NCBI GenBank assembly: GCA_964651225.1
Contig: CAZYYD010000001.1
Location: 50,811-114,810 of the forward strand
Direction of reading: 5' to 3'
DNA length: 64,000 nucleotides
Source of the DNA: an uncultured Ignavibacteriaceae bacterium
GTDB taxonomy: Bacteria > Bacteroidota > Ignavibacteria > UBA10030
Position numbers and translations under genes: made by a program. The notes beneath the pieces were generated by a model. It searched no databases. It was given only the letters and a program-made list of their open reading frames with translations, and was not told the DNA's origin. Below are positions 1-64,000 of this stretch, piece after piece (positions within the stretch are counted from its first letter, which is position 1; every line of letters begins with the position of its first letter).

Positions 1-2
1 GG

Positions 3-1244
3 ATGAAAGGAACGCCGGGCGTGTCGGGAAAAGTATTCCAGGCGATCGGCCGTAATGGTGTGAATATCTCCGCTATCGCTCAAGGTGCTTCAGAAAGAAA
101 TATCTCGTTTGTTATTGATGAGCGGCAAAAAATATTAGCGTTGAATGTTATCCATGAAGCATTCTTTGAACCCAGGAAAAAGCTTGGTGTGATTCTGATC
201 GGTCCGGGAAATATCGGGGCTGCACTCCTTCGGCAGATCCAGCAGCAGCACTCGTTCCTGCAGTCCAATGGATTTGATGTGCGTGTCTGCGGGATTGCCA
301 ACAGCAAGCGGTTCATTCTCTCGTCGGCAGGGATAAACCTGAAACACTGGAAAGATGAACTCGGCCGGTCCCCCCAGAAAATGGATCCGGCTGAATTCCT
401 CCGGCAGCTTTCACAAATTCCGTTGACAAACGCCGTTGTGATTGATTGCACGGCAAGTTCGGAAATCGTCGACCTGTATGAAAACTTTGTCCGGTTGAAT
501 ATGCATATCATCACACCGAACAAGCGGGCTAATGTTCTGCCATGGCGACGATATAAACAACTGACGGAACTGCTGAAAAAACGGCAGAAATACTTTCTCT
601 ATGAAGCAAACGTAGGTGCAGGGCTTCCGATTATTTCCACGCTCAACGACCTCATTGCAAGCGGTGATCAGATCGTAAAGATCGAAGGAATGTTTTCCGG
701 AACGTTCAGTCATTTGTTTAATTCTTTTAACGGTACACGTCCCTTCAGTGCATTGGTGCAGGAGGCGCTGGAATTGGGGTACACTGAGCCGGATGTGCGG
801 GAGGATCTTTCGGGAGATGATGTGGCCCGCAAACTCCTTATCCTTGCGCGTCAGCTTGGATTGAAAATGGACATGAAGCAGATCAATGTTGAAAATCTTG
901 TTCCTCCAGCCCTCCGTCGTGGATCATTTTCAAAAGGCTTTTTCCAACAGTATGCAAAATATGACGAAGCGATAAAACAAAGACTGGATGCAGCCCGGGC
1001 GAAGGGATCGGTGCTCCGGTATGTAGGAGTGCTTCAAGGGAATGCCGCCGTTGCAGGCATCAAGGAAATTCCTACCAGTCATCTGTTTGCATCGACGAAG
1101 GGGAGCGATAATATTATCGCCTTTACTACGCATCGTTATGCACGCACACCGCTGGTCGTACAGGGACCCGGCGCCGGCGCCGATGTGACGGCCATGGGTG
1201 TGTTTTCCGATCTTCTCAAATTGCTCCATTATCTCCCTCATTAG
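3..1244 (+). CDS. thrA: bifunctional aspartokinase/homoserine dehydrogenase, C-terminal part (ACT region plus homoserine dehydrogenase domain); 5' end lies outside the window
   Basis: The translation resembles the ACT/regulatory region of aspartokinase followed by a homoserine dehydrogenase NAD-binding and catalytic domain (GPGNIGAALLRQ..., VQGPGAGADVTA). thrB and thrC follow directly. Confidence 0.85.
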   Translation: MKGTPGVSGKVFQAIGRNGVNISAIAQGASERNISFVIDERQKILALNVIHEAFFEPRKKLGVILIGPGNIGAALLRQIQQQHSFLQSNGFDVRVCGIANSKRFILSSAGINLKHWKDELGRSPQKMDPAEFLRQLSQIPLTNAVVIDCTASSEIVDLYENFVRLNMHIITPNKRANVLPWRRYKQLTELLKKRQKYFLYEANVGAGLPIISTLNDLIASGDQIVKIEGMFSGTFSHLFNSFNGTRPFSALVQEALELGYTEPDVREDLSGDDVARKLLILARQLGLKMDMKQINVENLVPPALRRGSFSKGFFQQYAKYDEAIKQRLDAARAKGSVLRYVGVLQGNAAVAGIKEIPTSHLFASTKGSDNIIAFTTHRYARTPLVVQGPGAGADVTAMGVFSDLLKLLHYLPH

Positions 1245-2192
1245 ATGAAACCGAAAAAAGTAACGGTTTTTGCTCCGGCAACGATTGCAAACCTCGGCTC
1301 TGGATTTGATGTACTTGGCCTTGCAATTGAACAGCCGGGTGATTTTGTTCTTGCTGAACGTCAGCGCAACCCTGAGTTAACTTTTTCTCTTCGTACAAGA
1401 CAAAACGATGTTCCTGCCGATGCCAAGACAAATGTTGCTGGTCATGTCGCCAGGCTCATGCTCAACGAATTTCGACCCCCGTTTGGTATCAGAATGATTC
1501 TGGATAAACGAATGCCTATCGGTTCCGGGCTTGGCAGCTCAGCGGCAAGCAGCGTGGCATCGGTGGTGGCGGTGAACGCGCTGCTCTCGAAACCGTTCAA
1601 GAAAACTGATCTTCTTCGGTTTGTGATAGAGGGAGAACGGATGGCATCCGGAACGCCGCATGCGGATAATGTTGCGCCTTCGCTGCTGGGAGGAGCTTGC
1701 CTGGTACGAAGCTACGAACCGCTTGATGTGATCTCGATCCCCATTAAAAATTCTATCTCGTGGGTCGTAGTTCACCCGCACGTTGTTATTCGGACAGAAG
1801 ATGCGCGCAGTATATTGCCTAAAGCAATCTCACTGCAGACTGCCATCCGTCAATGGGGTAACATCAGCGGACTAACAATTGGATTGGCTGCCGGTAACGC
1901 ACAACTCGTGGGTAAATGTGTTGCCGATGCAATCGCTGAACCTGTGCGGGGGAATCTTATTCCCGGTTTTTATGAAGTCAAAGAAGCTGCGCTGAAGGCA
2001 GGTGCGTTCGGCTGCTCCATCTCCGGTTCCGGTCCATCGATGTTTGCCGTGACGGCTTCCACAGCTTCGGCGCGCACCGTTGCCGCCGCGATGAAGAAAA
2101 CGTTTTTGCACGCTGCAGGAGTTAAATGCGATGTCTATATTTCCCGCATCAATCAGGCAGGTGCAAAGATTATGAAGGAAAAAAACGGATGA
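1245..2192 (+). CDS. thrB: homoserine kinase (GHMP kinase family)
   Basis: GHMP kinase motifs are present ([12 protein letters not shown]). The gene starts immediately after the thrA stop and sits between thrA and thrC. Confidence 0.9.
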
Positions 2193-3565
2193 AGACTGCC
2201 AGCCGATCAAAAACTCAGGCGGTTGAAAGTGAAAATTTGCAGCGATGCTGGCTGGCATGTATTCACGGATGCAGGAAACGATATTCGATCTATGATGTCG
2301 TCTATCGCTGCGAGGATTGCGGCGGCTTGCTGGATGTAGAACACCAGATGAAAGCACTCGCCCGTAGAAGTGCACCGTCGTGGAAAAAATTGTTTGAGGA
2401 CCGAACCCACACCACCGTGTGGCCCTACAGCAGCGGTGTATGGGGAAAGAAAGAATGGGTGTGTCCCGAGATTGCAGACGAAAATGTTGTCTCGATGTAC
2501 GAAGGGCATTCGACCCTTTTTCGAGCAGAACGAATGGGAAAAGACATCGGTCTCCCCGATCTGTGGGTGAAATTGTGCGGCAACAGCCATACCGGCTCAT
2601 TCAAAGACCTAGGCATGACGGTGCTCGTTTCTGTCGTCAAGCAGATGATTGCCGATGGAAGGCATATTCGTGCAGTTGCCTGCGCCTCCACCGGTGATAC
2701 ATCGGCGGCCCTCTCTGCATATGGTGCTGCTGCAGGAATTCCTACGATCGTCTTCCTCCCCAAAGGAAAAATTTCCACTGCACAGCTTGTTCAACCGATT
2801 GCGAATGGCGCAGTGGTGCTTTCGCTCGACACTGATTTCGACGGCTGTATGCGTATCGTGGAAAAGATCACTGCGGATACATCAATCTATCTTGCCAACT
2901 CAATGAACTCTCTCCGGATAGAGGGTCAGAAAACAGTAGGAATCGAGATTGTGCAGCAGTTCGACTGGGAAGTTCCGGATTGGATCATTATTCCTGCCGG
3001 TAATCTGGGAAACGTCAGCGCACTCGGCAAGGGACTGCTGATGATGCGTGAGCTTGGGCTTATCAAGAAATTACCCAGGATTGTGTGTGCGCAGGCCGCA
3101 AACGCGAATCCTTTGTACCTGAGTTTTCAAAATGGCTTTCAGAAATATGAATCGGTGAAAGCGAAAACGACGCTTGCATCGGCTATCCAAATCGGTGCGC
3201 CGGTCAGTTATGAACGCGCCGTGAAAGTGCTGCGGGAATTCAATGGTATAGTCGAACAAGCTACAGAAAGCGAATTAGCTGATGCGGCCGCCCATGCTGA
3301 CCGCACCGGACTCTTTACATGCCCGCAAACGGGTGTTGCTCTTGCAGCGCTACAGAAACTTATCGATCGCAAAGTGATCAAAACAAAAGAGCGTGTGGTG
3401 GTCATCTCAACGGCGCACGGCTTGAAATTTTCGCAGTTCAAAGTGAATTACCACAAACAAACTCTTGCCGGCATCAAAGCCCGGTATCCGAATCCTCCTC
3501 TCATGCTTCCTGCTGACCTCGATGCCGTCCGAAGTACTATCGACCGTGTTCTAGGAAAGTCCTGA
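2189..3565 (+). CDS. thrC: threonine synthase (PLP-dependent)
   Basis: The PLP lysine motif SFKDLGMT and the threonine synthase fold are present. The start at 2189 overlaps the thrB stop as ATGA, which I prefer over the longer ORF-track start at 2126. Confidence 0.9.
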
Positions 3566-3580
3566 TCTCATAAAAGAACT

Positions 3581-3614
3581 CTCCCCCTTGTCGAAGGGGG
3601 GGAATTTATTCTTT
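3581..3614 (+). terminator. rho-independent terminator after thrC
   Basis: A GC-rich hairpin (CCCCCTT gtcg AAGGGGG) is followed by the T-rich run aatttattcttt. Confidence 0.7.
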
Positions 3615-3830
3615 ACACTGAGAAGAATTGACTTTCCTCTCCTGATTTGATAAGTTATTCATGTCGTTGTACCGATTTTCGTTAACATGCCTTTCATGAT
3701 TCCGGAGGTGTTATGAATACTTCCTGAACTCATCCCCTCATTCGCATGGCTTCTCTCTTGAACCATGTCAATGCGAGCGTTTCGATTTCCATGGACTGCA
3801 TTCCTCACTCTGTCAGAACAGGGGGTCGGT

Positions 3831-4313
3831 ATGATACTCAAGAAGCTTGTTGAATTCCTCGATTCGAATAATGTTCGATACACCATTCTCACACATTCAC
3901 CGGCTTTCACAGCACAGGAAATTGCCCACCAGGCACATATCTCTGGAAAGGAGATCGCAAAGACTGTCATTGTCTGGATGGACGGAGCGATGGTCATGGC
4001 TGTTCTGCCGGGATCGCACATCATAAATTTTGCTCACCTGCAGGAACACAGCGGAGCGAAAAACGTCGAACTTGCCGGCGAAACGGAATTCAAGGATCGC
4101 TTTCCTAACTGCGAAGTCGGTGCAATGCCCCCATTCGGCAACCTGTTCAATATGCCTGTCTATGTCGCCAGCGCGCTGAAAGAGGATCGGGAGATCGCTT
4201 TTAATGCGGGGAGTCACCGTGAGCTTGTGAAGATGAGCTATACAGATTATGAACGGCTCGTGAAGCCGGTAATTGCTTCCTTCACGATTCCGAGAAAAAC
4301 AACTCTGGAATAA
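3831..4313 (+). CDS. YbaK/ProX-type aminoacyl-tRNA deacylase domain protein
   Basis: About 160 aa with the family-typical GAMPPFGN motif and a conserved N-terminus (ILKKL...VRYTILTHSPAFT). The start at 3831 is preceded by GGGGGTCGGT; I rejected the longer ORF-track start. Confidence 0.65.
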   Translation: MILKKLVEFLDSNNVRYTILTHSPAFTAQEIAHQAHISGKEIAKTVIVWMDGAMVMAVLPGSHIINFAHLQEHSGAKNVELAGETEFKDRFPNCEVGAMPPFGNLFNMPVYVASALKEDREIAFNAGSHRELVKMSYTDYERLVKPVIASFTIPRKTTLE

Positions 4314-4758
4314 TGAAATTCCTATGGTGAAGACCGCAGGCAAGAGATGACTTGCACGCATTCTGCTGTTCCGGAAACCGAATATCATTAGTGTCTCATC
4401 GGTAAAATCTGTCCACTGCCATGATTTGTTTGAACAAGATTCTCTCTTTCTCAAGTACCCATCGAGGTACTCTCTGCTATTGAAGATGGTTCCTGTCTTA
4501 TATTCTGCAGCCACTCATCGAAAATCAAGCCCTGTCATAGCGCTTATACTGATGAGAATCACCATAAAGAGATGCTCATACGATCTCACTCTGCCATTCG
4601 TCGATTATTCTTTGAGCTTCTGAGGTCATATCGCTATAATTTTGGTTGCTGCTATGAAGAATATATAATAATTGAGAAATCATCTCTGATTGGCTTTGGC
4701 ACTTCAATATTCGTAACTTACATCAAAAGAATATTTCAGTAAAAAAAAGGAATAAACC

Positions 4759-6795
4759 ATGAAACACATGAGCTTTGTCTTTATTGCTTTGCTGTTTGCC
4801 GTCACTATAAATGCCTGCAAACAAACAGGACAACAGCAGGATTTCAAATTTATTGCCGACAGGTTTGCCGACCTGAGGATCCTCCGCTATCAGGTGACAG
4901 ACTTTGAAAATCTTTCACTGAACCAGAAAAAACTCTTGTATTACCTCAGCCAGGCAGCATTGTGCGGCCGCGACATCATCTTTGATCAGAACGGGAAATA
5001 CAACCTCGCCATCCGAAAAACTCTCGAAGCCGTTGTTCAATCGTACAAAGGAGACACCGCAGCGCCGGAGTATCAAAATTTCATTGTGTATACAAAACGG
5101 GTCTGGTTCTCCAACGGCATCTACCACCATTACTCCAATGATAAATTTGTCCCCGGTTTTCCGGAATCGTATTTCCGCACACTTGTTCAGAACAGTGATC
5201 CGGGATTACTGCCCCTTCAATCCGGTCAAACGGTTCAAGACCTGCTCGGTGTGATCTGTCCGATCATGTTCGATCCTTCGGTACTCCCTAAAAAAGTCTG
5301 TCAGGAACCGGGGAAGGATCTTATCGTCAATTCCGCCTGCAACTTTTATGAAGGAGTGAGCGAGAAAGAAGCCGTTGCATTCTATGTAAAGATGAAGAAT
5401 CCGAAAGATCCCGAACCCCCATCCTACGGATTGAATTCCAAACTGCTCAAAGAGAAGGGAACGATCGTTGAAAAAGTATGGAAGGTCGATGGGATGTACG
5501 GTGCGGCTCTCCAGCGTGTAGTTTCCTGGCTGGAAAAAGCTGCGACGGTTGCCGAGAACGATCAGCAAAAGAAAACGATTGCATCGTTAATTTCGTATTA
5601 CACCACAGGCGATCTGAGAATGTTCGATACATACAATGTCCAGTGGCTGCAAGATACTGTGTCGCAAGTAGATTTTGTCAATGGATTTATCGAAACATAT
5701 AATGATCCATTGGGAATGAGGGCGAACTGGGAATCGTTGGTGAATTTTAAAGATATGAAGGCGACTAAGCGGGCAGAGACGATTACTGCCAATGCTCAAT
5801 GGTTTGAAGACAACTCACCGATCGATCCGCGGTTTAAGAAAAAAGAGGTGAAGGGCGTCAGCGCGAAAGTAATCACAGTTGCACAACTAGGCGGCGATTG
5901 TTATCCCAGCACTCCTATCGGTATTAATCTCCCAAATGCCGACTGGATACGAAAGGTCCATGGATCCAAATCGGTCACGCTGGAAAATATCACGTATGCA
6001 TACGACCAAGCCTCGCTGGGGAACGGCTTTCTGGAAGAATTTTATAGTTCGCCGGAAGAGGTCGAACTCATAAAGAAATACGGGTACGTTGCTGACAACC
6101 TGCATACCGACCTGCACGAATGCATTGGTCATGCTTCGGGTCAACTCCTGCCGGGAGTCACCGGCGATGAATTGAAGAATTACGGCGCGCCGCTGGAGGA
6201 AGCACGAGCCGATCTGTTCGGCCTCTACTATTGTATGGACCCGAAAATCGTGGAATTGGGATTGCTGCCCAACAACGATGCAGCAAAAGCAGAGTATATG
6301 CGGCAGATTTCTAACGGGCTGTTCACACAGTTGACGCGGATTGAACTGGGAAAAGACATTGAGCAGGCGCATCTACGCAACCGGCAGCTCATTGCCCGCT
6401 GGTGCTTTGAAAAAGGGAAAGCGAAGAATGTGATAGAAGAGATACATAAAAACGGAAAGGTGTTTTTCAGGATCAATGACTTCGAACAACTGCGCAACTT
6501 GTTTGGTACATTGCTCAAAGAAGTGCAACGTATTAAATCTGAAGGGGATTTTGAAGCGGGGAAAAAGCTTGTTGAAACATACGGTGTGAAAGTGGACAAA
6601 GCGCTGCATGCCGAAGTGCTTGAGCGTTATGCTAAACTGAACCTGTCCCCCTACAGCGGCTTTATCAATCCGGTGTTCACGCCTGTTGAAGAAAACGGTG
6701 AGATCAAAGACGTAAGAGTAGAATATCCGGACAACTATATGAAGCAGATGCTGGAATATTCAAAGCACTATTCCTTCCTGCCTGTCTGGAATTAA
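4759..6795 (+). CDS. dipeptidyl-peptidase III-like zinc metallopeptidase (family M49), lipoprotein
   Basis: The HECIGH (HExxGH) and EEARAD motifs define M49. The N-terminus carries a signal peptide with lipobox (...AVTINAC). Confidence 0.75.
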   Translation: MKHMSFVFIALLFAVTINACKQTGQQQDFKFIADRFADLRILRYQVTDFENLSLNQKKLLYYLSQAALCGRDIIFDQNGKYNLAIRKTLEAVVQSYKGDTAAPEYQNFIVYTKRVWFSNGIYHHYSNDKFVPGFPESYFRTLVQNSDPGLLPLQSGQTVQDLLGVICPIMFDPSVLPKKVCQEPGKDLIVNSACNFYEGVSEKEAVAFYVKMKNPKDPEPPSYGLNSKLLKEKGTIVEKVWKVDGMYGAALQRVVSWLEKAATVAENDQQKKTIASLISYYTTGDLRMFDTYNVQWLQDTVSQVDFVNGFIETYNDPLGMRANWESLVNFKDMKATKRAETITANAQWFEDNSPIDPRFKKKEVKGVSAKVITVAQLGGDCYPSTPIGINLPNADWIRKVHGSKSVTLENITYAYDQASLGNGFLEEFYSSPEEVELIKKYGYVADNLHTDLHECIGHASGQLLPGVTGDELKNYGAPLEEARADLFGLYYCMDPKIVELGLLPNNDAAKAEYMRQISNGLFTQLTRIELGKDIEQAHLRNRQLIARWCFEKGKAKNVIEEIHKNGKVFFRINDFEQLRNLFGTLLKEVQRIKSEGDFEAGKKLVETYGVKVDKALHAEVLERYAKLNLSPYSGFINPVFTPVEENGEIKDVRVEYPDNYMKQMLEYSKHYSFLPVWN

Positions 6796-6818
6796 AAGAT
6801 CGGACTGAGAAATTCTCA

Positions 6819-6848
6819 AGAGACCCTGCAATTGTGTGGGGTCTCTTA
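6819..6848. terminator. bidirectional hairpin terminator between the convergent M49 peptidase gene and kdpE
   Basis: An 8-bp stem (AGAGACCC / GGGTCTCT) with an 11-nt loop lies between two convergent genes. Confidence 0.6.
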
Positions 6849-6870
6849 TGAAAGAGATGGATGGAGAAGC

Positions 6871-7560
6871 TTAATCATCCACATGAAGCCGGTACCCAAT
6901 GCCGGATTCGGTGAGAAGAATTTTTGGGTGTGCAGGATCTTTTTCGATTTTTTTCCGTAATTGACCGACATAGACGCGGGTATATTGTGCTTCCTCTGCA
7001 AAGGTTGGTCCCCACACTTGTTCTAAAATATATTTATGTGTGAGTACTCTTCCGGCATTTCGTACAAACAATGCAAGCAGAGAATATTCAGTAGCTGTCA
7101 ACTTTAGGGTTGTAACCCCCTTCCTCACGATCCGAGCCGATAAATCTACGAAAAGATCACCTGTTGTGAACTGTTCTTTTTCTAAAATTCTGGGCCGATG
7201 TCGAAGAGCTGTTCGCACGCGGGCAACTAGTTCTCCAGTACGAAACGGTTTTACAAGGTAGTCGTCCGCACCGGCATCCAGACATGCAATGATATCGGTC
7301 TCCGTATTTCGGACCGAGAGAATGATGATAGGTGTTGTTGTCCATTCGCGAATTCTTTTTAACACAGCGCTTCCATCCATATCCGGCAAACCAAGATCAA
7401 GTATAATGAGCTCGGGCCGCTCTGAACCGGCACTAAGAATGCCATCGCTGCCTGTTTCTGCAAACTTGATCTGGTAACCATGTGGTTCTAGTGTAAGCTG
7501 AAGCAGCCGGCGTATCTGAATTTCGTCATCGATGGCAAGTATTTTTATCGCTGTCGTCAT
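6871..7560 (-). CDS. kdpE: OmpR-family response regulator KdpE
   Basis: A REC domain (ILAIDDE...D) plus a winged-helix DNA-binding domain. It overlaps the kdpD stop by 1 nt (TAATG). Confidence 0.85.
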   Translation of the reverse strand: MTTAIKILAIDDEIQIRRLLQLTLEPHGYQIKFAETGSDGILSAGSERPELIILDLGLPDMDGSAVLKRIREWTTTPIIILSVRNTETDIIACLDAGADDYLVKPFRTGELVARVRTALRHRPRILEKEQFTTGDLFVDLSARIVRKGVTTLKLTATEYSLLALFVRNAGRVLTHKYILEQVWGPTFAEEAQYTRVYVGQLRKKIEKDPAHPKILLTESGIGYRLHVDD

Positions 7561-10226
7561 TACCGTGCTTGTTCAATTTCTATGGGAATATCAATTTTGA
7601 ATTCTAACCCGACCGGGATTCTATTTCGAACAGAGAGGGTTCCACGAAGAGCTTCAATAAAACCCTTTGCGATCGGCAGACCTAATCCTGTCCCACCGGC
7701 GGGGGCTCCTTCCACACGATAGAATTTGTTGAAGATTTTAGGAATATCTGATTTTGGAATACCCGGTCCGTTATCTGTGACGGTGACAAGACAATGATCA
7801 TTTTCGACAAGAGCCTGAATTTCGATGTGCGTACCTGGGGGTGTATGCACTGTGGCATTATATACAAGGTTTGTCAAAGCCTGTTCCATCAATCCGAAAT
7901 CTAATTTAACTAGCGGCAGGTCTTCCTGTACTGTTATCGTTACCGTATGACGGCAAATTTCCCGTTCGAGTCCTTTCAGCGTTGCATTCATGATGTCCCG
8001 AATGTCGCACCAAGTTAATTTTGGCTGAATCATTCCGGATTCCAGGCGTGTCATATCCAGCAAATTTGCAACGAGCCGGTTTAGTCGTTCAGCAGCGATA
8101 TGAATTTCGTGATAAAGTTCGCCTGTCGTTGTTGAGACCTGCGTCTGGTTTGTCCCAAGCAAATTTTCTGAGGCGCCCATAATAGCAGCAAGAGGTGTTC
8201 TCAACTCATGGGAAATGGAATTAAAGAGTGTCTTATAAAGTTTTTCCGATTCAGCAACCACGATAGATCGTTTGGTGACGTCATTCAATAATTCCCGTTC
8301 AACGGCGGATGCAATTTGAGCGATAAAATTTTCCAGAAGGATTTCCTGATCGATGCCCAGTTTTTCGTTCTGACGAACTCGGACACCGATGACACCGACA
8401 GGATATCGAGGTCCAGACATGGAATAGTAGGTTGCTTGGGCAAAAGGAAGTGTGTCTGTAAATCTTCCGGCTTTTTTTTCATTCCAGTATGTCCAGGCTG
8501 CAACACTGAACTCCTTTTCATCCGGCGTCCATGAACCGGCTTGGTGAGGACTCTGGCTCATGTCGCCGTCTGCATCGCCGAGAAAAATAGCAACATCCGC
8601 GTCAAAAAATTTATTGATATTGGTTACCGCAGCTTTCACAACCTCTTCCTGTGAATGAGCTGAAGAAAGATCTTTCGTTAATGCGAAGAGAGCAGAGGCG
8701 CGTCTTTCGCGCTGCCGTACCGCTTGTTCTTGTGCGCGCACACGCGCAGATAAGGTGCCGGAGACAGCAGCAACAATGAAAAAGGTAGCGAGCATGAGCA
8801 CATCCTCAATATGTCCCACGGAAAATGTGAGGATGGGTGGTATAAAGAAAAAATCCCATGATAATGCTCCGAGGGCTGCACCAAGAAGCACGGGGCCGCG
8901 TCCGAATCTGAGCGGCAGAAGAGAGACTGCAAAGAGAATGATCATCGAGACCGTACGGTACCCAATGAACGAAGTGAAGGGAACGCAAACAAGTGCCACG
9001 CAAAGAACAAGTGTGGCTGCCATAACATACTGCAGCAGTGCGGATTGGATTCTCGGAATCCATTCCAGAGGGACTGAATCATGTTGTTCTTCTTCGCGGC
9101 CTACAATATAAAGATCAATATTTTCTGCATGCTGAAGCAACGAACGAACAAGATCCGATTTTTGAAAGAACCTGTGTTTATTTGGTTTGCCAACAAATAT
9201 ATGAGTCGCATTTTGTTCCCGTGCAACCCGAAGCAGTGCACCGGCAATATCTTCATCTGATGTTGTGACGATCTCAGCGCCAAGTTCCCTTGCGAGTTTG
9301 AAATTTTTCGACAGTTGCTCTGTTTCCGTTCCCGTTGCTTTTCTTGATGTTTCGACATACACCGCGATCCACGATGCATCCATCGTGTACGAAACTCTGC
9401 GTGCCCATCGGATGACAGAGAGTGATTGCAGACTGGCATTGATGCCGACGACAAGCCGTGTTCCAGATTTCCAAGTCTCAGAAATCCTTTGCTTTTGCCT
9501 ATATTCTCGCAATTGCTGATCAACACGTTCGGCTGTCAAACGGAGCGACATTTCACGCAATGCCGAGAGATTGCCGGCACGGAAAAAATGTTGAACCGCT
9601 CGCTGTGATCGTTCAGGAGTATAGACCTTTCCTTCCGAGAGACGCTTGAGAAGTTCATCGGGTGAAATGTCGATGACCTCTACTTCACTTGCGGCTTCAA
9701 AAATTGAATCTGGTACTGTTTCGCGAATAATACTTCCGGTAATCTGTGCAACGGTGCCGGCGCGGCTTTCAAGATGTTGAACATTGAGTGTTGTAAAAAC
9801 ATCGATCCCTTTATCGAGGATCTCAAGAACATCCTGATACCGTTTTGTATGTCGGCTGCCTGTGGCATTTGTGTGAGCGAGTTCATCAACAAGTACCAGT
9901 TGCGGTTTTCGGGAAATGATAGTATCGAGATCCATTTCTTCAACCAACGTGCCTTTATACTCAAGAGTTTTTCGAGGGAGAACTTGCAAACCGTCGAGAA
10001 GAGCTTCTGTCTCTAATCGTTTGTGCGTTTCTACATACCCAACAAGAACATCAATCCCTTTAAACTTAGCGGCATGGGCATCCTTCAACATGTCGTACGT
10101 TTTGCCGACGCCGGCACACATTCCAAAGAATATTTTCAGCTTCCCCTTTTTCTCTTTCTCCCCTTCTTTCTTAAGAAGCTGGAGAAGCGTATCAGGATCA
10201 GGCCTATGCTCAGGGTCGTTTTCCAT
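7560..10226 (-). CDS. kdpD: sensor histidine kinase KdpD
   Basis: The N-terminal KdpD domain with P-loop (GMCAGVGKTY), a Usp domain, four TM helices, then GAF, HisKA (HELRTPL) and HATPase (GTGLGL) domains. Confidence 0.9.
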   Translation of the reverse strand: MENDPEHRPDPDTLLQLLKKEGEKEKKGKLKIFFGMCAGVGKTYDMLKDAHAAKFKGIDVLVGYVETHKRLETEALLDGLQVLPRKTLEYKGTLVEEMDLDTIISRKPQLVLVDELAHTNATGSRHTKRYQDVLEILDKGIDVFTTLNVQHLESRAGTVAQITGSIIRETVPDSIFEAASEVEVIDISPDELLKRLSEGKVYTPERSQRAVQHFFRAGNLSALREMSLRLTAERVDQQLREYRQKQRISETWKSGTRLVVGINASLQSLSVIRWARRVSYTMDASWIAVYVETSRKATGTETEQLSKNFKLARELGAEIVTTSDEDIAGALLRVAREQNATHIFVGKPNKHRFFQKSDLVRSLLQHAENIDLYIVGREEEQHDSVPLEWIPRIQSALLQYVMAATLVLCVALVCVPFTSFIGYRTVSMIILFAVSLLPLRFGRGPVLLGAALGALSWDFFFIPPILTFSVGHIEDVLMLATFFIVAAVSGTLSARVRAQEQAVRQRERRASALFALTKDLSSAHSQEEVVKAAVTNINKFFDADVAIFLGDADGDMSQSPHQAGSWTPDEKEFSVAAWTYWNEKKAGRFTDTLPFAQATYYSMSGPRYPVGVIGVRVRQNEKLGIDQEILLENFIAQIASAVERELLNDVTKRSIVVAESEKLYKTLFNSISHELRTPLAAIMGASENLLGTNQTQVSTTTGELYHEIHIAAERLNRLVANLLDMTRLESGMIQPKLTWCDIRDIMNATLKGLEREICRHTVTITVQEDLPLVKLDFGLMEQALTNLVYNATVHTPPGTHIEIQALVENDHCLVTVTDNGPGIPKSDIPKIFNKFYRVEGAPAGGTGLGLPIAKGFIEALRGTLSVRNRIPVGLEFKIDIPIEIEQAR

Positions 10227-10271
10227 ACTTCGGTAATATACAAAATCCTTTTTCGAAGTTCTGGAGAAGGT

Positions 10272-10550
10272 TTATCGATTTTCCGAACTTTGAAGCGACG
10301 AACTTTTCCAGATGGGTTTGTCGGTTGTCTCATGGAAGAAGCGATCATGAAAAACCGAACCGAGTGCCAAGCCAAAAATCAACGAAATAATGCAGAGAAG
10401 AACCCACAAAGTTGTCCGAAAACGAGCGGACATGGAGAATGGAAGTAGGGGAATTAATTCATCTTGCAATATCGAATCACGGGGCACTTTGATGATCACA
10501 TATTTCCCATTTCTGGGTTCCTGAGGCGTGGGAACAATCAGAGTTTTCAT
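10272..10550 (-). CDS. hypothetical small membrane protein (one predicted TM helix) occupying the slot between kdpB and kdpD
   Basis: Only an ORF in the 388-nt kdpB-kdpD gap, with a hydrophobic stretch LWVLLCIISLIFGLALGSVF. No recognisable family. Confidence 0.2.
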   Translation of the reverse strand: MKTLIVPTPQEPRNGKYVIIKVPRDSILQDELIPLLPFSMSARFRTTLWVLLCIISLIFGLALGSVFHDRFFHETTDKPIWKSSSLQSSENR

Positions 10551-10613
10551 AGGCGACTCTTTTGGAATTGTTGTTGGAATGATTCATGTAAAAGTATAAA
10601 TATTGTTTCATTA

Positions 10614-12716
10614 CTAGATTACATTAAATGCTGCAAGAAGCATATCAATCACCTTGATACCGATAAATGGAGCAAGGATACCGCCGACTCCATAAATGAG
10701 CAGGTGTCTTCGAAGCAATTGCACTGCACTCACAGGCCGATATTTCACGCCTTTCAATGCTAATGGAATCAAAGCCACAATGATCAAAGCATTAAAGATA
10801 ACTGCGGAGAGAATCGCGCTCTCAGGCGTGGCAAGTCTCATAATGTTCAATGCATTCAATACAGGATATATTGTTGCGAATGCAGCAGGGATGATTGCAA
10901 AGTACTTCGCAACATCATTGGCAATGCTGAATGTCGTCAATGTCCCGCGTGTCATCAAAAGCTGCTTGCCGATTTCTACAATTTCTAACAACTTGGTCGG
11001 ATTACTGTCGAGGTCAATCATATTTGCAGCTTCACGTGCGGACTGCGTACCAGTATTCATTGCCACAGCAACATCTGCCTGGGCAAGCGCTGGGGCGTCG
11101 TTCGTGCCGTCACCAGTCATTGCGACGAGTCTGCCTCCTTTTTGATATTCGCGGATCAAGTTTAATTTATCTTCCGGTTTTGCTTCGGCAAGAAAATCAT
11201 CGACTCCGGCTTCTGCGGCAATGGCCGTTGCTGTCAACGAGTTATCCCCCGTGATCATAACGGTTTTTATTCCCATCTGACGCAGGTGTGCAAACCGCTC
11301 CTTGATTCCGCCTTTGACAATATCTTTCAGATGAATGACACCGAGTACTTCTTTGTTTTCCGAGACAACCAACGGTGTGCCACCTGCGCGACTGATCTCC
11401 TGCACCAATTGCTGAACCGCAGATGGAAATACTCCGCCGTGTTGTTCTATATAAAGTTTCATTGCCTCCGTAGCCCCTTTTCTGATAATCCGCTTACCAT
11501 TTTTGCCTTCAGGTTGAATATCGGCTCCGCTCATTTGAGTCTGCGCACTAAAGGGGACAAAATGCGCAGCAATCTCATGAATGTCGCGACCTCGTAGGCC
11601 GTACTTTTCTTTGGCAAGAATCACGATGGAACGCCCCTCAGGTGTTTCATCCGCAAGCGAGGCAAGCTGCGCTGCATCGGCTAATCGTTCCTTTGAAATT
11701 CCGGGGGCGGAAGTAAATTCCGTTGCCATACGATTTCCTAATGTTATCGTCCCTGTTTTATCGAGCAATAGAACATCAACGTCACCGGCTGCTTCAATTG
11801 CACGGCCGGATGTTGCGATTACGTTATGCTGGGTCATACGGTCCATTCCGGCAATGCCAATAGCAGAGAGGAGCCCGCCGATTGTTGTAGGAATCAGACA
11901 AACAAGAAGAGCGACGAGTACTGTGACGGTAATGGGTGTCCCATGGCCGGCAACTTCGACACTGAAGAGTGAGAAAGGAAGAAGTGTCACGCATACGATA
12001 AGAAATATAATGGTAAACGCGGCAAGCAAAATATTGAGGGCAATTTCATTCGGCGTTTTTTGCCTCTTGGCGCCTTCAATTAAATGAATCATCCGGTCGA
12101 GAAAACCGCCGCCCGGTTCCGCTGTCACTTTGATAATTAGCCAATCAGAGAGCACGCGCGTTCCTCCAGTGACGGCACTTCGATCACCGCCGGATTCACG
12201 AATCACTGGAGCGCTTTCGCCTGTGATAGCGCTTTCATCAACAGAAGCGATTCCCTCAACAACCTCGCCGTCAGCGGAAATAATGTCTCCTGCTTCCGCA
12301 AGAAACACATTATTCTTCTGCAGTACGCTGGATGTGACGATATCGAACGGCGCATCTTTGCGACGTTCATGTAATCGCTTTGCCGTGGTATCCCTGCGTG
12401 ATCGACGTAATGCATCCGCCTGCGCTTTTCCTCGTCCTTCAGCCAGTGCTTCAGAAAAGTTTGCAAAAAGAACTGTGAACCATAACCAGAGCGATACAAA
12501 TCCGATATACCATGTTTGTGCCTCGCCCGAACCGAGCAGTGCTTGAATCCAGAGTGCCGTTGTGAGAACGCTTCCGACTTCCACGACAAACATCACAGGA
12601 TTTCGCGCCATCTTCCACGGATTTAATTTTCTTACAGAATCGGTACAGGCGCGAAGATACATTTCCCGATTCAATGCTAACGGCTTTTTCAATTGTTGTG
12701 AACTCTGCGTTGTCAT
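10614..12716 (-). CDS. kdpB: potassium-transporting P-type ATPase, B subunit
   Basis: The P-type ATPase phosphorylation site DKTGTIT and the [14 protein letters not shown] motifs are present. Length and context fit KdpB. Confidence 0.95.
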
Positions 12717-12745
12717 TCTCCTATTTCCTTTTTCCTGCTCGCCAA

Positions 12746-14488
12746 TTATTGCATCATCAAAAAATGCTCAACAATCGGACCCAGAGCGAGGGCTGGTAAA
12801 AAGTTGAGCGCACCCACAAGAAGAACAACTGCGATAAGCCAAAAAATAAACAGCGGTGTATGCGTCGGCAGTGTTCCTTCGGAAGCGGGTACCAATTTCT
12901 TTCGGACAAGCGATCCCGCAAGCGCTAAGGTCGGAACTGCAAGCCAATATCTTCCGATTAACATTGCCAATCCACCGGTGAAATTGTAAAATGGCGTGTT
13001 GACACTTGCGCCGGCAAATGCGCTTCCGTTATTATTTGCTTGCGATGTAAAGACGTACAGGATTTCGCTGAATCCGTGAGGACCAGGATTTATAATTCCT
13101 GCTTTTCCATCAGACGTAACAACTGCAATCGCCGTAAGAACGAGAACAGTGATCGGCATAATGAGAATCATGAGAGATGCCATTTTCATTTCGTACGCTT
13201 CAATTTTATGACCTAAATATTCCGGTGTGCGGCCGACAAGAAGTCCGGCAACAAACACTGCAACGATAACAAATACCAACATACCGTAGAGTCCTGATCC
13301 AACCCCTCCAAAAACAACTTCTGCCAAGTGAATCATAACGAGCGTTATCAATCCACCAAGCGGGGTATAGGAATCGTGCATGGAATTCACAGAACCATTT
13401 GACGCAGCGGTCGTTACAGTCGCCCAAACAGCCGAATTGGGAATGCCAAATCTAACTTCCTTTCCCTCCATATTGCCGCCGGGGTTAGTGGAAGTCGAAT
13501 GTTGATCCGCACCGAGGGTGGCGAGCTTGGGATTGCCCGAACCTTCTACGCTGTACATCAAAAATATTGCTGCAACAAGCATCAACATCATAGCAGCAAA
13601 GATTGCCAACCCCTGACGCGTGTCTTTCACCATCACTCCATACGTGTAACAGAGGGCCGCCGGAATTAGCAAGATTGCAAGCATCTCCAAAATATTTGTA
13701 AGAGGCGTGGGGTTCTCATACGGATGCGTTGAATTGACGTTGAAGAAACCTCCACCATTTGTTCCTAGCTGCTTAATGGCAATCTGCGATGCCGCAGGTC
13801 CCATTGCCAAAACTTGACCCGTTACTTTTACTCCAGTGGTGTTGGTCGTTGATTGGAGAAAAGGTACAGTGATATAAGCGGAATTATTTTGGATAACTCC
13901 CTGCGAGACAAGTACAAGCGAGAAGACAATAGCAAGAGGTAGAAGTATATACAGTGTACTACGTGTCATATCGACCCAAAAATTTCCAAGTTTCATTGCC
14001 GAGTGACGAACAATTCCACGGATGAAAAGCGTAAGCACAGCCATTCCCGTTGCGGCAGAAACGAAATTCTGCACAGTCAGGCCGAGCATCTGCGTTAAGT
14101 AGCTCATGGTCGTTTCACCGCCGTACCCTTGCCAGTTGGTATTTGTCGCGAAACTTACAGCGGTGTTAAATGATGAATCAGGCGTTACCGCCTGCATCGC
14201 TTGTGGATTGAGTGGAAGAAATTGTTGAATCCGTTGCAATGTATAGACAAGAATAAGCCCAAGGCAGTTGAACAGCAGCATCGCAATGGCATTCTGCTTC
14301 CAGTCCATCTCTTCATCCGGATTGATACCGGAGAGACGATAGATGAGTCGTTCGATCGGTCCAAGAACAGGATCAGGAAATGTTCTTTCCCGCTGGTACA
14401 CGCGAGCCATATATTCACCGAGCGGTTTGGCAAGAAGCGTCAGCACTGCGATGTAAAATGCGATTTGTAAAACCCCGTTGAGTGTCAT
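12746..14488 (-). CDS. kdpA: potassium-transporting ATPase, A subunit
   Basis: A polytopic KdpA-like membrane protein. The start is trimmed to MTLNGVLQ... (14488), whose ATG overlaps the kdpF stop as ATGA. The 622-aa ORF-track extension is rejected. Confidence 0.9.
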
Positions 14489-14577
14489 TCGAATATCTCC
14501 GGGTTCAATAATGCCACAAGCAAATATGCGAAGATGCCAATTGCGATAATTCCTAAAACGATATAGAGCCAGTTCAT
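14485..14577 (-). CDS. kdpF: KdpF small hydrophobic subunit (30 aa), not in the ORF track
   Basis: Hand translation gives [30 protein letters not shown], a typical KdpF. Its TGA overlaps the kdpA ATG. Confidence 0.6.
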   Translation of the reverse strand: MNWLYIVLGIIAIGIFAYLLVALLNPEIFE

Positions 14578-14686
14578 GATTTCTCTCCCGATTTATTTTC
14601 TCCCAGGCGTTCACACAACTTCAGAAAACCCCAGGTGAGGACAAAAAATACAACGGTAACGCAGATATAGAGAATGTCGGTCAAGA

Positions 14687-15280
14687 TTATTTCCCTCCTG
14701 ATAAGGATTGCGTTTCATCAAGGGCAAGATTCAACTTGAGAACATTCACACGAGTTTCTCCAAGAAATCCTAATTGTCTGCCTTCTGTATATTGATCCAT
14801 CAATGTTTGAATTGTTTCTTTGTTAAGATTCCGAACACGCGCCACGCGAGGCAGTTGGTATTGTGCTGCTGCAAAACTAATGTGCGGGTCAAGTCCGCTG
14901 CCAGATGCGGTAACAAGATCAGCTGGAATCGGCAGGGTATTCAACGAATCGGCGGCCTTTAAATCTAAGATCCTTTTCTGTACACCATCGAGATAGGACT
15001 GATTGATCGGTCCAAAGTTTGAACCCGATGATGCCCCTGCATTGTAGGCAAACGGACCTGTTGCAGATGGACGACTCCAGAAATATTTCGGATCGCTAAA
15101 CGGCTGACCGATTAACTCGGAGCCGATGGCCTTACCATTTTTCATGATCATACTCCCGTTTGCCTTTCCAAGGAAGAGAAGCTGTGCCAACCCTGTTATG
15201 ACAAGAGGATAAAAAATTCCGGTGAGTATGGTCATCAGAGCGATGACTGCTGCTGCGGGGCGTACGTGTTTACGGAACAT
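14687..15280 (-). CDS. kdpC: potassium-transporting ATPase, C subunit
   Basis: An N-terminal TM anchor and the conserved KdpC core (LVTASGSGLDPHIS, PRVARVRNL). Unusually it lies upstream of kdpF-A-B. Confidence 0.85.
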   Translation of the reverse strand: MFRKHVRPAAAVIALMTILTGIFYPLVITGLAQLLFLGKANGSMIMKNGKAIGSELIGQPFSDPKYFWSRPSATGPFAYNAGASSGSNFGPINQSYLDGVQKRILDLKAADSLNTLPIPADLVTASGSGLDPHISFAAAQYQLPRVARVRNLNKETIQTLMDQYTEGRQLGFLGETRVNVLKLNLALDETQSLSGGK

Positions 15281-15703
15281 GTTTTTGATTCATCCGGCCA
15301 AAATTATTTTATCTGTTATCTATGAGACAAGTCACCGTCTTGGAAGAATATTCTCGTATTAACTTGCAGAAGAGCAAAGAAGAAGGCAATGAAGAGAATG
15401 TAAAGACTTAAAGAAGATGTATAAAAAGATTATATAGGAAAATAGCAACACATGAGGAACGGTCAATGTCATGTATCAGGGGAGGGAATGGACGAATATT
15501 TCCAGAACCGATATACAGCGATACGTTTAGATGAAAAATCCTTGAAAAACCAGTGTTTCCCTTCGTTTTTTGTCGAAATTACATTTTTCCACTGAAGGAT
15601 TAATTTGAGATATTCAGGCCAAATTAGCTGATCATAAGGCTTGTGTATGGGAACTTCACCAATTATCTTTCTGTTATATAGTTTGAATTTAAAAGGAGAT
15701 AGC

Positions 15704-16162
15704 ATGAAAACAACAAAACAATACGGCAAGAAAATTGACCTTGCCCTTTCGCTGTGGGTCAAACTGGCTCGAGCGCATGATACCTTCAACCGCCTGACAG
15801 CGACCAATATACGCCACTTCAAGCTGACACCGGCACAATTCGGTGCGATAGAGTGCCTTGGTCATCTCGGTCCCATGCTGATCGGTGAATTGACGAGGAA
15901 GCACCTGGTGACCGGCGGGAATATGACGGTGGTCGTCGACAACCTCGAAAAAGAAGGTTTTGTCGAACGTGTGGTCAGTAAAAAAGACCGCCGTGCGTTT
16001 GTTGTAAAACTGACACCAAAGGGTAAACGTCTCTTTGAAAAAGTCTTCATCCAGCATGCAGAATACGTTGCAGCCTTGGCATCTGTCCTTACAGAGGAAG
16101 AACAGGCTGATCTTGGACGTCTTCTGAAAAAGCTTGGAACCGGTTTACCCCAGATGGAATAA
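15704..16162 (+). CDS. MarR-family transcriptional regulator
   Basis: A winged-HTH MarR fold (LTPAQFGAIECL...DRRAFVVKLTPKG). A strong SD (AAAGGAGA) lies before the ATG at 15704. Confidence 0.8.
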   Translation: MKTTKQYGKKIDLALSLWVKLARAHDTFNRLTATNIRHFKLTPAQFGAIECLGHLGPMLIGELTRKHLVTGGNMTVVVDNLEKEGFVERVVSKKDRRAFVVKLTPKGKRLFEKVFIQHAEYVAALASVLTEEEQADLGRLLKKLGTGLPQME

Positions 16163-16239
16163 TTCTTCGAACTGAGATATTTGAACTTGAAACTATTCGG
16201 CTTGTCCCGGCGTTCTCATAGGTAGAGAAAGTATTTGAC

Positions 16240-16812
16240 ATGACAAACATGCCGCTCAATATTGTTGCTCTGGCAGGGAGTCTTCGCGCAGAGTCGTTCA
16301 ATCGGAAAGCCCTCCGGATTGCCAGTGCAATGGCCTCGGAATTCGGTGCGCACGTGCGTGAAGTCGATCTGAAAGTGCTCGATTTGCCTGTCTTCAATGC
16401 TGATCTACGGGAGCAGAAATTTCCAGATTCCGTGACGATACTCAAGCGGGAAATTGAATCTGCAGATATGTTCTTGATCGCAACACCGGAATATAATCAT
16501 TCCGTTCCTGGGCCATTAAAAAATGCAATCGACTGGGCGTCAGACAAAACAAATCCCTTCCAGGGAAAAGTCGCCACACTGTTTGGAGCTTCGACAGGAC
16601 TGGTGGGAACCTTGAGGGCGCAGTTGCATCTCCGCGAAATATTAGGTTCCCTCGGTGTCTTGATCGTTCCTCAACCGCAGGTGTTGATCAGATCAGCATC
16701 GAAGGCATTTCAACCGGACGGATCGTTTGCTGATAGAAAGGTACACGATCAGCTCAGACTTCTCATCAAAGAGTCTATGAAACTGGCCTATGCGACAGGG
16801 AAGTCGGAGTAA
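16240..16812 (+). CDS. NAD(P)H-dependent FMN reductase / flavodoxin-like oxidoreductase
   Basis: NADPH-dependent FMN reductase family pattern (LNIVALAGSLRAESFNR, ATPEYNHSVPGPLKNAIDW). Confidence 0.8.
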   Translation: MTNMPLNIVALAGSLRAESFNRKALRIASAMASEFGAHVREVDLKVLDLPVFNADLREQKFPDSVTILKREIESADMFLIATPEYNHSVPGPLKNAIDWASDKTNPFQGKVATLFGASTGLVGTLRAQLHLREILGSLGVLIVPQPQVLIRSASKAFQPDGSFADRKVHDQLRLLIKESMKLAYATGKSE

Positions 16813-16874
16813 ACATGGTGTAATAGTTACGTGGTGATTATTCAAAGACATGATAAATCAATAAGAGAATACAT

Positions 16875-17243
16875 ATGGAAACAACAATATTATACTTGGG
16901 ACGCCTGCTGTTTGGCGGATATTTTCTTTTTGGCGGATTTAATCACTTCAGCAATCTGAAGATGATGGCCGGTTATGCGCAATCGAAGGGTGTGCCGATG
17001 CCGGAGTTCGCGGTGGGTTCTTCCGGTTTGCTGTTGCTGATCGGCGGTGTAAGTATGCTGTTTCACGTTTACCCTCTCGTGGGCGGTGTGGCGCTTGTTC
17101 TGTTCCTTCTTCCAGTGACGTATATGATGCATGCTTTCCGGAAGATTCAGGATCCAATGGTAAAAATGGGTGAGATGGTTAACTTTATGAAAAATCATGC
17201 TTTACTGGGTGCAGTGTTGATTCTGTTGTCAGCCTCAGTATAA
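16875..17243 (+). CDS. DoxX-family membrane protein
   Basis: A small polytopic protein with the DoxX-like pattern (GRLLFGGYFLFGGFNHF). Confidence 0.65.
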   Translation: METTILYLGRLLFGGYFLFGGFNHFSNLKMMAGYAQSKGVPMPEFAVGSSGLLLLIGGVSMLFHVYPLVGGVALVLFLLPVTYMMHAFRKIQDPMVKMGEMVNFMKNHALLGAVLILLSASV

Positions 17244-17295
17244 TAAAGAAAGAGGAACTTTGTAGCCTAGATTATCCTCGGTTACAAAAAGGCAG

Positions 17296-17598
17296 ATGAA
17301 TATGAACGAGTATATGATCGTTATACACTTTACATCGTCATTCACGGAAGAATTTGCCGCTCTTATTCCCAACCAGCGTGCACAGATTAACAAGCTGATG
17401 GAAAAGGGGATTATCACAAGTTACAGTTTATCTGCCGATCGCGGGACATTGTGGGTAACATTACTTGCAACCTCGGTGGAAGCCGTGGAGAAAACGCTGC
17501 GATTGATGCCGCTCTATATCTTTATGGAATACACCGTCGTCGAGTTGATGTTTCACAATAGTCCGGTCTATGCGCCGGCGCGTTTTTCTATGAATTAA
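17296..17598 (+). CDS. muconolactone isomerase-like domain protein (about 100 aa)
   Basis: The size and C-terminal motif MPLYIFMEYTVVEL resemble the muconolactone delta-isomerase signature (LPLFPYMDIEV). The call is tentative. Confidence 0.4.
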   Translation: MNMNEYMIVIHFTSSFTEEFAALIPNQRAQINKLMEKGIITSYSLSADRGTLWVTLLATSVEAVEKTLRLMPLYIFMEYTVVELMFHNSPVYAPARFSMN

Positions 17599-17629
17599 CT
17601 TAAACCAATTGCCAATAGGAGCATCAAAT

Positions 17630-18208
17630 ATGAAACGAATGAAATTTATAACGCTAGCACTGGTGATAACATCAGTGTCGATTTTTGCACAGACAGCCTG
17701 GAAGCTCGATAAGGCCCATTCGGCGGTCACGTTTACCGTGAAACACATGGTTATATCAGATGTGTCCGGGTCATTCAAGGATTTCACACTGAACCTTGTT
17801 TCTGATAAAGAAGATTTTTCAGATGCCAAAGTAGAAAGTGTGATCAAAGTGGCAAGTATCAGCACGGATAATGAATATCGGGATAAACACCTGAAATCAG
17901 ATGATTTTTTCAATGCTGAAAAATTCCCTGAAATTCAGTTTAAAAGCACTTCATTTAAAAACATGGGCGAAAATAGGTATAAAATCACTGGCGATCTGAC
18001 TCTTCGGGATGTCACAAAAGAAGTCACATTTGATGCAATACTCAATGGAACTCTGAAGACTGACCGCGGGTTATTAAGTGCATGGAAAGCAACCACCGTC
18101 ATTAATCGCTTTGATTACAATCTCAAATGGAACAAAACCATAGAGACAGGCGGTCTAATAGTCGGACAGGATGTGACGATCACGTTGAACCTTGAATTGA
18201 ACAAGTAA
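17630..18208 (+). CDS. YceI-family periplasmic (polyisoprenoid-binding) protein
   Basis: A signal peptide plus the YceI-like pattern (WKLDKAHSAVTFTVKHM...). SD AGGAG lies before the ATG at 17630. Confidence 0.8.
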   Translation: MKRMKFITLALVITSVSIFAQTAWKLDKAHSAVTFTVKHMVISDVSGSFKDFTLNLVSDKEDFSDAKVESVIKVASISTDNEYRDKHLKSDDFFNAEKFPEIQFKSTSFKNMGENRYKITGDLTLRDVTKEVTFDAILNGTLKTDRGLLSAWKATTVINRFDYNLKWNKTIETGGLIVGQDVTITLNLELNK

Positions 18209-18416
18209 GAATCTTCCCTCAAAACGATGGAGCCCGTCTCGGCCTCGATTTTTAGGCGGGCTTCATCTCCTCTTTTCCATAAAGTATTGTCTTCTTCCTT
18301 GTAAACTCCGAGCCTTGCTATTGCTCTCTGCATTGGTTAATTTCTCTACGATTAAATTTTCCTTGCCGACTTGATGACGGTATTCATGCTCCCGTTCATG
18401 CGAGAAAGGATATTCC

Positions 18417-19526
18417 ATGAAACACCACAAGATCGTACGTATAGCTATTAACACCGGCGGCGGTGACGCACCCGGACTGAATGCTGTGATCCGTGCAGCG
18501 GTGGTTTCGGCCATCAATCGCGGATGGGAGTGCTACGGCATCCGTGACGGATACAACGGATTGATGGATCCCAAAAAATATCCCGAAGGAGGACTCATTC
18601 CGCTGCCGAAGTCAAGGGTACGCGGTATTACGCATCTTGGTGGGACGATTCTTGGTACCACCAACAAAGGAAATCCATTGAAATGGCCGGTGAAAAGGAA
18701 AGACGGCACATGGGTTGAAACAGATCGCACAGACGAATTACTCAAAGCGTTCAAGAAGAATAACATCGATGCACTGATTGCAATTGGCGGTGATGGTTCA
18801 CTGGGGATTGCGAATGCATTAGCCCAAAAAGGGCTCCGGGTAGTTGGTGTACCGAAAACTATTGATAACGATCTTGACAAAACGGTCATTACATTCGGCT
18901 TTGATACGGCTGTTTCCTTTGCGACGGCATGCATCGATAGACTCAATACTACTGCCGAATCCCACCAGCGTGTGATGATCGTCGAGGTGATGGGCCGTTA
19001 TGCCGGGTGGATTGCACTGGAATGCGGCATATCAAGCTCGGCAGACGTTATTCTCATTCCGGAAATTCCGTACGATATCCGTAAAGTGGTGCAAAAAATT
19101 GAAAACCGCGAAAAGTTAGGGGCAAAATTTTCGATCGTCGTTGTTGCGGAAGGGGCTAAACCACAAGGAGGCACTGTTTCAGTGGTTTCAAAAGAAATTG
19201 GCCGGGCCGAAAAACTGGGAGGCGCCGGTGAGCGAGTTGCAGGAGAAATACAGAAGCTGAGTGGAAAAGAGACGCGGTGCGTGGTGCTGGGACATTTGCT
19301 TCGCGGTGGCACACCGACTACGTTTGATAGGCTCATTTCACTACGATTTGGTGCGGCGGCTGTTCGTGCATTGGCGGAAGGGCAGAATGGCGTTATGGTG
19401 GCGCTTGATCCCCCGACGGTGCGGTATGTACCGCTTGCCGAAGCAACAAACCGGATGAAATGTGTTCCTCTTGACTGCGACATCATCCTGACAGGCCGCG
19501 ATCTGGGAATAAGTTTTGGCGATTGA
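18417..19526 (+). CDS. pfkA: 6-phosphofructokinase
   Basis: PFK family motifs (GGDAPGLNAVIRA, GGDGSL, PKTIDNDL, MGRYAGW). Confidence 0.9.
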   Translation: MKHHKIVRIAINTGGGDAPGLNAVIRAAVVSAINRGWECYGIRDGYNGLMDPKKYPEGGLIPLPKSRVRGITHLGGTILGTTNKGNPLKWPVKRKDGTWVETDRTDELLKAFKKNNIDALIAIGGDGSLGIANALAQKGLRVVGVPKTIDNDLDKTVITFGFDTAVSFATACIDRLNTTAESHQRVMIVEVMGRYAGWIALECGISSSADVILIPEIPYDIRKVVQKIENREKLGAKFSIVVVAEGAKPQGGTVSVVSKEIGRAEKLGGAGERVAGEIQKLSGKETRCVVLGHLLRGGTPTTFDRLISLRFGAAAVRALAEGQNGVMVALDPPTVRYVPLAEATNRMKCVPLDCDIILTGRDLGISFGD

Positions 19527-19542
19527 TACGATGAGGAATACT

Positions 19543-20031
19543 ATGGCCATTAGAATCTTTATCACCGGCGGCACTTTCGACAAAGAATATAACGAGTTGG
19601 ATGGGAAGCTGTTTTTCAAAGACACGCATTTACCGGAGATGTTAAAACTGGGGCGCTGCAAAATCCCGGTAGATGTACGCACGCTCATGCTTGTGGACAG
19701 CCTGGAGATGACGGATGCCGACCGGCAGATTATTGTCGACCATTGCCGAAAGTGCAAAGAAAATCGGATTGTTATCACCCATGGTACCGATACTATGCAG
19801 GATACTGTTCGAGTGCTTGGCAAAGCAATAAGCGGAAAAACCGTTGTCATAACCGGCGCGATGATACCGTATAAATTCGGCAGCTCCGATGGACTCTTTA
19901 ATTTAGGAAGCGCACTTGCTTTTGCGCAGACTCTTCCTCACGGAGTGTATATTGCTATGAACGGCCGCTATTTTTCGTGGGATAATGTGAAGAAGAATAA
20001 GAAATTGGGAGAGTTCGAAGAATCACGATAA
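19543..20031 (+). CDS. asparaginase N-terminal-domain-only protein
   Basis: ITGGTF and HGTDTM match the asparaginase/glutaminase N-domain signatures, but the protein is only about 160 aa. The SD GAGGAA before the 19543 ATG makes me prefer that start to 19516. Confidence 0.55.
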   Translation: MAIRIFITGGTFDKEYNELDGKLFFKDTHLPEMLKLGRCKIPVDVRTLMLVDSLEMTDADRQIIVDHCRKCKENRIVITHGTDTMQDTVRVLGKAISGKTVVITGAMIPYKFGSSDGLFNLGSALAFAQTLPHGVYIAMNGRYFSWDNVKKNKKLGEFEESR

Positions 20032-20133
20032 CTGTGTTAAAGGTTTTTCCCAAAATCGTCCACGAGTTCTTTTTACGAACGGAAACGATTTTGAGGATCT
20101 CCCACCGCTTTTAGGCGGGATAAGATCTTTAGG

Positions 20134-20170
20134 TAACGTGTGGACGCTACTGGGATCGAACCAGTGACCT
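20134..20170. repeat. 37-nt direct repeat copy 1 (tRNA-Val 3' half plus flanking TAACGTG)
   Basis: Exact match to 20462..20498, read by eye. Confidence 0.8.
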
Positions 20171-20220
20171 TCCCGTCTCGTCAGGAACGAGACGGGACGC
20201 TCTGAACCAGTCGCTCAATG
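20134..20220 (-). pseudogene. degenerate tRNA copy: a D-arm-like segment, a 10-bp perfect hairpin where the anticodon arm would be, and an intact variable/T-arm/acceptor 3' half identical to tRNA-Val
   Basis: The reverse complement reads GAGCGACTGGTTCAGAGCG-TCCCGTCTCG TTCCTGA CGAGACGGGA-AGGTC-ACTGGTTCGATCCCAGT-AGCGTCCA. No 5' acceptor strand exists upstream, so it cannot fold as a tRNA. Confidence 0.5.
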
Positions 20221-20459
20221 TATTTTCTGCTTTTTCGAGATTTGATTTCTTTTTCTCGCTTCATTGCTTCCGACCGCGTTCGAAAGGATTCGAAATACAC
20301 GACTTTCCAGGGAATTCCTCTTTTCGTATAAAGAGACCTTCCGGCGTTATGATATTTTTCTATCCGTTCTTGGAGGTCTTGAGTATGACCGGTATAATAG
20401 GAATCGAGAGAAATGCTGTAGAGAATGTATGTAGAATACGGCAAATCGATTTGAACCAT
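20181..20459 (-). CDS. GIY-YIG nuclease-family small protein (92 aa)
   Basis: GIY-YIG motifs YILYS...YYTGHT plus downstream R and E residues, at the ~90-aa size class of stand-alone GIY-YIG proteins. The last 12 codons and the stop lie inside the degenerate tRNA copy. Confidence 0.7.
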   Translation of the reverse strand: MVQIDLPYSTYILYSISLDSYYTGHTQDLQERIEKYHNAGRSLYTKRGIPWKVVYFESFRTRSEAMKREKEIKSRKSRKYIERLVQSVPSRS

Positions 20460-20461
20460 AT

Positions 20462-20498
20462 TAACGTGTGGACGCTACTGGGATCGAACCAGTGACCT
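20462..20498. repeat. 37-nt direct repeat copy 2
   Basis: Exact match to 20134..20170. Confidence 0.8.
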
Positions 20499-20543
20499 CG
20501 TGCTTGTAAGGCACGCGCTCTGAACCAGCTGAGCTAAGCGTCC
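20469..20543 (-). tRNA. tRNA-Val (anticodon TAC)
   Basis: Hand-folded cloverleaf: GGACGCT TA GCTC AGCTGGTTCA GAGC G CGTGC CTTACAA GCACG AGGTC ACTGG TTCGATC CCAGT AGCGTCC A. CCA is not encoded. Confidence 0.85.
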
Positions 20544-20856
20544 AAAATGCCTCTTTTGTAAATTTACGCAATCTTCTCTCTTATTGCAAACAGCGATTCC
20601 ATCACACATCCCAGAAAGTCAATTCACCTTTTTAAAGATTCCTCTGTTATGATCGCGTGGGTTCGGCAGGTTTGAAGCAGCGGACCAACGATGTATCGAG
20701 ATAGGATAAAATGCTCCTCCAAGGTAGCGCGTGGAAGCACCATATGGCATCACATCGACAAATATATTACAAATAAGAATATTAAGGAATTCTTGTTGGT
20801 TATTCTTGAATGAAGTGTTATGAGCTCGTAAAATATTTAGAATTCTTTGAGGATAA

Positions 20857-21834
20857 TTACTTGCGTGAATCGCTGAACGACCATGTGAATTTACCAGGCT
20901 CTAATATCTGCATCTGGTTGAGAGTTCTCGTGAGCAATTTCTCATCTAGGTGAACAGGAGATGCATCATGTTTCACAACAGAAAAATGCGGTGCTTTCCC
21001 TAGAACAGCCTCTGCGAGAAATTGGCCTCCGCCAACATGCAAATATTGACTGGAGTTTATCCCCATTTCCTGTATTGTTGAGAGAAAACTGTGGTAAGCA
21101 TAATCTTGAGAATCATCTAAAGAAGTAAACACGTACCCAAGCCCCTCGGGTCCCTGAAACAGAGCAAAAGTAAAAGGAACACTCGATAGGCTTTTTTCTT
21201 GAGAGGTTTGAACTGCTTCAAGAATATAATCGAGATTCATCCTTTCCGGCCTTAAGAATGGAAATGTCACACTGTAGGTTGTCGGAAGAGGACGCACTTC
21301 ACTATCAACAACTTCCACAAGCCTCGGATTCCTGAGAGTATATCCGTTTTCATCGAGAGGCTCGAGTGACACCTGTACAGTTTCTTCCTTTATATTAAAA
21401 AAATCACCGTAGGCCAAAAAGAATTTTTCAAGCTGCCTTGCACATTTAGCTTCTTCAAGTGTAAGCTGGCTGTGTACAATTCCCCTGACAAGATATGGCT
21501 TACTGTCCAGATTGTCGCCATGCAAGGAGCTCTTCTTCAGCATATGCTCGTTCAGATTCAAAATATCCTGCCGGTAACCCAGGGATTCCATATGCTGCCG
21601 AACCTCTGCAAACAAATCATTAAACTCTGCATGATCAGGACCATTCAACTTGGCACTGACATAAGGAACCTGGATCAAGTCCCTGTAATGCAACTCGTGG
21701 GTTGGTACTGCAGGATCGGAAATCTTCAAAAGCATATCCCGCAGGGTTTTGAGTTTAATCTTCTCCGAATCTAAAAAATTACCGGCATTGCGTTCGATAA
21801 GTCGATCCAACCGTTTTACGTATTGTTCGTTCAT
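20857..21834 (-). CDS. hypothetical protein (325 aa), no recognisable domain
   Basis: A long clean ORF in an AT-rich segment downstream of the tRNA-Val/GIY-YIG locus. I recognise no motifs. Confidence 0.5.
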   Translation of the reverse strand: MNEQYVKRLDRLIERNAGNFLDSEKIKLKTLRDMLLKISDPAVPTHELHYRDLIQVPYVSAKLNGPDHAEFNDLFAEVRQHMESLGYRQDILNLNEHMLKKSSLHGDNLDSKPYLVRGIVHSQLTLEEAKCARQLEKFFLAYGDFFNIKEETVQVSLEPLDENGYTLRNPRLVEVVDSEVRPLPTTYSVTFPFLRPERMNLDYILEAVQTSQEKSLSSVPFTFALFQGPEGLGYVFTSLDDSQDYAYHSFLSTIQEMGINSSQYLHVGGGQFLAEAVLGKAPHFSVVKHDASPVHLDEKLLTRTLNQMQILEPGKFTWSFSDSRK

Positions 21835-22165
21835 AGATATAAGGAACAGATGTCTCTCGACAAAGTCAAATGGAAAAAACAGGCCATGATTTATGTAATA
21901 GAGTGGACGACAAGTATTCGAAAGATTGTTTCACTTCTTGGCTCTTTAGAGTCTGGTGCATGACTCGCTGCCTTCCTGTATGATCTCCATATGTCTGCCA
22001 GAATTCATATCGACGGCCGCGAGCTGTGTGATTGATAAGAGCGTTAATTGTTGTTACAGTCGATTCAGTGCTTGCCTGGATTATTGAATGAAGTGATTTC
22101 GATGCTGTACGTTTACGATCTATATTACGCAGTAATATTTTTCAATCTATAACTGCCGAGCCCAT

Positions 22166-25126
22166 TCATTTTTTCGACAGATCGTTTTTTTCTTTTTTGA
22201 ATTCGCTGCGAAATTTCTCTGCACATTCTGGACAGAGCCCATGCGTAAATTTAGCCCCTGAATGCTCGATGATATATTTTTCCAATTGATTCCAATATCC
22301 CTTATCATCGCGTATTTTCTTGCACGAAGCACAAATAGGGATCAAGCCGCTTAATGTCTTAATATTTGCGAGGGCTTCCTGCAGTTCTAAAATGAGCTTT
22401 TCCCGTTCTCCTTCCATATGCTTGCGCAAAGTGATATCAGCAACAATAGCCATCCGTCCCGCCACGTTTCCAGCGGCATCATATATCGGTGCCGATGATA
22501 TACTCACATCGATGAACGTTCCATCCTTCCGCTGGCGGACGGTTTCCAGGTTGGTGATAGGTTTGCCCGTTGAAATTTGAGCACTTAATGTATTGTACTC
22601 GTCTTGTTTACCCAGGGGTACAATAGGATTGGGATGTCCGATAACTTTTTCTGATCTCCAGCCAAAGATTTGTTCCGCTGCGGTGTTCCAGAGTTGAACA
22701 TTCCCATCGGAATCAAGAAGCATAATGGCAAGCGGTGAGACCTGTACCAGGGTTTCGAGTTTAGCAGTACTGGTGCGCAATGCCTCTTCGGCCTGCTTGC
22801 GGTCAGTAACGTCCCTAAAGATACTTAGTGATACTATAGGTTGATCTGCAATTCTGAGGAATGTGTTTGACAGCTCAAGAGATTTTTTTTCACCATTCCA
22901 GAGAGTAATTGTCCGTTCTATGTGAGGGGGGATGCTTCTGGATCGGAAACGTTCCCGATGTTTATTCAAAATTTCTATTTTCCTTGCCTGTTCATAAACA
23001 ACAGACATCGGTTTCCCCTCAATTTCCGCACGTGGTTTCTCCATCATTTTGCAAAACGCATCATTCACTGAAATGACGTCGCCTGCTTCGTTTGTGATTC
23101 GCATTCCATCATTGCTTTTTTCCCAAACCGACCGAAACTTCTCTTCGCTTTCCTGCAATGTCTTCTCTGCATGCTTGCGCTCGGTAATATCTCGGGCCAC
23201 CCCTACTGTGGCGACGACTTTACCGCTTTCGTCTTTCACAACAGAAGTCCAGAGTTCAATAGGAAATTCACTCCCGTCTTTCCGACAGTTGAGAAGTTCG
23301 CCGTACCATCCCCCCGCAAGTGTTCCCGCTAGGATTTGACTTCCAACCTCTGGGGATGCGTTTACTAAACGGACGACCGATATCGGACGTCCTATCAACT
23401 CTTCACGGGTATACCTGTAGGTTTGTAGAAAAGCATCATTAACGAAGATGATCTTATCTTCAAAGTCCGCTATGGATATGCAGTCCTTCGTTGATGCCAA
23501 TGTCTGAGCCAGCAATCGAATCTCGCTTTCCGCCTTTCTGCGCTCAGTGATATCTTCCTTCACTGCAATGAAATGAGTAATGACATTGTCTTTGTCCTTG
23601 ACAGGCGAAATGGATGCCGTCTCCCAATACAGATCACCGTTTTTCTTCTTGTTGTGAAATTCACCCCGCCATTCCTTGCCCGACGTGATGTTTTCCCATA
23701 AGGTCTTGTATCCTTCCGCAGACATTTCACCCGATTTCAAAATGCGGGGATTCTTTCCGAGCGCTTCTCCCATTGTGTATCCCGTTATTTGTGTAAACTT
23801 AGGATTGACATATTCGATATTGCCGTGCGTGTCTGTGATGACAATGGTCGCAGGGCTTTGCTCAACGGCAAGAGAGAGTTTACGCAATTGATCTTCAGTC
23901 CGCTTGCGGTCCGTGATGTCCCGTGTGACCCCCAGGAGCGCTTTCACATCTCCAGCGGGTCCGGTCTCCCTCAATGGGACACTGGTTGTCTCGAGTGTCA
24001 ATCGTCGTCCCTTTAATCCGATAATATCATACACGAGATGGCGTGTTTCTCCGCGGAAGACAGCTTCCACCATCTCATTAAATGCAGACTTGTCTTTTTC
24101 CGCGACTACTCCTACTGCTTTCTTACCCCGGACCTGATCGAACGTAGCTTGAATCATAGCTAAGCCAGCGGGATTCATTTCCAGCACGCGCCCCTCACGA
24201 TCAAACAGCTTCACACATTCGGGTTCGTATGTAACAATGGTACGCCAGCGTTCTTCGCTCTCGCGCAGCGCTTCCTCCGCCTGTTTGCGTTCAGTAATAT
24301 CTCGGATCAGTCCGTCGTAGCGAACGAGGGCCCCCGACGAGTCATGGTATGGAACGGGAGTATTCGATACCCAACGCACATTGCCGTCTTTCCTTCGTAT
24401 TCGATGTTCAATAGAACTGGGGTCTTTGACGGAAAGGATACGTGATGCATGGTCTTTGACACGATCACGGTCTTCCGGATGCACCATGTTGAACCACAAA
24501 TAGGGGTCGGCGATAAACTCCTCTGCCGAATACCCGGTAACTGCGATACACCCTGGACCATGCACTGTCTTTACTACCCGGCCGTTCTCGAGGTAGGAGG
24601 TGAATATGTAATCTGTTAATGTGGTAACGATGCGGTGATACCGCTCCTCGCTCTCGCGCAGCGCCTCATCCGTGCGTTTGCGTTCAGTGATATTGCGGAA
24701 GGACCACACGCGTCCGGAGACAGTACCACCCAGAATCATTGGCCGGGAATAACGTTCAAAAACACGGCCATCCTTGAAGATCAGGATATCCATGTCTTCT
24801 GCGTCTGAATTGTAAAGTAAGTTCACTTTTTTAAGAAATGCATCAGGATCAATCAACTGATCGAGTACGAAATCCAGCAAAACACGGTCGTCCTTGCGCT
24901 CCATGAGAGTCTGAGGAATTCTCCATAGTTCGACAAATCGTTGGTTAGCTTGCAAAACCTTTCCCTTGCTGTCAACAGCGAGAATTCCATCCGCGGTGGA
25001 TTGGAGAGCAGCCCTGAATTGTGCTTCGCTTTCCCGCAGCGCTTTCTCAGTCTGTCTGCGCAATTTCAACGCCGGCTTTCTTGAAGGTTTCGGTGGCTGC
25101 TTTGTACGGATCTTTTTCTTAGGCAT
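22166..25126 (-). CDS. multi-PAS sensor protein (about 8 PAS/PAC modules) with no histidine kinase, GGDEF, EAL or HTH output; ends in a about 50-aa Cys/His-rich module
   Basis: PAS units recur, separated by DITERK(Q/R)AEEALRESEE linkers. The tail reads LIPICASCKKIRDDKGYWNQLEKYIIEHSGAKFTHGLCPECAEKF (C-x2-C ... H ... H-x2-C-x2-C). Confidence 0.85.
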   Translation of the reverse strand: MPKKKIRTKQPPKPSRKPALKLRRQTEKALRESEAQFRAALQSTADGILAVDSKGKVLQANQRFVELWRIPQTLMERKDDRVLLDFVLDQLIDPDAFLKKVNLLYNSDAEDMDILIFKDGRVFERYSRPMILGGTVSGRVWSFRNITERKRTDEALRESEERYHRIVTTLTDYIFTSYLENGRVVKTVHGPGCIAVTGYSAEEFIADPYLWFNMVHPEDRDRVKDHASRILSVKDPSSIEHRIRRKDGNVRWVSNTPVPYHDSSGALVRYDGLIRDITERKQAEEALRESEERWRTIVTYEPECVKLFDREGRVLEMNPAGLAMIQATFDQVRGKKAVGVVAEKDKSAFNEMVEAVFRGETRHLVYDIIGLKGRRLTLETTSVPLRETGPAGDVKALLGVTRDITDRKRTEDQLRKLSLAVEQSPATIVITDTHGNIEYVNPKFTQITGYTMGEALGKNPRILKSGEMSAEGYKTLWENITSGKEWRGEFHNKKKNGDLYWETASISPVKDKDNVITHFIAVKEDITERRKAESEIRLLAQTLASTKDCISIADFEDKIIFVNDAFLQTYRYTREELIGRPISVVRLVNASPEVGSQILAGTLAGGWYGELLNCRKDGSEFPIELWTSVVKDESGKVVATVGVARDITERKHAEKTLQESEEKFRSVWEKSNDGMRITNEAGDVISVNDAFCKMMEKPRAEIEGKPMSVVYEQARKIEILNKHRERFRSRSIPPHIERTITLWNGEKKSLELSNTFLRIADQPIVSLSIFRDVTDRKQAEEALRTSTAKLETLVQVSPLAIMLLDSDGNVQLWNTAAEQIFGWRSEKVIGHPNPIVPLGKQDEYNTLSAQISTGKPITNLETVRQRKDGTFIDVSISSAPIYDAAGNVAGRMAIVADITLRKHMEGEREKLILELQEALANIKTLSGLIPICASCKKIRDDKGYWNQLEKYIIEHSGAKFTHGLCPECAEKFRSEFKKEKNDLSKK

Positions 25127-25732
25127 GGTATTGCCTCACTCATGTTCTCATCTTTTCAAAGGATCTCGAATCACATTATCGTGCTCCGATAATACAACTT
25201 ATTAAAGCCGTCATCATCCTAAACTTAATGCTAATGAATCTTCAGTTAAAAAAAAACAGCAGACATTGTCGCGGTTCTGAGTTTGTCCTCTGGTTTAAGC
25301 AATAAATGAGAAAACATCAAATTACTTGGACATTTCGGGAATTAATTTCTTTCTCCAGATGTCCTTTTTTCGTGGTGTATGAAGGTCCGGCAAGGATAAA
25401 ACATTAATCGATGACGCCATGTGGAACCACGTCCGTTCCATACTCGACTTCAATTGCTTTGAGCCTGATTTTTTTGTAGCATAACGCCACGTTCTATCTC
25501 GTGGAAAAGCAGATAAGCACCGGAATCATTACGATAAACACAGAAAGCGTCTCGCAGATCTATGAACAAAGCGCTTCTTGATTATTCACTTCGCATTCGT
25601 CTTCCGATTGCTGTCTTTGTCGCTGATGCTCTAGTTGCCTTTGTACCGTTGCTTTCTTACTTTACAAGCACGGAATAAGACTTTTCTGAACCACGCGGTT
25701 GGACGGAAGAACCATCCGCACAAGGAACGTAC

Positions 25733-26137
25733 ATGAACCAATCCCAGAATGACACCTCAGGGCTCTCCGCAAAGACAGCGCTCTGTCTTGCAGCAATAAC
25801 CATGGCGGGAGTGGATGGAGAGTTCAAGGAAGAGGAATTAGAAAAACTTCGCAAGCTGATTCAGGTCGATGAAACAGCCTTTTTCGATGCGCTTAAATTT
25901 TATACCGAGCAGCCTCTTGATGTCTGCATTAAAACTGTGTCCACTCGATTGAACGAAGGACAGAAGCGGATTGCATATCGCATGCTCTACGATCTCGCAC
26001 AGGTTGATAAGGATTTTGCGGTCTCCGAACAGGATCTTCTCGAACAATATGCCGCCATGTTTGGTTTGCGTAGAGATTTTATCGCTTCGGTAAGCGGGCC
26101 GGCAGGACACCAATACGATCTTTCTGTGTTTGAATAG
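25733..26137 (+). CDS. TerB-like (tellurite-resistance TerB family) domain protein
   Basis: Two TerB-like acidic-motif repeats (AGVDGEFKEEELEKL and AQVDKDFAVSEQDLL) on an all-helical about 130-aa scaffold. Tentative. Confidence 0.45.
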   Translation: MNQSQNDTSGLSAKTALCLAAITMAGVDGEFKEEELEKLRKLIQVDETAFFDALKFYTEQPLDVCIKTVSTRLNEGQKRIAYRMLYDLAQVDKDFAVSEQDLLEQYAAMFGLRRDFIASVSGPAGHQYDLSVFE

Positions 26138-26438
26138 GATAGCATAGATAGTCAATGTGAATCAAGGACCAGAAATACGTTCTCATCACATTTGAATCCT
26201 CCCATGTCTTTCCTTCTGCGTTTTCATGCAGCGATACACAAAGAATTGAGTGATTTCCGAACCCCCCTTCTGCAAACCCGCACAATCCCATTCGTGATAA
26301 AGGATTTATCAGAATCGTACCGATGGTTTAAAGTATATTCATTGTGTTACGTTTCAGAGCCGAATGGACAGATGAGGATGTAAAGCTAAGAGATGGTTTT
26401 GAGTATATTAGAACATCTTTTAGCAAAGGAGCATCATC

Positions 26439-26621
26439 ATGGTCCAGCAAGCAAACCCAGAGAGGATCGTTCGGGAGATCAAGCGAAAGACCCGGAAGAA
26501 ATACATAAGTGAAGAGAACATCCAGATTGTCCTGGAAGGATTACGGGGAGAGGAAGGAATCGCAGAGATCTGTCGACGAGAGGGCATCCATGCCTATATG
26601 TTCCATAGAGCGGAAGTAGCC
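26439..26621 (+). pseudogene. IS3-family transposase OrfA N-terminal HTH remnant (Transposase_8-like), fused in frame upstream of the hydrolase gene
   Basis: RKKYISEENIQIVLEGLRGEEGIAEICRREGIHAYMFHR matches the conserved OrfA/HTH_Tnp_1 pattern (..EfKxxvVLEaLkGExsiAElcReyGIhpnqly.W). No downstream transposase body is present. Confidence 0.5.
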
Positions 26622-27539
26622 ATGGTTCGCTCTTTTCTAAAATCCATATTTCTTTTCTTACTTGCATCCGTTCTCCTTCTGTGCGGGATAGCGCTGTATC
26701 TCTCGTACAAAGAATATACTTCATATTTCCGAACCCGCCATGGCCGTCTAATAAGCATCTCAGAACAACAAGATTCAACCGCGAGGAAATTTTGGATTAC
26801 GCTCGGCAATGACGATGGTTTCAACATCGACTGCGGGCTTCTTCTACCTCAACATTTCCGTAAACGTTCTCCTGCAATCGTCCTGTTAGGAGGTAAAGCG
26901 ACAGGGAAGTATGCTGTGGAATACGCGCTTGGAATTGATAGTGTCATCATCCTTGCCTTGGATTATCCGTATGAACCACGCCCGTCGTACACGTTCTGGA
27001 CGATTGTGCAAGATATACCGGCTGTGCGCAAAGCACTCATCGATATGGTGCCTGCATCCATGCTCGCCGTCGATTATTTGCGTCAGAGGAACGATGTCGA
27101 CACGGCAAAGATTGTCCTTTTAGGGTATAGTTTCGGTGCCCCGTTTGTTCCGGTGATTGTGGCACATGACCGACGTTACTCCGCTGTCTCAATGGTGTAT
27201 GGCGGCGGGGAATTGACTTCCATGATACGGCATAATGTGCGGCGATATGAAGGTGCGTTGCTGAGTGAGTTTGTTGGAAGACTTGGCGGGCTGCTTCTCC
27301 GTCCCTTGGAACCCATGCGGTACACGCAAAAAATTTCTCCGATACCACTGGTGATGATTAACGGAATCCATGATGAGCAGGTGCCACGTGCCAATACAGA
27401 AATTTTTTACAAGGCCGCACAGGAACCAAAGAAGATCGTCTATCTGGATTCGCGACACGTCAATCCGAATAATCCGGATCTCACCCGCCAGATAATCGCT
27501 GTATTAAAAGAAGAATTGAAAAGAATGCGTATTCTCTAA
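26622..27539 (+). CDS. alpha/beta-hydrolase (dienelactone-hydrolase-like) with N-terminal membrane anchor
   Basis: The start MVRSF is followed by a TM helix (IFLFLLASVLLLCGIALYL). A nucleophile-elbow-like GYSFG and an alpha/beta hydrolase C-terminus follow. The ORF track fuses it with the upstream remnant. Confidence 0.65.
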   Translation: MVRSFLKSIFLFLLASVLLLCGIALYLSYKEYTSYFRTRHGRLISISEQQDSTARKFWITLGNDDGFNIDCGLLLPQHFRKRSPAIVLLGGKATGKYAVEYALGIDSVIILALDYPYEPRPSYTFWTIVQDIPAVRKALIDMVPASMLAVDYLRQRNDVDTAKIVLLGYSFGAPFVPVIVAHDRRYSAVSMVYGGGELTSMIRHNVRRYEGALLSEFVGRLGGLLLRPLEPMRYTQKISPIPLVMINGIHDEQVPRANTEIFYKAAQEPKKIVYLDSRHVNPNNPDLTRQIIAVLKEELKRMRIL

Positions 27540-27633
27540 ACAAAGCAGGCGAAGATTTCTCTCCGCCTATCATCTCATAATTTATCTTTCATTCTCCATT
27601 CTTCACTCATCACTCATCACTCTTCATTCTCTC

Positions 27634-28650
27634 TCAATAACTCTCCTCACCAATCTCTACTTTCCCTCGAAAGACATAGTGAATAAAGGCTGAATAAGCG
27701 ATAACGATCGGGACACCAATCAATGCAATAAACAGCATTGTCCGCAATGTTAAATTGCTGGATGAGGAATTGTAAATCGTTAAACTATATGCCAGATCGA
27801 TGGAAGAAGGAACGAGTCGTGGAAATAAGCTTAATGCCATTTGGCCGAGCATTGCTGTAATGATGAGCGAGGAAATGAAAAAAGCACGGTGGTATCTTCC
27901 TGCTTTGAGAACGACAGGCAGGTAAACGATGGTGCCGATCAACAGAACCAGAAAGCAATAGAAGAGCGGATTTTTGGTGGTGTGCTCAAACAAAAAGGGG
28001 GATGCAAGCCACGACCAAATCGTCTGAATCACATACAGGAGAACAAATGGCATCCAGAGATTAGAAGCCCATCTCGCTGACCGTTCCCGAAGGATTCCTT
28101 CTGTTTTGGTCGCCAGATAAATCGCACCGTGCATGGTGAACAAAATCACACTCAGCAATCCAACACTCAAGGAATAAGGATTTAACAAGCCCAGAAATGT
28201 CCCCGTGTATGCGCCGGTGGCGTCCACAGGAACACCATGGAGGATGTTGCCGATAGCGACACCGAAGAGAAGCGCCGGCACAAAACTGCCAAGTCCAAAA
28301 GCCCAATCCCATGCACGCCGCCATGATGCAGAGGTCACCTTGCTACGGAATTCAAAGGATACCGCACGAAAAATGAGAGCTACCAGCAGCAGTATCATCG
28401 CAAGGTAGAATCCGCTGAAGACTGTTGCGTAAACAATCGGAAATGCGGCAAACAGTGCTCCACCGCCGGTAATCAGCCATACTTCATTGCCATCCCACAC
28501 CGGGCCGATCGCATTCATATGAATGCGGCGTTCTTGTTCATTGTTTGCGAAGAGAGAAAGAATGCCGACACCGAAATCGAATCCATCCAAAATTGCATAG
28601 CCGATGATCAAAACACCGACAAGCCAAAACCAAATTGTATTGAGATCCAT
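27634..28650 (-). CDS. cydB: cytochrome bd ubiquinol oxidase subunit II
   Basis: A polytopic CydB-like membrane protein immediately downstream of cydA. Confidence 0.9.
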   Translation of the reverse strand: MDLNTIWFWLVGVLIIGYAILDGFDFGVGILSLFANNEQERRIHMNAIGPVWDGNEVWLITGGGALFAAFPIVYATVFSGFYLAMILLLVALIFRAVSFEFRSKVTSASWRRAWDWAFGLGSFVPALLFGVAIGNILHGVPVDATGAYTGTFLGLLNPYSLSVGLLSVILFTMHGAIYLATKTEGILRERSARWASNLWMPFVLLYVIQTIWSWLASPFLFEHTTKNPLFYCFLVLLIGTIVYLPVVLKAGRYHRAFFISSLIITAMLGQMALSLFPRLVPSSIDLAYSLTIYNSSSSNLTLRTMLFIALIGVPIVIAYSAFIHYVFRGKVEIGEESY

Positions 28651-28662
28651 GGTCGTTTTCTC

Positions 28663-29994
28663 CTATCCTTGTGCCGGCTGCGGTCCGTGTTTGACTTCTC
28701 GTACGAGTACATACACGTAGAGGCTTCCGAGAAGTGCATAGATAAGCCCAAAGAGAATGATCGAAAAGAGAATTTCAGGTGCTGTGACAGTTATGGAATA
28801 AGATTCTGAGGTCCGGAGCAGTCCGTAGACAATCCATGGCTGCCTGCCGACCTCTGCGGCGATCCAACCTAACTGGCATGCTGCAAGAGGCAGGGGAATC
28901 GACCAGACAAAGAGCTTCAACAGCCATTTCTTGTCAAACAGTTTATTTTTTTTCAATAAGAAGACCGCATACGCTGTCACGGCGATGAAATAGAGTCCGA
29001 GGACGACCATATTGTGGAATGAAACAAAGGTTAACCATAGCGGAGGAATATTATCCGGCGGAAACTCATTGATCCCTTTGATGTGTGCATTGATATCGCC
29101 GAACGTCATCAAGCTTAACAATCCTTGAAGTTCTATTTTGGCTTTCAATTCGGGTGGCTGCGTAAACGGAATAGCAAAGAACACCAATGGTGCGCCTGAC
29201 TGGCTGACATACATTCCCTCAAGGGCGGCAAATTTTTCCGGCTGTGTATGTGCCACTTGTTTAGCATGTTCGTGGCCGAACGGCATAAGTTCCAGAAGCG
29301 AAGTGACCAAGCCGAAGATGATAGCAATGTTCATGGCTCGCTTTGCGAGTTCAACTTCTTTCCTTCTCAGAATAAGGAACGCAGCGATACCGGCGACGAA
29401 AAATGCACCCGTGATGAGTGCGGCATCAACCGTATGAAGATACCGGATCATGGTCGATGGATTAAACACTGCATCGTAGAAACTTGTCATCTCGGCCCTG
29501 TCGTTCCGCAGAATATATCCAGCCGGTGTTTGCTGCCACGAGTTTGCCACAATAATCCAAAACGCTGAGATTGTCGCTCCAATAGCTACCATGAAAATAG
29601 AAAACCAGTGAACGGCTTTGGAGACTTTGTTTCTACCGAAGAGATATAGTCCAAGAAATCCGGATTCGAGGAAGAAAGCGAAAATACCTTCTGCGGCAAG
29701 CGGCGCCCCAAAAATATCGCCGACAAACTTTGAATACACAGCCCAGTTTGTTCCAAATTGGAATTCCATCACGATACCGGTTGCGACACCGACCGCAAAA
29801 GTCAAGGCGAGCAGTTTTCCAAAAAATTTGCCCATACGAACGTACATTTCATCTCCTCTCCGCCAGCCTAGTCCTTCCATAATGACCAGGAGCCAAGCGA
29901 GTCCGATAGAAATGGGGGGGAAAAGAAAGTGAAAACCGATTGTCATCGCAAATTGTAAACGTGCCAGTAAGAGTGCATCCATGGGAATCTCCAT
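28663..29994 (-). CDS. cydA: cytochrome bd ubiquinol oxidase subunit I
   Basis: The conserved CydA N-terminus (LSRLQFAMTIGFHFLFPPISIG) and Q-loop region. The true start may be the internal Met at 29982. Confidence 0.9.
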   Translation of the reverse strand: MEIPMDALLLARLQFAMTIGFHFLFPPISIGLAWLLVIMEGLGWRRGDEMYVRMGKFFGKLLALTFAVGVATGIVMEFQFGTNWAVYSKFVGDIFGAPLAAEGIFAFFLESGFLGLYLFGRNKVSKAVHWFSIFMVAIGATISAFWIIVANSWQQTPAGYILRNDRAEMTSFYDAVFNPSTMIRYLHTVDAALITGAFFVAGIAAFLILRRKEVELAKRAMNIAIIFGLVTSLLELMPFGHEHAKQVAHTQPEKFAALEGMYVSQSGAPLVFFAIPFTQPPELKAKIELQGLLSLMTFGDINAHIKGINEFPPDNIPPLWLTFVSFHNMVVLGLYFIAVTAYAVFLLKKNKLFDKKWLLKLFVWSIPLPLAACQLGWIAAEVGRQPWIVYGLLRTSESYSITVTAPEILFSIILFGLIYALLGSLYVYVLVREVKHGPQPAQG

Positions 29995-30105
29995 ATTTGT
30001 ATTACGGCATGGCCGTGTGTGCCTTCTTCTTGTCAGAGTGAAAAACCATCCCTGACGGAATCGCTGAACCAGAGCTTCCAGGAATAACCGAACGAGCAGA
30101 AGAAA

Positions 30106-31101
30106 TCATCGTGATAATTTTGCTCTGAGTCCGGCAAGTTGTTCTGGAGTACCGATGACGACAAGTATATCTTCTAGATCCAGCACCGTTGAGGGGGGCG
30201 GATTGAAAGTGAATTTCTTATCGCTCTTTTTCATAGAAACAAGGACGACACCGGAATCCGCGAGTGCGTCGCAATGCTTCAATTGTTTGCCGCGATATGT
30301 TGTCGAATCACCGATTTTGAGCTCTTCAACCCGAAGAGCAGAATCGTCGCGCAGCATGGTGTCGAGAAACGACGTGGCATCCGGCCGTATCATTTCTGAC
30401 GCCATCCGCAGTCCGCCGATATACGGAGCAGAAACCGCTGAGTCGGCACCGCTGCGGAAGAATTTTTCGCGTACATCAATGTTATCTACTTTTGCGACGA
30501 TACGCAATTTTGGATTCATCCCGCGTGCGGTAATGACGACAAATAAATTGTCTTTATCTTCCGGCAGTGTCGTCACGAGTCCTGCAGCAGAGTCAATGCC
30601 GGCCGAACGAAGGACATCATCGTTTGCCGCATCACCTTCCACCGTCGGGATCCCGCGGTCAATCAGCAGCTGCACTTTTTTCGGGTCCTTTTCGACAACA
30701 ATCACCTTCCTCTTCGTCCGGAGAAGTTCTTCCAGTACATAGTGTCCGTTCTTGCCTGCACCGCACACAATGTAATGATGTGATATTTTTTTGATCGAGC
30801 GTTCCATCTTTCGTCTCCTGAGAATACCGCCGATGCCGCCTTGTACGATAAACTGTGCAATCTCCGAAATACCATAAAGAATAATGCCCATACCGCCAAG
30901 AATCAGAAATATCGTGAATACTCGTCCGGAGGTTGTCAGCTGGTGTGTTTCACCGTACCCCACGGTCGCGAGAGTGATCACCGACATGTACAAAGAATCA
31001 AACAGCGGCCATCCCTCAATGAAATGATACCCTAGCGTGCCCGCTATGAGGATAAGCAGGAGGAGGTAGACGATTTGGAGTGCGTTCCGTGCGGTGCTCA
31101 T
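30106..31101 (-). CDS. potassium channel with C-terminal RCK/TrkA-N domain
   Basis: Two TM helices flank the TVGYG selectivity filter, followed by a Rossmann-like RCK domain (IVCGAGKNG). Confidence 0.8.
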   Translation of the reverse strand: MSTARNALQIVYLLLLILIAGTLGYHFIEGWPLFDSLYMSVITLATVGYGETHQLTTSGRVFTIFLILGGMGIILYGISEIAQFIVQGGIGGILRRRKMERSIKKISHHYIVCGAGKNGHYVLEELLRTKRKVIVVEKDPKKVQLLIDRGIPTVEGDAANDDVLRSAGIDSAAGLVTTLPEDKDNLFVVITARGMNPKLRIVAKVDNIDVREKFFRSGADSAVSAPYIGGLRMASEMIRPDATSFLDTMLRDDSALRVEELKIGDSTTYRGKQLKHCDALADSGVVLVSMKKSDKKFTFNPPPSTVLDLEDILVVIGTPEQLAGLRAKLSR

Positions 31102-31107
31102 GACTGC

Positions 31108-33672
31108 TTAGTGTCTTCCTTCAAACTTCTTCCATTCATCGGCATAATACTGCAATTTTTGATCAGCAAGAGCATATAAGGTACCCGGTTCAAATGAGTG
31201 ACGGGGCATCTGTTTTCCCGCTTTCGTGCCGGTGAGGATCTCGATTCCTTCGTTAATGGTTTTGATTGCATAAATGTTGAATTTCTTTTTTTGCACAGCC
31301 TCGAACACATCTTCCCGCAGCATCAGATCGTCCACATTCTGAATGGGAATCATGACGCCTTGTTTGCCGGTCAGTCCGCGGGCTCTGCAGATATCGTAAA
31401 AACCTTCGATCTTGAGATTGACCCCGCCAATCGGCTGGATCTCTCCTTTTTGGTTTACCGAACCGGTGACCGCGATATCCTGGCGGAGGGGGATTTCGGT
31501 GAGACTTGAGAGAATAGCATAGATTTCCGTCGAAGATGCGCTGTCGCCGTCGATGCCGCCGTACGATTGCTCGAAGGTAATACTTGCATCCATCACCAGC
31601 GGTTTGTTTTGAGCAAAGAGACTGCGGAAATACCCGCTCAGGATAGCGACACCCTTATTGTGTGTCGGGCCGCTCATGTCAGCATCGCGGTCGATATTGA
31701 TGACACCGCTCCGTCCCAAAGCCGTGCGCGCCGTGATGCGGGAAGGCTTGCCAAAAGCATGTTCGCCAACGTCGTAGACAGAAAGTCCATTTACTTGACC
31801 GACGACCGATCCTTCGGTATCGATCATAAGCGTGCCGTTCTCGATCATTTCTTGTATTTTCTCTTCCACGAGTTTTACTCGGTAAATACGTTCGGCAATT
31901 GCTTTCTCAATATGATTGCCGGTGACAATGGTAGATTTTTCCTTCTGAGCCCAATAATTTGCTTCGCGAACGACATCAGCAACAAGATTAAACCGGGTAG
32001 ATAGTTTCTGCTGGCGCCCTGCAAGGCGAACACCAAATTCGATAATTTGTGCCAGTGCGGCTGCATTGAACGGGGAGAGATGTTCATCGTCACAGATCAT
32101 TTTTACGAAGCGGATGTACTGTGCAACGGTCGCTTTGGTCTTCGGCATTTCAAAATCGAAATCTGCGCGAATCTTAAAGATCTTCTTAAAATCATCATCG
32201 CGGAAATATAAAAGATGGTACAAATCCGTATCGCCGATCATGATCACTTTCACCGTGATCTGAAACGGCTCCGGCTTGAGGCTTGCTGCGGAATATCCGA
32301 AGAGCGGTTCATAAGTTTGAATATCCATCAAACCCGTCCTCAGCGTGCGCTTTAAATCCTGCCAGACACTCGGCTCGATGAGGGTATCGAGAGCGTTGAG
32401 CACGAGGTACCCTCCGTCTGCCCGTAACAAGGATCCGGCCTTGACCTTCGTAAAATCGGTACGCCAGATGCCTCCTTTTTCCATTTCGCGTTCGACTGTG
32501 CCAAAGATATTCTTGTACTTCGGATTTGTTTCAATAACGATGGGAACGTGCTGCGTTTCGGAATTATCAACTAGGACATTAACCTGAAACTCAAGAAATT
32601 CGTCCTCATCCTCTTCATTCGGTTCTCCCTCCTGCGGCGGTATTGCGAGCTGCTGTTTCCGAAATCTGTCAAGGTTCTCTCTAACATTTGACCGCACTTC
32701 ATCAAAATAACCATGCAATTTTTCGAGACTGTACGTGGCTTTCAAAACGCGGATAGCATCGTCGACAGCCGGCATGACCAGCTTCTCTTCCAGACCCTTA
32801 AGCGACTGCTGGACTTTTTTCTCGATATTGCGCAATTCGCGGAAGACGGTCGCCATCTGCTTCTCTAATTCCGTCAGTGCATCGCGCATCACACGAAACT
32901 GTTCCTTCTCGAACTCTCCCTTCTGAACAAGGATTTCCACCTGATCCAGATTCGTCGGATTTCCGTTTACCACGGGGACGATATCGGGGCGCATGGAATT
33001 GCCGATCTGTACCTGCACGAGATCAAAACCGCGTTCTTTGACACGCCGTTCAAAATCTTGCAGCACACTCTTCTGGCGTTCTTGAAAATGCTGAACGAGT
33101 TTTTTGCGCTCCTGCTGGTACCGCTGACTTTCATAGACGGAAGGAATATCCCGCAGTAATTCCTTGATAAAATTTTCCATATCCTGGCGTAATCCCTGTC
33201 CCTGACCCGGGGGAAGAGAAATGGCGATCGGCATATCAGGATTTTTGAAGTTGTAGACGTAGCAATGGTCTTTCAGGCTGCCCTGTTTTTTCTCAAAATC
33301 CTGCAGCAGCCGTTTGATCGTTGTCGTGCGTCCGGTACCGGTCAAACCGGTGACAAAAATATTATATCCGAAATGACTCATCTCTAACCCGACGCGTAAT
33401 GCCCGCAGCGCACGTTCCTGTCCGATAATTTCACGCGTAGGTTGAATGTCGTTTGTGGATTTAATCCCAAGCGAGAGAGGATCACACTGCCACCGAAGCT
33501 TATGAACCTGCAGCGGTTTATGGTCGGGTGCCGCTTTGAGTTGATTTGACGAACTGTTGGTCTTCTTTTTCATAGGTTCTCTGCTTATGTGGTGGCTGCC
33601 GGTTTTCCCTTCGATTGTACGGAAAAGAGGGGTGAGTTTCAAACACTTCCTCCAGGGCTCGATAAAAACCAT
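31108..33672 (-). CDS. Lon-like ATP-dependent protease (COG1067 type: AAA+ module with Lon S16 proteolytic domain)
   Basis: Walker A (GLTGTGRTT), a Lon C-terminal proteolytic domain (GGIDGDSASSTEIYAILSSL), and 6 nt upstream of the K+ channel gene. The true start is probably the internal MKKKTNSS (about 33573). Confidence 0.8.
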   Translation of the reverse strand: MVFIEPWRKCLKLTPLFRTIEGKTGSHHISREPMKKKTNSSSNQLKAAPDHKPLQVHKLRWQCDPLSLGIKSTNDIQPTREIIGQERALRALRVGLEMSHFGYNIFVTGLTGTGRTTTIKRLLQDFEKKQGSLKDHCYVYNFKNPDMPIAISLPPGQGQGLRQDMENFIKELLRDIPSVYESQRYQQERKKLVQHFQERQKSVLQDFERRVKERGFDLVQVQIGNSMRPDIVPVVNGNPTNLDQVEILVQKGEFEKEQFRVMRDALTELEKQMATVFRELRNIEKKVQQSLKGLEEKLVMPAVDDAIRVLKATYSLEKLHGYFDEVRSNVRENLDRFRKQQLAIPPQEGEPNEEDEDEFLEFQVNVLVDNSETQHVPIVIETNPKYKNIFGTVEREMEKGGIWRTDFTKVKAGSLLRADGGYLVLNALDTLIEPSVWQDLKRTLRTGLMDIQTYEPLFGYSAASLKPEPFQITVKVIMIGDTDLYHLLYFRDDDFKKIFKIRADFDFEMPKTKATVAQYIRFVKMICDDEHLSPFNAAALAQIIEFGVRLAGRQQKLSTRFNLVADVVREANYWAQKEKSTIVTGNHIEKAIAERIYRVKLVEEKIQEMIENGTLMIDTEGSVVGQVNGLSVYDVGEHAFGKPSRITARTALGRSGVINIDRDADMSGPTHNKGVAILSGYFRSLFAQNKPLVMDASITFEQSYGGIDGDSASSTEIYAILSSLTEIPLRQDIAVTGSVNQKGEIQPIGGVNLKIEGFYDICRARGLTGKQGVMIPIQNVDDLMLREDVFEAVQKKKFNIYAIKTINEGIEILTGTKAGKQMPRHSFEPGTLYALADQKLQYYADEWKKFEGRH

Positions 33673-33723
33673 ACGGATTTCTCTGAATACTGCGACGCAT
33701 ATTCGTTTGTGCTCCTCAAAGGT

Positions 33724-34638
33724 CTAGCCATGGGAAGGTGAAAAGAGTCCGCGATCATTTTCCGGCAGATCGCAAAATGGCTGGAGGCGTGGAAATGCGG
33801 CAAGCAGATTTGCCGGAGCTTTCAGTCGCTTTGCGGGATATAATGCATGTTCTACCTGGCGGCCATTCACCAGGGAAAAAGCCTGACGATCATTATGGAA
33901 AACAACGTAGGTTTTCTTTGCACCGATTTGATGAATCCTCTGAACAAGATCATGGAGTTCCTCTTCGCTGTACAGGTAGAAGTACCGGTCTCCGTCTGCG
34001 GGATTCTTCCATGCTTGTGCGTTGCGCCCCATCATTCGAAAGTACGCTGTACCTTCCCAGGAAAAAGAATGCAGGGGTCTATGGTTTGGCAGCGTCGGCA
34101 GGTCGACATTGATCAGGCGTAAACCATGATCGCGGCAGAATTGATAGAAGAGGTCATTATCCCACGAAGAGTGGCGGAGATCAAGGAATAAGGGATCTTC
34201 GGAAAAAGCAGAACGGAGCTGAAGAAGGTACCTCTGACGTTCATCCGTTCTCTCGAATAAAGACGAAAATTGGATGACCAATCCCTCCAATTTTTCCGCT
34301 TCACGCAGCGGATCCAGCATCCGATGAACGGCAAGAGCATCGTTCCTTGTCGCGTCAAACGTATGGGTAAATCCCCGGTACAGTTTGATGGTAAAGATAA
34401 ATTCCGGATTCTGACTGACATCTTTCAGCCATCGTTGTGCTTGTGCCGGAGAAAGCGAGGTATTGTAGAATGTCGCGTTGATCTCGACCATATCGAAAAA
34501 TTGACTGTAGTATTCCAGTTTGCGAAACCCTTTCGGAAGTTTCGCCGGATAGAATACACCGTTGAATGGCGGTAGTTCCCATCCACCCATCCCAATAAAA
34601 ATTTTGGTTGTGCCTTCGATGTTTCCGTCGCCCGTCAT
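33724..34638 (-). CDS. DUF72-family protein (YecE-like)
   Basis: The N-terminal pattern IFIGMGGWELPPFNGVFYPAKLPKGFRKLEYYSQFFDMVEINATFY is typical of DUF72. Confidence 0.75.
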   Translation of the reverse strand: MTGDGNIEGTTKIFIGMGGWELPPFNGVFYPAKLPKGFRKLEYYSQFFDMVEINATFYNTSLSPAQAQRWLKDVSQNPEFIFTIKLYRGFTHTFDATRNDALAVHRMLDPLREAEKLEGLVIQFSSLFERTDERQRYLLQLRSAFSEDPLFLDLRHSSWDNDLFYQFCRDHGLRLINVDLPTLPNHRPLHSFSWEGTAYFRMMGRNAQAWKNPADGDRYFYLYSEEELHDLVQRIHQIGAKKTYVVFHNDRQAFSLVNGRQVEHALYPAKRLKAPANLLAAFPRLQPFCDLPENDRGLFSPSHG

Positions 34639-34714
34639 GGTGCAGGTGTGTGAATGTTTCTTCCACGGTACGGAATCGTTCGTGTCGGGAGAATGTGGTT
34701 CCCTTTTTTGAACA

Positions 34715-36025
34715 TTATTCTGTTTTATCCTGTAGAGGGAGTTTTTTCATACGGACGAAGACGATGACATTTTCCTTAACATCCTCTGCCGTAAATTCGA
34801 TACCGTTGAGGACCAGGCGCTCACCCTTCGAGGGAATATGGCCGAACTGTTCAATCATCAATCCGCCGATGGAACGAATATCCATAGGCGAAAGTTCAAC
34901 GGAAAAGAGTCGCTCAACATCATTTGTGGTAATACTGCCGTCAACGATATATTCATTCTCACTGACTTTGACGACATCAGGAGGTTCGCGGTCATACTCG
35001 TCTTGAATGTTTCCTACAAGCTCTTCCAGGACCAATTCGAGTGTCAGAAGTCCCGCTGTACCGCCGTACTCATCGGCGAGAATGACCATATGTGTCTTCT
35101 TTTGCAGGATCGTCGTCAATGCTTTTTCAAGGGATGCTGTCTCGGGCAGGAATGAGGCATCACGGAGAACGGAGTCTAATGTAAAACCGGGTTGGAGATG
35201 GCGGTCGTGTTTAAAAATATCTTTTGTGTAGACCATGCCGATAATATTGTCGATGGTGTCCCGGAAAACAGGAAATCGGGAGAATTTATGACTGCGCATC
35301 AGAGCAATACTTTCCTGAACGGGCGCATAGAGAGAAAGCGCTACAATTTCTTTTCGAGGAACCATAACATGCCGTGCCTGTTTTTCATGAAAATCCATCG
35401 CATTCAAAGCGATACTTCTTGTCGTGGCGGAGACGTGCTTATCCTGCGTAAGGATGAGACGCAGTTCTTCTTCCGAGTGACCATCTGAGACGATAAAGGA
35501 TTGCAGTCCCAACAGGCGGAGCAGGCCGTTGGAAGCGGCGTTCAGGAGTCTAATGAGCGGTTTGAAGAAAAAGAAAAAGAACCTTAGCGGTGAAGAAACA
35601 AACAGGATCGTCTGTCGCGCCCTTTGAATGGCGAGAACTTTGGGTGCCTGTTCACCCACAATAATGTGCAGTGCTGTGATGACAGCAAATGCGAATGCGA
35701 ACGAGATACCATGAATCCATGTCTGCTGAGTCAGACCGATCAATTGAAAGAACGGGAGCAGCATTTCTGCCGCAAGCGGTTCCCCGATCCATCCAAGAGC
35801 AAGCGATGTCATGGTAATGCCGAGCTGTGCAGCGGAGAGATACACTGTTGTATGGAGAAGAATCTCGCGGGCAATCTTTGCGCGCCAGTTTCCTTTGATG
35901 ACGAGCGGTTCGATCTGCGTGAGACGCACTTTGACAATGGCGAATTCAGCGGCGACAAAAAACCCGTTGAGAAAAACGAAGAAGAAAATTGTGGAAATAT
36001 CGAAAACGTATTGCCAAAAACTCAT
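34715..36025 (-). CDS. HlyC/CorC-family transporter (DUF21/CNNM TM domain, CBS pair, CorC_HlyC)
   Basis: An N-terminal DUF21 membrane domain, tandem CBS region and a C-terminal transporter-associated domain. Confidence 0.85.
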   Translation of the reverse strand: MSFWQYVFDISTIFFFVFLNGFFVAAEFAIVKVRLTQIEPLVIKGNWRAKIAREILLHTTVYLSAAQLGITMTSLALGWIGEPLAAEMLLPFFQLIGLTQQTWIHGISFAFAFAVITALHIIVGEQAPKVLAIQRARQTILFVSSPLRFFFFFFKPLIRLLNAASNGLLRLLGLQSFIVSDGHSEEELRLILTQDKHVSATTRSIALNAMDFHEKQARHVMVPRKEIVALSLYAPVQESIALMRSHKFSRFPVFRDTIDNIIGMVYTKDIFKHDRHLQPGFTLDSVLRDASFLPETASLEKALTTILQKKTHMVILADEYGGTAGLLTLELVLEELVGNIQDEYDREPPDVVKVSENEYIVDGSITTNDVERLFSVELSPMDIRSIGGLMIEQFGHIPSKGERLVLNGIEFTAEDVKENVIVFVRMKKLPLQDKTE

Positions 36026-36140
36026 AGATGTCCCTTTTTGTGCCTGACTAATATAGCCGAATAAGAGCTGTGCATCAAGAAGTTCGCTAAAACAGGAAAA
36101 ATCGCTTTTTAGCAGGATTCTAGGACTCAGAAAGAATAGT

Positions 36141-39002
36141 TTACCGGCGTATTTGCTCTGAAATCCAGCTCAAGTACGATTCCAGCCGCGCAAGGAAATT
36201 GAGATAGGCAGTAGACCATTCAGCAGGGTTGCCCGGTTTATTTTTGCCGAGGAGTTCCTGAAAAACACGGGAGACTTCCATCGCAAGTTTCTGTTTGCCT
36301 TCTTCGAGAGCGGACTCAACTTCGGAGGAGTAAAAGCTTCGGAGGCTGCGGATGTCCTGCCGTACACGAGATTCCGGTCCTTTGCTGGTAAAAAACGTCT
36401 GATCGGTTTTTTGCCCGCCGGACATTTCATAAATGAGAAGATTCCATTGTTCCATCACATCACGGAAATGTTTCTCATTTTCACACGTATCCAGAGGCAG
36501 GCTGCGTGAAACTTCATCGGTTGCGACGGAATTATGAAAGACTATATCCCCGCCAACATACTGCGAAAGGAGATTGATGTCCGTCCGCCAGCCGATGACA
36601 CGCTGAACAGCGGTAACGACATCCTGCTCAATGTCGCGTACAGGTTTGACAGCTGGCTTCGTTTCCCGCTGTTTTGCTATCATCTTCATTTTCAGTTCGA
36701 GTTCGTGATCGGCTTCCTTTTTCGGTTCTTCTGATCCGGACGGTGTGGATTCGTATTTTTGTCTTTTGTCGCTGAGCGAAAAGAGATTCTCACGGTCGCT
36801 GTAGGTAAGCCCGTCGAACTTTTTTGCCGTCTGGGCAAAAGAAGCCGGTTCGTCCGCTTCTGCCTGCAGCAGCATCAGGAGCCGCGTAAAAAGTCGATCC
36901 TGATACAAGGATTTGAAGTGTGACATGTCGGCAAGAACGTACAAATCTTCTCCAACACAGGAAAAAACCGTATTAAAGAGCCGTGCAATCTTGTGTTCAC
37001 CGATCTTTTTATCGTCGATAGCGCGCATGGTATAATCGACACCGGCCATTGTCGTATCAAAAATGATTGCACTCTTCCGGCGGTTACAAAAGCTCTGCGG
37101 AGTTCCTATTTCGATATTCCTGATTCCATGAAGCCGAACTTGGAGTTTTGCTGCCAAGGTGGGGCCCGCAAACGGTAAAACAACTCCTATGTCAAGAGCG
37201 CACCGGCCGGGCTCCATAAGAGCATGCTTGACACATTCAACGACCTGTTTGGAATGGAGTTCGTTATAAGGAAGAATCTTTTTCTTGCCGAGATACTGCT
37301 TGCACCTGGATCGGATATTCGTCGTATCGATGAAATAAATCTTTCCCTTTGCAGTGGGAGATGCAAACACATTGATCTTGTCGTCGAACAGAACCGAGGC
37401 GACGAAGAGCGACAATTTTGGAGTAGTCGCGAAGTGTGATTTCATCAGAATGGACCATTGGGGATTTCTTTCCGACCATTCAAAGAGCTTATGAAGTTCA
37501 GTGGTCTGAGCAACGTGCATAAAAATATCGCGCTGAAGCCACCGCTCTGTCTGTGCGTCGGTCGATACAGTTTCCGGTTCTGCCTGGAAGGGATCACCCG
37601 CGATAACGAATTTGTCGCGGGCTATTGTTGCCAGTGCAGCTAATGTCGGTATGTTGACTCGCTGAGCTTCATCCACGATGACAAGGTCAAACTGTTGTCC
37701 CCGGATTGCAGGATTCATCAATGCAGAAGAGATACCGGTGGCAATAAACAATTTTGGCTGCAGAAATGTCTGCTCATCCATAGCAGTAAAATCTTCCACC
37801 GCTGTTGTCACTTTTTCCTGGCCGCCAAGTTCATCCATCCTCTTGAGAGTTTCCCTGAATTCCTTCTGCTCTTGGGCAGTGACAGGCGCATAGAGTTCGA
37901 TCCCTGTGATCTCGTTGGAGACCGCCTGCTGGGCCGCCAGGAGACGTTTATGAGATTGCTGTTGTTTCGACAATTGTTCATGCGCACTGGCAACATCTTC
38001 TTTTGAGAATCCCTTTTTTACACGGTCCATCAACGATGCATTTTCCAGGTCAATAATTGTTTGATTGAGCTGAGAGATATCCTTTGAGACCTGGTCAATC
38101 TGCTTGCGGAGCTCGGCCAGACGGTCCCGTTTGTCTTGTACTTTCTGATAAAAATCTTCATGGAGAATTTGTTTGATCTTTATCCGCCAATAGGTATTTA
38201 ATAATGTAACCCGCTCCTGGAAGGCTTTGCGTTTTTCTGTTTTCAAACTCTCGATCTGGTCTTCGAACGAGTATTTGGCGATTGCATCAAAAGTCTCCAG
38301 CGAAGGAAGGTCGACACGTACCGCAAATTTCGTCATCTTGATACCGAGTTGTTCGCCAATACTTGCGGTTTCCAGCAGCATAGAATCGACATTGTCATTG
38401 GAAGGTGCAATAAACAACACTTTGCGGCCGGCTTTCAAATAACTGACTGCGGCAAGAGCCAGGGCGTGAGTCTTTCCGGAAAGAACAGGCCCCCATACCA
38501 TGGTCACCCTGTTTTGAAACATCTTCTTCACTGTCTCGAGCTGCTCAGGCGGTGTATTAGCAATACTATATGCTTCAACATTGACTGTGTGACTGTTCGT
38601 CCTGTCTGCCGGATTGAACAGCAGCTGCGGGATGGGGGATTTGACATCAAGCTTGTTCAAGAGGTCAATAACAGGGCGTTGTTCTGCTTCATAGTTCCAT
38701 GAACAGAATACTTCCGGTAGCACTGGGCCAAAATCTTGAGGCAACGCAACGGTCAAGAATTGATTTTCGAGAGTGATAATATTACCGGAAACACTGATAG
38801 GCTGCTTTTGACCGAAGGTGAAGAGGCCGCGTTCTGCTGTGTGAAGAAGGATATCCTCGGGAATTTCGAATCGATAATAGGTAAAACCGGCAAACTGACC
38901 TACACGTTCGCCGCTGGAAAGACAAATTCTTTGTCGGGCAGATTTTAATTGCTCAAGTTCTTTTTGTAGTGCATCGGCCAACTCTGTGTAAAGTGTTTTC
39001 AC
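36141..39002 (-). CDS. Upf1/DNA2-like superfamily-1 helicase (953 aa) with a coiled-coil insertion and uncharacterised N- and C-terminal regions
   Basis: Walker A (GPVLSGKTHAL), motif II (LVIVDEAQRV) and an AAA_11/AAA_12-like organisation. A heptad-rich insert of about 170 aa lies between motifs I and II. The about 170-aa N-terminal and about 250-aa C-terminal regions are unrecognised. Confidence 0.75.
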   Translation of the reverse strand: MKTLYTELADALQKELEQLKSARQRICLSSGERVGQFAGFTYYRFEIPEDILLHTAERGLFTFGQKQPISVSGNIITLENQFLTVALPQDFGPVLPEVFCSWNYEAEQRPVIDLLNKLDVKSPIPQLLFNPADRTNSHTVNVEAYSIANTPPEQLETVKKMFQNRVTMVWGPVLSGKTHALALAAVSYLKAGRKVLFIAPSNDNVDSMLLETASIGEQLGIKMTKFAVRVDLPSLETFDAIAKYSFEDQIESLKTEKRKAFQERVTLLNTYWRIKIKQILHEDFYQKVQDKRDRLAELRKQIDQVSKDISQLNQTIIDLENASLMDRVKKGFSKEDVASAHEQLSKQQQSHKRLLAAQQAVSNEITGIELYAPVTAQEQKEFRETLKRMDELGGQEKVTTAVEDFTAMDEQTFLQPKLFIATGISSALMNPAIRGQQFDLVIVDEAQRVNIPTLAALATIARDKFVIAGDPFQAEPETVSTDAQTERWLQRDIFMHVAQTTELHKLFEWSERNPQWSILMKSHFATTPKLSLFVASVLFDDKINVFASPTAKGKIYFIDTTNIRSRCKQYLGKKKILPYNELHSKQVVECVKHALMEPGRCALDIGVVLPFAGPTLAAKLQVRLHGIRNIEIGTPQSFCNRRKSAIIFDTTMAGVDYTMRAIDDKKIGEHKIARLFNTVFSCVGEDLYVLADMSHFKSLYQDRLFTRLLMLLQAEADEPASFAQTAKKFDGLTYSDRENLFSLSDKRQKYESTPSGSEEPKKEADHELELKMKMIAKQRETKPAVKPVRDIEQDVVTAVQRVIGWRTDINLLSQYVGGDIVFHNSVATDEVSRSLPLDTCENEKHFRDVMEQWNLLIYEMSGGQKTDQTFFTSKGPESRVRQDIRSLRSFYSSEVESALEEGKQKLAMEVSRVFQELLGKNKPGNPAEWSTAYLNFLARLESYLSWISEQIRR

Positions 39003-39169
39003 GTTCGCCTTGTTTAAGTGCGGGTGAGGTTAACGTCGTTTTTTATAAAAGCAGAACCCTATCAAAAGTAGGACTTTTACACTCAAAGTCAAGAAACCGG
39101 AACATTCCAGGATTTACAAATGATATGGATTTCAGGCGATATTTTACTATTCTCAATAAAGGTGCAGTT

Positions 39170-40600
39170 ATGGAACAGTATGATGTCCTCATTATGGGCG
39201 GGGGATTGTCTGGATTAAGTGCAGCGGTTGATCTGACATTACTCGGACGCAAGGTGTGTCTCCTGGAACAGCGTCAGTATGCCGGCGGGAGGGCGTATTC
39301 ATTCCCCGATCCGGTTTCAGGTGAGATCGTTGATAACGGCCAGCATTTGATGATGGGATGCTACCATGCAACACAGAGATATCTGCGAAGCATCGGCACG
39401 GAACATCTTGCTCTGCTTCAACCGGTTCTTCGGATCGCGTTCCTATGTCCGGGAGAAGATAAAGCGGTTTTGAGTTGTCTGCGTCTTCCGGCTCCATTCC
39501 ACGTGCTGTCAGGTCTGCTCCGATTTAACGCAATTCCTCTTTGGGAACGCTTCCAGATGCTCAAGGTCGGGTTCGCACTGATCAGGCCTCCGAATGAATC
39601 GCAGCTTGATGCTCTGACTGCCGATGAATGGCTCACGCAGCTCGATCAATCTGATCGGAGCCGTAAATTTTTATGGGACGTCATTACCATTGGGGCGTTG
39701 AATAATCATCCCCGAAATGTCTCGGCGCTGATGCTGTTCAGGGTTTTACACGCGGCATTTTTTGGTCAGAAGAAAAATGCGAGTCTGCTTATTCCGAGTG
39801 TTGGTCTCAGTGAACTTTTTGTTGATCCGGCGGTAAAATTTCTCCGATCGCATGGCGGAACAATTGTTACGGGTGTTGAAGCGGAGAGCATGAAGATAAA
39901 TGGAACACACATTCATTCGGTGCAAACCACGGAAGGAAGGGAATTCTTCGCTGAATCGTTCATCAGCGCTGTTCCGTGGTATGCTGTTGAGAAAATCATG
40001 CTGATCAACGATGCCACTCATCGCCGGGGTTCTCTAGCGGATTTGATTCAGAAAAAAGGGAAAGAAAAACTTCATGACAACTTTCACTCATCCCCCATTA
40101 TTTCTCTTCAACTCAGACTCGACCGGACAGTGCTGGATGAAGAATTCGCTGCCATGATTGACACCCGCGTGCAATGGGTGTTTAATAAAAGCTGGAAAGC
40201 CGGTAAGCAAATGAGCAGTGGAGCAGTGGAGCAGTCAAGTTCTGAAGCCGATGAGTACAAAAGGGAAGGAATAGAACAGAGTCTTTCATTCGTTATCAGT
40301 GGTGCGCAGGAATTTATAGAGATGAACAAGGAACAACTCGCTGCCATTGCTATGGAAGATCTGCGAAGTGTACTGCCGAAGGCAAAAGAGGCGAAAGTAC
40401 TTCATTCGCTTGTCATCAAAGAGAAACGGGCGACGTTCTCTCCGGTGTCGAAACTTGAAACATTCCGCCCGGGTGCCCAGACTGAATTTAAGAATCTTTT
40501 TCTTGCCGGCGATTGGACAGATACAGGTTATCCTGCAACGATAGAGGGAGCAGTGTTAAGCGGAAAGAAAGCGGCGGCTATGGTGCAGCAATACAGCTAA
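39170..40600 (+). CDS. FAD-dependent amine-oxidase-family oxidoreductase (HpnE / phytoene-desaturase-like)
   Basis: An N-terminal dinucleotide-binding motif (DVLIMGGGLSGLSAA) and DNGQH motif. The start is set at MEQYD (39170), not the longer ORF-track start. Confidence 0.5.
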   Translation: MEQYDVLIMGGGLSGLSAAVDLTLLGRKVCLLEQRQYAGGRAYSFPDPVSGEIVDNGQHLMMGCYHATQRYLRSIGTEHLALLQPVLRIAFLCPGEDKAVLSCLRLPAPFHVLSGLLRFNAIPLWERFQMLKVGFALIRPPNESQLDALTADEWLTQLDQSDRSRKFLWDVITIGALNNHPRNVSALMLFRVLHAAFFGQKKNASLLIPSVGLSELFVDPAVKFLRSHGGTIVTGVEAESMKINGTHIHSVQTTEGREFFAESFISAVPWYAVEKIMLINDATHRRGSLADLIQKKGKEKLHDNFHSSPIISLQLRLDRTVLDEEFAAMIDTRVQWVFNKSWKAGKQMSSGAVEQSSSEADEYKREGIEQSLSFVISGAQEFIEMNKEQLAAIAMEDLRSVLPKAKEAKVLHSLVIKEKRATFSPVSKLETFRPGAQTEFKNLFLAGDWTDTGYPATIEGAVLSGKKAAAMVQQYS

Positions 40601-40670
40601 GGCAACTGCTGCTGGAAAATGTATCTGATGAATTCTTGATTCTGACTTCTGTATACTGTTTCACTCGAAT

Positions 40671-43217
40671 TCACATCATTCCCTGCGGGTCAACATCGAT
40701 AATCATCTTGATCTTTCTGTTTGAGACTATGGGAGATGCCTCATATTGTGCTTTCGCTTTGAGGAGCGCCGAGCGGAGAAAGGATCCTGAGGGATCGCTG
40801 CTTTTTAGATCTTTTACAACCACATGCTTACGGTAAACATTTTTGATTTTCGGAATGGCGGCATCAGCCGGTCCTAGAACGATAAAACGGTTTTGCTGGT
40901 TGTGCATGACAAGAAACTCGACAAACTTTTTGGCATGGTGCTGCACTTCATTTTCCCGTTCCCCGGAAAACTCCAGAAGTACAATCCGGGAGAACGGGGG
41001 ATAATCCAGCTCGCGCCGGTATTCCAATTCTTCCCGATAAAATCCACGGGAGTCGTGGAGAATAACATGCTTCAAGCTGTAATGATCGGGCTGCAGTGTT
41101 TGGATAATCACTTCGCCGGCAAGATTGCTTCTGCCGGCGCGCCCCGAGACCTGCGTGAGCAATTGGAACGTTCCTTCGGAAGCGCGGAAATCCGGTAAGA
41201 GCATTTGTGTATCGGCAGAAATCACGCCGACCAGCGTAACGCGAGGAAAGTCTAATCCCTTGGCAACCATTTGCGTGCCGAGAAGAATATCTGCTTCACC
41301 CGATTCAAATTGTTTGAGAATTTTGTTGTGGGCGCCTTTGGCACTCGTGGTATCGCGGTCCATTCGGAGTATAACTGCTTTGGGAAAGAGCTGCTGCAGT
41401 TCCTGCTGCACCTGCTGTGTGCCGAAGGCATGCATCCGCAGTTCCGTGCCGCTGCACTTGGGGCAGATGGACGGCGGTTTCTTGACAAAGCCGCAGTAAT
41501 GACAGCGAAGATGTTTCTTGGTCGCGTGGAACGTTAACGAAACTTCGCAGTTGTCGCACTTTTCCACGTACCCACACTCGAAACATTCCAGCACATGCGA
41601 GAAGCCGCGCCTGTTCTGAAGAAGTATAACCCCTTCTTTGCGTTCCAACCGTCGGGCTATTTGTATCTGGAGGAGCTGTGAAATGGAAGAATCGGGAAGG
41701 CGTTTGGGAAACGGCTTCGCGCTCTTTTTGGTTTCAATTTTTAGTTCTTCATACACCCGCCGCCGTTCTTTCGCCATATCGACGATCTCAATCGTGGGCA
41801 ACTGGGCTGTGTCAACGCGGTTGGGCAATTCAAGCAGGGTGTATTTATTCTGGATGGCGTTGGCGAAACTTTCCGCCGAAGGTGTCGCTGATCCAAGGAT
41901 TACCACTGCCTTGATGTGTAATGCACGGACAAGCGCGACATCACGTGCATTGTAGCGCGGTGCGGCATCATATTGCTTGTAGGAACTGTCGTGCTCTTCG
42001 TCGACCACGATCAATCCAATGTTTTCTAACGGGGCGAAGATTGCCGAACGGGGCCCGATAACAATCCGGACCTTTCCCTGATGCGCCATCCGCCATGCAT
42101 CGTATCGTTCACCCACAGACATTTGACTATGCATGACGGCAACGTCATTTCCGAAATGAGCCTTAAACCGGCGGACGGTCTGCGGCGTCAGAGAAATTTC
42201 CGGTACAAGGACAATCGCTGTTTTGCCGAGGGCAAGGACTTTGCGGATCGCATCGATGTACACCTGTGTCTTTCCGCTGCCGGTAATCCCGTGGAGGAGA
42301 AATGCCCGGAATCCGCCTGATGATGCGGCGCCGGATATCTCGTTCAACGCATATTGTTGATTCGCATTCAGGATGATGTTGAGGGGCGGTCCTACCGGTT
42401 CGTACTCTGAGCGGCGGTATACTTCCCGTTCACCAATCTGGAGCACTCCATTTTTCACGAGTGTCTTAAGAGAAGAAAGTGAAGCATGGTGACGCTGTAA
42501 AAAAGGATTCATTTCCACAGCATCTGTCGGCGATGCTAATTCTTCCCTTAGTGCCTCTATAATCGCAAGCTGTTTTACAGAAAGAGCCTCTTTAGCCCTT
42601 TCATCCGACAAAATCTGCAATCCGGCGGAAGCAATGCTGACAAATCGTTCGATTTTCGGTTTCGCTTTCGGCTTTTCGATTTCTTCGGTGATAGAAATCC
42701 ATCCGCGTTGCTGCATCTCGTTCAAAACGGCATGGATGCTTTTTGTGTTCGATTTTCTTTGCAGCTGCGCAATGTTTAGCGGTGTACCATGCGCAAGCGC
42801 CTGCAGTATCGCATACTGGCGCGGTGCAGATTTTCTCGTAGACTGAAGAAGGTCTTCCACCTTTTGAGCAATCAGACATACACTTTGTTTACTTTCCTGC
42901 GACAATCCTTGCGGTGTCGCCGCTCTCAGCACTTCACCCCAGGGAGCATAATAATAGTTACTCATCCATTGTGTAAGTGAGAGAATCTCCGCAGAAAAGG
43001 AGGGCTTCGTATCAAGAATATCTGTCACCGGCTTGAGGCCGCGGATATCCGTAAAGGGGGGCAGTGCAACGATAACGCCGGTAAGATGTTTTTTCCCGAA
43101 TGGAACGAGCGCACGGTTGCCGGGTAGAGCAGAAGATTGTAGTCCAGGCGGAACGAGATACGTGAATATGCGGTCAAGGGGAACAGGGAGAGCAATATCG
43201 ACAAGGAAGGGCTGCAA
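40671..43217 (-). CDS. priA: primosomal protein N' (replication restart helicase)
   Basis: N-terminal 3'-DNA-binding domain, DExH helicase core (GSGKT, DEEH) and the Cys-rich zinc-binding region (CFECGYVEKCDNCEVSLTFH...CHYCGF...CPKCSG). Confidence 0.9.
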   Translation of the reverse strand: MQPFLVDIALPVPLDRIFTYLVPPGLQSSALPGNRALVPFGKKHLTGVIVALPPFTDIRGLKPVTDILDTKPSFSAEILSLTQWMSNYYYAPWGEVLRAATPQGLSQESKQSVCLIAQKVEDLLQSTRKSAPRQYAILQALAHGTPLNIAQLQRKSNTKSIHAVLNEMQQRGWISITEEIEKPKAKPKIERFVSIASAGLQILSDERAKEALSVKQLAIIEALREELASPTDAVEMNPFLQRHHASLSSLKTLVKNGVLQIGEREVYRRSEYEPVGPPLNIILNANQQYALNEISGAASSGGFRAFLLHGITGSGKTQVYIDAIRKVLALGKTAIVLVPEISLTPQTVRRFKAHFGNDVAVMHSQMSVGERYDAWRMAHQGKVRIVIGPRSAIFAPLENIGLIVVDEEHDSSYKQYDAAPRYNARDVALVRALHIKAVVILGSATPSAESFANAIQNKYTLLELPNRVDTAQLPTIEIVDMAKERRRVYEELKIETKKSAKPFPKRLPDSSISQLLQIQIARRLERKEGVILLQNRRGFSHVLECFECGYVEKCDNCEVSLTFHATKKHLRCHYCGFVKKPPSICPKCSGTELRMHAFGTQQVQQELQQLFPKAVILRMDRDTTSAKGAHNKILKQFESGEADILLGTQMVAKGLDFPRVTLVGVISADTQMLLPDFRASEGTFQLLTQVSGRAGRSNLAGEVIIQTLQPDHYSLKHVILHDSRGFYREELEYRRELDYPPFSRIVLLEFSGERENEVQHHAKKFVEFLVMHNQQNRFIVLGPADAAIPKIKNVYRKHVVVKDLKSSDPSGSFLRSALLKAKAQYEASPIVSNRKIKMIIDVDPQGMM

Positions 43218-43273
43218 TGGTCAATATTTCAAAACAAATAAATAGTGAACAGAGGAAAAACAATGAGTATCGA

Positions 43274-44440
43274 TCAAGCATTCAACTCGCGTTCAAGAAT
43301 CTGATACACTTCCGAAAGAGGAATATTCTTCTCTGACGCGATCCGTTTGCATTCTTCAAACTCGACACGTTTCTGTTCGTTGCCGTCAACCGTAACGATT
43401 TTGATGGAGACAGGGCCGAAAATGGTATTGATCTTCGTATGGCGACGCGGAAGTTTTTTCCTCTCCACTGGCTGAATACGCACACCAATAGTGGTTGTCT
43501 CGCGGAAAACAATGTCAAGAATTCGGTCGATCCTTGCACGCTCCGCGAGAATCGAAAGGAGAATACCGGGACGTCCCTTCTTCATGACGATTGGAATGAG
43601 ATAGGCATCGTGCGCACCAGCAGCAAGAAGCTTTTCGATGATGTACGGATAAATCTCCGGATTCATATTGTCAATATTGGTTTCGATGCTGACAATTTCA
43701 TCGGCGACGTATTCAGGTGCCAGTTCACCAATGAAGACCCGGAGTAAATTAGGCAGCTGTTCAATGTCCCGTCCGCCTGCACCGTAGCCTATGGCAGAGA
43801 CCTGTATTCTCTCTGCCGAGAGAACGCCCTGTGAGAGAGCTTTGATGATTGCAGCTCCGGTCGGTGTTGTCAGCTCAAATGGAACATCGGTCAACACAAC
43901 GGGATAATCTTTAAGGATTTCTATCGTGGCGGGTGTGGGAACGGGAAGCATCCCGTGCTGGGTTTTCACCATACCGCCGTTGCCGACTTTCATGGGCGAT
44001 GAATAGACTTTCTGAATACCCAGCATCTCTAAACAGATCGATGCTCCAACGATATCGACCAGTGAATCGATTGCTCCGACTTCGTGGAAGTGCACCTTTT
44101 CAATACTGGTGTTATGCACGTTTGATTCGGCAACAGCGATTTCATGAAAAATTTTCTTTGACCGCTCTTTGACAGTCAGGGAAAACTCGCTGTCGTCAAG
44201 AAGTTTTTCGATGTCTTTCAGGTGACGATGGTAATGCGGTTGTCCGGAAATGAGGACATCCACCTTGACAGCGACGATGCCGTTGCGTGTGATATGTTGT
44301 GCCGAAAGTTCAAATCCGCTGAGGTGGAGCTTCCGGAGTTCTGAAATCAAATCGTCGATGGGAATCCCGGCGCTGACGAGAGCGCCCAGTGTCATATCGC
44401 CGCTGATGCCGGCGATGGTGTCGAAGTATGCTATTTTCAT
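43274..44440 (-). CDS. larC: LarC-family nickel-pincer cofactor biosynthesis protein (DUF111)
   Basis: The conserved N-terminus MKIAYFDTIAGISGDMTLGALV and length fit LarC. The start is trimmed from the 449-aa ORF. Confidence 0.75.
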   Translation of the reverse strand: MKIAYFDTIAGISGDMTLGALVSAGIPIDDLISELRKLHLSGFELSAQHITRNGIVAVKVDVLISGQPHYHRHLKDIEKLLDDSEFSLTVKERSKKIFHEIAVAESNVHNTSIEKVHFHEVGAIDSLVDIVGASICLEMLGIQKVYSSPMKVGNGGMVKTQHGMLPVPTPATIEILKDYPVVLTDVPFELTTPTGAAIIKALSQGVLSAERIQVSAIGYGAGGRDIEQLPNLLRVFIGELAPEYVADEIVSIETNIDNMNPEIYPYIIEKLLAAGAHDAYLIPIVMKKGRPGILLSILAERARIDRILDIVFRETTTIGVRIQPVERKKLPRRHTKINTIFGPVSIKIVTVDGNEQKRVEFEECKRIASEKNIPLSEVYQILERELNA

Positions 44441-44469
44441 GGGATATTCGTTCTTCCAGTCGTCAATCG

Positions 44470-45765
44470 TTACAACACTTTCGAAAGATGCTCGATGAAT
44501 CTTTTTGTCGCTCCGACATTCTCTTTGACAAGTTTTAGCGACACCTGTCCGGCTCGTCTCGCCGAGCGGGCATCCGTATCTTCTTTCCTTCCGCGGAGCA
44601 GTGTTCGGATTGTCCGATAGCATTCCTGCTGATCATGAATCACAAACGCTCCGCCGAGGCGAAGAAGTTCCTGCGCTTCCTGAGAATTCGTATAACGCGG
44701 CCCAAAAAACACTGGAATACCATACACTGCCGGTTCTAACACATTGTGGATGCCCTGCCGGAAACTGCCTCCGACGTATGCAACATCGGCGTACTGGTAT
44801 AGCGCCATCAATATTCCTATGCTGTCGACAAGGATCACCTGTTCGTGTGAATAATCGTTCAGCAGAGAGAATCGAATGAATGTTGTTTTGGAGTTGAGCT
44901 GCCGTTCAATTGTTTCTAATGCCTCTTCCGTTGGCTCATGCGGAACGAGAATGATCAGAACGTTTGAATCGTACTCCAGGAGTTTCTTTATCGTCGGCAG
45001 GAGGACTTCCTCATCTTCAGGCCATGTACTCCCGGCGACCAGGACATTCTTTCCTTTCAGAACAGCAGAGGGAATAAGATGCTTTTTCTTTGCTTCGGTA
45101 CTGCGCTGCCATACCTGGTCGTACCGGGTTTCACCGATCGCCTGCATAGTAGGATGTGTTAAACCAAACCGGGAAAATGCTTCCACGTCTTTTGTGGACA
45201 CCGTGAGAATGGATTCGAAGTTGTCAAAGAGCATCCGATGGAAGCTTTTCATCAAAGGAAAGAAACGGGCAGAGGATGTGCGCATGGTGGCGTTGGCGAT
45301 GAAAGCAGGAATATGTCTCTCGGTCAGTTCCCATAAGTGATTGGGCCAGACATCGTACCGCACAAACACGGCTGCTGTCGGCTGGAGCAAATCCAGGAAG
45401 CGGCGGGCGTTTATCGGGGTATCGAACGGAATGTACGTGATGATGTCGGCAAATTTGTAATTCTTCGAATGATCGTATCCTGAAGGGGAGAAGAACGTGA
45501 CAATGATATTGATGTCCCGGTATTTTTTGCGCAGGGCTGCTATGATCGGTTTTGCCTGCTCGAATTCGCCCATAGAGGATGAATGAAACCATACACGTCT
45601 TGTTGATGTAAGCTTCTGGACATCACGTTCCAACTGTTCGAACAATCCCTTTCGACCCTGAATTCCCCTGCGAACTTTAAACTTAAAGGGGGCGGTCACA
45701 TGCAGCACAAACCAGAAAGAAGGGATAAACAGCCAATTATAGACAATAAAAAAGAGGTTTTTCAT
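44470..45765 (-). CDS. waaA: 3-deoxy-D-manno-octulosonic acid (Kdo) transferase
   Basis: An N-terminal membrane anchor and the Kdo-transferase pattern (VWFHSSSMGEFEQAKPIIAAL) on a glycosyltransferase fold. Confidence 0.75.
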   Translation of the reverse strand: MKNLFFIVYNWLFIPSFWFVLHVTAPFKFKVRRGIQGRKGLFEQLERDVQKLTSTRRVWFHSSSMGEFEQAKPIIAALRKKYRDINIIVTFFSPSGYDHSKNYKFADIITYIPFDTPINARRFLDLLQPTAAVFVRYDVWPNHLWELTERHIPAFIANATMRTSSARFFPLMKSFHRMLFDNFESILTVSTKDVEAFSRFGLTHPTMQAIGETRYDQVWQRSTEAKKKHLIPSAVLKGKNVLVAGSTWPEDEEVLLPTIKKLLEYDSNVLIILVPHEPTEEALETIERQLNSKTTFIRFSLLNDYSHEQVILVDSIGILMALYQYADVAYVGGSFRQGIHNVLEPAVYGIPVFFGPRYTNSQEAQELLRLGGAFVIHDQQECYRTIRTLLRGRKEDTDARSARRAGQVSLKLVKENVGATKRFIEHLSKVL

Positions 45766-45850
45766 TAGACAGTTATTACTTAATGAAGCGAAATTTCGAA
45801 ATTATGGTAGAGAAAGTTTGACGGAAATGCAAGGATGAGGGAACTAGGTG

Positions 45851-47191
45851 GTTGCATCCTTTTTAGTGGGGGGAAGGGCTTGCTCTCAGATGCTGAGTTT
45901 GGGCATTAAGATATTGGGCTCGCAAGACAAGAAGATTATTGGCACCTTCGCGGGACCATCTCATACCTTGCCGTTTCATACGTTTCTTGACCACGAGATC
46001 AGCCATTTTTTCGATGACACCAGAACCATGAATATCATTGGGATGATAGTGCATACCATCAAGATTTCCTTCGACATACTGGGAGAATGTTCGAAGCTCC
46101 TGAGCGTGCTGTTCATCCGATGGGTGCAACGATCTCAGATACTTCAATGCTGTGTTTGGTAATCCTGTCATCACAAAGCTCATAAATCGTTTATATTGAT
46201 GACTCACCAACACCGTCCCGGCTTTCTCCTTCAGATGATATAAATCCAGAGTAAAACGACTTGTTGGTAAAACCGCTTGTCGCATCGTGCCAATCCACGG
46301 CGCTCCATCGCTCAAAAAATGCACGGGATCATCGCTGCGTAATCCTGCACTTCGACAGTGTGCATACAAATGCTCTGCAAATCCATCGGCATCTTCCACT
46401 TGAGCATAGACACTGCGTTCACTGGTTGCCCGTCGACGGGGACTCAGCTGTCGTATCCCTCTGAACATCACTCCTATCTTGACCTCCATCCGATGTCGTC
46501 CAAAATCATCAAAAACCCCTCGTTCACGGCTTCCAATCAACGTTCCGTCTGCTTCTATCACTGCCGGTCGTGGTGGGTGGGGGGGCTCGGCTGTCGTGGC
46601 TGCCTCAAAAACCTTCCGCCGTTCCTCTTCCTGCCGTGCTCGTTCCTGTATTCCTTCTTCCTGTATAATCTTCCACAACCTCATTCGCGAGATTTGCATC
46701 CCCCACTCTTCCTGCAACAACCTCGCACTCCAACCATAGGATCGCTCAATCGCTAAACGCTTACATCGTCTCCGTGCATGAACCGTCTCTCCTCCTATGC
46801 CACAAAGATCTCGCAGGGGATAGACACTATGGCCGTTCTTGTTCCTATAACGATGTACCTTGACTCGGATCTTCCCCACACCACTCAAAATCGTTCTCTC
46901 CACCAATCCCTTGTTTTCATAACCTCCCCAGTGTAGTACCTCTTGGGAGGCTTGACGATCCAGGTTCTCAAAATACTCCCGCAGTTCCTGTCGTTGTTCT
47001 TCCCGATGGCGTGCTTCCAACGTTATTTCAAATCTATTGACTTCTTCTTGCCACTTTTGTAGCTTTTCTCTGTCCAAACGTCGTACCATAAGGGTTTATC
47101 TCCTGAGCTGGTTCATCGGTCGCTAGCCTTTGTTCCATCTTAGAATAAACCCTTCTTCTTTTCAATACCCCCACACTTCTACGGATGCAAC
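45851..47191. mobile_element. insertion sequence, ISKra4-like family (about 1.34 kb)
   Basis: A single DDE transposase ORF flanked by imperfect terminal inverted repeats (left GTTGCATCCtttttagtgggggg, right ccccacacttctacGGATGCAAC). GC content is clearly higher than in the flanking DNA. No clear target-site duplication was identified. Confidence 0.5.
45863..47089 (-). CDS. DDE transposase, ISKra4-like
   Basis: IEADGTLIGSRE, LSDGAPWI and the C-terminal HGSGVIEKMADLVVKKRMKRQGMRWSREGANNLLVLRA resemble ISKra4-family transposases. Confidence 0.7.
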   Translation of the reverse strand: MVRRLDREKLQKWQEEVNRFEITLEARHREEQRQELREYFENLDRQASQEVLHWGGYENKGLVERTILSGVGKIRVKVHRYRNKNGHSVYPLRDLCGIGGETVHARRRCKRLAIERSYGWSARLLQEEWGMQISRMRLWKIIQEEGIQERARQEEERRKVFEAATTAEPPHPPRPAVIEADGTLIGSRERGVFDDFGRHRMEVKIGVMFRGIRQLSPRRRATSERSVYAQVEDADGFAEHLYAHCRSAGLRSDDPVHFLSDGAPWIGTMRQAVLPTSRFTLDLYHLKEKAGTVLVSHQYKRFMSFVMTGLPNTALKYLRSLHPSDEQHAQELRTFSQYVEGNLDGMHYHPNDIHGSGVIEKMADLVVKKRMKRQGMRWSREGANNLLVLRAQYLNAQTQHLRASPSPH

Positions 47192-47385
47192 GTGGCGCAT
47201 AAGCTGCGCCACTGAAAACTATCAATGTACTGTGAACGAACCGAGTTCATACTAAAAACGAACTTGTTGACCACTTAAGTTATGAGGTACAAAGAACGTA
47301 ATAATAAAAACTGAAACCTACCACACGCAATGCGTAAAGTAGTGGGCTCATTGCGTCAGCTTGATGCGCGGGTTAGGCGGTTGCG

Positions 47386-47883
47386 TTAAAAATTGTATAG
47401 GACATAAAGTCCCGCGCTGGGATTAAGCGTCCCGGAAGTAAAATAATATGTAGGATAGTACAGTATAAAACCGCCGCACAAATTATTACGTTTCTCTTTT
47501 GTCATAAAAGGTGTTTCAATACAAGTTGCCAGTGCTAATCTATTCTTCGTGTCTTCTTTAGATGATCCATAGACTCCAAAACTCGGTCCGAGAAAAATAT
47601 TGAATCCTGGAGCATTTGCCAAATAATAATGGACATCAAAACCATAGGTATATTCTGATTCCTTCTCCAATTTGATCCACCCTCCGGTTACTCGGTAGCG
47701 AAAGTCATTGGAGGTATAACAATATGTAATACCTGTACCTGCAACCCAACTTGCCTGGAATCCAAACGAGGAAAAAGATCGTTGTGATTTATTTTGAGAA
47801 GTATCCTGAGCACGAAGACTTGAAATGAGAAACAAAAAAGGAATAATAAAGATAAACGAAGACTTAAAGAGATGGTTAGTCAT
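47386..47883 (-). CDS. outer-membrane beta-barrel protein (OmpA-like/porin-type small barrel)
   Basis: A signal peptide (MTNHLFKSSFIFIIPFLFLISSLRAQ), alternating amphipathic beta-strand pattern and a C-terminal aromatic residue (..YVLYNF), in an AT-rich segment. Confidence 0.5.
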   Translation of the reverse strand: MTNHLFKSSFIFIIPFLFLISSLRAQDTSQNKSQRSFSSFGFQASWVAGTGITYCYTSNDFRYRVTGGWIKLEKESEYTYGFDVHYYLANAPGFNIFLGPSFGVYGSSKEDTKNRLALATCIETPFMTKEKRNNLCGGFILYYPTYYFTSGTLNPSAGLYVLYNF

Positions 47884-49194
47884 AACAATTCCCCAATTGT
47901 AATATTGAAATAAATTATGGAAACTATTCCAAAGTTTACGCAACCGCCTAATCTATGATTAGATAGAGTGAGTCCATATTTTGTGCGTAATAGGATGATA
48001 TATAGACTTTGTCTATGTTTTTGTAATATGAAACACGAGGAATATCGAGGTTTTGAGTTTTCGTAAAGCCATCCGCTAGATATGCAGGCCCCTGCATATC
48101 TTCCCTGGCTCCAATATCGATTTCCTTGCAGCCAAAATCAAGCTTGAAATAAATATTATAAAAATACCGGAAACCGCGAAGACTTCTTTCAAAAATCAAA
48201 ATATTTTAAGAATGACACCCCCCACCCCCTTCACGGGTACTACCTTCTTGTAGAATTCCGCGGTCATCCAGCTTCGTTTGTTTGCTCCCTTGATCTATGT
48301 CGTAGTACCTCCGCCGTTCGAGAGTAGATGGTATCACCACCTCGATGAGGCTCAAAAAGAAAGCTTTTCTGTGGCCCCTTTTCATTGTATAAGAATATAG
48401 CAACATCTTCATCTTTCCACCGGCATTCCTTCCCTGCCAGATCTTTTTCTGCGAAGCTTTTAGGGACTCGAAAGGCAACATGCTTCCAATAGATAAAAAA
48501 AGAGCGCAGATACTTTGCACTCTCTATCTTGTTTACAGGTATGCGACAGCTTTTATTGAAGTAATTGTCGGAGGGATGCGAGGCGGGATCTTTCGACGGA
48601 ATATCGTTTAGATAATTCCTTCATTTTGTACCCGTCAGTCAAGTTATCGAGGAATCTCTGTTCCTCATTGGTCAGGACTACCAGGGAGTCATTTGCTACC
48701 GTAAAGTCCAACGGCGTGATACGCATCGGCAGTAGGAACTCTGCAACGCTATCGGATCAGTGCCCTTCTTCACCGGTGAATCAATTGGTACTTATAGATG
48801 AATAAACACGTCAGATTTCTTCTTTCCAACGTCATCGATGGAGGCTTCACACTCTTTCATAGGAAGAGAAACAAGAATGAATGAGTTGAGTTTACCTATA
48901 GAGAAGTTATTCGGTTTTTGTGTGTTGACCATCGGCAATAGGTTTTCTAATATTTAACTGGAATTCTACATAATGTTGCAGTGATTTATTTGGATTTTTA
49001 GCATTTCCCCTTTCCCCATCTCGATTGCTGCTATTCCTCTCTCTTCTTGTTATTCATAGAATATCCTACTATTATTGCACAAACGTGCGATGTAAATTCT
49101 AGACATGATGGGACTCATTCATGTGAATGAATTTCTTTTGTATGAAGAGCTAGGGGAGCAATCTATTCTTTTCAATAATTATTTCAAAGAATTT

Positions 49195-51090
49195 ATGAAT
49201 CGATTTACCTTTCTTTTCATGCTTGGTTTCCCATGCATGCTTTTTGCGCAGACACTTGAACCATTCCAAGCAGTTGTACGAACTACGAATCCCCAACGCG
49301 TACAACGAGAGAAAAGAGCAAGAGTTCTTTTTGATCATGCTGAGAATAATGTATTAAACTTAAATATTAGCTCGTCTCAACAATCAAAGAATTCAAATAG
49401 TGCGCATACGACCGTTTCTCCCTCTGAAGGATTCATACTTGGAACAACGGATTATGACTACGTCTGGAACAGCGGTTCACGCCGTACTATCGTGGTCAAC
49501 GCTGCAGGAACAAATGTTCACATGGTATGGATGGAACGAAATCTATCATTGATTCCTCCTAGGAATAAATGCACAATGAAATATGGTTACTACGATTGGT
49601 CCCTTGGAACGGTTATTACGGGATATCCAGAACAGAATGTTATCACAGCTTCCGGTTTAGGCAATGTTGATGTATTTTGGGGTGGCGATAAAGATAATAT
49701 TGCAGCAATATGCGGAGGTACACCAATCTGGTTTGCCATTGATCGTAGCCCTGGTGCTGCAAATTTCACTAAAACTAACATTGGAGTAAATGAGTCAACA
49801 GGTCCAGCGATGACGATTGATAATTCAAACGCTGGAACAATTTATTTGACTGGTAATAACGGCGCTCGTAACAACTATTTCGTTCAAAAAAGTACAGATT
49901 ACGGCAGCACGTGGGCAATGTGTGATTCGCTCTTAGTCCATTCTCCATTTGTCACTGGCAACCTGGATGTTGAGGTCCTTGTCGCTCCTAATGGAAACCT
50001 CTTCCTTCCTACCTGTTTATCAGGTTATGGAACAATAAACCAGGTGAGTGCTGATAGTGCCGATTGCGTTGGATATTATAAGTCGACGGATCAAGGCAGC
50101 CACTGGACATGGACAACCATAGCACATGATGGCGATTTGGTTGCTTATGGATCAGAGAACGTTACTAATTATTTTGAAAATTTCGGATCCATGGATGCAT
50201 CGATCGATAAGGACAACAACCTGCATATCGTGATACAAGGGTATGGACAAAAATTAGCCTATGGAACAACAGATATTGTAGCCGCGAATTATTTTGGTAC
50301 ATTATACTGGAAGACCGGTCAATCGGGCTTTAAACTGATTTCCCGCCCGGAAGATGCTCATATTACGGATTTCGACAGCTCTTACTATACAGAGATGTTT
50401 TCAGGGAATGCATTTGGTCATCCATATCCGTCTATTTCAGTTGATCCAGCGGGTGATGGATTGTTTGCGATCTGGTCGCAAACTCGTATTACTAATGGAA
50501 AGCTTGATGTGGCATATAATGGAATTTCGCAATATGATCTCTGGTACAGCTTTTCCACGAATGGTGGTACGAGCTGGTCGACGGCGCAAAAATTAGCGAA
50601 CAGTGATGGCGGGTTGTTTGTCTCTGCTGCTCCAAAATTAACTGTCATCGATGGAAACACCTATAGGGCACATTGCATCTATATTGCTGATACCACTGCT
50701 GGTTGCGCCGTGGTTGGTCAAAGTGCCGCAACGCAAGTACCAGTCGTCTATCGAACAATTGATTTCTTCTATGAAGGGTCTATAACTGGTTCATCCCCTA
50801 TAGTTGATAATCATTCTGGATTACCAAAATATTATAGTCTTCTGCAGAATTATCCGAATCCCTGCAACCCGTCTACACGGATCGAATTCGCACTCCCGAA
50901 GCATTCTTTTGTGACATTGAAGGTGTATGACGTGCTCGGGAAGGAAGTTGCCACCCTATTGAATTCGGCGAAAGAGGCTGGAATATACACGACTACTTGG
51001 AATGCTGAGGGCTGTCCAAGCGGTGTCTATTTCTATCGGCTCTCCGCTGGATCCTATACGATGACGAGAAAGCTCCTGCTATTGAGATAG
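49195..51090 (+). CDS. secreted BNR/Asp-box repeat protein with T9SS C-terminal sorting domain
   Basis: A signal peptide (MNRFTFLFMLGFPCMLFAQT), several Asp-box repeats (STDYGSTW, STDQGSHWT, STNGGTSWS), and a C-terminal about 80 aa matching the Por-secretion CTD pattern (LLQNYPNPCNPSTRIEF...VYDVLGKEVATL...GVYFYRL). Confidence 0.8.
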   Translation: MNRFTFLFMLGFPCMLFAQTLEPFQAVVRTTNPQRVQREKRARVLFDHAENNVLNLNISSSQQSKNSNSAHTTVSPSEGFILGTTDYDYVWNSGSRRTIVVNAAGTNVHMVWMERNLSLIPPRNKCTMKYGYYDWSLGTVITGYPEQNVITASGLGNVDVFWGGDKDNIAAICGGTPIWFAIDRSPGAANFTKTNIGVNESTGPAMTIDNSNAGTIYLTGNNGARNNYFVQKSTDYGSTWAMCDSLLVHSPFVTGNLDVEVLVAPNGNLFLPTCLSGYGTINQVSADSADCVGYYKSTDQGSHWTWTTIAHDGDLVAYGSENVTNYFENFGSMDASIDKDNNLHIVIQGYGQKLAYGTTDIVAANYFGTLYWKTGQSGFKLISRPEDAHITDFDSSYYTEMFSGNAFGHPYPSISVDPAGDGLFAIWSQTRITNGKLDVAYNGISQYDLWYSFSTNGGTSWSTAQKLANSDGGLFVSAAPKLTVIDGNTYRAHCIYIADTTAGCAVVGQSAATQVPVVYRTIDFFYEGSITGSSPIVDNHSGLPKYYSLLQNYPNPCNPSTRIEFALPKHSFVTLKVYDVLGKEVATLLNSAKEAGIYTTTWNAEGCPSGVYFYRLSAGSYTMTRKLLLLR

Positions 51091-51116
51091 AAGTGATATT
51101 CACCTTTTAACCTCCG

Positions 51117-51150
51117 TCCCCAGACATCCACCACCTGGGGCTCTTTTTTA
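51117..51150 (+). terminator. rho-independent terminator after the T9SS protein gene
   Basis: Hairpin CCCCAG-(11 nt)-CTGGGG followed by CTCTTTTTTA. Confidence 0.7.
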
Positions 51151-51338
51151 TTATCGGCGTGGATTGCTACCTCCTGACCCACGTATGGTAAGTGTCATAA
51201 GGACATTACATCCCCCCTCCTCCTCACAATCCTCAACAACGAGAGCACCAAACAAACATCTGGTACAATTTGTTGACAGGATTGCGTACAATGGCAGGGT
51301 ACAAAAAAAGGCATCCACGAATGTGAACGCCTTTGGTG

Positions 51339-51385
51339 TGGACAGGGAGGGAATTGAACCCCCGACACATGGATTTTCAGACCGA
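51339..51385 (-). pseudogene. orphan 3' half of a tRNA-Phe(GAA)-like gene (anticodon loop through acceptor 3' end); no 5' half
   Basis: The reverse complement reads CTGAAAA-TCCAT-GTGTC-GGGGG-TTCAATT-CCCTC-CCTGTCC-A. The variable loop, T-arm and acceptor fold correctly, but no GGACAGG 5' acceptor strand or D-arm lies upstream. Confidence 0.6.
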
Positions 51386-51595
51386 CCGTGTGCGAATTTT
51401 TCGCCGAATTCAGACGAAATTCGCATCAAAAATCATCAAATTAACTGCCAGTGTTAGCACACTGTTAGCAGACGAATTGCATTGAACATAAAACAAAACT
51501 CTGATTCTTCCAAACAAATAATGCAAATATTTTTCAATGAATACTTTGACAATGGAAATCCATACATACGATGGAGTAGAAGAGATATTTATGAA

Positions 51596-52684
51596 TCAAA
51601 TAATATTCCCAGTCGTTGTGTCAAAGAAATGTGATTTTGTCATATCGAGGAATATTTTTCTCTTCTCTCCCACCTTTAATTCCGTTGGTTTCATCCGTGC
51701 AATAATTTGAGACTTTCCTAACGTGCTATAGACAAATATTTCATTTCCCATTGGTTCTACAACATCAATATGGACATGAAGATTGGAACTATTTTTCGTA
51801 TTCCCCATATCTATATGTTCAGGACGAATTCCAAGCCACACCTTTTTTCCGATGTACGGCTGAAGCGTTTTTTGATTTCTTTTCGGGACTTCAAGCGAGA
51901 CCATCGATTCACTTTCAACGAAAAGCATCTTATTTCTTGTGAGAATAATCCCTTCAAGAAAATTCATGGACGGGCTGCCAATGAATCCTGCAACAAATTT
52001 ATTCCGCGGCTCATTATAAAGGTTCAATGGCGTATCTGTCTGCATGACGATGCCATCATGCATAACGACGATTCTATCACCCATCGTCATTGCTTCTGTC
52101 TGGTCATGGGTGACATATATCATGGTTGCTCCAAGCCGTTGATGTAATTTCGATATTTCAATCCGCATCTGTACCCGAAGCTTCGCATCAAGATTCGAGA
52201 GTGGTTCATCGAACAAAAAGACTTTCGGTTTCCGCACGATAGCTCTGCCCACCGCGACACGCTGCCGCTCTCCTCCTGAAAGAGCTTTGGGTTTTCGATT
52301 CAAGTATTCTTCAATCCCGAGGATACTTGCCGCTTCAAGAACACGTTCATCAATCTCTTGTTTTGAATATTTTCGTAGTGTCAAACCGAAGGCCATATTC
52401 TCATACACGGTCATATGAGGATACAGGGCATAATTCTGAAAGACCATTGCGATGTCACGGTCTTTGGGCGGTATATCATTCATAATTTTATCATCGATCA
52501 TCAAAATGCCGTCGGTAATATTTTCCAGACCCGCAATCATCCGTAACGTTGTTGATTTACCGCACCCTGACGGACCTACGAGGACAACAAATTCTTTATC
52601 TCGTACGTCGATGGAGACACCTTTGACAGCCACCACACCGCCTTCATACTCCTTTTTGATATTTTGCAGTTTAACGCTTGCCAC
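51596..52684 (-). CDS. ABC transporter ATP-binding protein, MalK/UgpC/MsmK type (sugar importer ATPase)
   Basis: Walker A (GPSGCGKST), signature LSGGERQRV, Walker B (FLFDEPLSNLD) and a C-terminal TOBE-like regulatory domain. Confidence 0.85.
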   Translation of the reverse strand: MASVKLQNIKKEYEGGVVAVKGVSIDVRDKEFVVLVGPSGCGKSTTLRMIAGLENITDGILMIDDKIMNDIPPKDRDIAMVFQNYALYPHMTVYENMAFGLTLRKYSKQEIDERVLEAASILGIEEYLNRKPKALSGGERQRVAVGRAIVRKPKVFLFDEPLSNLDAKLRVQMRIEISKLHQRLGATMIYVTHDQTEAMTMGDRIVVMHDGIVMQTDTPLNLYNEPRNKFVAGFIGSPSMNFLEGIILTRNKMLFVESESMVSLEVPKRNQKTLQPYIGKKVWLGIRPEHIDMGNTKNSSNLHVHIDVVEPMGNEIFVYSTLGKSQIIARMKPTELKVGEKRKIFLDMTKSHFFDTTTGNII

Positions 52685-53582
52685 AATTCTCTCCCCTCAA
52701 TGCTCCATTTCGAAATTCATTATTTATGCTTTCAATAGCTTGTTCCGTAAGAGTATTTTTCTCCACAGCGACTTTGTTCCAGACTACGGAAAGGATGATC
52801 GATGCAGAAAGGATGCCCAGGACGACACTCAAAGATATTACAATACTGAGAGGATAGAAATGATCCAAAAGCATCTTCGTGCCAACAAACGCCAGCACTA
52901 CCCCCACTCCATATTTCACAAAAATGAATAATTTGTGGATCTTCTCAAGAACAAAATAGATCGACCGTAATCCTAAAACTGCTAGCAAGTTTGATGAAAA
53001 AATAATAAATGGATCCGTCGTTATACCAAAAACAGCTGGAACTGAATCAACGGCAAATACTACATCAGTTGTCTCTATCACCAGGAGCACCACAAAGAGA
53101 AGTGTGGCATACCAGTGTCCTTGTCCTTTGACAAAAAATTTGTTACCTGAATTTCCCTCTTTGACACGAAATACTTTTTTGAACATGCGCGTGACAGTAT
53201 TGTTTTCGGGATGGAGTTCAATCTCTCCACCGAGAGCTATTTTATATCCAGAATATACAAGGAAGACCCCAAACAGATAGAGCACCCATTCAAAATGCGA
53301 GACAAGTTCAGTACCGAGATAAATCATAATTCCACGCAAAATGATCACACCAATGATACCATAATTCAGAATACGCCGTTGTTGTATCGGAGTGATTTTA
53401 AAGAAAGAGAAAATAAGCAGAAATACGAACAGATTATCTACACTCAATGATTCTTCAATGACATAACCAGTCATAAATTCCATAGCTTTTACTTGACCTA
53501 GTTCAAGGTACACACCGAGATTCACCATGAGGGCAAGAAGGATCCATAATACTGTCCAGGCTATAGCTTTCCGTAAACTCAT
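52671..53582 (-). CDS. TerC/Alx-family integral membrane protein
   Basis: The family-typical pattern MEFMTGYVIEESLSVDNLFVFLLIF. The start is trimmed to MSLRKA (53582) so that it does not overlap citF. Confidence 0.75.
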   Translation of the reverse strand: MSLRKAIAWTVLWILLALMVNLGVYLELGQVKAMEFMTGYVIEESLSVDNLFVFLLIFSFFKITPIQQRRILNYGIIGVIILRGIMIYLGTELVSHFEWVLYLFGVFLVYSGYKIALGGEIELHPENNTVTRMFKKVFRVKEGNSGNKFFVKGQGHWYATLLFVVLLVIETTDVVFAVDSVPAVFGITTDPFIIFSSNLLAVLGLRSIYFVLEKIHKLFIFVKYGVGVVLAFVGTKMLLDHFYPLSIVISLSVVLGILSASIILSVVWNKVAVEKNTLTEQAIESINNEFRNGALRGENCGKR

Positions 53583-53602
53583 AGTGGAATCGATTTCAAG
53601 TA

Positions 53603-55177
53603 TTATGGGATAGTGGGATGCACACTGTCTAGGAGTGTCCCGTCCACCCATTGAACGACAGCAACGACATTATCTTTAGTTACCTTTGGCAATTCGGGTT
53701 TCCCGCCGCATATTTCATCTACCTCGCGCTGTATGTCTTCAAGACTTCGGATAGGTAATGAGCTGCTTGATAATTTCTTATTTAGATCGTGCCGTAATGG
53801 ATTTATGGCGATCCCACGCTCTGTGATGACAACATCGATCATTTCTCCAGGCCCACAGAGCGTCGTGACACGATCAACAATGATGGGGACACGATCCCTG
53901 AAAGACGGTATCGCGAGAATAACACATTTTCCGAATAAACAATCCTGCCATCCACCAATGCCATGGAGCAAGAGCCCATCCGAATGGGTAACGACATTTG
54001 CATTAAACTTGATATCTACTTCCGTGGCGCCTAAAACCACAGTATCCAGCATGGATGCAAAATTGCCTTTCCCGTGAAAATTATAACTCGTAAACGGGCT
54101 TGTAGAAACGTGCCTTGGATTTTCACGCAACGACCGAATACCTTCTGCATCGAATGCTTGACCATCGAGAATGTAATCAGTCAATCCTTCTTCCAGCATT
54201 TCAGTAAGATATTGTGTGCTGCCGCCGCGAATAAATCTTGCTTTTATTCCTTGGGATTTCATTCGTTCTTTCAGCAATACAAGGAATGCAAGATTGATTC
54301 CTCCCGCACCCGCTTGGAACGAAAATCCGTTCTGCATAATCCCCGACTCTTCGACAAACTGTGCAATATATCTTGCAATAAGAATTCTATCGGGGCTTTT
54401 CGTTATTTGAGTCGTTCCGGAAACAATCTTCGAGGCATCACCCAACGAATCTACTTCAACAACGTAGTCAACATTGTTTCCCTGGATATGCCATGGAATG
54501 CAGGGAAAATCCACTAACGTATCTGTCACAACGATCACCCTGTCGGCATATTCGGAGTCTCCCAAGGCAAAACCAAGGGGACCGCAGGCAGACTTGCCCG
54601 CGACACCATTTGCATTACCAAAAGAATCGGCACTCGGAGCAGCGATCACGGCTATATCAATATGCACCTCTCCATCCTGTATGGCTCTATATCGTCCTCC
54701 GTGAGAGCGCAGGACCCCCATCCCTTTCATCTTCCCTTCCGAGGCATACCGTCCCAGCGGTCCATTCATGCTTCCTTCAATATGATGGATCGTTCCGTCT
54801 TCCAAATATTTTATCAAATATTCATGGCACGGGAATGATGCACTCGGGAACCAGCGGATATTCTTCACTCCCATTTCTTTGATGGTATCGAACAGAATAC
54901 ACGTTAATCCATCACCATCACGCAGATGATGGTGGGTCGAGATTGTCATGCCGCTCTTCAGCCCTGATTTCTTCAATGCTTCTTTGAGAGTTTGAACGAG
55001 CTTATTTCCGTCGGATGGGTATTCAGTGCAGCTTCGAATCGGAGGGGCAGCCATGAGACGATCAGGTCGGTATTTGCCAATACCTTTAAATGGAACTGCG
55101 GGAATCCCATTGACGATGGTGGGGACAGAACGTCCTGCAGCATTCTTGACGAGTTTTGCCTGGTGTGTGTTTGTCAT
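53603..55177 (-). CDS. citF: citrate lyase alpha subunit (citrate CoA-transferase)
   Basis: Resemblance to CitF along the whole length (GMTISTHHHLRDGD, SFGNANGVAGKSACGPLG, HSDGLLLHGIGG). Confidence 0.8.
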   Translation of the reverse strand: MTNTHQAKLVKNAAGRSVPTIVNGIPAVPFKGIGKYRPDRLMAAPPIRSCTEYPSDGNKLVQTLKEALKKSGLKSGMTISTHHHLRDGDGLTCILFDTIKEMGVKNIRWFPSASFPCHEYLIKYLEDGTIHHIEGSMNGPLGRYASEGKMKGMGVLRSHGGRYRAIQDGEVHIDIAVIAAPSADSFGNANGVAGKSACGPLGFALGDSEYADRVIVVTDTLVDFPCIPWHIQGNNVDYVVEVDSLGDASKIVSGTTQITKSPDRILIARYIAQFVEESGIMQNGFSFQAGAGGINLAFLVLLKERMKSQGIKARFIRGGSTQYLTEMLEEGLTDYILDGQAFDAEGIRSLRENPRHVSTSPFTSYNFHGKGNFASMLDTVVLGATEVDIKFNANVVTHSDGLLLHGIGGWQDCLFGKCVILAIPSFRDRVPIIVDRVTTLCGPGEMIDVVITERGIAINPLRHDLNKKLSSSSLPIRSLEDIQREVDEICGGKPELPKVTKDNVVAVVQWVDGTLLDSVHPTIP

Positions 55178-55184
55178 AGTCGTA

Positions 55185-56384
55185 CTATTTCACCGAATAA
55201 ATGGTCGCAAGCGACAAGATACGCTGTGCTCTTTTCACCACAGGAGCATCGATCATTTTTGAACCCAACGCAACGACACCCGATCCATTCCGCTGTGCTT
55301 CAGTGAATGCATCGACAACACGTTGGGCATATTCGATCTCCGTCGCTGTAGGAGTAAATGCATCGTGAATAATTTGTATTTGCCGAGGATGGATGCACCC
55401 TTTCCCTTCGAAACCGATCGCTTTCGCATCCAGAACACTTTGACGCAGGCCTGCATCGTCCTGGACATCAGAGAATACTGAATCGAGCGCCTGGATTCCT
55501 GCCGCTTTTGCCGCATTGATGATTGCGCTTCGGGCAAACAAACTTTCAATTCCATTTTTCGTCCGTTCAACACCTATATCGGCCGTATAGTCTTCCAATC
55601 CGATGGCCAGACCGCAATTCCATGGGCTCGCAGAGGCAATTTCAAAAGCCCGCACAACGCCAAGGGCACTTTCAATGATCGGGATCAGAAAGACACTGCG
55701 TTTGCTTTTCCGTTTCTCGAAGAGTGCATTCACCTCTTCATCAACATTTTTAATTTGAGCAGCGGATTCACATTTCGGAAGAAGAATCGTCTCAACATTA
55801 TGATGAACGACCTGGCGCACATCTTCAAGACCTTCCGGTAAGGGATTGATCCTGACCATTCGTTCTGCATCTCCAAAATTTACATTCATGAGAGCATTTC
55901 TCACGAGAATGCGCGCGGCATCTTTTTCTGACGGAGCGACACTGTCTTCGAGATCAAGGATGATGCCGTCGGGTTGATGCAATCCTGCATTCAGAAAATA
56001 CTGCGGCTCATTTCCCGGAAGATAAAGCCGCGTCCGGCGTAGACGATCGCGCGAACTGTTTTTTGCATACTCCATCTCGCCCAAAAGATAATTCGTAATG
56101 AATTGTGGATCTGCTCTTTTGAGCGCTGCTTCTACCCTCGCCGCTAGAACGAAGGGAACCGCACCTGCATCTTCAACACTAACGATCGCATCCTCCACAC
56201 CGAAATGTTTGAGGATGTCGGTAATTTGAGACCGGATGGACTTCCCGTAGAGCGAGTCCACTTTGCTTTTAACGTCAATAGCTATTCCGCCGTTCGTCCT
56301 CAGTAATACGTGGACGTGGCAATCCGAGCGAATCGTCGTACCGGTTCTTCCGGCTGATCCGACTTTATGTTTTTGAGCTTTCAT
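55185..56384 (-). CDS. citDE: citrate lyase gamma (acyl carrier) - beta (citryl-CoA lyase) fusion protein
   Basis: The N-terminal about 95 aa resemble CitD (...VEDAGAVPFVLAARVEAALKRA). The rest is HpcH/HpaI-aldolase-family CitE (LYLPGNEPQYF...IILDLEDSVAPSEKDAAR). Confidence 0.7.
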   Translation of the reverse strand: MKAQKHKVGSAGRTGTTIRSDCHVHVLLRTNGGIAIDVKSKVDSLYGKSIRSQITDILKHFGVEDAIVSVEDAGAVPFVLAARVEAALKRADPQFITNYLLGEMEYAKNSSRDRLRRTRLYLPGNEPQYFLNAGLHQPDGIILDLEDSVAPSEKDAARILVRNALMNVNFGDAERMVRINPLPEGLEDVRQVVHHNVETILLPKCESAAQIKNVDEEVNALFEKRKSKRSVFLIPIIESALGVVRAFEIASASPWNCGLAIGLEDYTADIGVERTKNGIESLFARSAIINAAKAAGIQALDSVFSDVQDDAGLRQSVLDAKAIGFEGKGCIHPRQIQIIHDAFTPTATEIEYAQRVVDAFTEAQRNGSGVVALGSKMIDAPVVKRAQRILSLATIYSVK

Positions 56385-56405
56385 GGTCGTTCCATCGAAC
56401 ACATG

Positions 56406-57377
56406 TTACCAGGCATATGCCTCTGGTGCTTCGCCACCCGGACCCGGCCAGATGGCTTCCACTGTTTGAATTTCATCATCCGTTAATGTTGTTTGCAGCG
56501 CATCCACCATGCCACGGACCTGCTCAACTGTTCGCGACCCTATAACCACGGAACTGATCACGGGATTCTTCAGGAGCCACGCGAGCGCGACTGCTTCAGG
56601 TCTCTTCCCGATGGAGGTGCAATATGTTTCATAATCTTCAACTTGTTTCCGATGCTGCGACAGCGCCTTTTGGACCGCCTCTGTTTTTTTTCGCACGCCC
56701 TTTTCATCATTCAGAATACCGGCAAGCAACCCTTCCGCTAACGGACTCCAGGGAATGATGCCAATGCCATGCTCTCGGCATGCTGGAATAACTTCCAGTT
56801 CGACCATTCTCTTCGTCAAATTATACAAACTTTGTTCCGAGATGAGGCCTCCAAGATTTCTCTCTCGTGCGGTGAATTGCGCTTCAACAATATTCCAAGC
56901 CGCAAAATTACTGCTCCCCATATAGGTGATCTTCCCTGCATGAAGAAGTTGATCCATCGCTGACCAGATCTCATTCCATGGGGTCGACCGATCAATGTGA
57001 TGCATTTGATACAGGTCGATATGATCCGTCTTAAGACGGCGTAAACTTGCTTCGCAGGCAGAACGGATATGATATGCGGAGAGCCCCCGTTCATTGATCC
57101 CTTCACCCATTTTCCCGTACACTTTTGTTGCCAGGACAATCTTTTCACGTCGTCCCCCGCCGCGGGATAGCCATTTCCCGATGAACTCTTCCGTTCTTCC
57201 TCGATGACCGATCCCGCCATAGACATCGGCAGTGTCAACAAAGTTTATCCCTGCTTCAATCGCCGTGTCGAAAATGGCAAAGCTGGTCTCTTCATCAACT
57301 AATTTGCCGATATTCATTGTGCCGAGGCATAGTCTGGAGACCCGTAAGCCCGAACGACCGAGTGTTGAATATTCCAT
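56406..57377 (-). CDS. aldo/keto reductase
   Basis: AKR family pattern (LGRSGLRVSRLCLGTM, INFVDTADVYG). Confidence 0.85.
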   Translation of the reverse strand: MEYSTLGRSGLRVSRLCLGTMNIGKLVDEETSFAIFDTAIEAGINFVDTADVYGGIGHRGRTEEFIGKWLSRGGGRREKIVLATKVYGKMGEGINERGLSAYHIRSACEASLRRLKTDHIDLYQMHHIDRSTPWNEIWSAMDQLLHAGKITYMGSSNFAAWNIVEAQFTARERNLGGLISEQSLYNLTKRMVELEVIPACREHGIGIIPWSPLAEGLLAGILNDEKGVRKKTEAVQKALSQHRKQVEDYETYCTSIGKRPEAVALAWLLKNPVISSVVIGSRTVEQVRGMVDALQTTLTDDEIQTVEAIWPGPGGEAPEAYAW

Positions 57378-57380
57378 GTA

Positions 57381-58364
57381 TTATTTGACCAATTCAGATA
57401 ATTGAGAAGCGACATCAAAAAGATCCATCCCCTTTGTAAAAGGAAGACAGACTCCTGTCGTGAACCGAACCTTATCGATCCATGGAAGTGGAATACTGCT
57501 CATCCCGTTCATTGCGCCACTGATGGCACCGACAATCGCCGAGATCGTATCAGCATCTCTTCCAAAATTTCCGCTATAAATAATCCCACGCCTAAATTCT
57601 CCATTCGTCAATTTCACTATTGCCAGAGCTGAAGCGACCGCTTCCGGTGAGACTGCTTTGTATTCTGTCCACAACGCGTCATGGAGCGGTTTCCAAGCTG
57701 CCTCCAGTGTTCTCTTCTCTTCGATAATGTTTAACACTTTCGTAAAAGTAAATCTCAACCATGAATCTTTCGGAGTAACATTCATCGCAGTTTGGAATAT
57801 TTCATCGACTGAAGCCCCTACCATGGCAACGGCAATAGAAACCGCAACTGCCTGTGCGCCCCACAGACCATCGCGGGAATGACTAATGCGCGCATCGATT
57901 TCGGCCAACCGGGCAGCTCGTTCCGGATCACCGGCACAGACAATCCCGATCGGCGTGACACGCATTGCCGCTCCGTCGCTCATATAATGGGAATTATACA
58001 CACCGGACAGAGGGGGTAAAACGCCGCGACGTATATTCGCTGCTGCTTCTCGCTCACTCGCGCCACCTCGTTTCAACTCTGAAAGCGGGAGAACATGCGT
58101 TTTCCAACTCTCAAGAACATCAGCGTCGGTCAAATTCCCTTTCGCGTTGATGAGTGTTTGAGCTGTCAGCAATGCGAATTCAGTGTCATCTGTTCCCGGT
58201 GCAGGCTTTTCCGAAAAATCCATCGTAATGCCGTATTGGAAATGATAATCGGGCGAGCGCGCGATATCACCGAATGAATCACCGATTGCGTGCCCCACAA
58301 GGCACGCCCGAGCTCTGTCTTGTAACAACGTTTTATCTTTTACGAGACCTTTTTTTGTCAGCAT
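57381..58364 (-). CDS. ADP-ribosylglycohydrolase-fold protein, paralog 1 (canonical motifs present)
   Basis: GHAIGDSFG, GTDDTEF and GRDADTISAIVGA motifs are all present. Confidence 0.8.
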   Translation of the reverse strand: MLTKKGLVKDKTLLQDRARACLVGHAIGDSFGDIARSPDYHFQYGITMDFSEKPAPGTDDTEFALLTAQTLINAKGNLTDADVLESWKTHVLPLSELKRGGASEREAAANIRRGVLPPLSGVYNSHYMSDGAAMRVTPIGIVCAGDPERAARLAEIDARISHSRDGLWGAQAVAVSIAVAMVGASVDEIFQTAMNVTPKDSWLRFTFTKVLNIIEEKRTLEAAWKPLHDALWTEYKAVSPEAVASALAIVKLTNGEFRRGIIYSGNFGRDADTISAIVGAISGAMNGMSSIPLPWIDKVRFTTGVCLPFTKGMDLFDVASQLSELVK

Positions 58365-58373
58365 AGTGCACTT

Positions 58374-59717
58374 TCAATGTTGAGGTGAATATTTCGCGAG
58401 TTTCGATGTCCGGTTTGCAAGATCGCTGAGCAGAGCATGATCGAATCCTTTCAGACTGCTTCGAACTTTATTATTCAGAGGAGAGATCCATTTCGATGGA
58501 AGGTTCTTTGCACCGAGCATCGTACCCATGATCGAGCCAACCGTTGCGCCATTACTATCTGTATCCCAACCTCCCATCACCACATTGCAAATAGCCCGCT
58601 CATAGTCCCCTTTTGCGGAAAGCAACGCAGCAACGATGAGGGAGGCATTGTTAATCGTATGGACCCAGTGATATGTTCCGAATTTTGCATAAAGAGCATC
58701 AACTGTTGCATCCCACGATTGTTTTTGAATTGGCAAAGATGTGACAAAGCGAATTGCTTCTGCGAACCGGGAGTGAGGCGGGACAAACGATAGTGCATCG
58801 TGTATGACAGCTTTTTCGTCAGGAGAGCGAAACGATGCGGCAATTGCAGCGGCAAAAAACATCTCCCCATACATGCCATTACGAACATGACTCAGTCTGG
58901 CATCACGCCAGGCGAATTCCGCAGCGCGTGCCGGCTGTGTGGGGGAAATCCAGCCCCAGACATCCGCCCGTATCTGGGCGCCAATCCATTCGCGGTATGG
59001 ATTTCTTACGATTGCCGTCTCTGGCGGTTGGAGACCGGTAAGCCGGTTCACATACGCGACACGCTCCGCCGTAAATGTTGAAAGAACCGGCGCTAAGTCT
59101 AACCAGGTTTGGATGATATGCTCCGATGTCAATGCTTCACCATATCGCTCGTATGCCGACAAATTCAGCATCGGATAATTCAAGTCATCATCCTCTGGCA
59201 TGCATTCGATGTTCTCTTTGAGACTTTCTTTGCCGTTGTGTCTATTCCAAGGGTATTTTTGCAAAAGAGAATCGGGTATTCCGCGTCCTGTGATATATTC
59301 AGAAATGGGCCATGTCCCGTTCGAGGACAGCAATTCGATAACCCCCGACCGGGGTGTTTTTTCGATCGGTTTCCCGAGCAGACATCCAGCACTTCTGCCA
59401 AGCCACCCTCCAAGAATCCGATCTGCAACGAACGAGGAGGTAAACGAAGGAACAGCGTCAGGTGTGATCGTACATTGTTGCACGATCTCGCTCCAGAAGG
59501 TCGGTTCATTACCTTCGTTGTGAACACGAGAAGGAGTTTTTTCAAGTTTGCGATAGAATTCTTCCGCTTCACTACGGAATTTCTCTTCACCCAGATGAAG
59601 GTTTTCGATTCGGACCCATTCGCGGCGAAGTTCGGTAACATTATTCCCCTCTTCCTCCCTCTGTTGTAATTCATGGTTAATCCGTTCGGCGATGTCTATC
59701 CAGGAGATTTTCATCAT
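58374..59717 (-). CDS. ADP-ribosylglycohydrolase-fold protein, paralog 2 (about 110-aa N-terminal extension; first metal-site Asp replaced: GRSAGCLLG)
   Basis: The ARH fold has the C-terminal GGWDTDSNGATVGS motif intact. Motif 1 reads G-C instead of G-D. Confidence 0.75.
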   Translation of the reverse strand: MMKISWIDIAERINHELQQREEEGNNVTELRREWVRIENLHLGEEKFRSEAEEFYRKLEKTPSRVHNEGNEPTFWSEIVQQCTITPDAVPSFTSSFVADRILGGWLGRSAGCLLGKPIEKTPRSGVIELLSSNGTWPISEYITGRGIPDSLLQKYPWNRHNGKESLKENIECMPEDDDLNYPMLNLSAYERYGEALTSEHIIQTWLDLAPVLSTFTAERVAYVNRLTGLQPPETAIVRNPYREWIGAQIRADVWGWISPTQPARAAEFAWRDARLSHVRNGMYGEMFFAAAIAASFRSPDEKAVIHDALSFVPPHSRFAEAIRFVTSLPIQKQSWDATVDALYAKFGTYHWVHTINNASLIVAALLSAKGDYERAICNVVMGGWDTDSNGATVGSIMGTMLGAKNLPSKWISPLNNKVRSSLKGFDHALLSDLANRTSKLAKYSPQH

Positions 59718-60763
59718 AATATTTTTTGACCTGCCAACGTTGAGATCTCTTCAGTGAGCGCGAGATAATCCTTCCCTGCGAGTGAAGGAACACAAATACC
59801 CTTCAAAACTCCGATAGCCTTCAACCAACTCTCACTGGCAATTGACATGTTCTGCCTTGCACCGACGAGTGCACCGACTAATGCAGGAAGAGTTTCTGCG
59901 CTTTTTGCAAAACCTGTCGCTGTCAGGAGCGCTGTTTCAAATGATTCTCCGTGACTTTGAGCAATACTCAAGGTGAGTGCCAACGTTTCAGGTGCGGCAT
60001 TTCCATAACTGTATTCGCGATTCACAATTCTCTTGTGCAGGTCCGGTACAAGGGAAAAGATGGACCTGCTTTGACCTGCAATGCTCAGTGCCTCATCGAC
60101 GGTCCGTTTGATCCATGAAGACTCCGGGAGGTACTGTCGCGCACGCTCTATGGCTTCTTTCATGGTTTTTCCGTCACACGCCAGCGATATCGCGACAGCC
60201 ATTGCCTGCGCAGCCCAAATTCCATCCTCACTGTTTGTCACTGAAGCATCAATCTCCGCTAACCGTGCGGCTTCATCCGGTCGGCCTGAACAAAGAATTC
60301 CAATCGGGACGGATCGGGACATTGCACCATCATCAAAATAATGCGGATTTTCTTTTCCGCATTGCGGCGGAAGTATTCCATGGTTCAAATTATGAAGTGC
60401 CGCCTGCGTGCTCACGCCTCCTCGTATGGGATCCTTTGATAGAGCAAGATTCATCCATTCTCTCAACACTGATTCCTTATACGAGCTTACCCCAGAAGCC
60501 AATAACGTTCCTGCAGTAAAAGCTGCCCACTCAGTGGGAACCGTTGGTGAAAGACTTAAATGATCCGCCGGCTGATTGAGCGTGAATGGCATCGGTGTAA
60601 CGATCACATTCGTCGTCTCCGATGCTGTATCCATTTCTCGGCGTTTTCTTCTCGTCCATGGAGGAAGAAGAATGCTGCGATGAAACATGGCTGTCCAACT
60701 CATTGCATCGCCGATGGCGAGGCCAATCATGGCATTACGCGCATGTTGCTGGACGTCGCTCAT
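59714..60763 (-). CDS. ADP-ribosylglycohydrolase-fold protein, paralog 3 (lacks the TDDT and GxDxDT motifs; probably non-canonical or inactive)
   Basis: GLAIGDAMS motif 1 is present, but no second Asp cluster exists. It overlaps both neighbours by 4 nt (ATGA). Confidence 0.75.
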   Translation of the reverse strand: MSDVQQHARNAMIGLAIGDAMSWTAMFHRSILLPPWTRRKRREMDTASETTNVIVTPMPFTLNQPADHLSLSPTVPTEWAAFTAGTLLASGVSSYKESVLREWMNLALSKDPIRGGVSTQAALHNLNHGILPPQCGKENPHYFDDGAMSRSVPIGILCSGRPDEAARLAEIDASVTNSEDGIWAAQAMAVAISLACDGKTMKEAIERARQYLPESSWIKRTVDEALSIAGQSRSIFSLVPDLHKRIVNREYSYGNAAPETLALTLSIAQSHGESFETALLTATGFAKSAETLPALVGALVGARQNMSIASESWLKAIGVLKGICVPSLAGKDYLALTEEISTLAGQKIL

Positions 60764-61752
60764 GGTTTTTTACTCCATGATTGTGCGAGCAAGGAAAGAT
60801 TATCTGCCACTACAAGAATATTCATATTCTTCACAGCACTGATACAAATTCCGCGTGAAATAGAAATTCGTTTGACCCAGTGTTCAGGGATCGCTTGAAT
60901 CCCATGCGACGCACCGCAGATCGCACCCGCAATTGCAGCGATCGTATCGGTATCCCTGCCCATATTTACTGCACCGAGCACAGCATCTTCAAATATTCCC
61001 TTTGCCGCTGCGACGATCCCGAACGCAAGTCCAACCGCTTCGGGAGCGACATCGGGCCAAAAATAATAAGAACATGCGAGTGATGTATACAACGGCGCTA
61101 ATGAACTCCAGACATCAGCACATGAACTCCCAAGAGAAATTCCACGAGTGATAGAGGATGCTGTCCAGGAATTTTTCGGGACAACATCCAGCGCTGCTTG
61201 AGCGACCTTTTCGAAGGATGCTCCGGTCATGGCAACAGCAATAGCCGCGGCCACAGCTTGCCCGCAATATATTCCCTCACCGGCATTGGCAACAACGCCA
61301 TCTTCTTTCGCAAGATGCGCTGCAAAATAAGGATCGCCTGCAGAAGCGATACCATACGGAGCAACGCGCATTGCCAAACCGTCACTCCAACTGTGGACAT
61401 GCTGACCGGAAGCGGGGGGCTGCAAACCGTCTAAGAGATTGTGAAGCGCAATGATTTCACTGAATCCGGCTCCTTTGTATGTATTCGCTGAATTGATGAT
61501 ATCGCGACGATACGCATCTGCGACCATGGCCGATGTCAGGTCTCGCTTATACTGTAAAAGTAATTTGGCACCGAATAACGCATATTCCGTATCATCACTT
61601 CCACCTTGCTCGTCCGAAAGAAAATCGGTCACTCTGCCCCAGCGTGCAAAGATTTCAGCGGGGGTTTTACCTTCTGTCGGACTGCCGAGAGCATCTCCCA
61701 CGGCGAGACCAATGAAAGAACCGCGAGCCCTCTCTTGAAGAGTGATCACCAT
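60760..61752 (-). CDS. ADP-ribosylglycohydrolase-fold protein, paralog 4 (canonical motifs present)
   Basis: GLAVGDALGSPTEG, GSDDTEYALF and GRDTDTIAAIAGA are all present. Confidence 0.8.
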   Translation of the reverse strand: MVITLQERARGSFIGLAVGDALGSPTEGKTPAEIFARWGRVTDFLSDEQGGSDDTEYALFGAKLLLQYKRDLTSAMVADAYRRDIINSANTYKGAGFSEIIALHNLLDGLQPPASGQHVHSWSDGLAMRVAPYGIASAGDPYFAAHLAKEDGVVANAGEGIYCGQAVAAAIAVAMTGASFEKVAQAALDVVPKNSWTASSITRGISLGSSCADVWSSLAPLYTSLACSYYFWPDVAPEAVGLAFGIVAAAKGIFEDAVLGAVNMGRDTDTIAAIAGAICGASHGIQAIPEHWVKRISISRGICISAVKNMNILVVADNLSLLAQSWSKKP

Positions 61753-63107
61753 ACCTCCCCGTGTTTTTTGTAACGAGAGAGAACAATATTACTTTCATGT
61801 TCGATCCGCTGAGCTGCTTGATCTACAGAAAATCGACCGGCAAATAATTCCTGCAGTATGGGATTGGCAACACGGCTTTTCCATTCTTCATAGCCTGGTG
61901 CACCAAGCCAAATTCCTACCCCAAGGGTTGAAACTGCAGAACAGGTGACATCCCATCCTCCGAGGGTATCTTGAAATTCAGGCATGGATAAACACGATTT
62001 CCTCGCTGGGATCATCCAATCATTCAAGGCGAGACGAGCTGTGTTCTTTGAGCTCAGCATGAAATCAATGAACATCATTGCATCTTTTGCTCGTTTTGAT
62101 TTTTTAGGCACACTCAAGGTTTGTGTACTTGCACCGTACTGCTGTGTTTTTGCTTTGAGCGGGGGCATCACTCCCCAGCGGAATTCTTTCGGCGCGTTCT
62201 CGACGAGCTGCTGTCTTCCCCATGATCCAATGCCCACGAGCATCGCATATCTTCCGCCGAAGAACCCGGGGATCATTCCTGCACCGGTCTCGCCGATACT
62301 CGCCGGTGAAACAGACTTATCTTTATATATCATATCGACGATGGTCTGGAGCAATTTCTTTTCCTCCTCCTTTACCCTCACGACATAATGATCCCCCTCC
62401 TTTTGGAAGAAAGAACCGCCGAAGCTGATGGAGGTGTTCATGATAATGTTTGCGGAGTTGCGCAGTCCGAATCCAGCACCATATTGATCGATGACCCCGT
62501 CACCATTGGTATCTCTCGTCAAGCGACGTGACGCTGCTTGCAGATCATCCCATGTCCATGGATGATCAATGGTAGGAGGAATGATCCCCTCTTTTTCCAG
62601 AAGAGATCTGTTATAGAGCACCACAAGCGATTCAATAAGAAACGGAATGCCTCCCACTTCTCCATTTGGTCTCGTTACTGTTGCCCATGCCACATTGAGA
62701 ATATCGCTTTTCATTTCTGCAGAAATAAACGGGGAAAGATCTGTCAGGTATCCGCGCATTGCATAATCAATAATGACGGAGGATTCATAATGGAAGATAT
62801 CAGGCACATCCCCGGTCTCGAATGCCGTTATCAAATAATCATGCGCAGAGTTCCACGTTCCTTGGATGTACTCAACCTGCATATCGGGATGAACTGCATT
62901 CCATTCATTCACGATGGACCTGTTTGTTGCGATCGCTCGTTCTTGCCACGCAAGACTCACAAGACGGAGCGGAAGATTCTGCTCGTTGTCCTTGTTCCGC
63001 ATGGACCAAAATACCAGTGCAGCCCCGATCATGGCAACAGAGAGTATGATAAGAATTCGTTTCACTATCCTTTTAACGCTCCAGAGACCAATCCTGTTGT
63101 AAACCAT
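61746..63107 (-). CDS. ABC transporter substrate-binding protein, family 1 (carbohydrate-type), lipoprotein or anchored
   Basis: N-terminal TM/signal region and SBP_bac_1-like fold, adjacent to MalG/MalF-like permeases. Confidence 0.8.
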   Translation of the reverse strand: MVYNRIGLWSVKRIVKRILIILSVAMIGAALVFWSMRNKDNEQNLPLRLVSLAWQERAIATNRSIVNEWNAVHPDMQVEYIQGTWNSAHDYLITAFETGDVPDIFHYESSVIIDYAMRGYLTDLSPFISAEMKSDILNVAWATVTRPNGEVGGIPFLIESLVVLYNRSLLEKEGIIPPTIDHPWTWDDLQAASRRLTRDTNGDGVIDQYGAGFGLRNSANIIMNTSISFGGSFFQKEGDHYVVRVKEEEKKLLQTIVDMIYKDKSVSPASIGETGAGMIPGFFGGRYAMLVGIGSWGRQQLVENAPKEFRWGVMPPLKAKTQQYGASTQTLSVPKKSKRAKDAMMFIDFMLSSKNTARLALNDWMIPARKSCLSMPEFQDTLGGWDVTCSAVSTLGVGIWLGAPGYEEWKSRVANPILQELFAGRFSVDQAAQRIEHESNIVLSRYKKHGEVW

Positions 63108-63901
63108 TTACGCAAGAAGATGAACAAAACAATTGATGGTATGGTTGCGATAACGCTCGCCGCTGCAAGGGGACCGGTCCTTGCTTGTCCTTCCATTCCC
63201 GTGTATCGTGCCAATTCCACCTGCAATGTTGCGAGCGCCGGACTTTTCATCAAGACGAAAGCAAAGAAGAATTCATTCCATGCTGAGATGAAGGCGAAAA
63301 GTGCCGATGCACCGATCGCGGGAAGGAGCAATGGCATCAACACCTTGAAGATCACTTGAGATCGACTCGCTCCGTCGATAACAGCCGCTTCCTCCAATTC
63401 CACGGGAATACTTTTCACATACCCGTGCATCATCCATAGCACAAACGGTAATGACCAAACGACATAAATCAAGGTGAGTCCCATGAGAGAATCCGTCAAT
63501 CCGATATGCCTCAACAGGACATAGAGAGGGATCATCACCAAGATGACAGGAAATATTTGCGACGCGAGAATCCATCCCAAGATAGCATTGTTGACCATGG
63601 ATTTATAGCGCACCATCGCATAGGCCGACGGAACCGCGAGAAGCACAACGAGCATGGTCGATATCACGCCAACAACAACACTGTTCCACATACTTCGAAA
63701 GATCTGTTGACCCTTGATCACGGAAACATAGTGGTCGAATGAGATCTGTTGGGGCAATATCGTCGGAGATCCGGAATAAATTTCCTGCGTCGATTTCAAT
63801 GAACTTGCCACGACCCACAACAACGGGAACAGTAAGAATATGAGGTAGAGAATGATCAATCCATGAATCATAGTTTTTGAAAGTGGACTCATAGTCATCA
63901 T
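63065..63901 (-). CDS. carbohydrate ABC transporter permease (MalG-like)
   Basis: Six TM helices and the EAA loop region (VELEEAAVIDGASRSQVFFKV). Confidence 0.85.
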   Translation of the reverse strand: MMTMSPLSKTMIHGLIILYLIFLLFPLLWVVASSLKSTQEIYSGSPTILPQQISFDHYVSVIKGQQIFRSMWNSVVVGVISTMLVVLLAVPSAYAMVRYKSMVNNAILGWILASQIFPVILVMIPLYVLLRHIGLTDSLMGLTLIYVVWSLPFVLWMMHGYVKSIPVELEEAAVIDGASRSQVIFKVLMPLLLPAIGASALFAFISAWNEFFFAFVLMKSPALATLQVELARYTGMEGQARTGPLAAASVIATIPSIVLFIFLRKWFTTGLVSGALKG

Positions 63902-64000
63902 GATTCATTTCTCTCGTGTAATTGCAGTCTGATATACATGAACAACATCACCGAAAGGATAATGACCATAACATTGCCAATCGCTGCGGCATAACCGATA
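63898..64000 (-). CDS. carbohydrate ABC transporter permease (MalF-like), 3' end only; the gene continues beyond the window
   Basis: Hand translation of the minus strand gives ...IGYAAAIGNVMVIILSVMLFMYIRLQLHERNES*. The stop overlaps the downstream permease start as ATGA. Confidence 0.55.
   Translation of the reverse strand, partial: IGYAAAIGNVMVIILSVMLFMYIRLQLHERNES

What the first reader, a model, noticed from the sequence alone, without database searches (positions are those of the whole stretch)
51596..64000. Twelve-gene co-directional cluster: sugar ABC importer, four tandem ADP-ribosylglycohydrolase-fold paralogs, aldo-keto reductase, CitDE-CitF and TerC
Every gene from the truncated MalF-like permease at the window edge to the MalK-like ATPase at 51596 is on the minus strand, with gaps of 0-20 nt or 4-nt ATGA overlaps. 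This is an operon-like architecture. The functional mix is not a known pathway to me. ARH-fold enzymes normally cleave N- or O-glycosidic bonds to ADP-ribose or ribose-containing adducts, and CitDEF is a CoA-transferase/lyase system. Here citC, citX and citG, the ligase and prosthetic-group genes, are not adjacent. Four ARH paralogs in a row next to an importer suggests uptake and stepwise deconjugation of an (ADP-)ribosylated or ribose-linked small molecule, followed by AKR reduction and C-C cleavage of an acyl-CoA intermediate. This could be a novel catabolic system. The cluster continues beyond the window, so its upstream end is unseen.
Basis: partly seen in the sequence, partly recalled or inferred. 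Interest (0 to 1): 0.75.

Follow-up and report, generated by a model that had tools for sequence, protein, structure and literature searches.

The report
Conserved four-ARH ribose-conjugate breakdown operon
This is a real operon, conserved from Ignavibacteria to Streptomyces, that joins a sugar importer, four ADP-ribosylhydrolase-like proteins and a citrate-lyase-like C-C cleavage unit; it most likely breaks down an unidentified ribose-linked organic acid, and nobody has characterised it.

Summary
Twelve tightly packed minus-strand genes run from 64000 to 51596: MalF (cut by the window edge), MalG, binding protein, four ARH paralogs, AKR, ACP-CitE fusion, CitF, TerC and MalK. A terminator-like hairpin follows.

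The arrangement is not chance. The importer and ARH A-B-C-D recur in fixed order in about 30 Ignavibacteriota species. CitDE-CitF follows directly in 19 of 25 loci that extend far enough.

Actinomycetota, marine lineages and Streptomyces carry the same ARH set. In the actinobacterial versions a family III CoA-transferase plus a free CitE-like lyase replaces ACP and CitF, and in four checked lineages a ribokinase is also present. By synteny the Streptomyces copy is SCO2028-2031, which papers call uncharacterised DraG homologues.

ARH-A and ARH-C keep the full catalytic set. ARH-D lacks the catalytic Glu. ARH-B is a conserved pseudoenzyme, and natural A-B fusion proteins exist. AKR, TerC and MalK are accessory. 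The locus extends upstream to secreted esterases.

Best reading: a ribose-containing conjugate is de-esterified outside the cell and imported. An ARH complex then releases free ribose and a hydroxy-acid, which is cleaved as an ACP or CoA thioester. The substrate is unknown. This looks like an uncharacterised pathway built from known families.

The parts
63898..64000 (-). C-terminal end of the MalF-like ABC permease, cut by the window edge. The full gene is on the same contig at L005:7004-7852.
   Evidence: Hydrophobic C-terminus in frame, with its stop overlapping the MalG start. L005 gene list and PF00528 match. 79-94% identical orthologs precede MalG in related Ignavibacteriota loci.
63065..63901 (-). 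MalG-like ABC permease (CUT1 family).
   Evidence: PF00528, 73 bits. Orthologs are 78-91% identical in Ignavibacteriota and 49-51% in Actinomycetota.
61746..63107 (-). Extracytoplasmic solute-binding protein (SBP_bac_1, CUT1 oligosaccharide type) with an N-terminal hydrophobic anchor. The probable start is 63032.
   Evidence: PF01547 at 129 bits and PF13416 at 95 bits. The best solved relatives bind oligosaccharides (Lmo0181, AbnE, Lin1841, GacH) but only at E=1e-20 or weaker. N-terminus read. Orthologs are 37-41% identical in Actinomycetota.
60760..61752 (-). ARH-A, predicted to be the catalytically competent ribosyl hydrolase and the partner of ARH-B.
   Evidence: PF03747, 176 bits. GDALGxPxE, SDDTE and RD(T)DT are invariant in 35 of 35 orthologs. 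Orthologs are 48-57% identical in Actinomycetota, Streptomyces and marine lineages. It forms the N-terminal half of natural A-B fusion proteins.
59714..60763 (-). ARH-B, an ARH-fold protein with a degenerate active site. It is a conserved pseudoenzyme or non-catalytic partner.
   Evidence: PF03747, 140 bits. It has no catalytic Glu and carries K-S-[GA]-[ED]-T in place of G-D-T-D-T in all 35 orthologs. The AF2 model has pLDDT 86 and an ARH fold, with TM 0.6-0.7 to DraG and the T. thermophilus ARH-related protein 2CWC. The subfamily is small, with 81 clusters at E<=1e-30. It is always immediately after ARH-A wherever the locus extends upstream of it, and is fused to ARH-A in P0326, P0332, P0339 and P0344.
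58374..59717 (-). ARH-C, a 447-aa ARH with a ~100-aa helical N-terminal extension. It is predicted to be catalytically competent.
   Evidence: PF03747, 166 bits over residues 103-408. G-x-x-x-G-K-P-x-E, E-D-D-D and W-D-T-D-S are conserved in 32-33 of 33 orthologs. The AF2 model has pLDDT 81, and its best PDB matches are MJ1187 and DraG at 16-17% identity. Orthologs are 47% identical in Streptomyces and 35% in L046.
57381..58364 (-). ARH-D, an A-like paralog (39% identical to ARH-A). It keeps the Asp metal motifs but lacks the N-terminal catalytic Glu.
   Evidence: PF03747, 172 bits. TDDTE and RDADT are conserved, but G-D-S-F-G-D-I-A-R-S has no Glu in 31 of 32 orthologs. Actinobacterial and marine versions carry a different, fully catalytic fourth ARH (D') instead.
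56406..57377 (-). Aldo-keto reductase, an accessory gene of the module.
   Evidence: PF00248, 241 bits. E=1e-107 to the solved AKRs 8XR2 and 8JWK. An ortholog sits at this position in about 8 related Ignavibacteriota loci only. Several other lineages carry a ribokinase in the module instead.
55185..56402 (-). Fusion of a citrate-lyase-type acyl carrier protein (CitD-like) with a CitE-like acyl-thioester C-C lyase. The probable start is 56384.
   Evidence: PF06857 over residues 20-97 and PF03328 over 123-339. citE TIGR01588 scores 286 against a cut-off of 443; citD TIGR01608 scores 62.9 against 63.5. The best solved relative is human CLYBL 5VXC, E=4e-46. The candidate prosthetic-group Ser in [RK]-S-D-C is invariant in 22 sequences. 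It lies directly after the ARHs in 19 of 25 loci.
53603..55177 (-). CitF-like acyl-ACP:carboxylate transferase (citrate lyase alpha-subunit family).
   Evidence: PF04223, 450 bits. TIGR01584 scores 493.3 against a cut-off of 501.45. Orthologs are 73-86% identical across Ignavibacteriota and 65-74% in the other lineages.
52671..53651 (-). TerC/Alx-family membrane protein (a metal-efflux family), an accessory gene. The probable start is 53582.
   Evidence: TIGR03718, 336 against 246. Present in only about 4 related loci.
51596..52684 (-). MalK/UgpC-type ABC ATPase for the importer. Its position varies between lineages.
   Evidence: NF008653 UgpC scores 493 against 432; PF00005, PF17912 and TOBE domains also match. 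It is the last gene in 5 related loci, and in marine loci it lies directly after the SBP.
51307..51334 (-). Terminator-like hairpin (12-bp stem, then a T-run) about 260 nt after the MalK stop. This is the probable end of the operon.
   Evidence: The next gene, 49105-51090, is convergent on the plus strand.

Best explanation
The window holds the cytoplasmic and import half of a conserved catabolic locus for an unidentified ribose-containing conjugate. The proposed sequence of events follows. Steps 1-4 are inferred from anatomy and context, and none has been shown biochemically.

1. Outside the cell, secreted esterases trim an esterified substrate. These are a CE1/PHB-depolymerase-type esterase with a T9SS tail and a beta-lactamase-fold protein, and they lie just beyond the window.
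2. A CUT1 ABC importer (MalF, MalG, SBP, MalK) takes up the resulting small glycoside.
3. In the cytoplasm, ARH-fold proteins use their two-metal site to hydrolyse a ribofuranosyl bond. This releases free D-ribose and an aglycone that is, or yields, a hydroxy-carboxylic acid. ARH-A works in a complex with the pseudoenzyme ARH-B. ARH-C and ARH-D (or D' in other lineages) act on a second bond or serve as further subunits.
4. The acid is loaded by CitF onto the ACP domain fused to CitE, in exchange for acetate. The CitE domain then cleaves it by a retro-Claisen reaction into acetyl-ACP and a carbonyl product, most likely a 2-oxo acid. This regenerates the acetyl carrier without spending ATP.

In Actinomycetota the same chemistry runs on free CoA, using a family III CoA-transferase plus a CitE-like lyase. 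There, and in some other lineages, an in-cluster ribokinase phosphorylates the ribose. AKR, TerC and the position of MalK are lineage-specific extras.
For: Shown by computation:
- Gene identities and tight coupling.
- The fixed order esterase, Blac, MalF, MalG, SBP, ARH A-B-C-D across about 30 Ignavibacteriota species. CitDE-CitF comes directly after ARH-D (or after AKR) in 19 of 25 loci that have at least 3 kb downstream.
- Orthologous SBP, MalFG, ARH-A and ARH-B, together with a CoA_transf_3 and a CitE-like lyase, in Arachnia, Georgenia, Actinopolymorpha and other Actinomycetota. In Georgenia every junction from ARH1 to CitE is a 4-nt overlap.
- Streptomyces sp. NBC_00091 has A, B, D', C, ribokinase, CoA-transferase and CitE with no transporter.
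- Marine and other metagenome lineages carry ribokinase, MalFG, SBP, MalK, esterase, A, B, C, D', CitDE and CitF. About 24 of 32 long loci have the thioester-lyase pair.
- The in-cluster kinases pass the ribokinase equivalog cut-off of 299.65 (TIGR02152): 325.2, 317.7 and 351.6 bits. The Georgenia and L047 kinases score 274-276.
- Active-site census: A and C are intact, D lacks the Glu, B is degenerate. D' is intact.
- Four natural A-B fusion proteins exist.
- The esterases of Ignavibacteriota and Georgenia match the same NCBIfam esterase model and carry signal peptides.
- The ACP Ser is invariant.
- The ARHs have no signal peptides.

From established knowledge: ARH enzymes cleave at ribose C1'' using a two-metal centre that binds the ribose 2'' and 3'' hydroxyls. 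The CitDEF and CoA-transferase/CitE cycles exchange and regenerate an acetyl thioester.
Against: - No substrate is identified and no enzyme activity has been measured.
- Six of 25 Ignavibacteriota loci, plus L046, L084, L093 and L109, lack the lyase pair next to the ARHs. The acid-cleaving branch may therefore be dispensable or encoded elsewhere.
- The Streptomyces version has no importer or esterase nearby, so in that genus the substrate could be endogenous.
- This window has no ribokinase.
- citX and citG, which are needed to make holo-ACP, are not in the locus, and I did not check whether they exist elsewhere in the genome.
- CitF scores almost at the true citrate-lyase threshold, so plain citrate cannot be excluded as the acid.
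- SCO2028 and SCO2030 have so far been tested only on an ADP-ribosyl-uracil probe, where they were inactive (PMC13036486). That result neither supports nor refutes a ribosyl hydrolase role.
Confidence: 0.55

Rival explanations
1. Two independent systems happen to lie side by side. One is a ribose-scavenging unit (importer plus ARHs). The other is an ordinary citrate or citramalate lyase used in fermentation. There is no shared substrate.
For: CitF scores 493.3 against the 501.45 citrate-lyase cut-off, and CitD is borderline. Six of 25 Ignavibacteriota loci and several other lineages have the ARHs without the lyase. In L003 the lyase genes are on the opposite strand.
Against: The pairing survives a non-orthologous replacement: ACP+CitF is swapped for a family III CoA-transferase. 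It is kept in Actinomycetota, Streptomyces and marine lineages, with 4-nt overlaps joining ARH, kinase, CoA-transferase and CitE in the Georgenia and Streptomyces loci. There is no citrate transporter and no citC, citX or citG. The CitE domain scores far below the citE equivalog cut-off, 286 against 443.
Confidence: 0.12
2. The module recycles or detoxifies an endogenous ribosylated metabolite (a damaged cofactor or a cell-envelope precursor) rather than feeding on an external nutrient. The importer in some lineages serves re-uptake.
For: The Streptomyces locus lies in a conserved core region between gltBD and lgt/trpAB, with no transporter or esterase. The same layout, with VIT1 next to it, recurs in three soil metagenome contigs.
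Against: Most lineages couple the module to an ABC importer, to LacI or AraC regulators and to secreted esterases (T9SS tail or signal peptide). That is the signature of nutrient acquisition.
Confidence: 0.15
3. The ARH proteins are true ADP-ribosylhydrolases that reverse ADP-ribosylation of proteins, nucleic acids or small molecules, as regulators, antitoxins or immunity proteins. This is how the Streptomyces homologues are currently listed.
For: All four match PF03747. Papers list SCO2028-2031 among putative ADP-ribosyl hydrolases (PMC5087735, PMC9411070).
Against: No ADP-ribosyltransferase partner appears in any locus. There are no PADLOC hits. DraG and Tri1 equivalog scores are 19-67 bits against cut-offs of 337-490. 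The context is an importer, a ribokinase and a thioester lyase. DraG's Asp97 position holds Lys or Arg, and the G-N-G-A-A-M-R loop reads S/D-D-G-x-A-M-R in A, B and D. [quoted passage not shown]
Confidence: 0.05
4. The ARH-fold proteins act on something other than a ribosyl bond. For example, their two-metal site could bind an alpha-hydroxy-carboxylate or another cis-diol furanoside such as apiose, and they could prepare a branched sugar acid that the lyase then cleaves.
For: The motifs differ from ADP-ribose-binding ARHs. GH43 or GH127 furanosidase genes lie next to three loci. This window has an AKR and no ribokinase.
Against: An equivalog-level ribokinase is embedded in the module in several unrelated lineages. 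The GH neighbours are rare: 3 of about 60 loci.
Confidence: 0.1

Closest known systems
Streptomyces coelicolor SCO2028-SCO2031, four consecutive 'uncharacterized DraG/ARH homologues' (PMC5087735, PMC9411070, PMC13036486)
   Same: The Streptomyces sp. NBC_00091 locus has orthologs of ARH-A (48%), ARH-B (36%) and ARH-C (47%) plus a fourth ARH, followed by ribokinase, CoA-transferase and CitE. It lies between gltBD and lgt/trpAB. That position corresponds to the SCO2028-2034 numbering, because trpX is SCO2038. The mapping is my inference from synteny.
   Different: The Streptomyces version has no importer, esterases, ACP, CitF, AKR or TerC. Its gene order is A, B, D', C. In the literature these genes are treated as candidate ADP-ribosylation erasers, not as part of a catabolic operon. 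No function is known for them.
Bacteroidetes ribose utilisation systems (rus PULs; Glowacki et al., bioRxiv 10.1101/574913)
   Same: Both are loci built around ribokinase and ribose-liberating hydrolases. Some rus loci include ADP-ribosylglycohydrolase genes and carbohydrate esterases, and their natural substrates are unknown.
   Different: Rus loci use SusC/SusD-type uptake and a RusR regulator. This locus has a CUT1 ABC importer, a fixed set of four ARH paralogs that includes a pseudoenzyme, and a thioester C-C lyase branch that rus loci are not reported to have.
ADP-ribosylhydrolases DraG, ARH1/ARH3 and Tri1
   Same: Same Pfam family and fold. ARH-A and ARH-C have the same Glu plus Asp/Thr two-metal motifs.
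   Different: Identity to the solved ARHs is 11-18% in the structure-based alignments of the ARH-B and ARH-C models. Scores are far below the DraG and Tri1 equivalog cut-offs. There is no transferase partner. DraG Asp97 is replaced by Lys or Arg, and the GNG loop is altered. The context implies release of free ribose, not ADP-ribose.
Citrate lyase CitDEF (citCDEFXG operons of enterobacteria and lactic acid bacteria)
   Same: It has a CitD-type ACP with the conserved Ser, a CitE-type lyase and a CitF-type transferase. The proposed acetyl-carrier exchange and cleavage cycle is the same.
   Different: The ACP is fused to CitE. No CitC ligase, CitX or CitG lies in the locus or the window. CitE is well below the equivalog threshold and CitF just below it. 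In other lineages the unit is replaced by a family III CoA-transferase plus a free CitE.
CoA-transferase plus CitE-like lyase pairs: itaconate degradation Ict/Ccl (RipA/RipC), human CLYBL, M. tuberculosis Rv2498c
   Same: A carboxylic acid is activated by CoA transfer, and a CitE-family enzyme then cleaves it to acetyl-CoA plus a 2-oxo acid. CLYBL is the best solved match, and RipC is the second-best NCBIfam match.
   Different: There is no hydratase. Scores are below the RipC equivalog cut-off (150-186 against 375). The pair is coupled to ARH proteins and a sugar importer.
E. coli yegTUV (nucleoside-type transporter, ARH-family YegU, PfkB kinase); from my own knowledge, not tested here
   Same: An ARH-family protein is encoded together with a PfkB sugar kinase and a transporter, and its function is also unknown.
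   Different: It has a single ARH, an MFS transporter and no thioester lyase. There is no DNA similarity to E. coli genomes.

Membership tests
ADP-ribosylglycohydrolase superfamily (Pfam PF03747, ARH/DraG fold) | Significant match to the family profile over the whole domain | tested here: met
   All four proteins score 140-176 bits against the cut-off of 26.2.
ADP-ribosylglycohydrolase superfamily (Pfam PF03747, ARH/DraG fold) | All-helical ARH fold | tested here: met
   The AF2 models of ARH-C (pLDDT 81) and ARH-B (pLDDT 86) match MJ1187, DraG, the T. thermophilus ARH-related protein 2CWC and ARH3, with Foldseek probability 1.00 and TM up to 0.78. ARH-A and ARH-D were not modelled.
ADP-ribosylglycohydrolase superfamily (Pfam PF03747, ARH/DraG fold) | Catalytic Glu plus the two Asp-rich motifs that bind the two metal ions | tested here: inconclusive
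   Met for ARH-A (35 of 35 orthologs) and ARH-C (32-33 of 33). ARH-D keeps both Asp motifs but lacks the Glu. ARH-B lacks the Glu and the first Asp of the C-terminal motif in all orthologs.
ADP-ribosylglycohydrolase superfamily (Pfam PF03747, ARH/DraG fold) | Substrate is an ADP-ribosyl conjugate | not testable with these tools
   Context argues against it: a CUT1 importer, an in-module ribokinase, no transferase partner, and altered loop residues. An enzyme assay is needed.
DraG (ADP-ribosyl-[dinitrogen reductase] hydrolase) and Tri1 equivalogs | Score above the NCBIfam equivalog cut-off | tested here: not met
   TIGR02662 scores 29-67 bits against 337. NF041672 scores 19-55 bits against 490.
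Citrate lyase complex CitDEF | CitF alpha subunit at equivalog level | tested here: not met
   TIGR01584 scores 493.3 against the cut-off of 501.45, which is just below it.
Citrate lyase complex CitDEF | CitE beta subunit at equivalog level | tested here: not met
   TIGR01588 scores 285.9 against 443.4. The best solved relative is CLYBL rather than a bacterial citrate lyase.
Citrate lyase complex CitDEF | CitD acyl carrier protein with the Ser that carries the prosthetic group | tested here: inconclusive
   TIGR01608 scores 62.9 against 63.5, and NF009726 scores 65.7 against 65. The [RK]-S-D-C Ser is invariant in 22 sequences. The domain is fused to CitE rather than being a separate subunit.
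Citrate lyase complex CitDEF | Accessory genes citC (ligase), citX and citG (prosthetic-group synthesis) in the operon | tested here: not met
   None was found in the 64-kb window or in the 21-kb contig stretch L005. None appears in the gene lists of related loci. The rest of the genome was not searched.
CUT1-type carbohydrate ABC importer (MalEFGK/UgpBAEC-like) | Two BPD_transp_1 permeases, an SBP_bac_1 binding protein and a MalK/UgpC ATPase with a TOBE/OB tail | tested here: met
   The ligand is not identified. The nearest solved SBPs bind oligosaccharides at E of 1e-20 or weaker.
Bacteroidetes rus-type ribose utilisation PUL | SusC/SusD-like outer-membrane pair (RusC/RusD), RusR regulator and ribokinases | tested here: not met
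   There are no SusC/SusD-type genes in the L005 gene list or in related loci. There is no ribokinase in this window, although one is present in related lineages.
Known anti-phage defence systems | Match to a PADLOC model | tested here: not met
   No hits for the four ARHs, CitDE, CitF or TerC.

The most novel reading that the evidence does not exclude
The four ARH paralogs form a dedicated multi-subunit ribosyl hydrolase: the catalytic ARH-A paired with the pseudoenzyme ARH-B, plus ARH-C and ARH-D or D'. It would act on a widespread but undescribed class of natural products or polymers in which ribofuranose is glycosidically linked to a citrate-, malate- or citramalate-like hydroxy-polycarboxylic acid and is further esterified. 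If so, a sizeable branch of the 'ADP-ribosylhydrolase' family, including the orphan S. coelicolor SCO2028-2031, consists of metabolic glycosidases rather than erasers of ADP-ribosylation. The locus would then define a new ATP-independent route from such conjugates to ribose, acetate and a 2-oxo acid.
Probability: 0.3. Interest if true: 0.8.

Novelty: new variant of a known kind. Interest (0 to 1): 0.66.

Why it matters
ARH-fold proteins are studied almost entirely as erasers of ADP-ribosylation. Streptomyces is noted for having many 'orphan' DraG homologues with no matching transferases. This locus gives four of them a concrete and testable metabolic context: an importer, a ribokinase and a thioester C-C lyase, conserved across at least two named phyla (Ignavibacteriota and Actinomycetota) and several unassigned metagenome lineages. 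It also predicts an enzyme-pseudoenzyme pair, supported by natural gene fusions.

The locus shows a citrate-lyase-type ACP system and a CoA-transferase/CitE system standing in for one another. It also points to an unidentified ribose-containing substrate. The locus occurs in many MAGs and metagenome contigs, some of whose record names mention groundwater or TARA (marine) sampling. Identifying that substrate would add a new catabolic pathway and possibly a new class of natural compound. Because cultured Georgenia, Actinopolymorpha and Streptomyces strains carry the module, experiments are feasible now.

Tried and rejected
- **ARHs replacing CitX/CitG.** The idea was that they make or recycle the ribosyl-containing prosthetic group of the ACP. 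Rejected, because the ARH set persists in Actinomycetota and Streptomyces, where there is no ACP and free CoA is used.
- **Defence or toxin-antitoxin role.** No PADLOC hits and no transferase gene in any locus.
- **Mn riboswitch control of TerC.** No Rfam family in the window apart from one tRNA, and none in seven related loci.
- **Similarity to E. coli genomes.** None.
- **Literature.** Searches combined ARH with ABC transporter, citrate lyase, CoA-transferase, ribokinase and Ignavibacteria, and also tried 'ribofuranosidase', YegU and DraG-like. No characterised pathway was found. One search returned only noise.
- **Ligand from SBP homology.** Solved relatives are too distant (E=1e-20 or weaker) and bind unrelated oligosaccharides.
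- **AKR as a clue.** Its close solved relatives (8XR2, 8JWK) carry only a generic name, and the gene is not conserved in the module.
- **Candidate substrates considered.** I considered aceric acid or apiose from pectin, feruloylated arabinofuranosides, teichoic acids, methanopterin side chains, bacillithiol-type glycosyl-malate, citrate siderophores, 2-deoxyribonate and O-acyl-ADP-ribose. None is supported beyond weak neighbourhood hints: GH43 or GH127 next to three loci, and deoC next to one.
- **Structure models.** The ARH-B and ARH-C models confirmed the fold but gave no closer functional relative.

Full report
**What is in the window**

Between 64000 and 51596 every gene is on the minus strand. 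Pfam and NCBIfam identify them in this order:
- the C-terminus of a MalF-like permease, cut by the window edge;
- a MalG-like permease;
- an SBP_bac_1 binding protein;
- four PF03747 (ADP-ribosylglycohydrolase, ARH) proteins, which I call A to D;
- an aldo-keto reductase;
- a protein that fuses a citrate-lyase-type acyl carrier domain to a CitE-like lyase;
- a CitF-like transferase;
- a TerC/Alx membrane protein;
- a MalK/UgpC-type ATPase.

The A/B and B/C junctions are ATGA overlaps. The other junctions are 3-9 nt gaps with the longest-ORF starts, or up to 32 nt with the starts used by the gene caller. A 12-bp hairpin with a T-run follows MalK at 51334-51307, and the next gene is convergent.

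The rest of the window is housekeeping: thrABC-like genes, kdp, cytochrome bd, PriA, LarC and WaaA. It contains no citC, citX or citG.

**The unseen upstream end**

A protein identical to ARH-A from the gene caller's start codon lies on a 26-kb JGI contig that overlaps the window (L005). Upstream of MalF, on the same strand, are three genes:
- a ~790-aa protein with a C-terminal beta-lactamase-fold (serine hydrolase) domain;
- a 351-aa esterase with a signal peptide and a T9SS sorting tail, which matches the CE1/PHB-depolymerase-type esterase models;
- a 741-aa LVIVD propeller protein with a T9SS tail.

The organism belongs to the Ignavibacteriota. Many of its relatives are deposited as 'Bacteroidota' MAGs.

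**Is the arrangement conserved?**

Yes, strongly.
- A scan of one genome per species found 35 loci with an ARH-B relative.
- I labelled the genes by similarity to the window's proteins. In Ignavibacteriota the order esterase, Blac, MalF, MalG, SBP, A, B, C, D is fixed.
- Among 25 non-redundant loci with at least 3 kb after ARH-D, 19 have CitDE directly after ARH-D or after the AKR, followed by CitF wherever the contig continues.
- An AKR ortholog is present in about 8 related loci, TerC in about 4 and a terminal MalK in 5. These three genes are accessory.

**The same module beyond Ignavibacteriota**

- Arachnia, Georgenia sp. M64, Actinopolymorpha sp. B9G3 and several uncultured Actinomycetota have this layout: LacI, MalF, MalG, SBP, ARH-A ortholog (about 52% identity), ARH-B ortholog (30-38%), a third ARH, then a family III CoA-transferase and a free CitE-like lyase (34-37% identical to the window's CitE domain). 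Arachnia and Georgenia add a large secreted esterase of the same type, with a beta-propeller domain in the Georgenia protein.
- In Georgenia, all the genes from ARH1 to CitE are joined by 4-nt overlaps.
- Streptomyces sp. NBC_00091 has A, B, D', C, ribokinase, CoA-transferase and CitE, with no transporter.
- A metagenome scan added marine (TARA) and other lineages with ribokinase, MalF, MalG, SBP, MalK, T9SS esterase, A, B, C, D', CitDE and CitF. It also found lineages with LacI, MalFG, SBP, A, B, D', C, CoA-transferase and CitE. About 24 of 32 long contigs carry a thioester-lyase pair right after the ARHs.

So the association of the ARHs with a CitE-type lyase survives a non-orthologous swap of the carrier system, ACP+CitF versus CoA-transferase. 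That is hard to explain unless both belong to one pathway.

The swap also rules out an idea I had considered, namely that the ARHs stand in for CitX/CitG in building the ribosyl-containing prosthetic group of the ACP. The ARHs are retained where no ACP exists.

**The four ARHs are different things**

- ARH-A keeps the catalytic Glu (GDALGxPxE) and both Asp motifs (SDDTE and RDTDT) in 35 of 35 orthologs.
- ARH-C keeps the equivalent residues in 32-33 of 33 orthologs and carries a helical N-terminal extension of about 100 residues.
- ARH-D is 39% identical to A. It keeps the Asp motifs but has no Glu.
- ARH-B has neither the Glu nor the first Asp of the C-terminal motif in any ortholog, yet it is under clear constraint (57-72% identity among the Ignavibacteriota orthologs).
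- AlphaFold models of B (pLDDT 86) and C (pLDDT 81) have the ARH fold. Their best solved matches are MJ1187, DraG and a Thermus ARH at 11-18% identity.
- Outside Ignavibacteriota the fourth protein is a different paralog, D', with a complete catalytic set.
- The ARH-B subfamily is small. In a library of 1.84 billion representatives, only 81 reach E<=1e-30.
- Four of those representatives are 675-776-aa proteins. Their N-terminal half is an intact ARH-A (43-49% identity) and their C-terminal half is an ARH-B (33-38%) with the same degenerate motifs.
- Together with the invariant A-then-B gene order and the ATGA overlap, these fusions are good evidence that A and B work as one unit: an enzyme and a pseudoenzyme partner.

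**What leaves the ARHs**

The PfkB kinase inside the module passes NCBI's ribokinase equivalog cut-off (299.65 bits). It scores 325.2 in the marine lineage, 317.7 in Streptomyces and 351.6 in another metagenome lineage. The Georgenia and L047 kinases score 274-276. One actinobacterial locus also has a deoC aldolase and an aldehyde dehydrogenase placed divergently from the LacI gene.

A ribokinase is needed only if free, unphosphorylated ribose is released. ARH chemistry is cleavage at ribose C1'' (established knowledge), and the importer is a CUT1 oligosaccharide type. Together these points indicate ribosyl conjugates rather than ADP-ribosyl conjugates.

The sequences are consistent with this but do not prove it:
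- In A, B and D, the DraG loop G-N-G-A-A-M-R reads [SD]-D-G-x-A-M-R, with an invariant Asp.
- The position of DraG Asp97 (the residue changed in the D97N structure 2WOE) holds Lys or Arg.
- A basic residue next to the leaving group would suit an anionic aglycone. This is my inference only.

**The other branch**

- CitF scores just under the citrate-lyase equivalog threshold (493.3 against 501.45).
- The CitE domain scores far under it (286 against 443), and its best solved relative is the citramalyl-CoA lyase CLYBL.
- The ACP domain is borderline, but its candidate prosthetic-group Ser is invariant.

By analogy with citrate lyase and with CoA-transferase/CitE pairs (established knowledge), the unit should proceed in three steps. 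It exchanges the acetyl group on the carrier for a carboxylic acid. It cleaves the resulting 3-hydroxyacyl thioester into a carbonyl compound. This regenerates the acetyl thioester without ATP.

Which acid is involved is unknown. Plain citrate is not excluded.

**Proposed mechanism**

All steps are inferred from the gene content.
1. Secreted esterases trim an esterified ribose-containing substrate.
2. The ABC system imports the product.
3. The ARH A-B unit, together with C and D or D', releases ribose and a hydroxy-acid.
4. Ribose is phosphorylated where a ribokinase is encoded in the cluster, and presumably by a kinase encoded elsewhere in this organism.
5. The acid is split by the ACP or CoA thioester cycle.

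I put about 0.55 on this overall picture. I rate the reality and conservation of the operon much higher, and any specific substrate much lower.

**Rivals**

- *Two unrelated systems side by side (0.12).* This is weakened by the carrier swap and by the overlapping genes.
- *Recycling of an endogenous metabolite (0.15).* The transporter-less Streptomyces locus suggests this. Elsewhere, importers, sugar-type regulators and secreted esterases argue against it.
- *True ADP-ribosylation erasers (0.05).* This is the current literature label for SCO2028-2031 (PMC5087735, PMC9411070). It has no support from context. There is no transferase and there are no defence-system hits. Two of those proteins were inactive on an ADP-ribosyl-uracil probe (PMC13036486).
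- *A non-ribose substrate such as another cis-diol furanoside (0.10).* GH43 and GH127 neighbours at three loci hint at this, but the ribokinase argues against it.

**Known or new**

No paper in the searchable library describes this gene combination.

The nearest published idea is the Bacteroides ribose utilisation system. Its authors note that ARH genes and esterases occur in some rus-like PULs of unknown substrate. This locus is not a rus PUL, because it has no SusC/SusD pair.

By synteny, the Streptomyces version corresponds to SCO2028-2034. The four ARHs lie between gltBD and lgt/trpAB, and trpX is SCO2038. That mapping is my inference.

The module is built from known families, and the general kind of system, a sugar-conjugate catabolic operon, is known. 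I therefore class it as a new variant of a known kind. Three features are distinctive:
- a fixed quartet of ARH paralogs that includes a pseudoenzyme;
- coupling of the ARHs to a citrate-lyase-like cleavage unit;
- interchange of ACP-based and CoA-based versions.

**Limits**

- No activity, ligand or transcript was measured.
- The substrate is unidentified.
- The presence of citX and citG elsewhere in the genome was not checked.
- Gene labels in related loci rest on BLAST to the window's proteins plus spot checks with Pfam and NCBIfam.
- Some MAG contigs are fragmentary or carry frameshifts.

Noticed in passing
P0326, P0332, P0339, P0344: These are natural single-chain fusions of an intact ARH-A-type domain with a degenerate ARH-B-type domain, 675-776 aa long. 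Their genomic context could not be looked up with the tools.
   Followed up: partly
L049:7624-8355 (Streptomyces); also L118, L128, L129; window 52671-53651: In Streptomyces a VIT1-family metal transporter gene sits divergently next to ARH-A. In some Ignavibacteriota a TerC/Alx gene sits inside the operon. Two unrelated metal-efflux families next to a module of metal-dependent ARHs may be coincidence, or may hint at a metal-chelating substrate. No Mn riboswitch was found.
   Followed up: partly
L084:13362-14795 and L093 (same position): In one lineage the place of CitDE/CitF after ARH-D is taken by a 477-aa AtuA-like protein (PF07287, 45 bits). A Cof-type HAD sugar phosphatase also lies between LacI and MalF.
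   Followed up: partly
L006/L007:17350-20007; L045:2770-3741; L084:3-1766: Furanosidase-type glycoside hydrolase genes lie next to three of the loci: GH127 once and GH43 twice. This is too rare to draw a conclusion, but it is a possible hint at plant-derived furanoside substrates.
   Followed up: no
L044:13184-15265 (Georgenia sp. M64): A 693-aa protein with a C-terminal FGE-sulfatase/EgtB-like domain is inserted between the ribokinase and the CoA-transferase, with 4-nt overlaps on both sides. It is seen only in this lineage.
   Followed up: no
L083:1-1026 (also L089, L095): In the marine loci the gene just upstream of ribokinase is a PorV/PorQ-family T9SS protein. It is preceded by a ~341-aa protein with no Pfam or NCBIfam match.
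   Followed up: partly
window 45863-47089 (-): A UPF0236-family gene (PF06782, 39 bits), which I recall as a transposase-like family, lies about 4.5 kb downstream of the operon end. It is followed by small ORFs without family matches at 47386-48520.
   Followed up: no
window 49105-51090 (+): A 661-aa protein has a T9SS sorting tail and no other recognised domain. It is convergent with the operon and is also present on L005.
   Followed up: no
window 6871-15280 (-): The kdp genes appear in the order kdpC, kdpA, kdpB (P-type ATPase), kdpD, kdpE on the minus strand. This differs from the kdpA-B-C order that I recall from E. coli.
   Followed up: no
window 22166-25126 (-): A 986-aa protein consists almost entirely of PAS domains, with no recognised output domain.
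   Followed up: no
window 20469-20543 (-): A single tRNA gene is the only Rfam match in the window.
   Followed up: no
P0374: A 3045-aa protein in the representative library matches ARH-B in 31 separate stretches at about 25% identity. It looks like a giant repetitive ARH-like protein and was not examined.
   Followed up: no
window 58374-59717 (ARH-C): The ARH-C type is much more widespread than ARH-B. Of 8000 candidates, 7968 scored E<=1e-5 in the protein search, so ARH-C relatives probably also occur outside this module.
   Followed up: no
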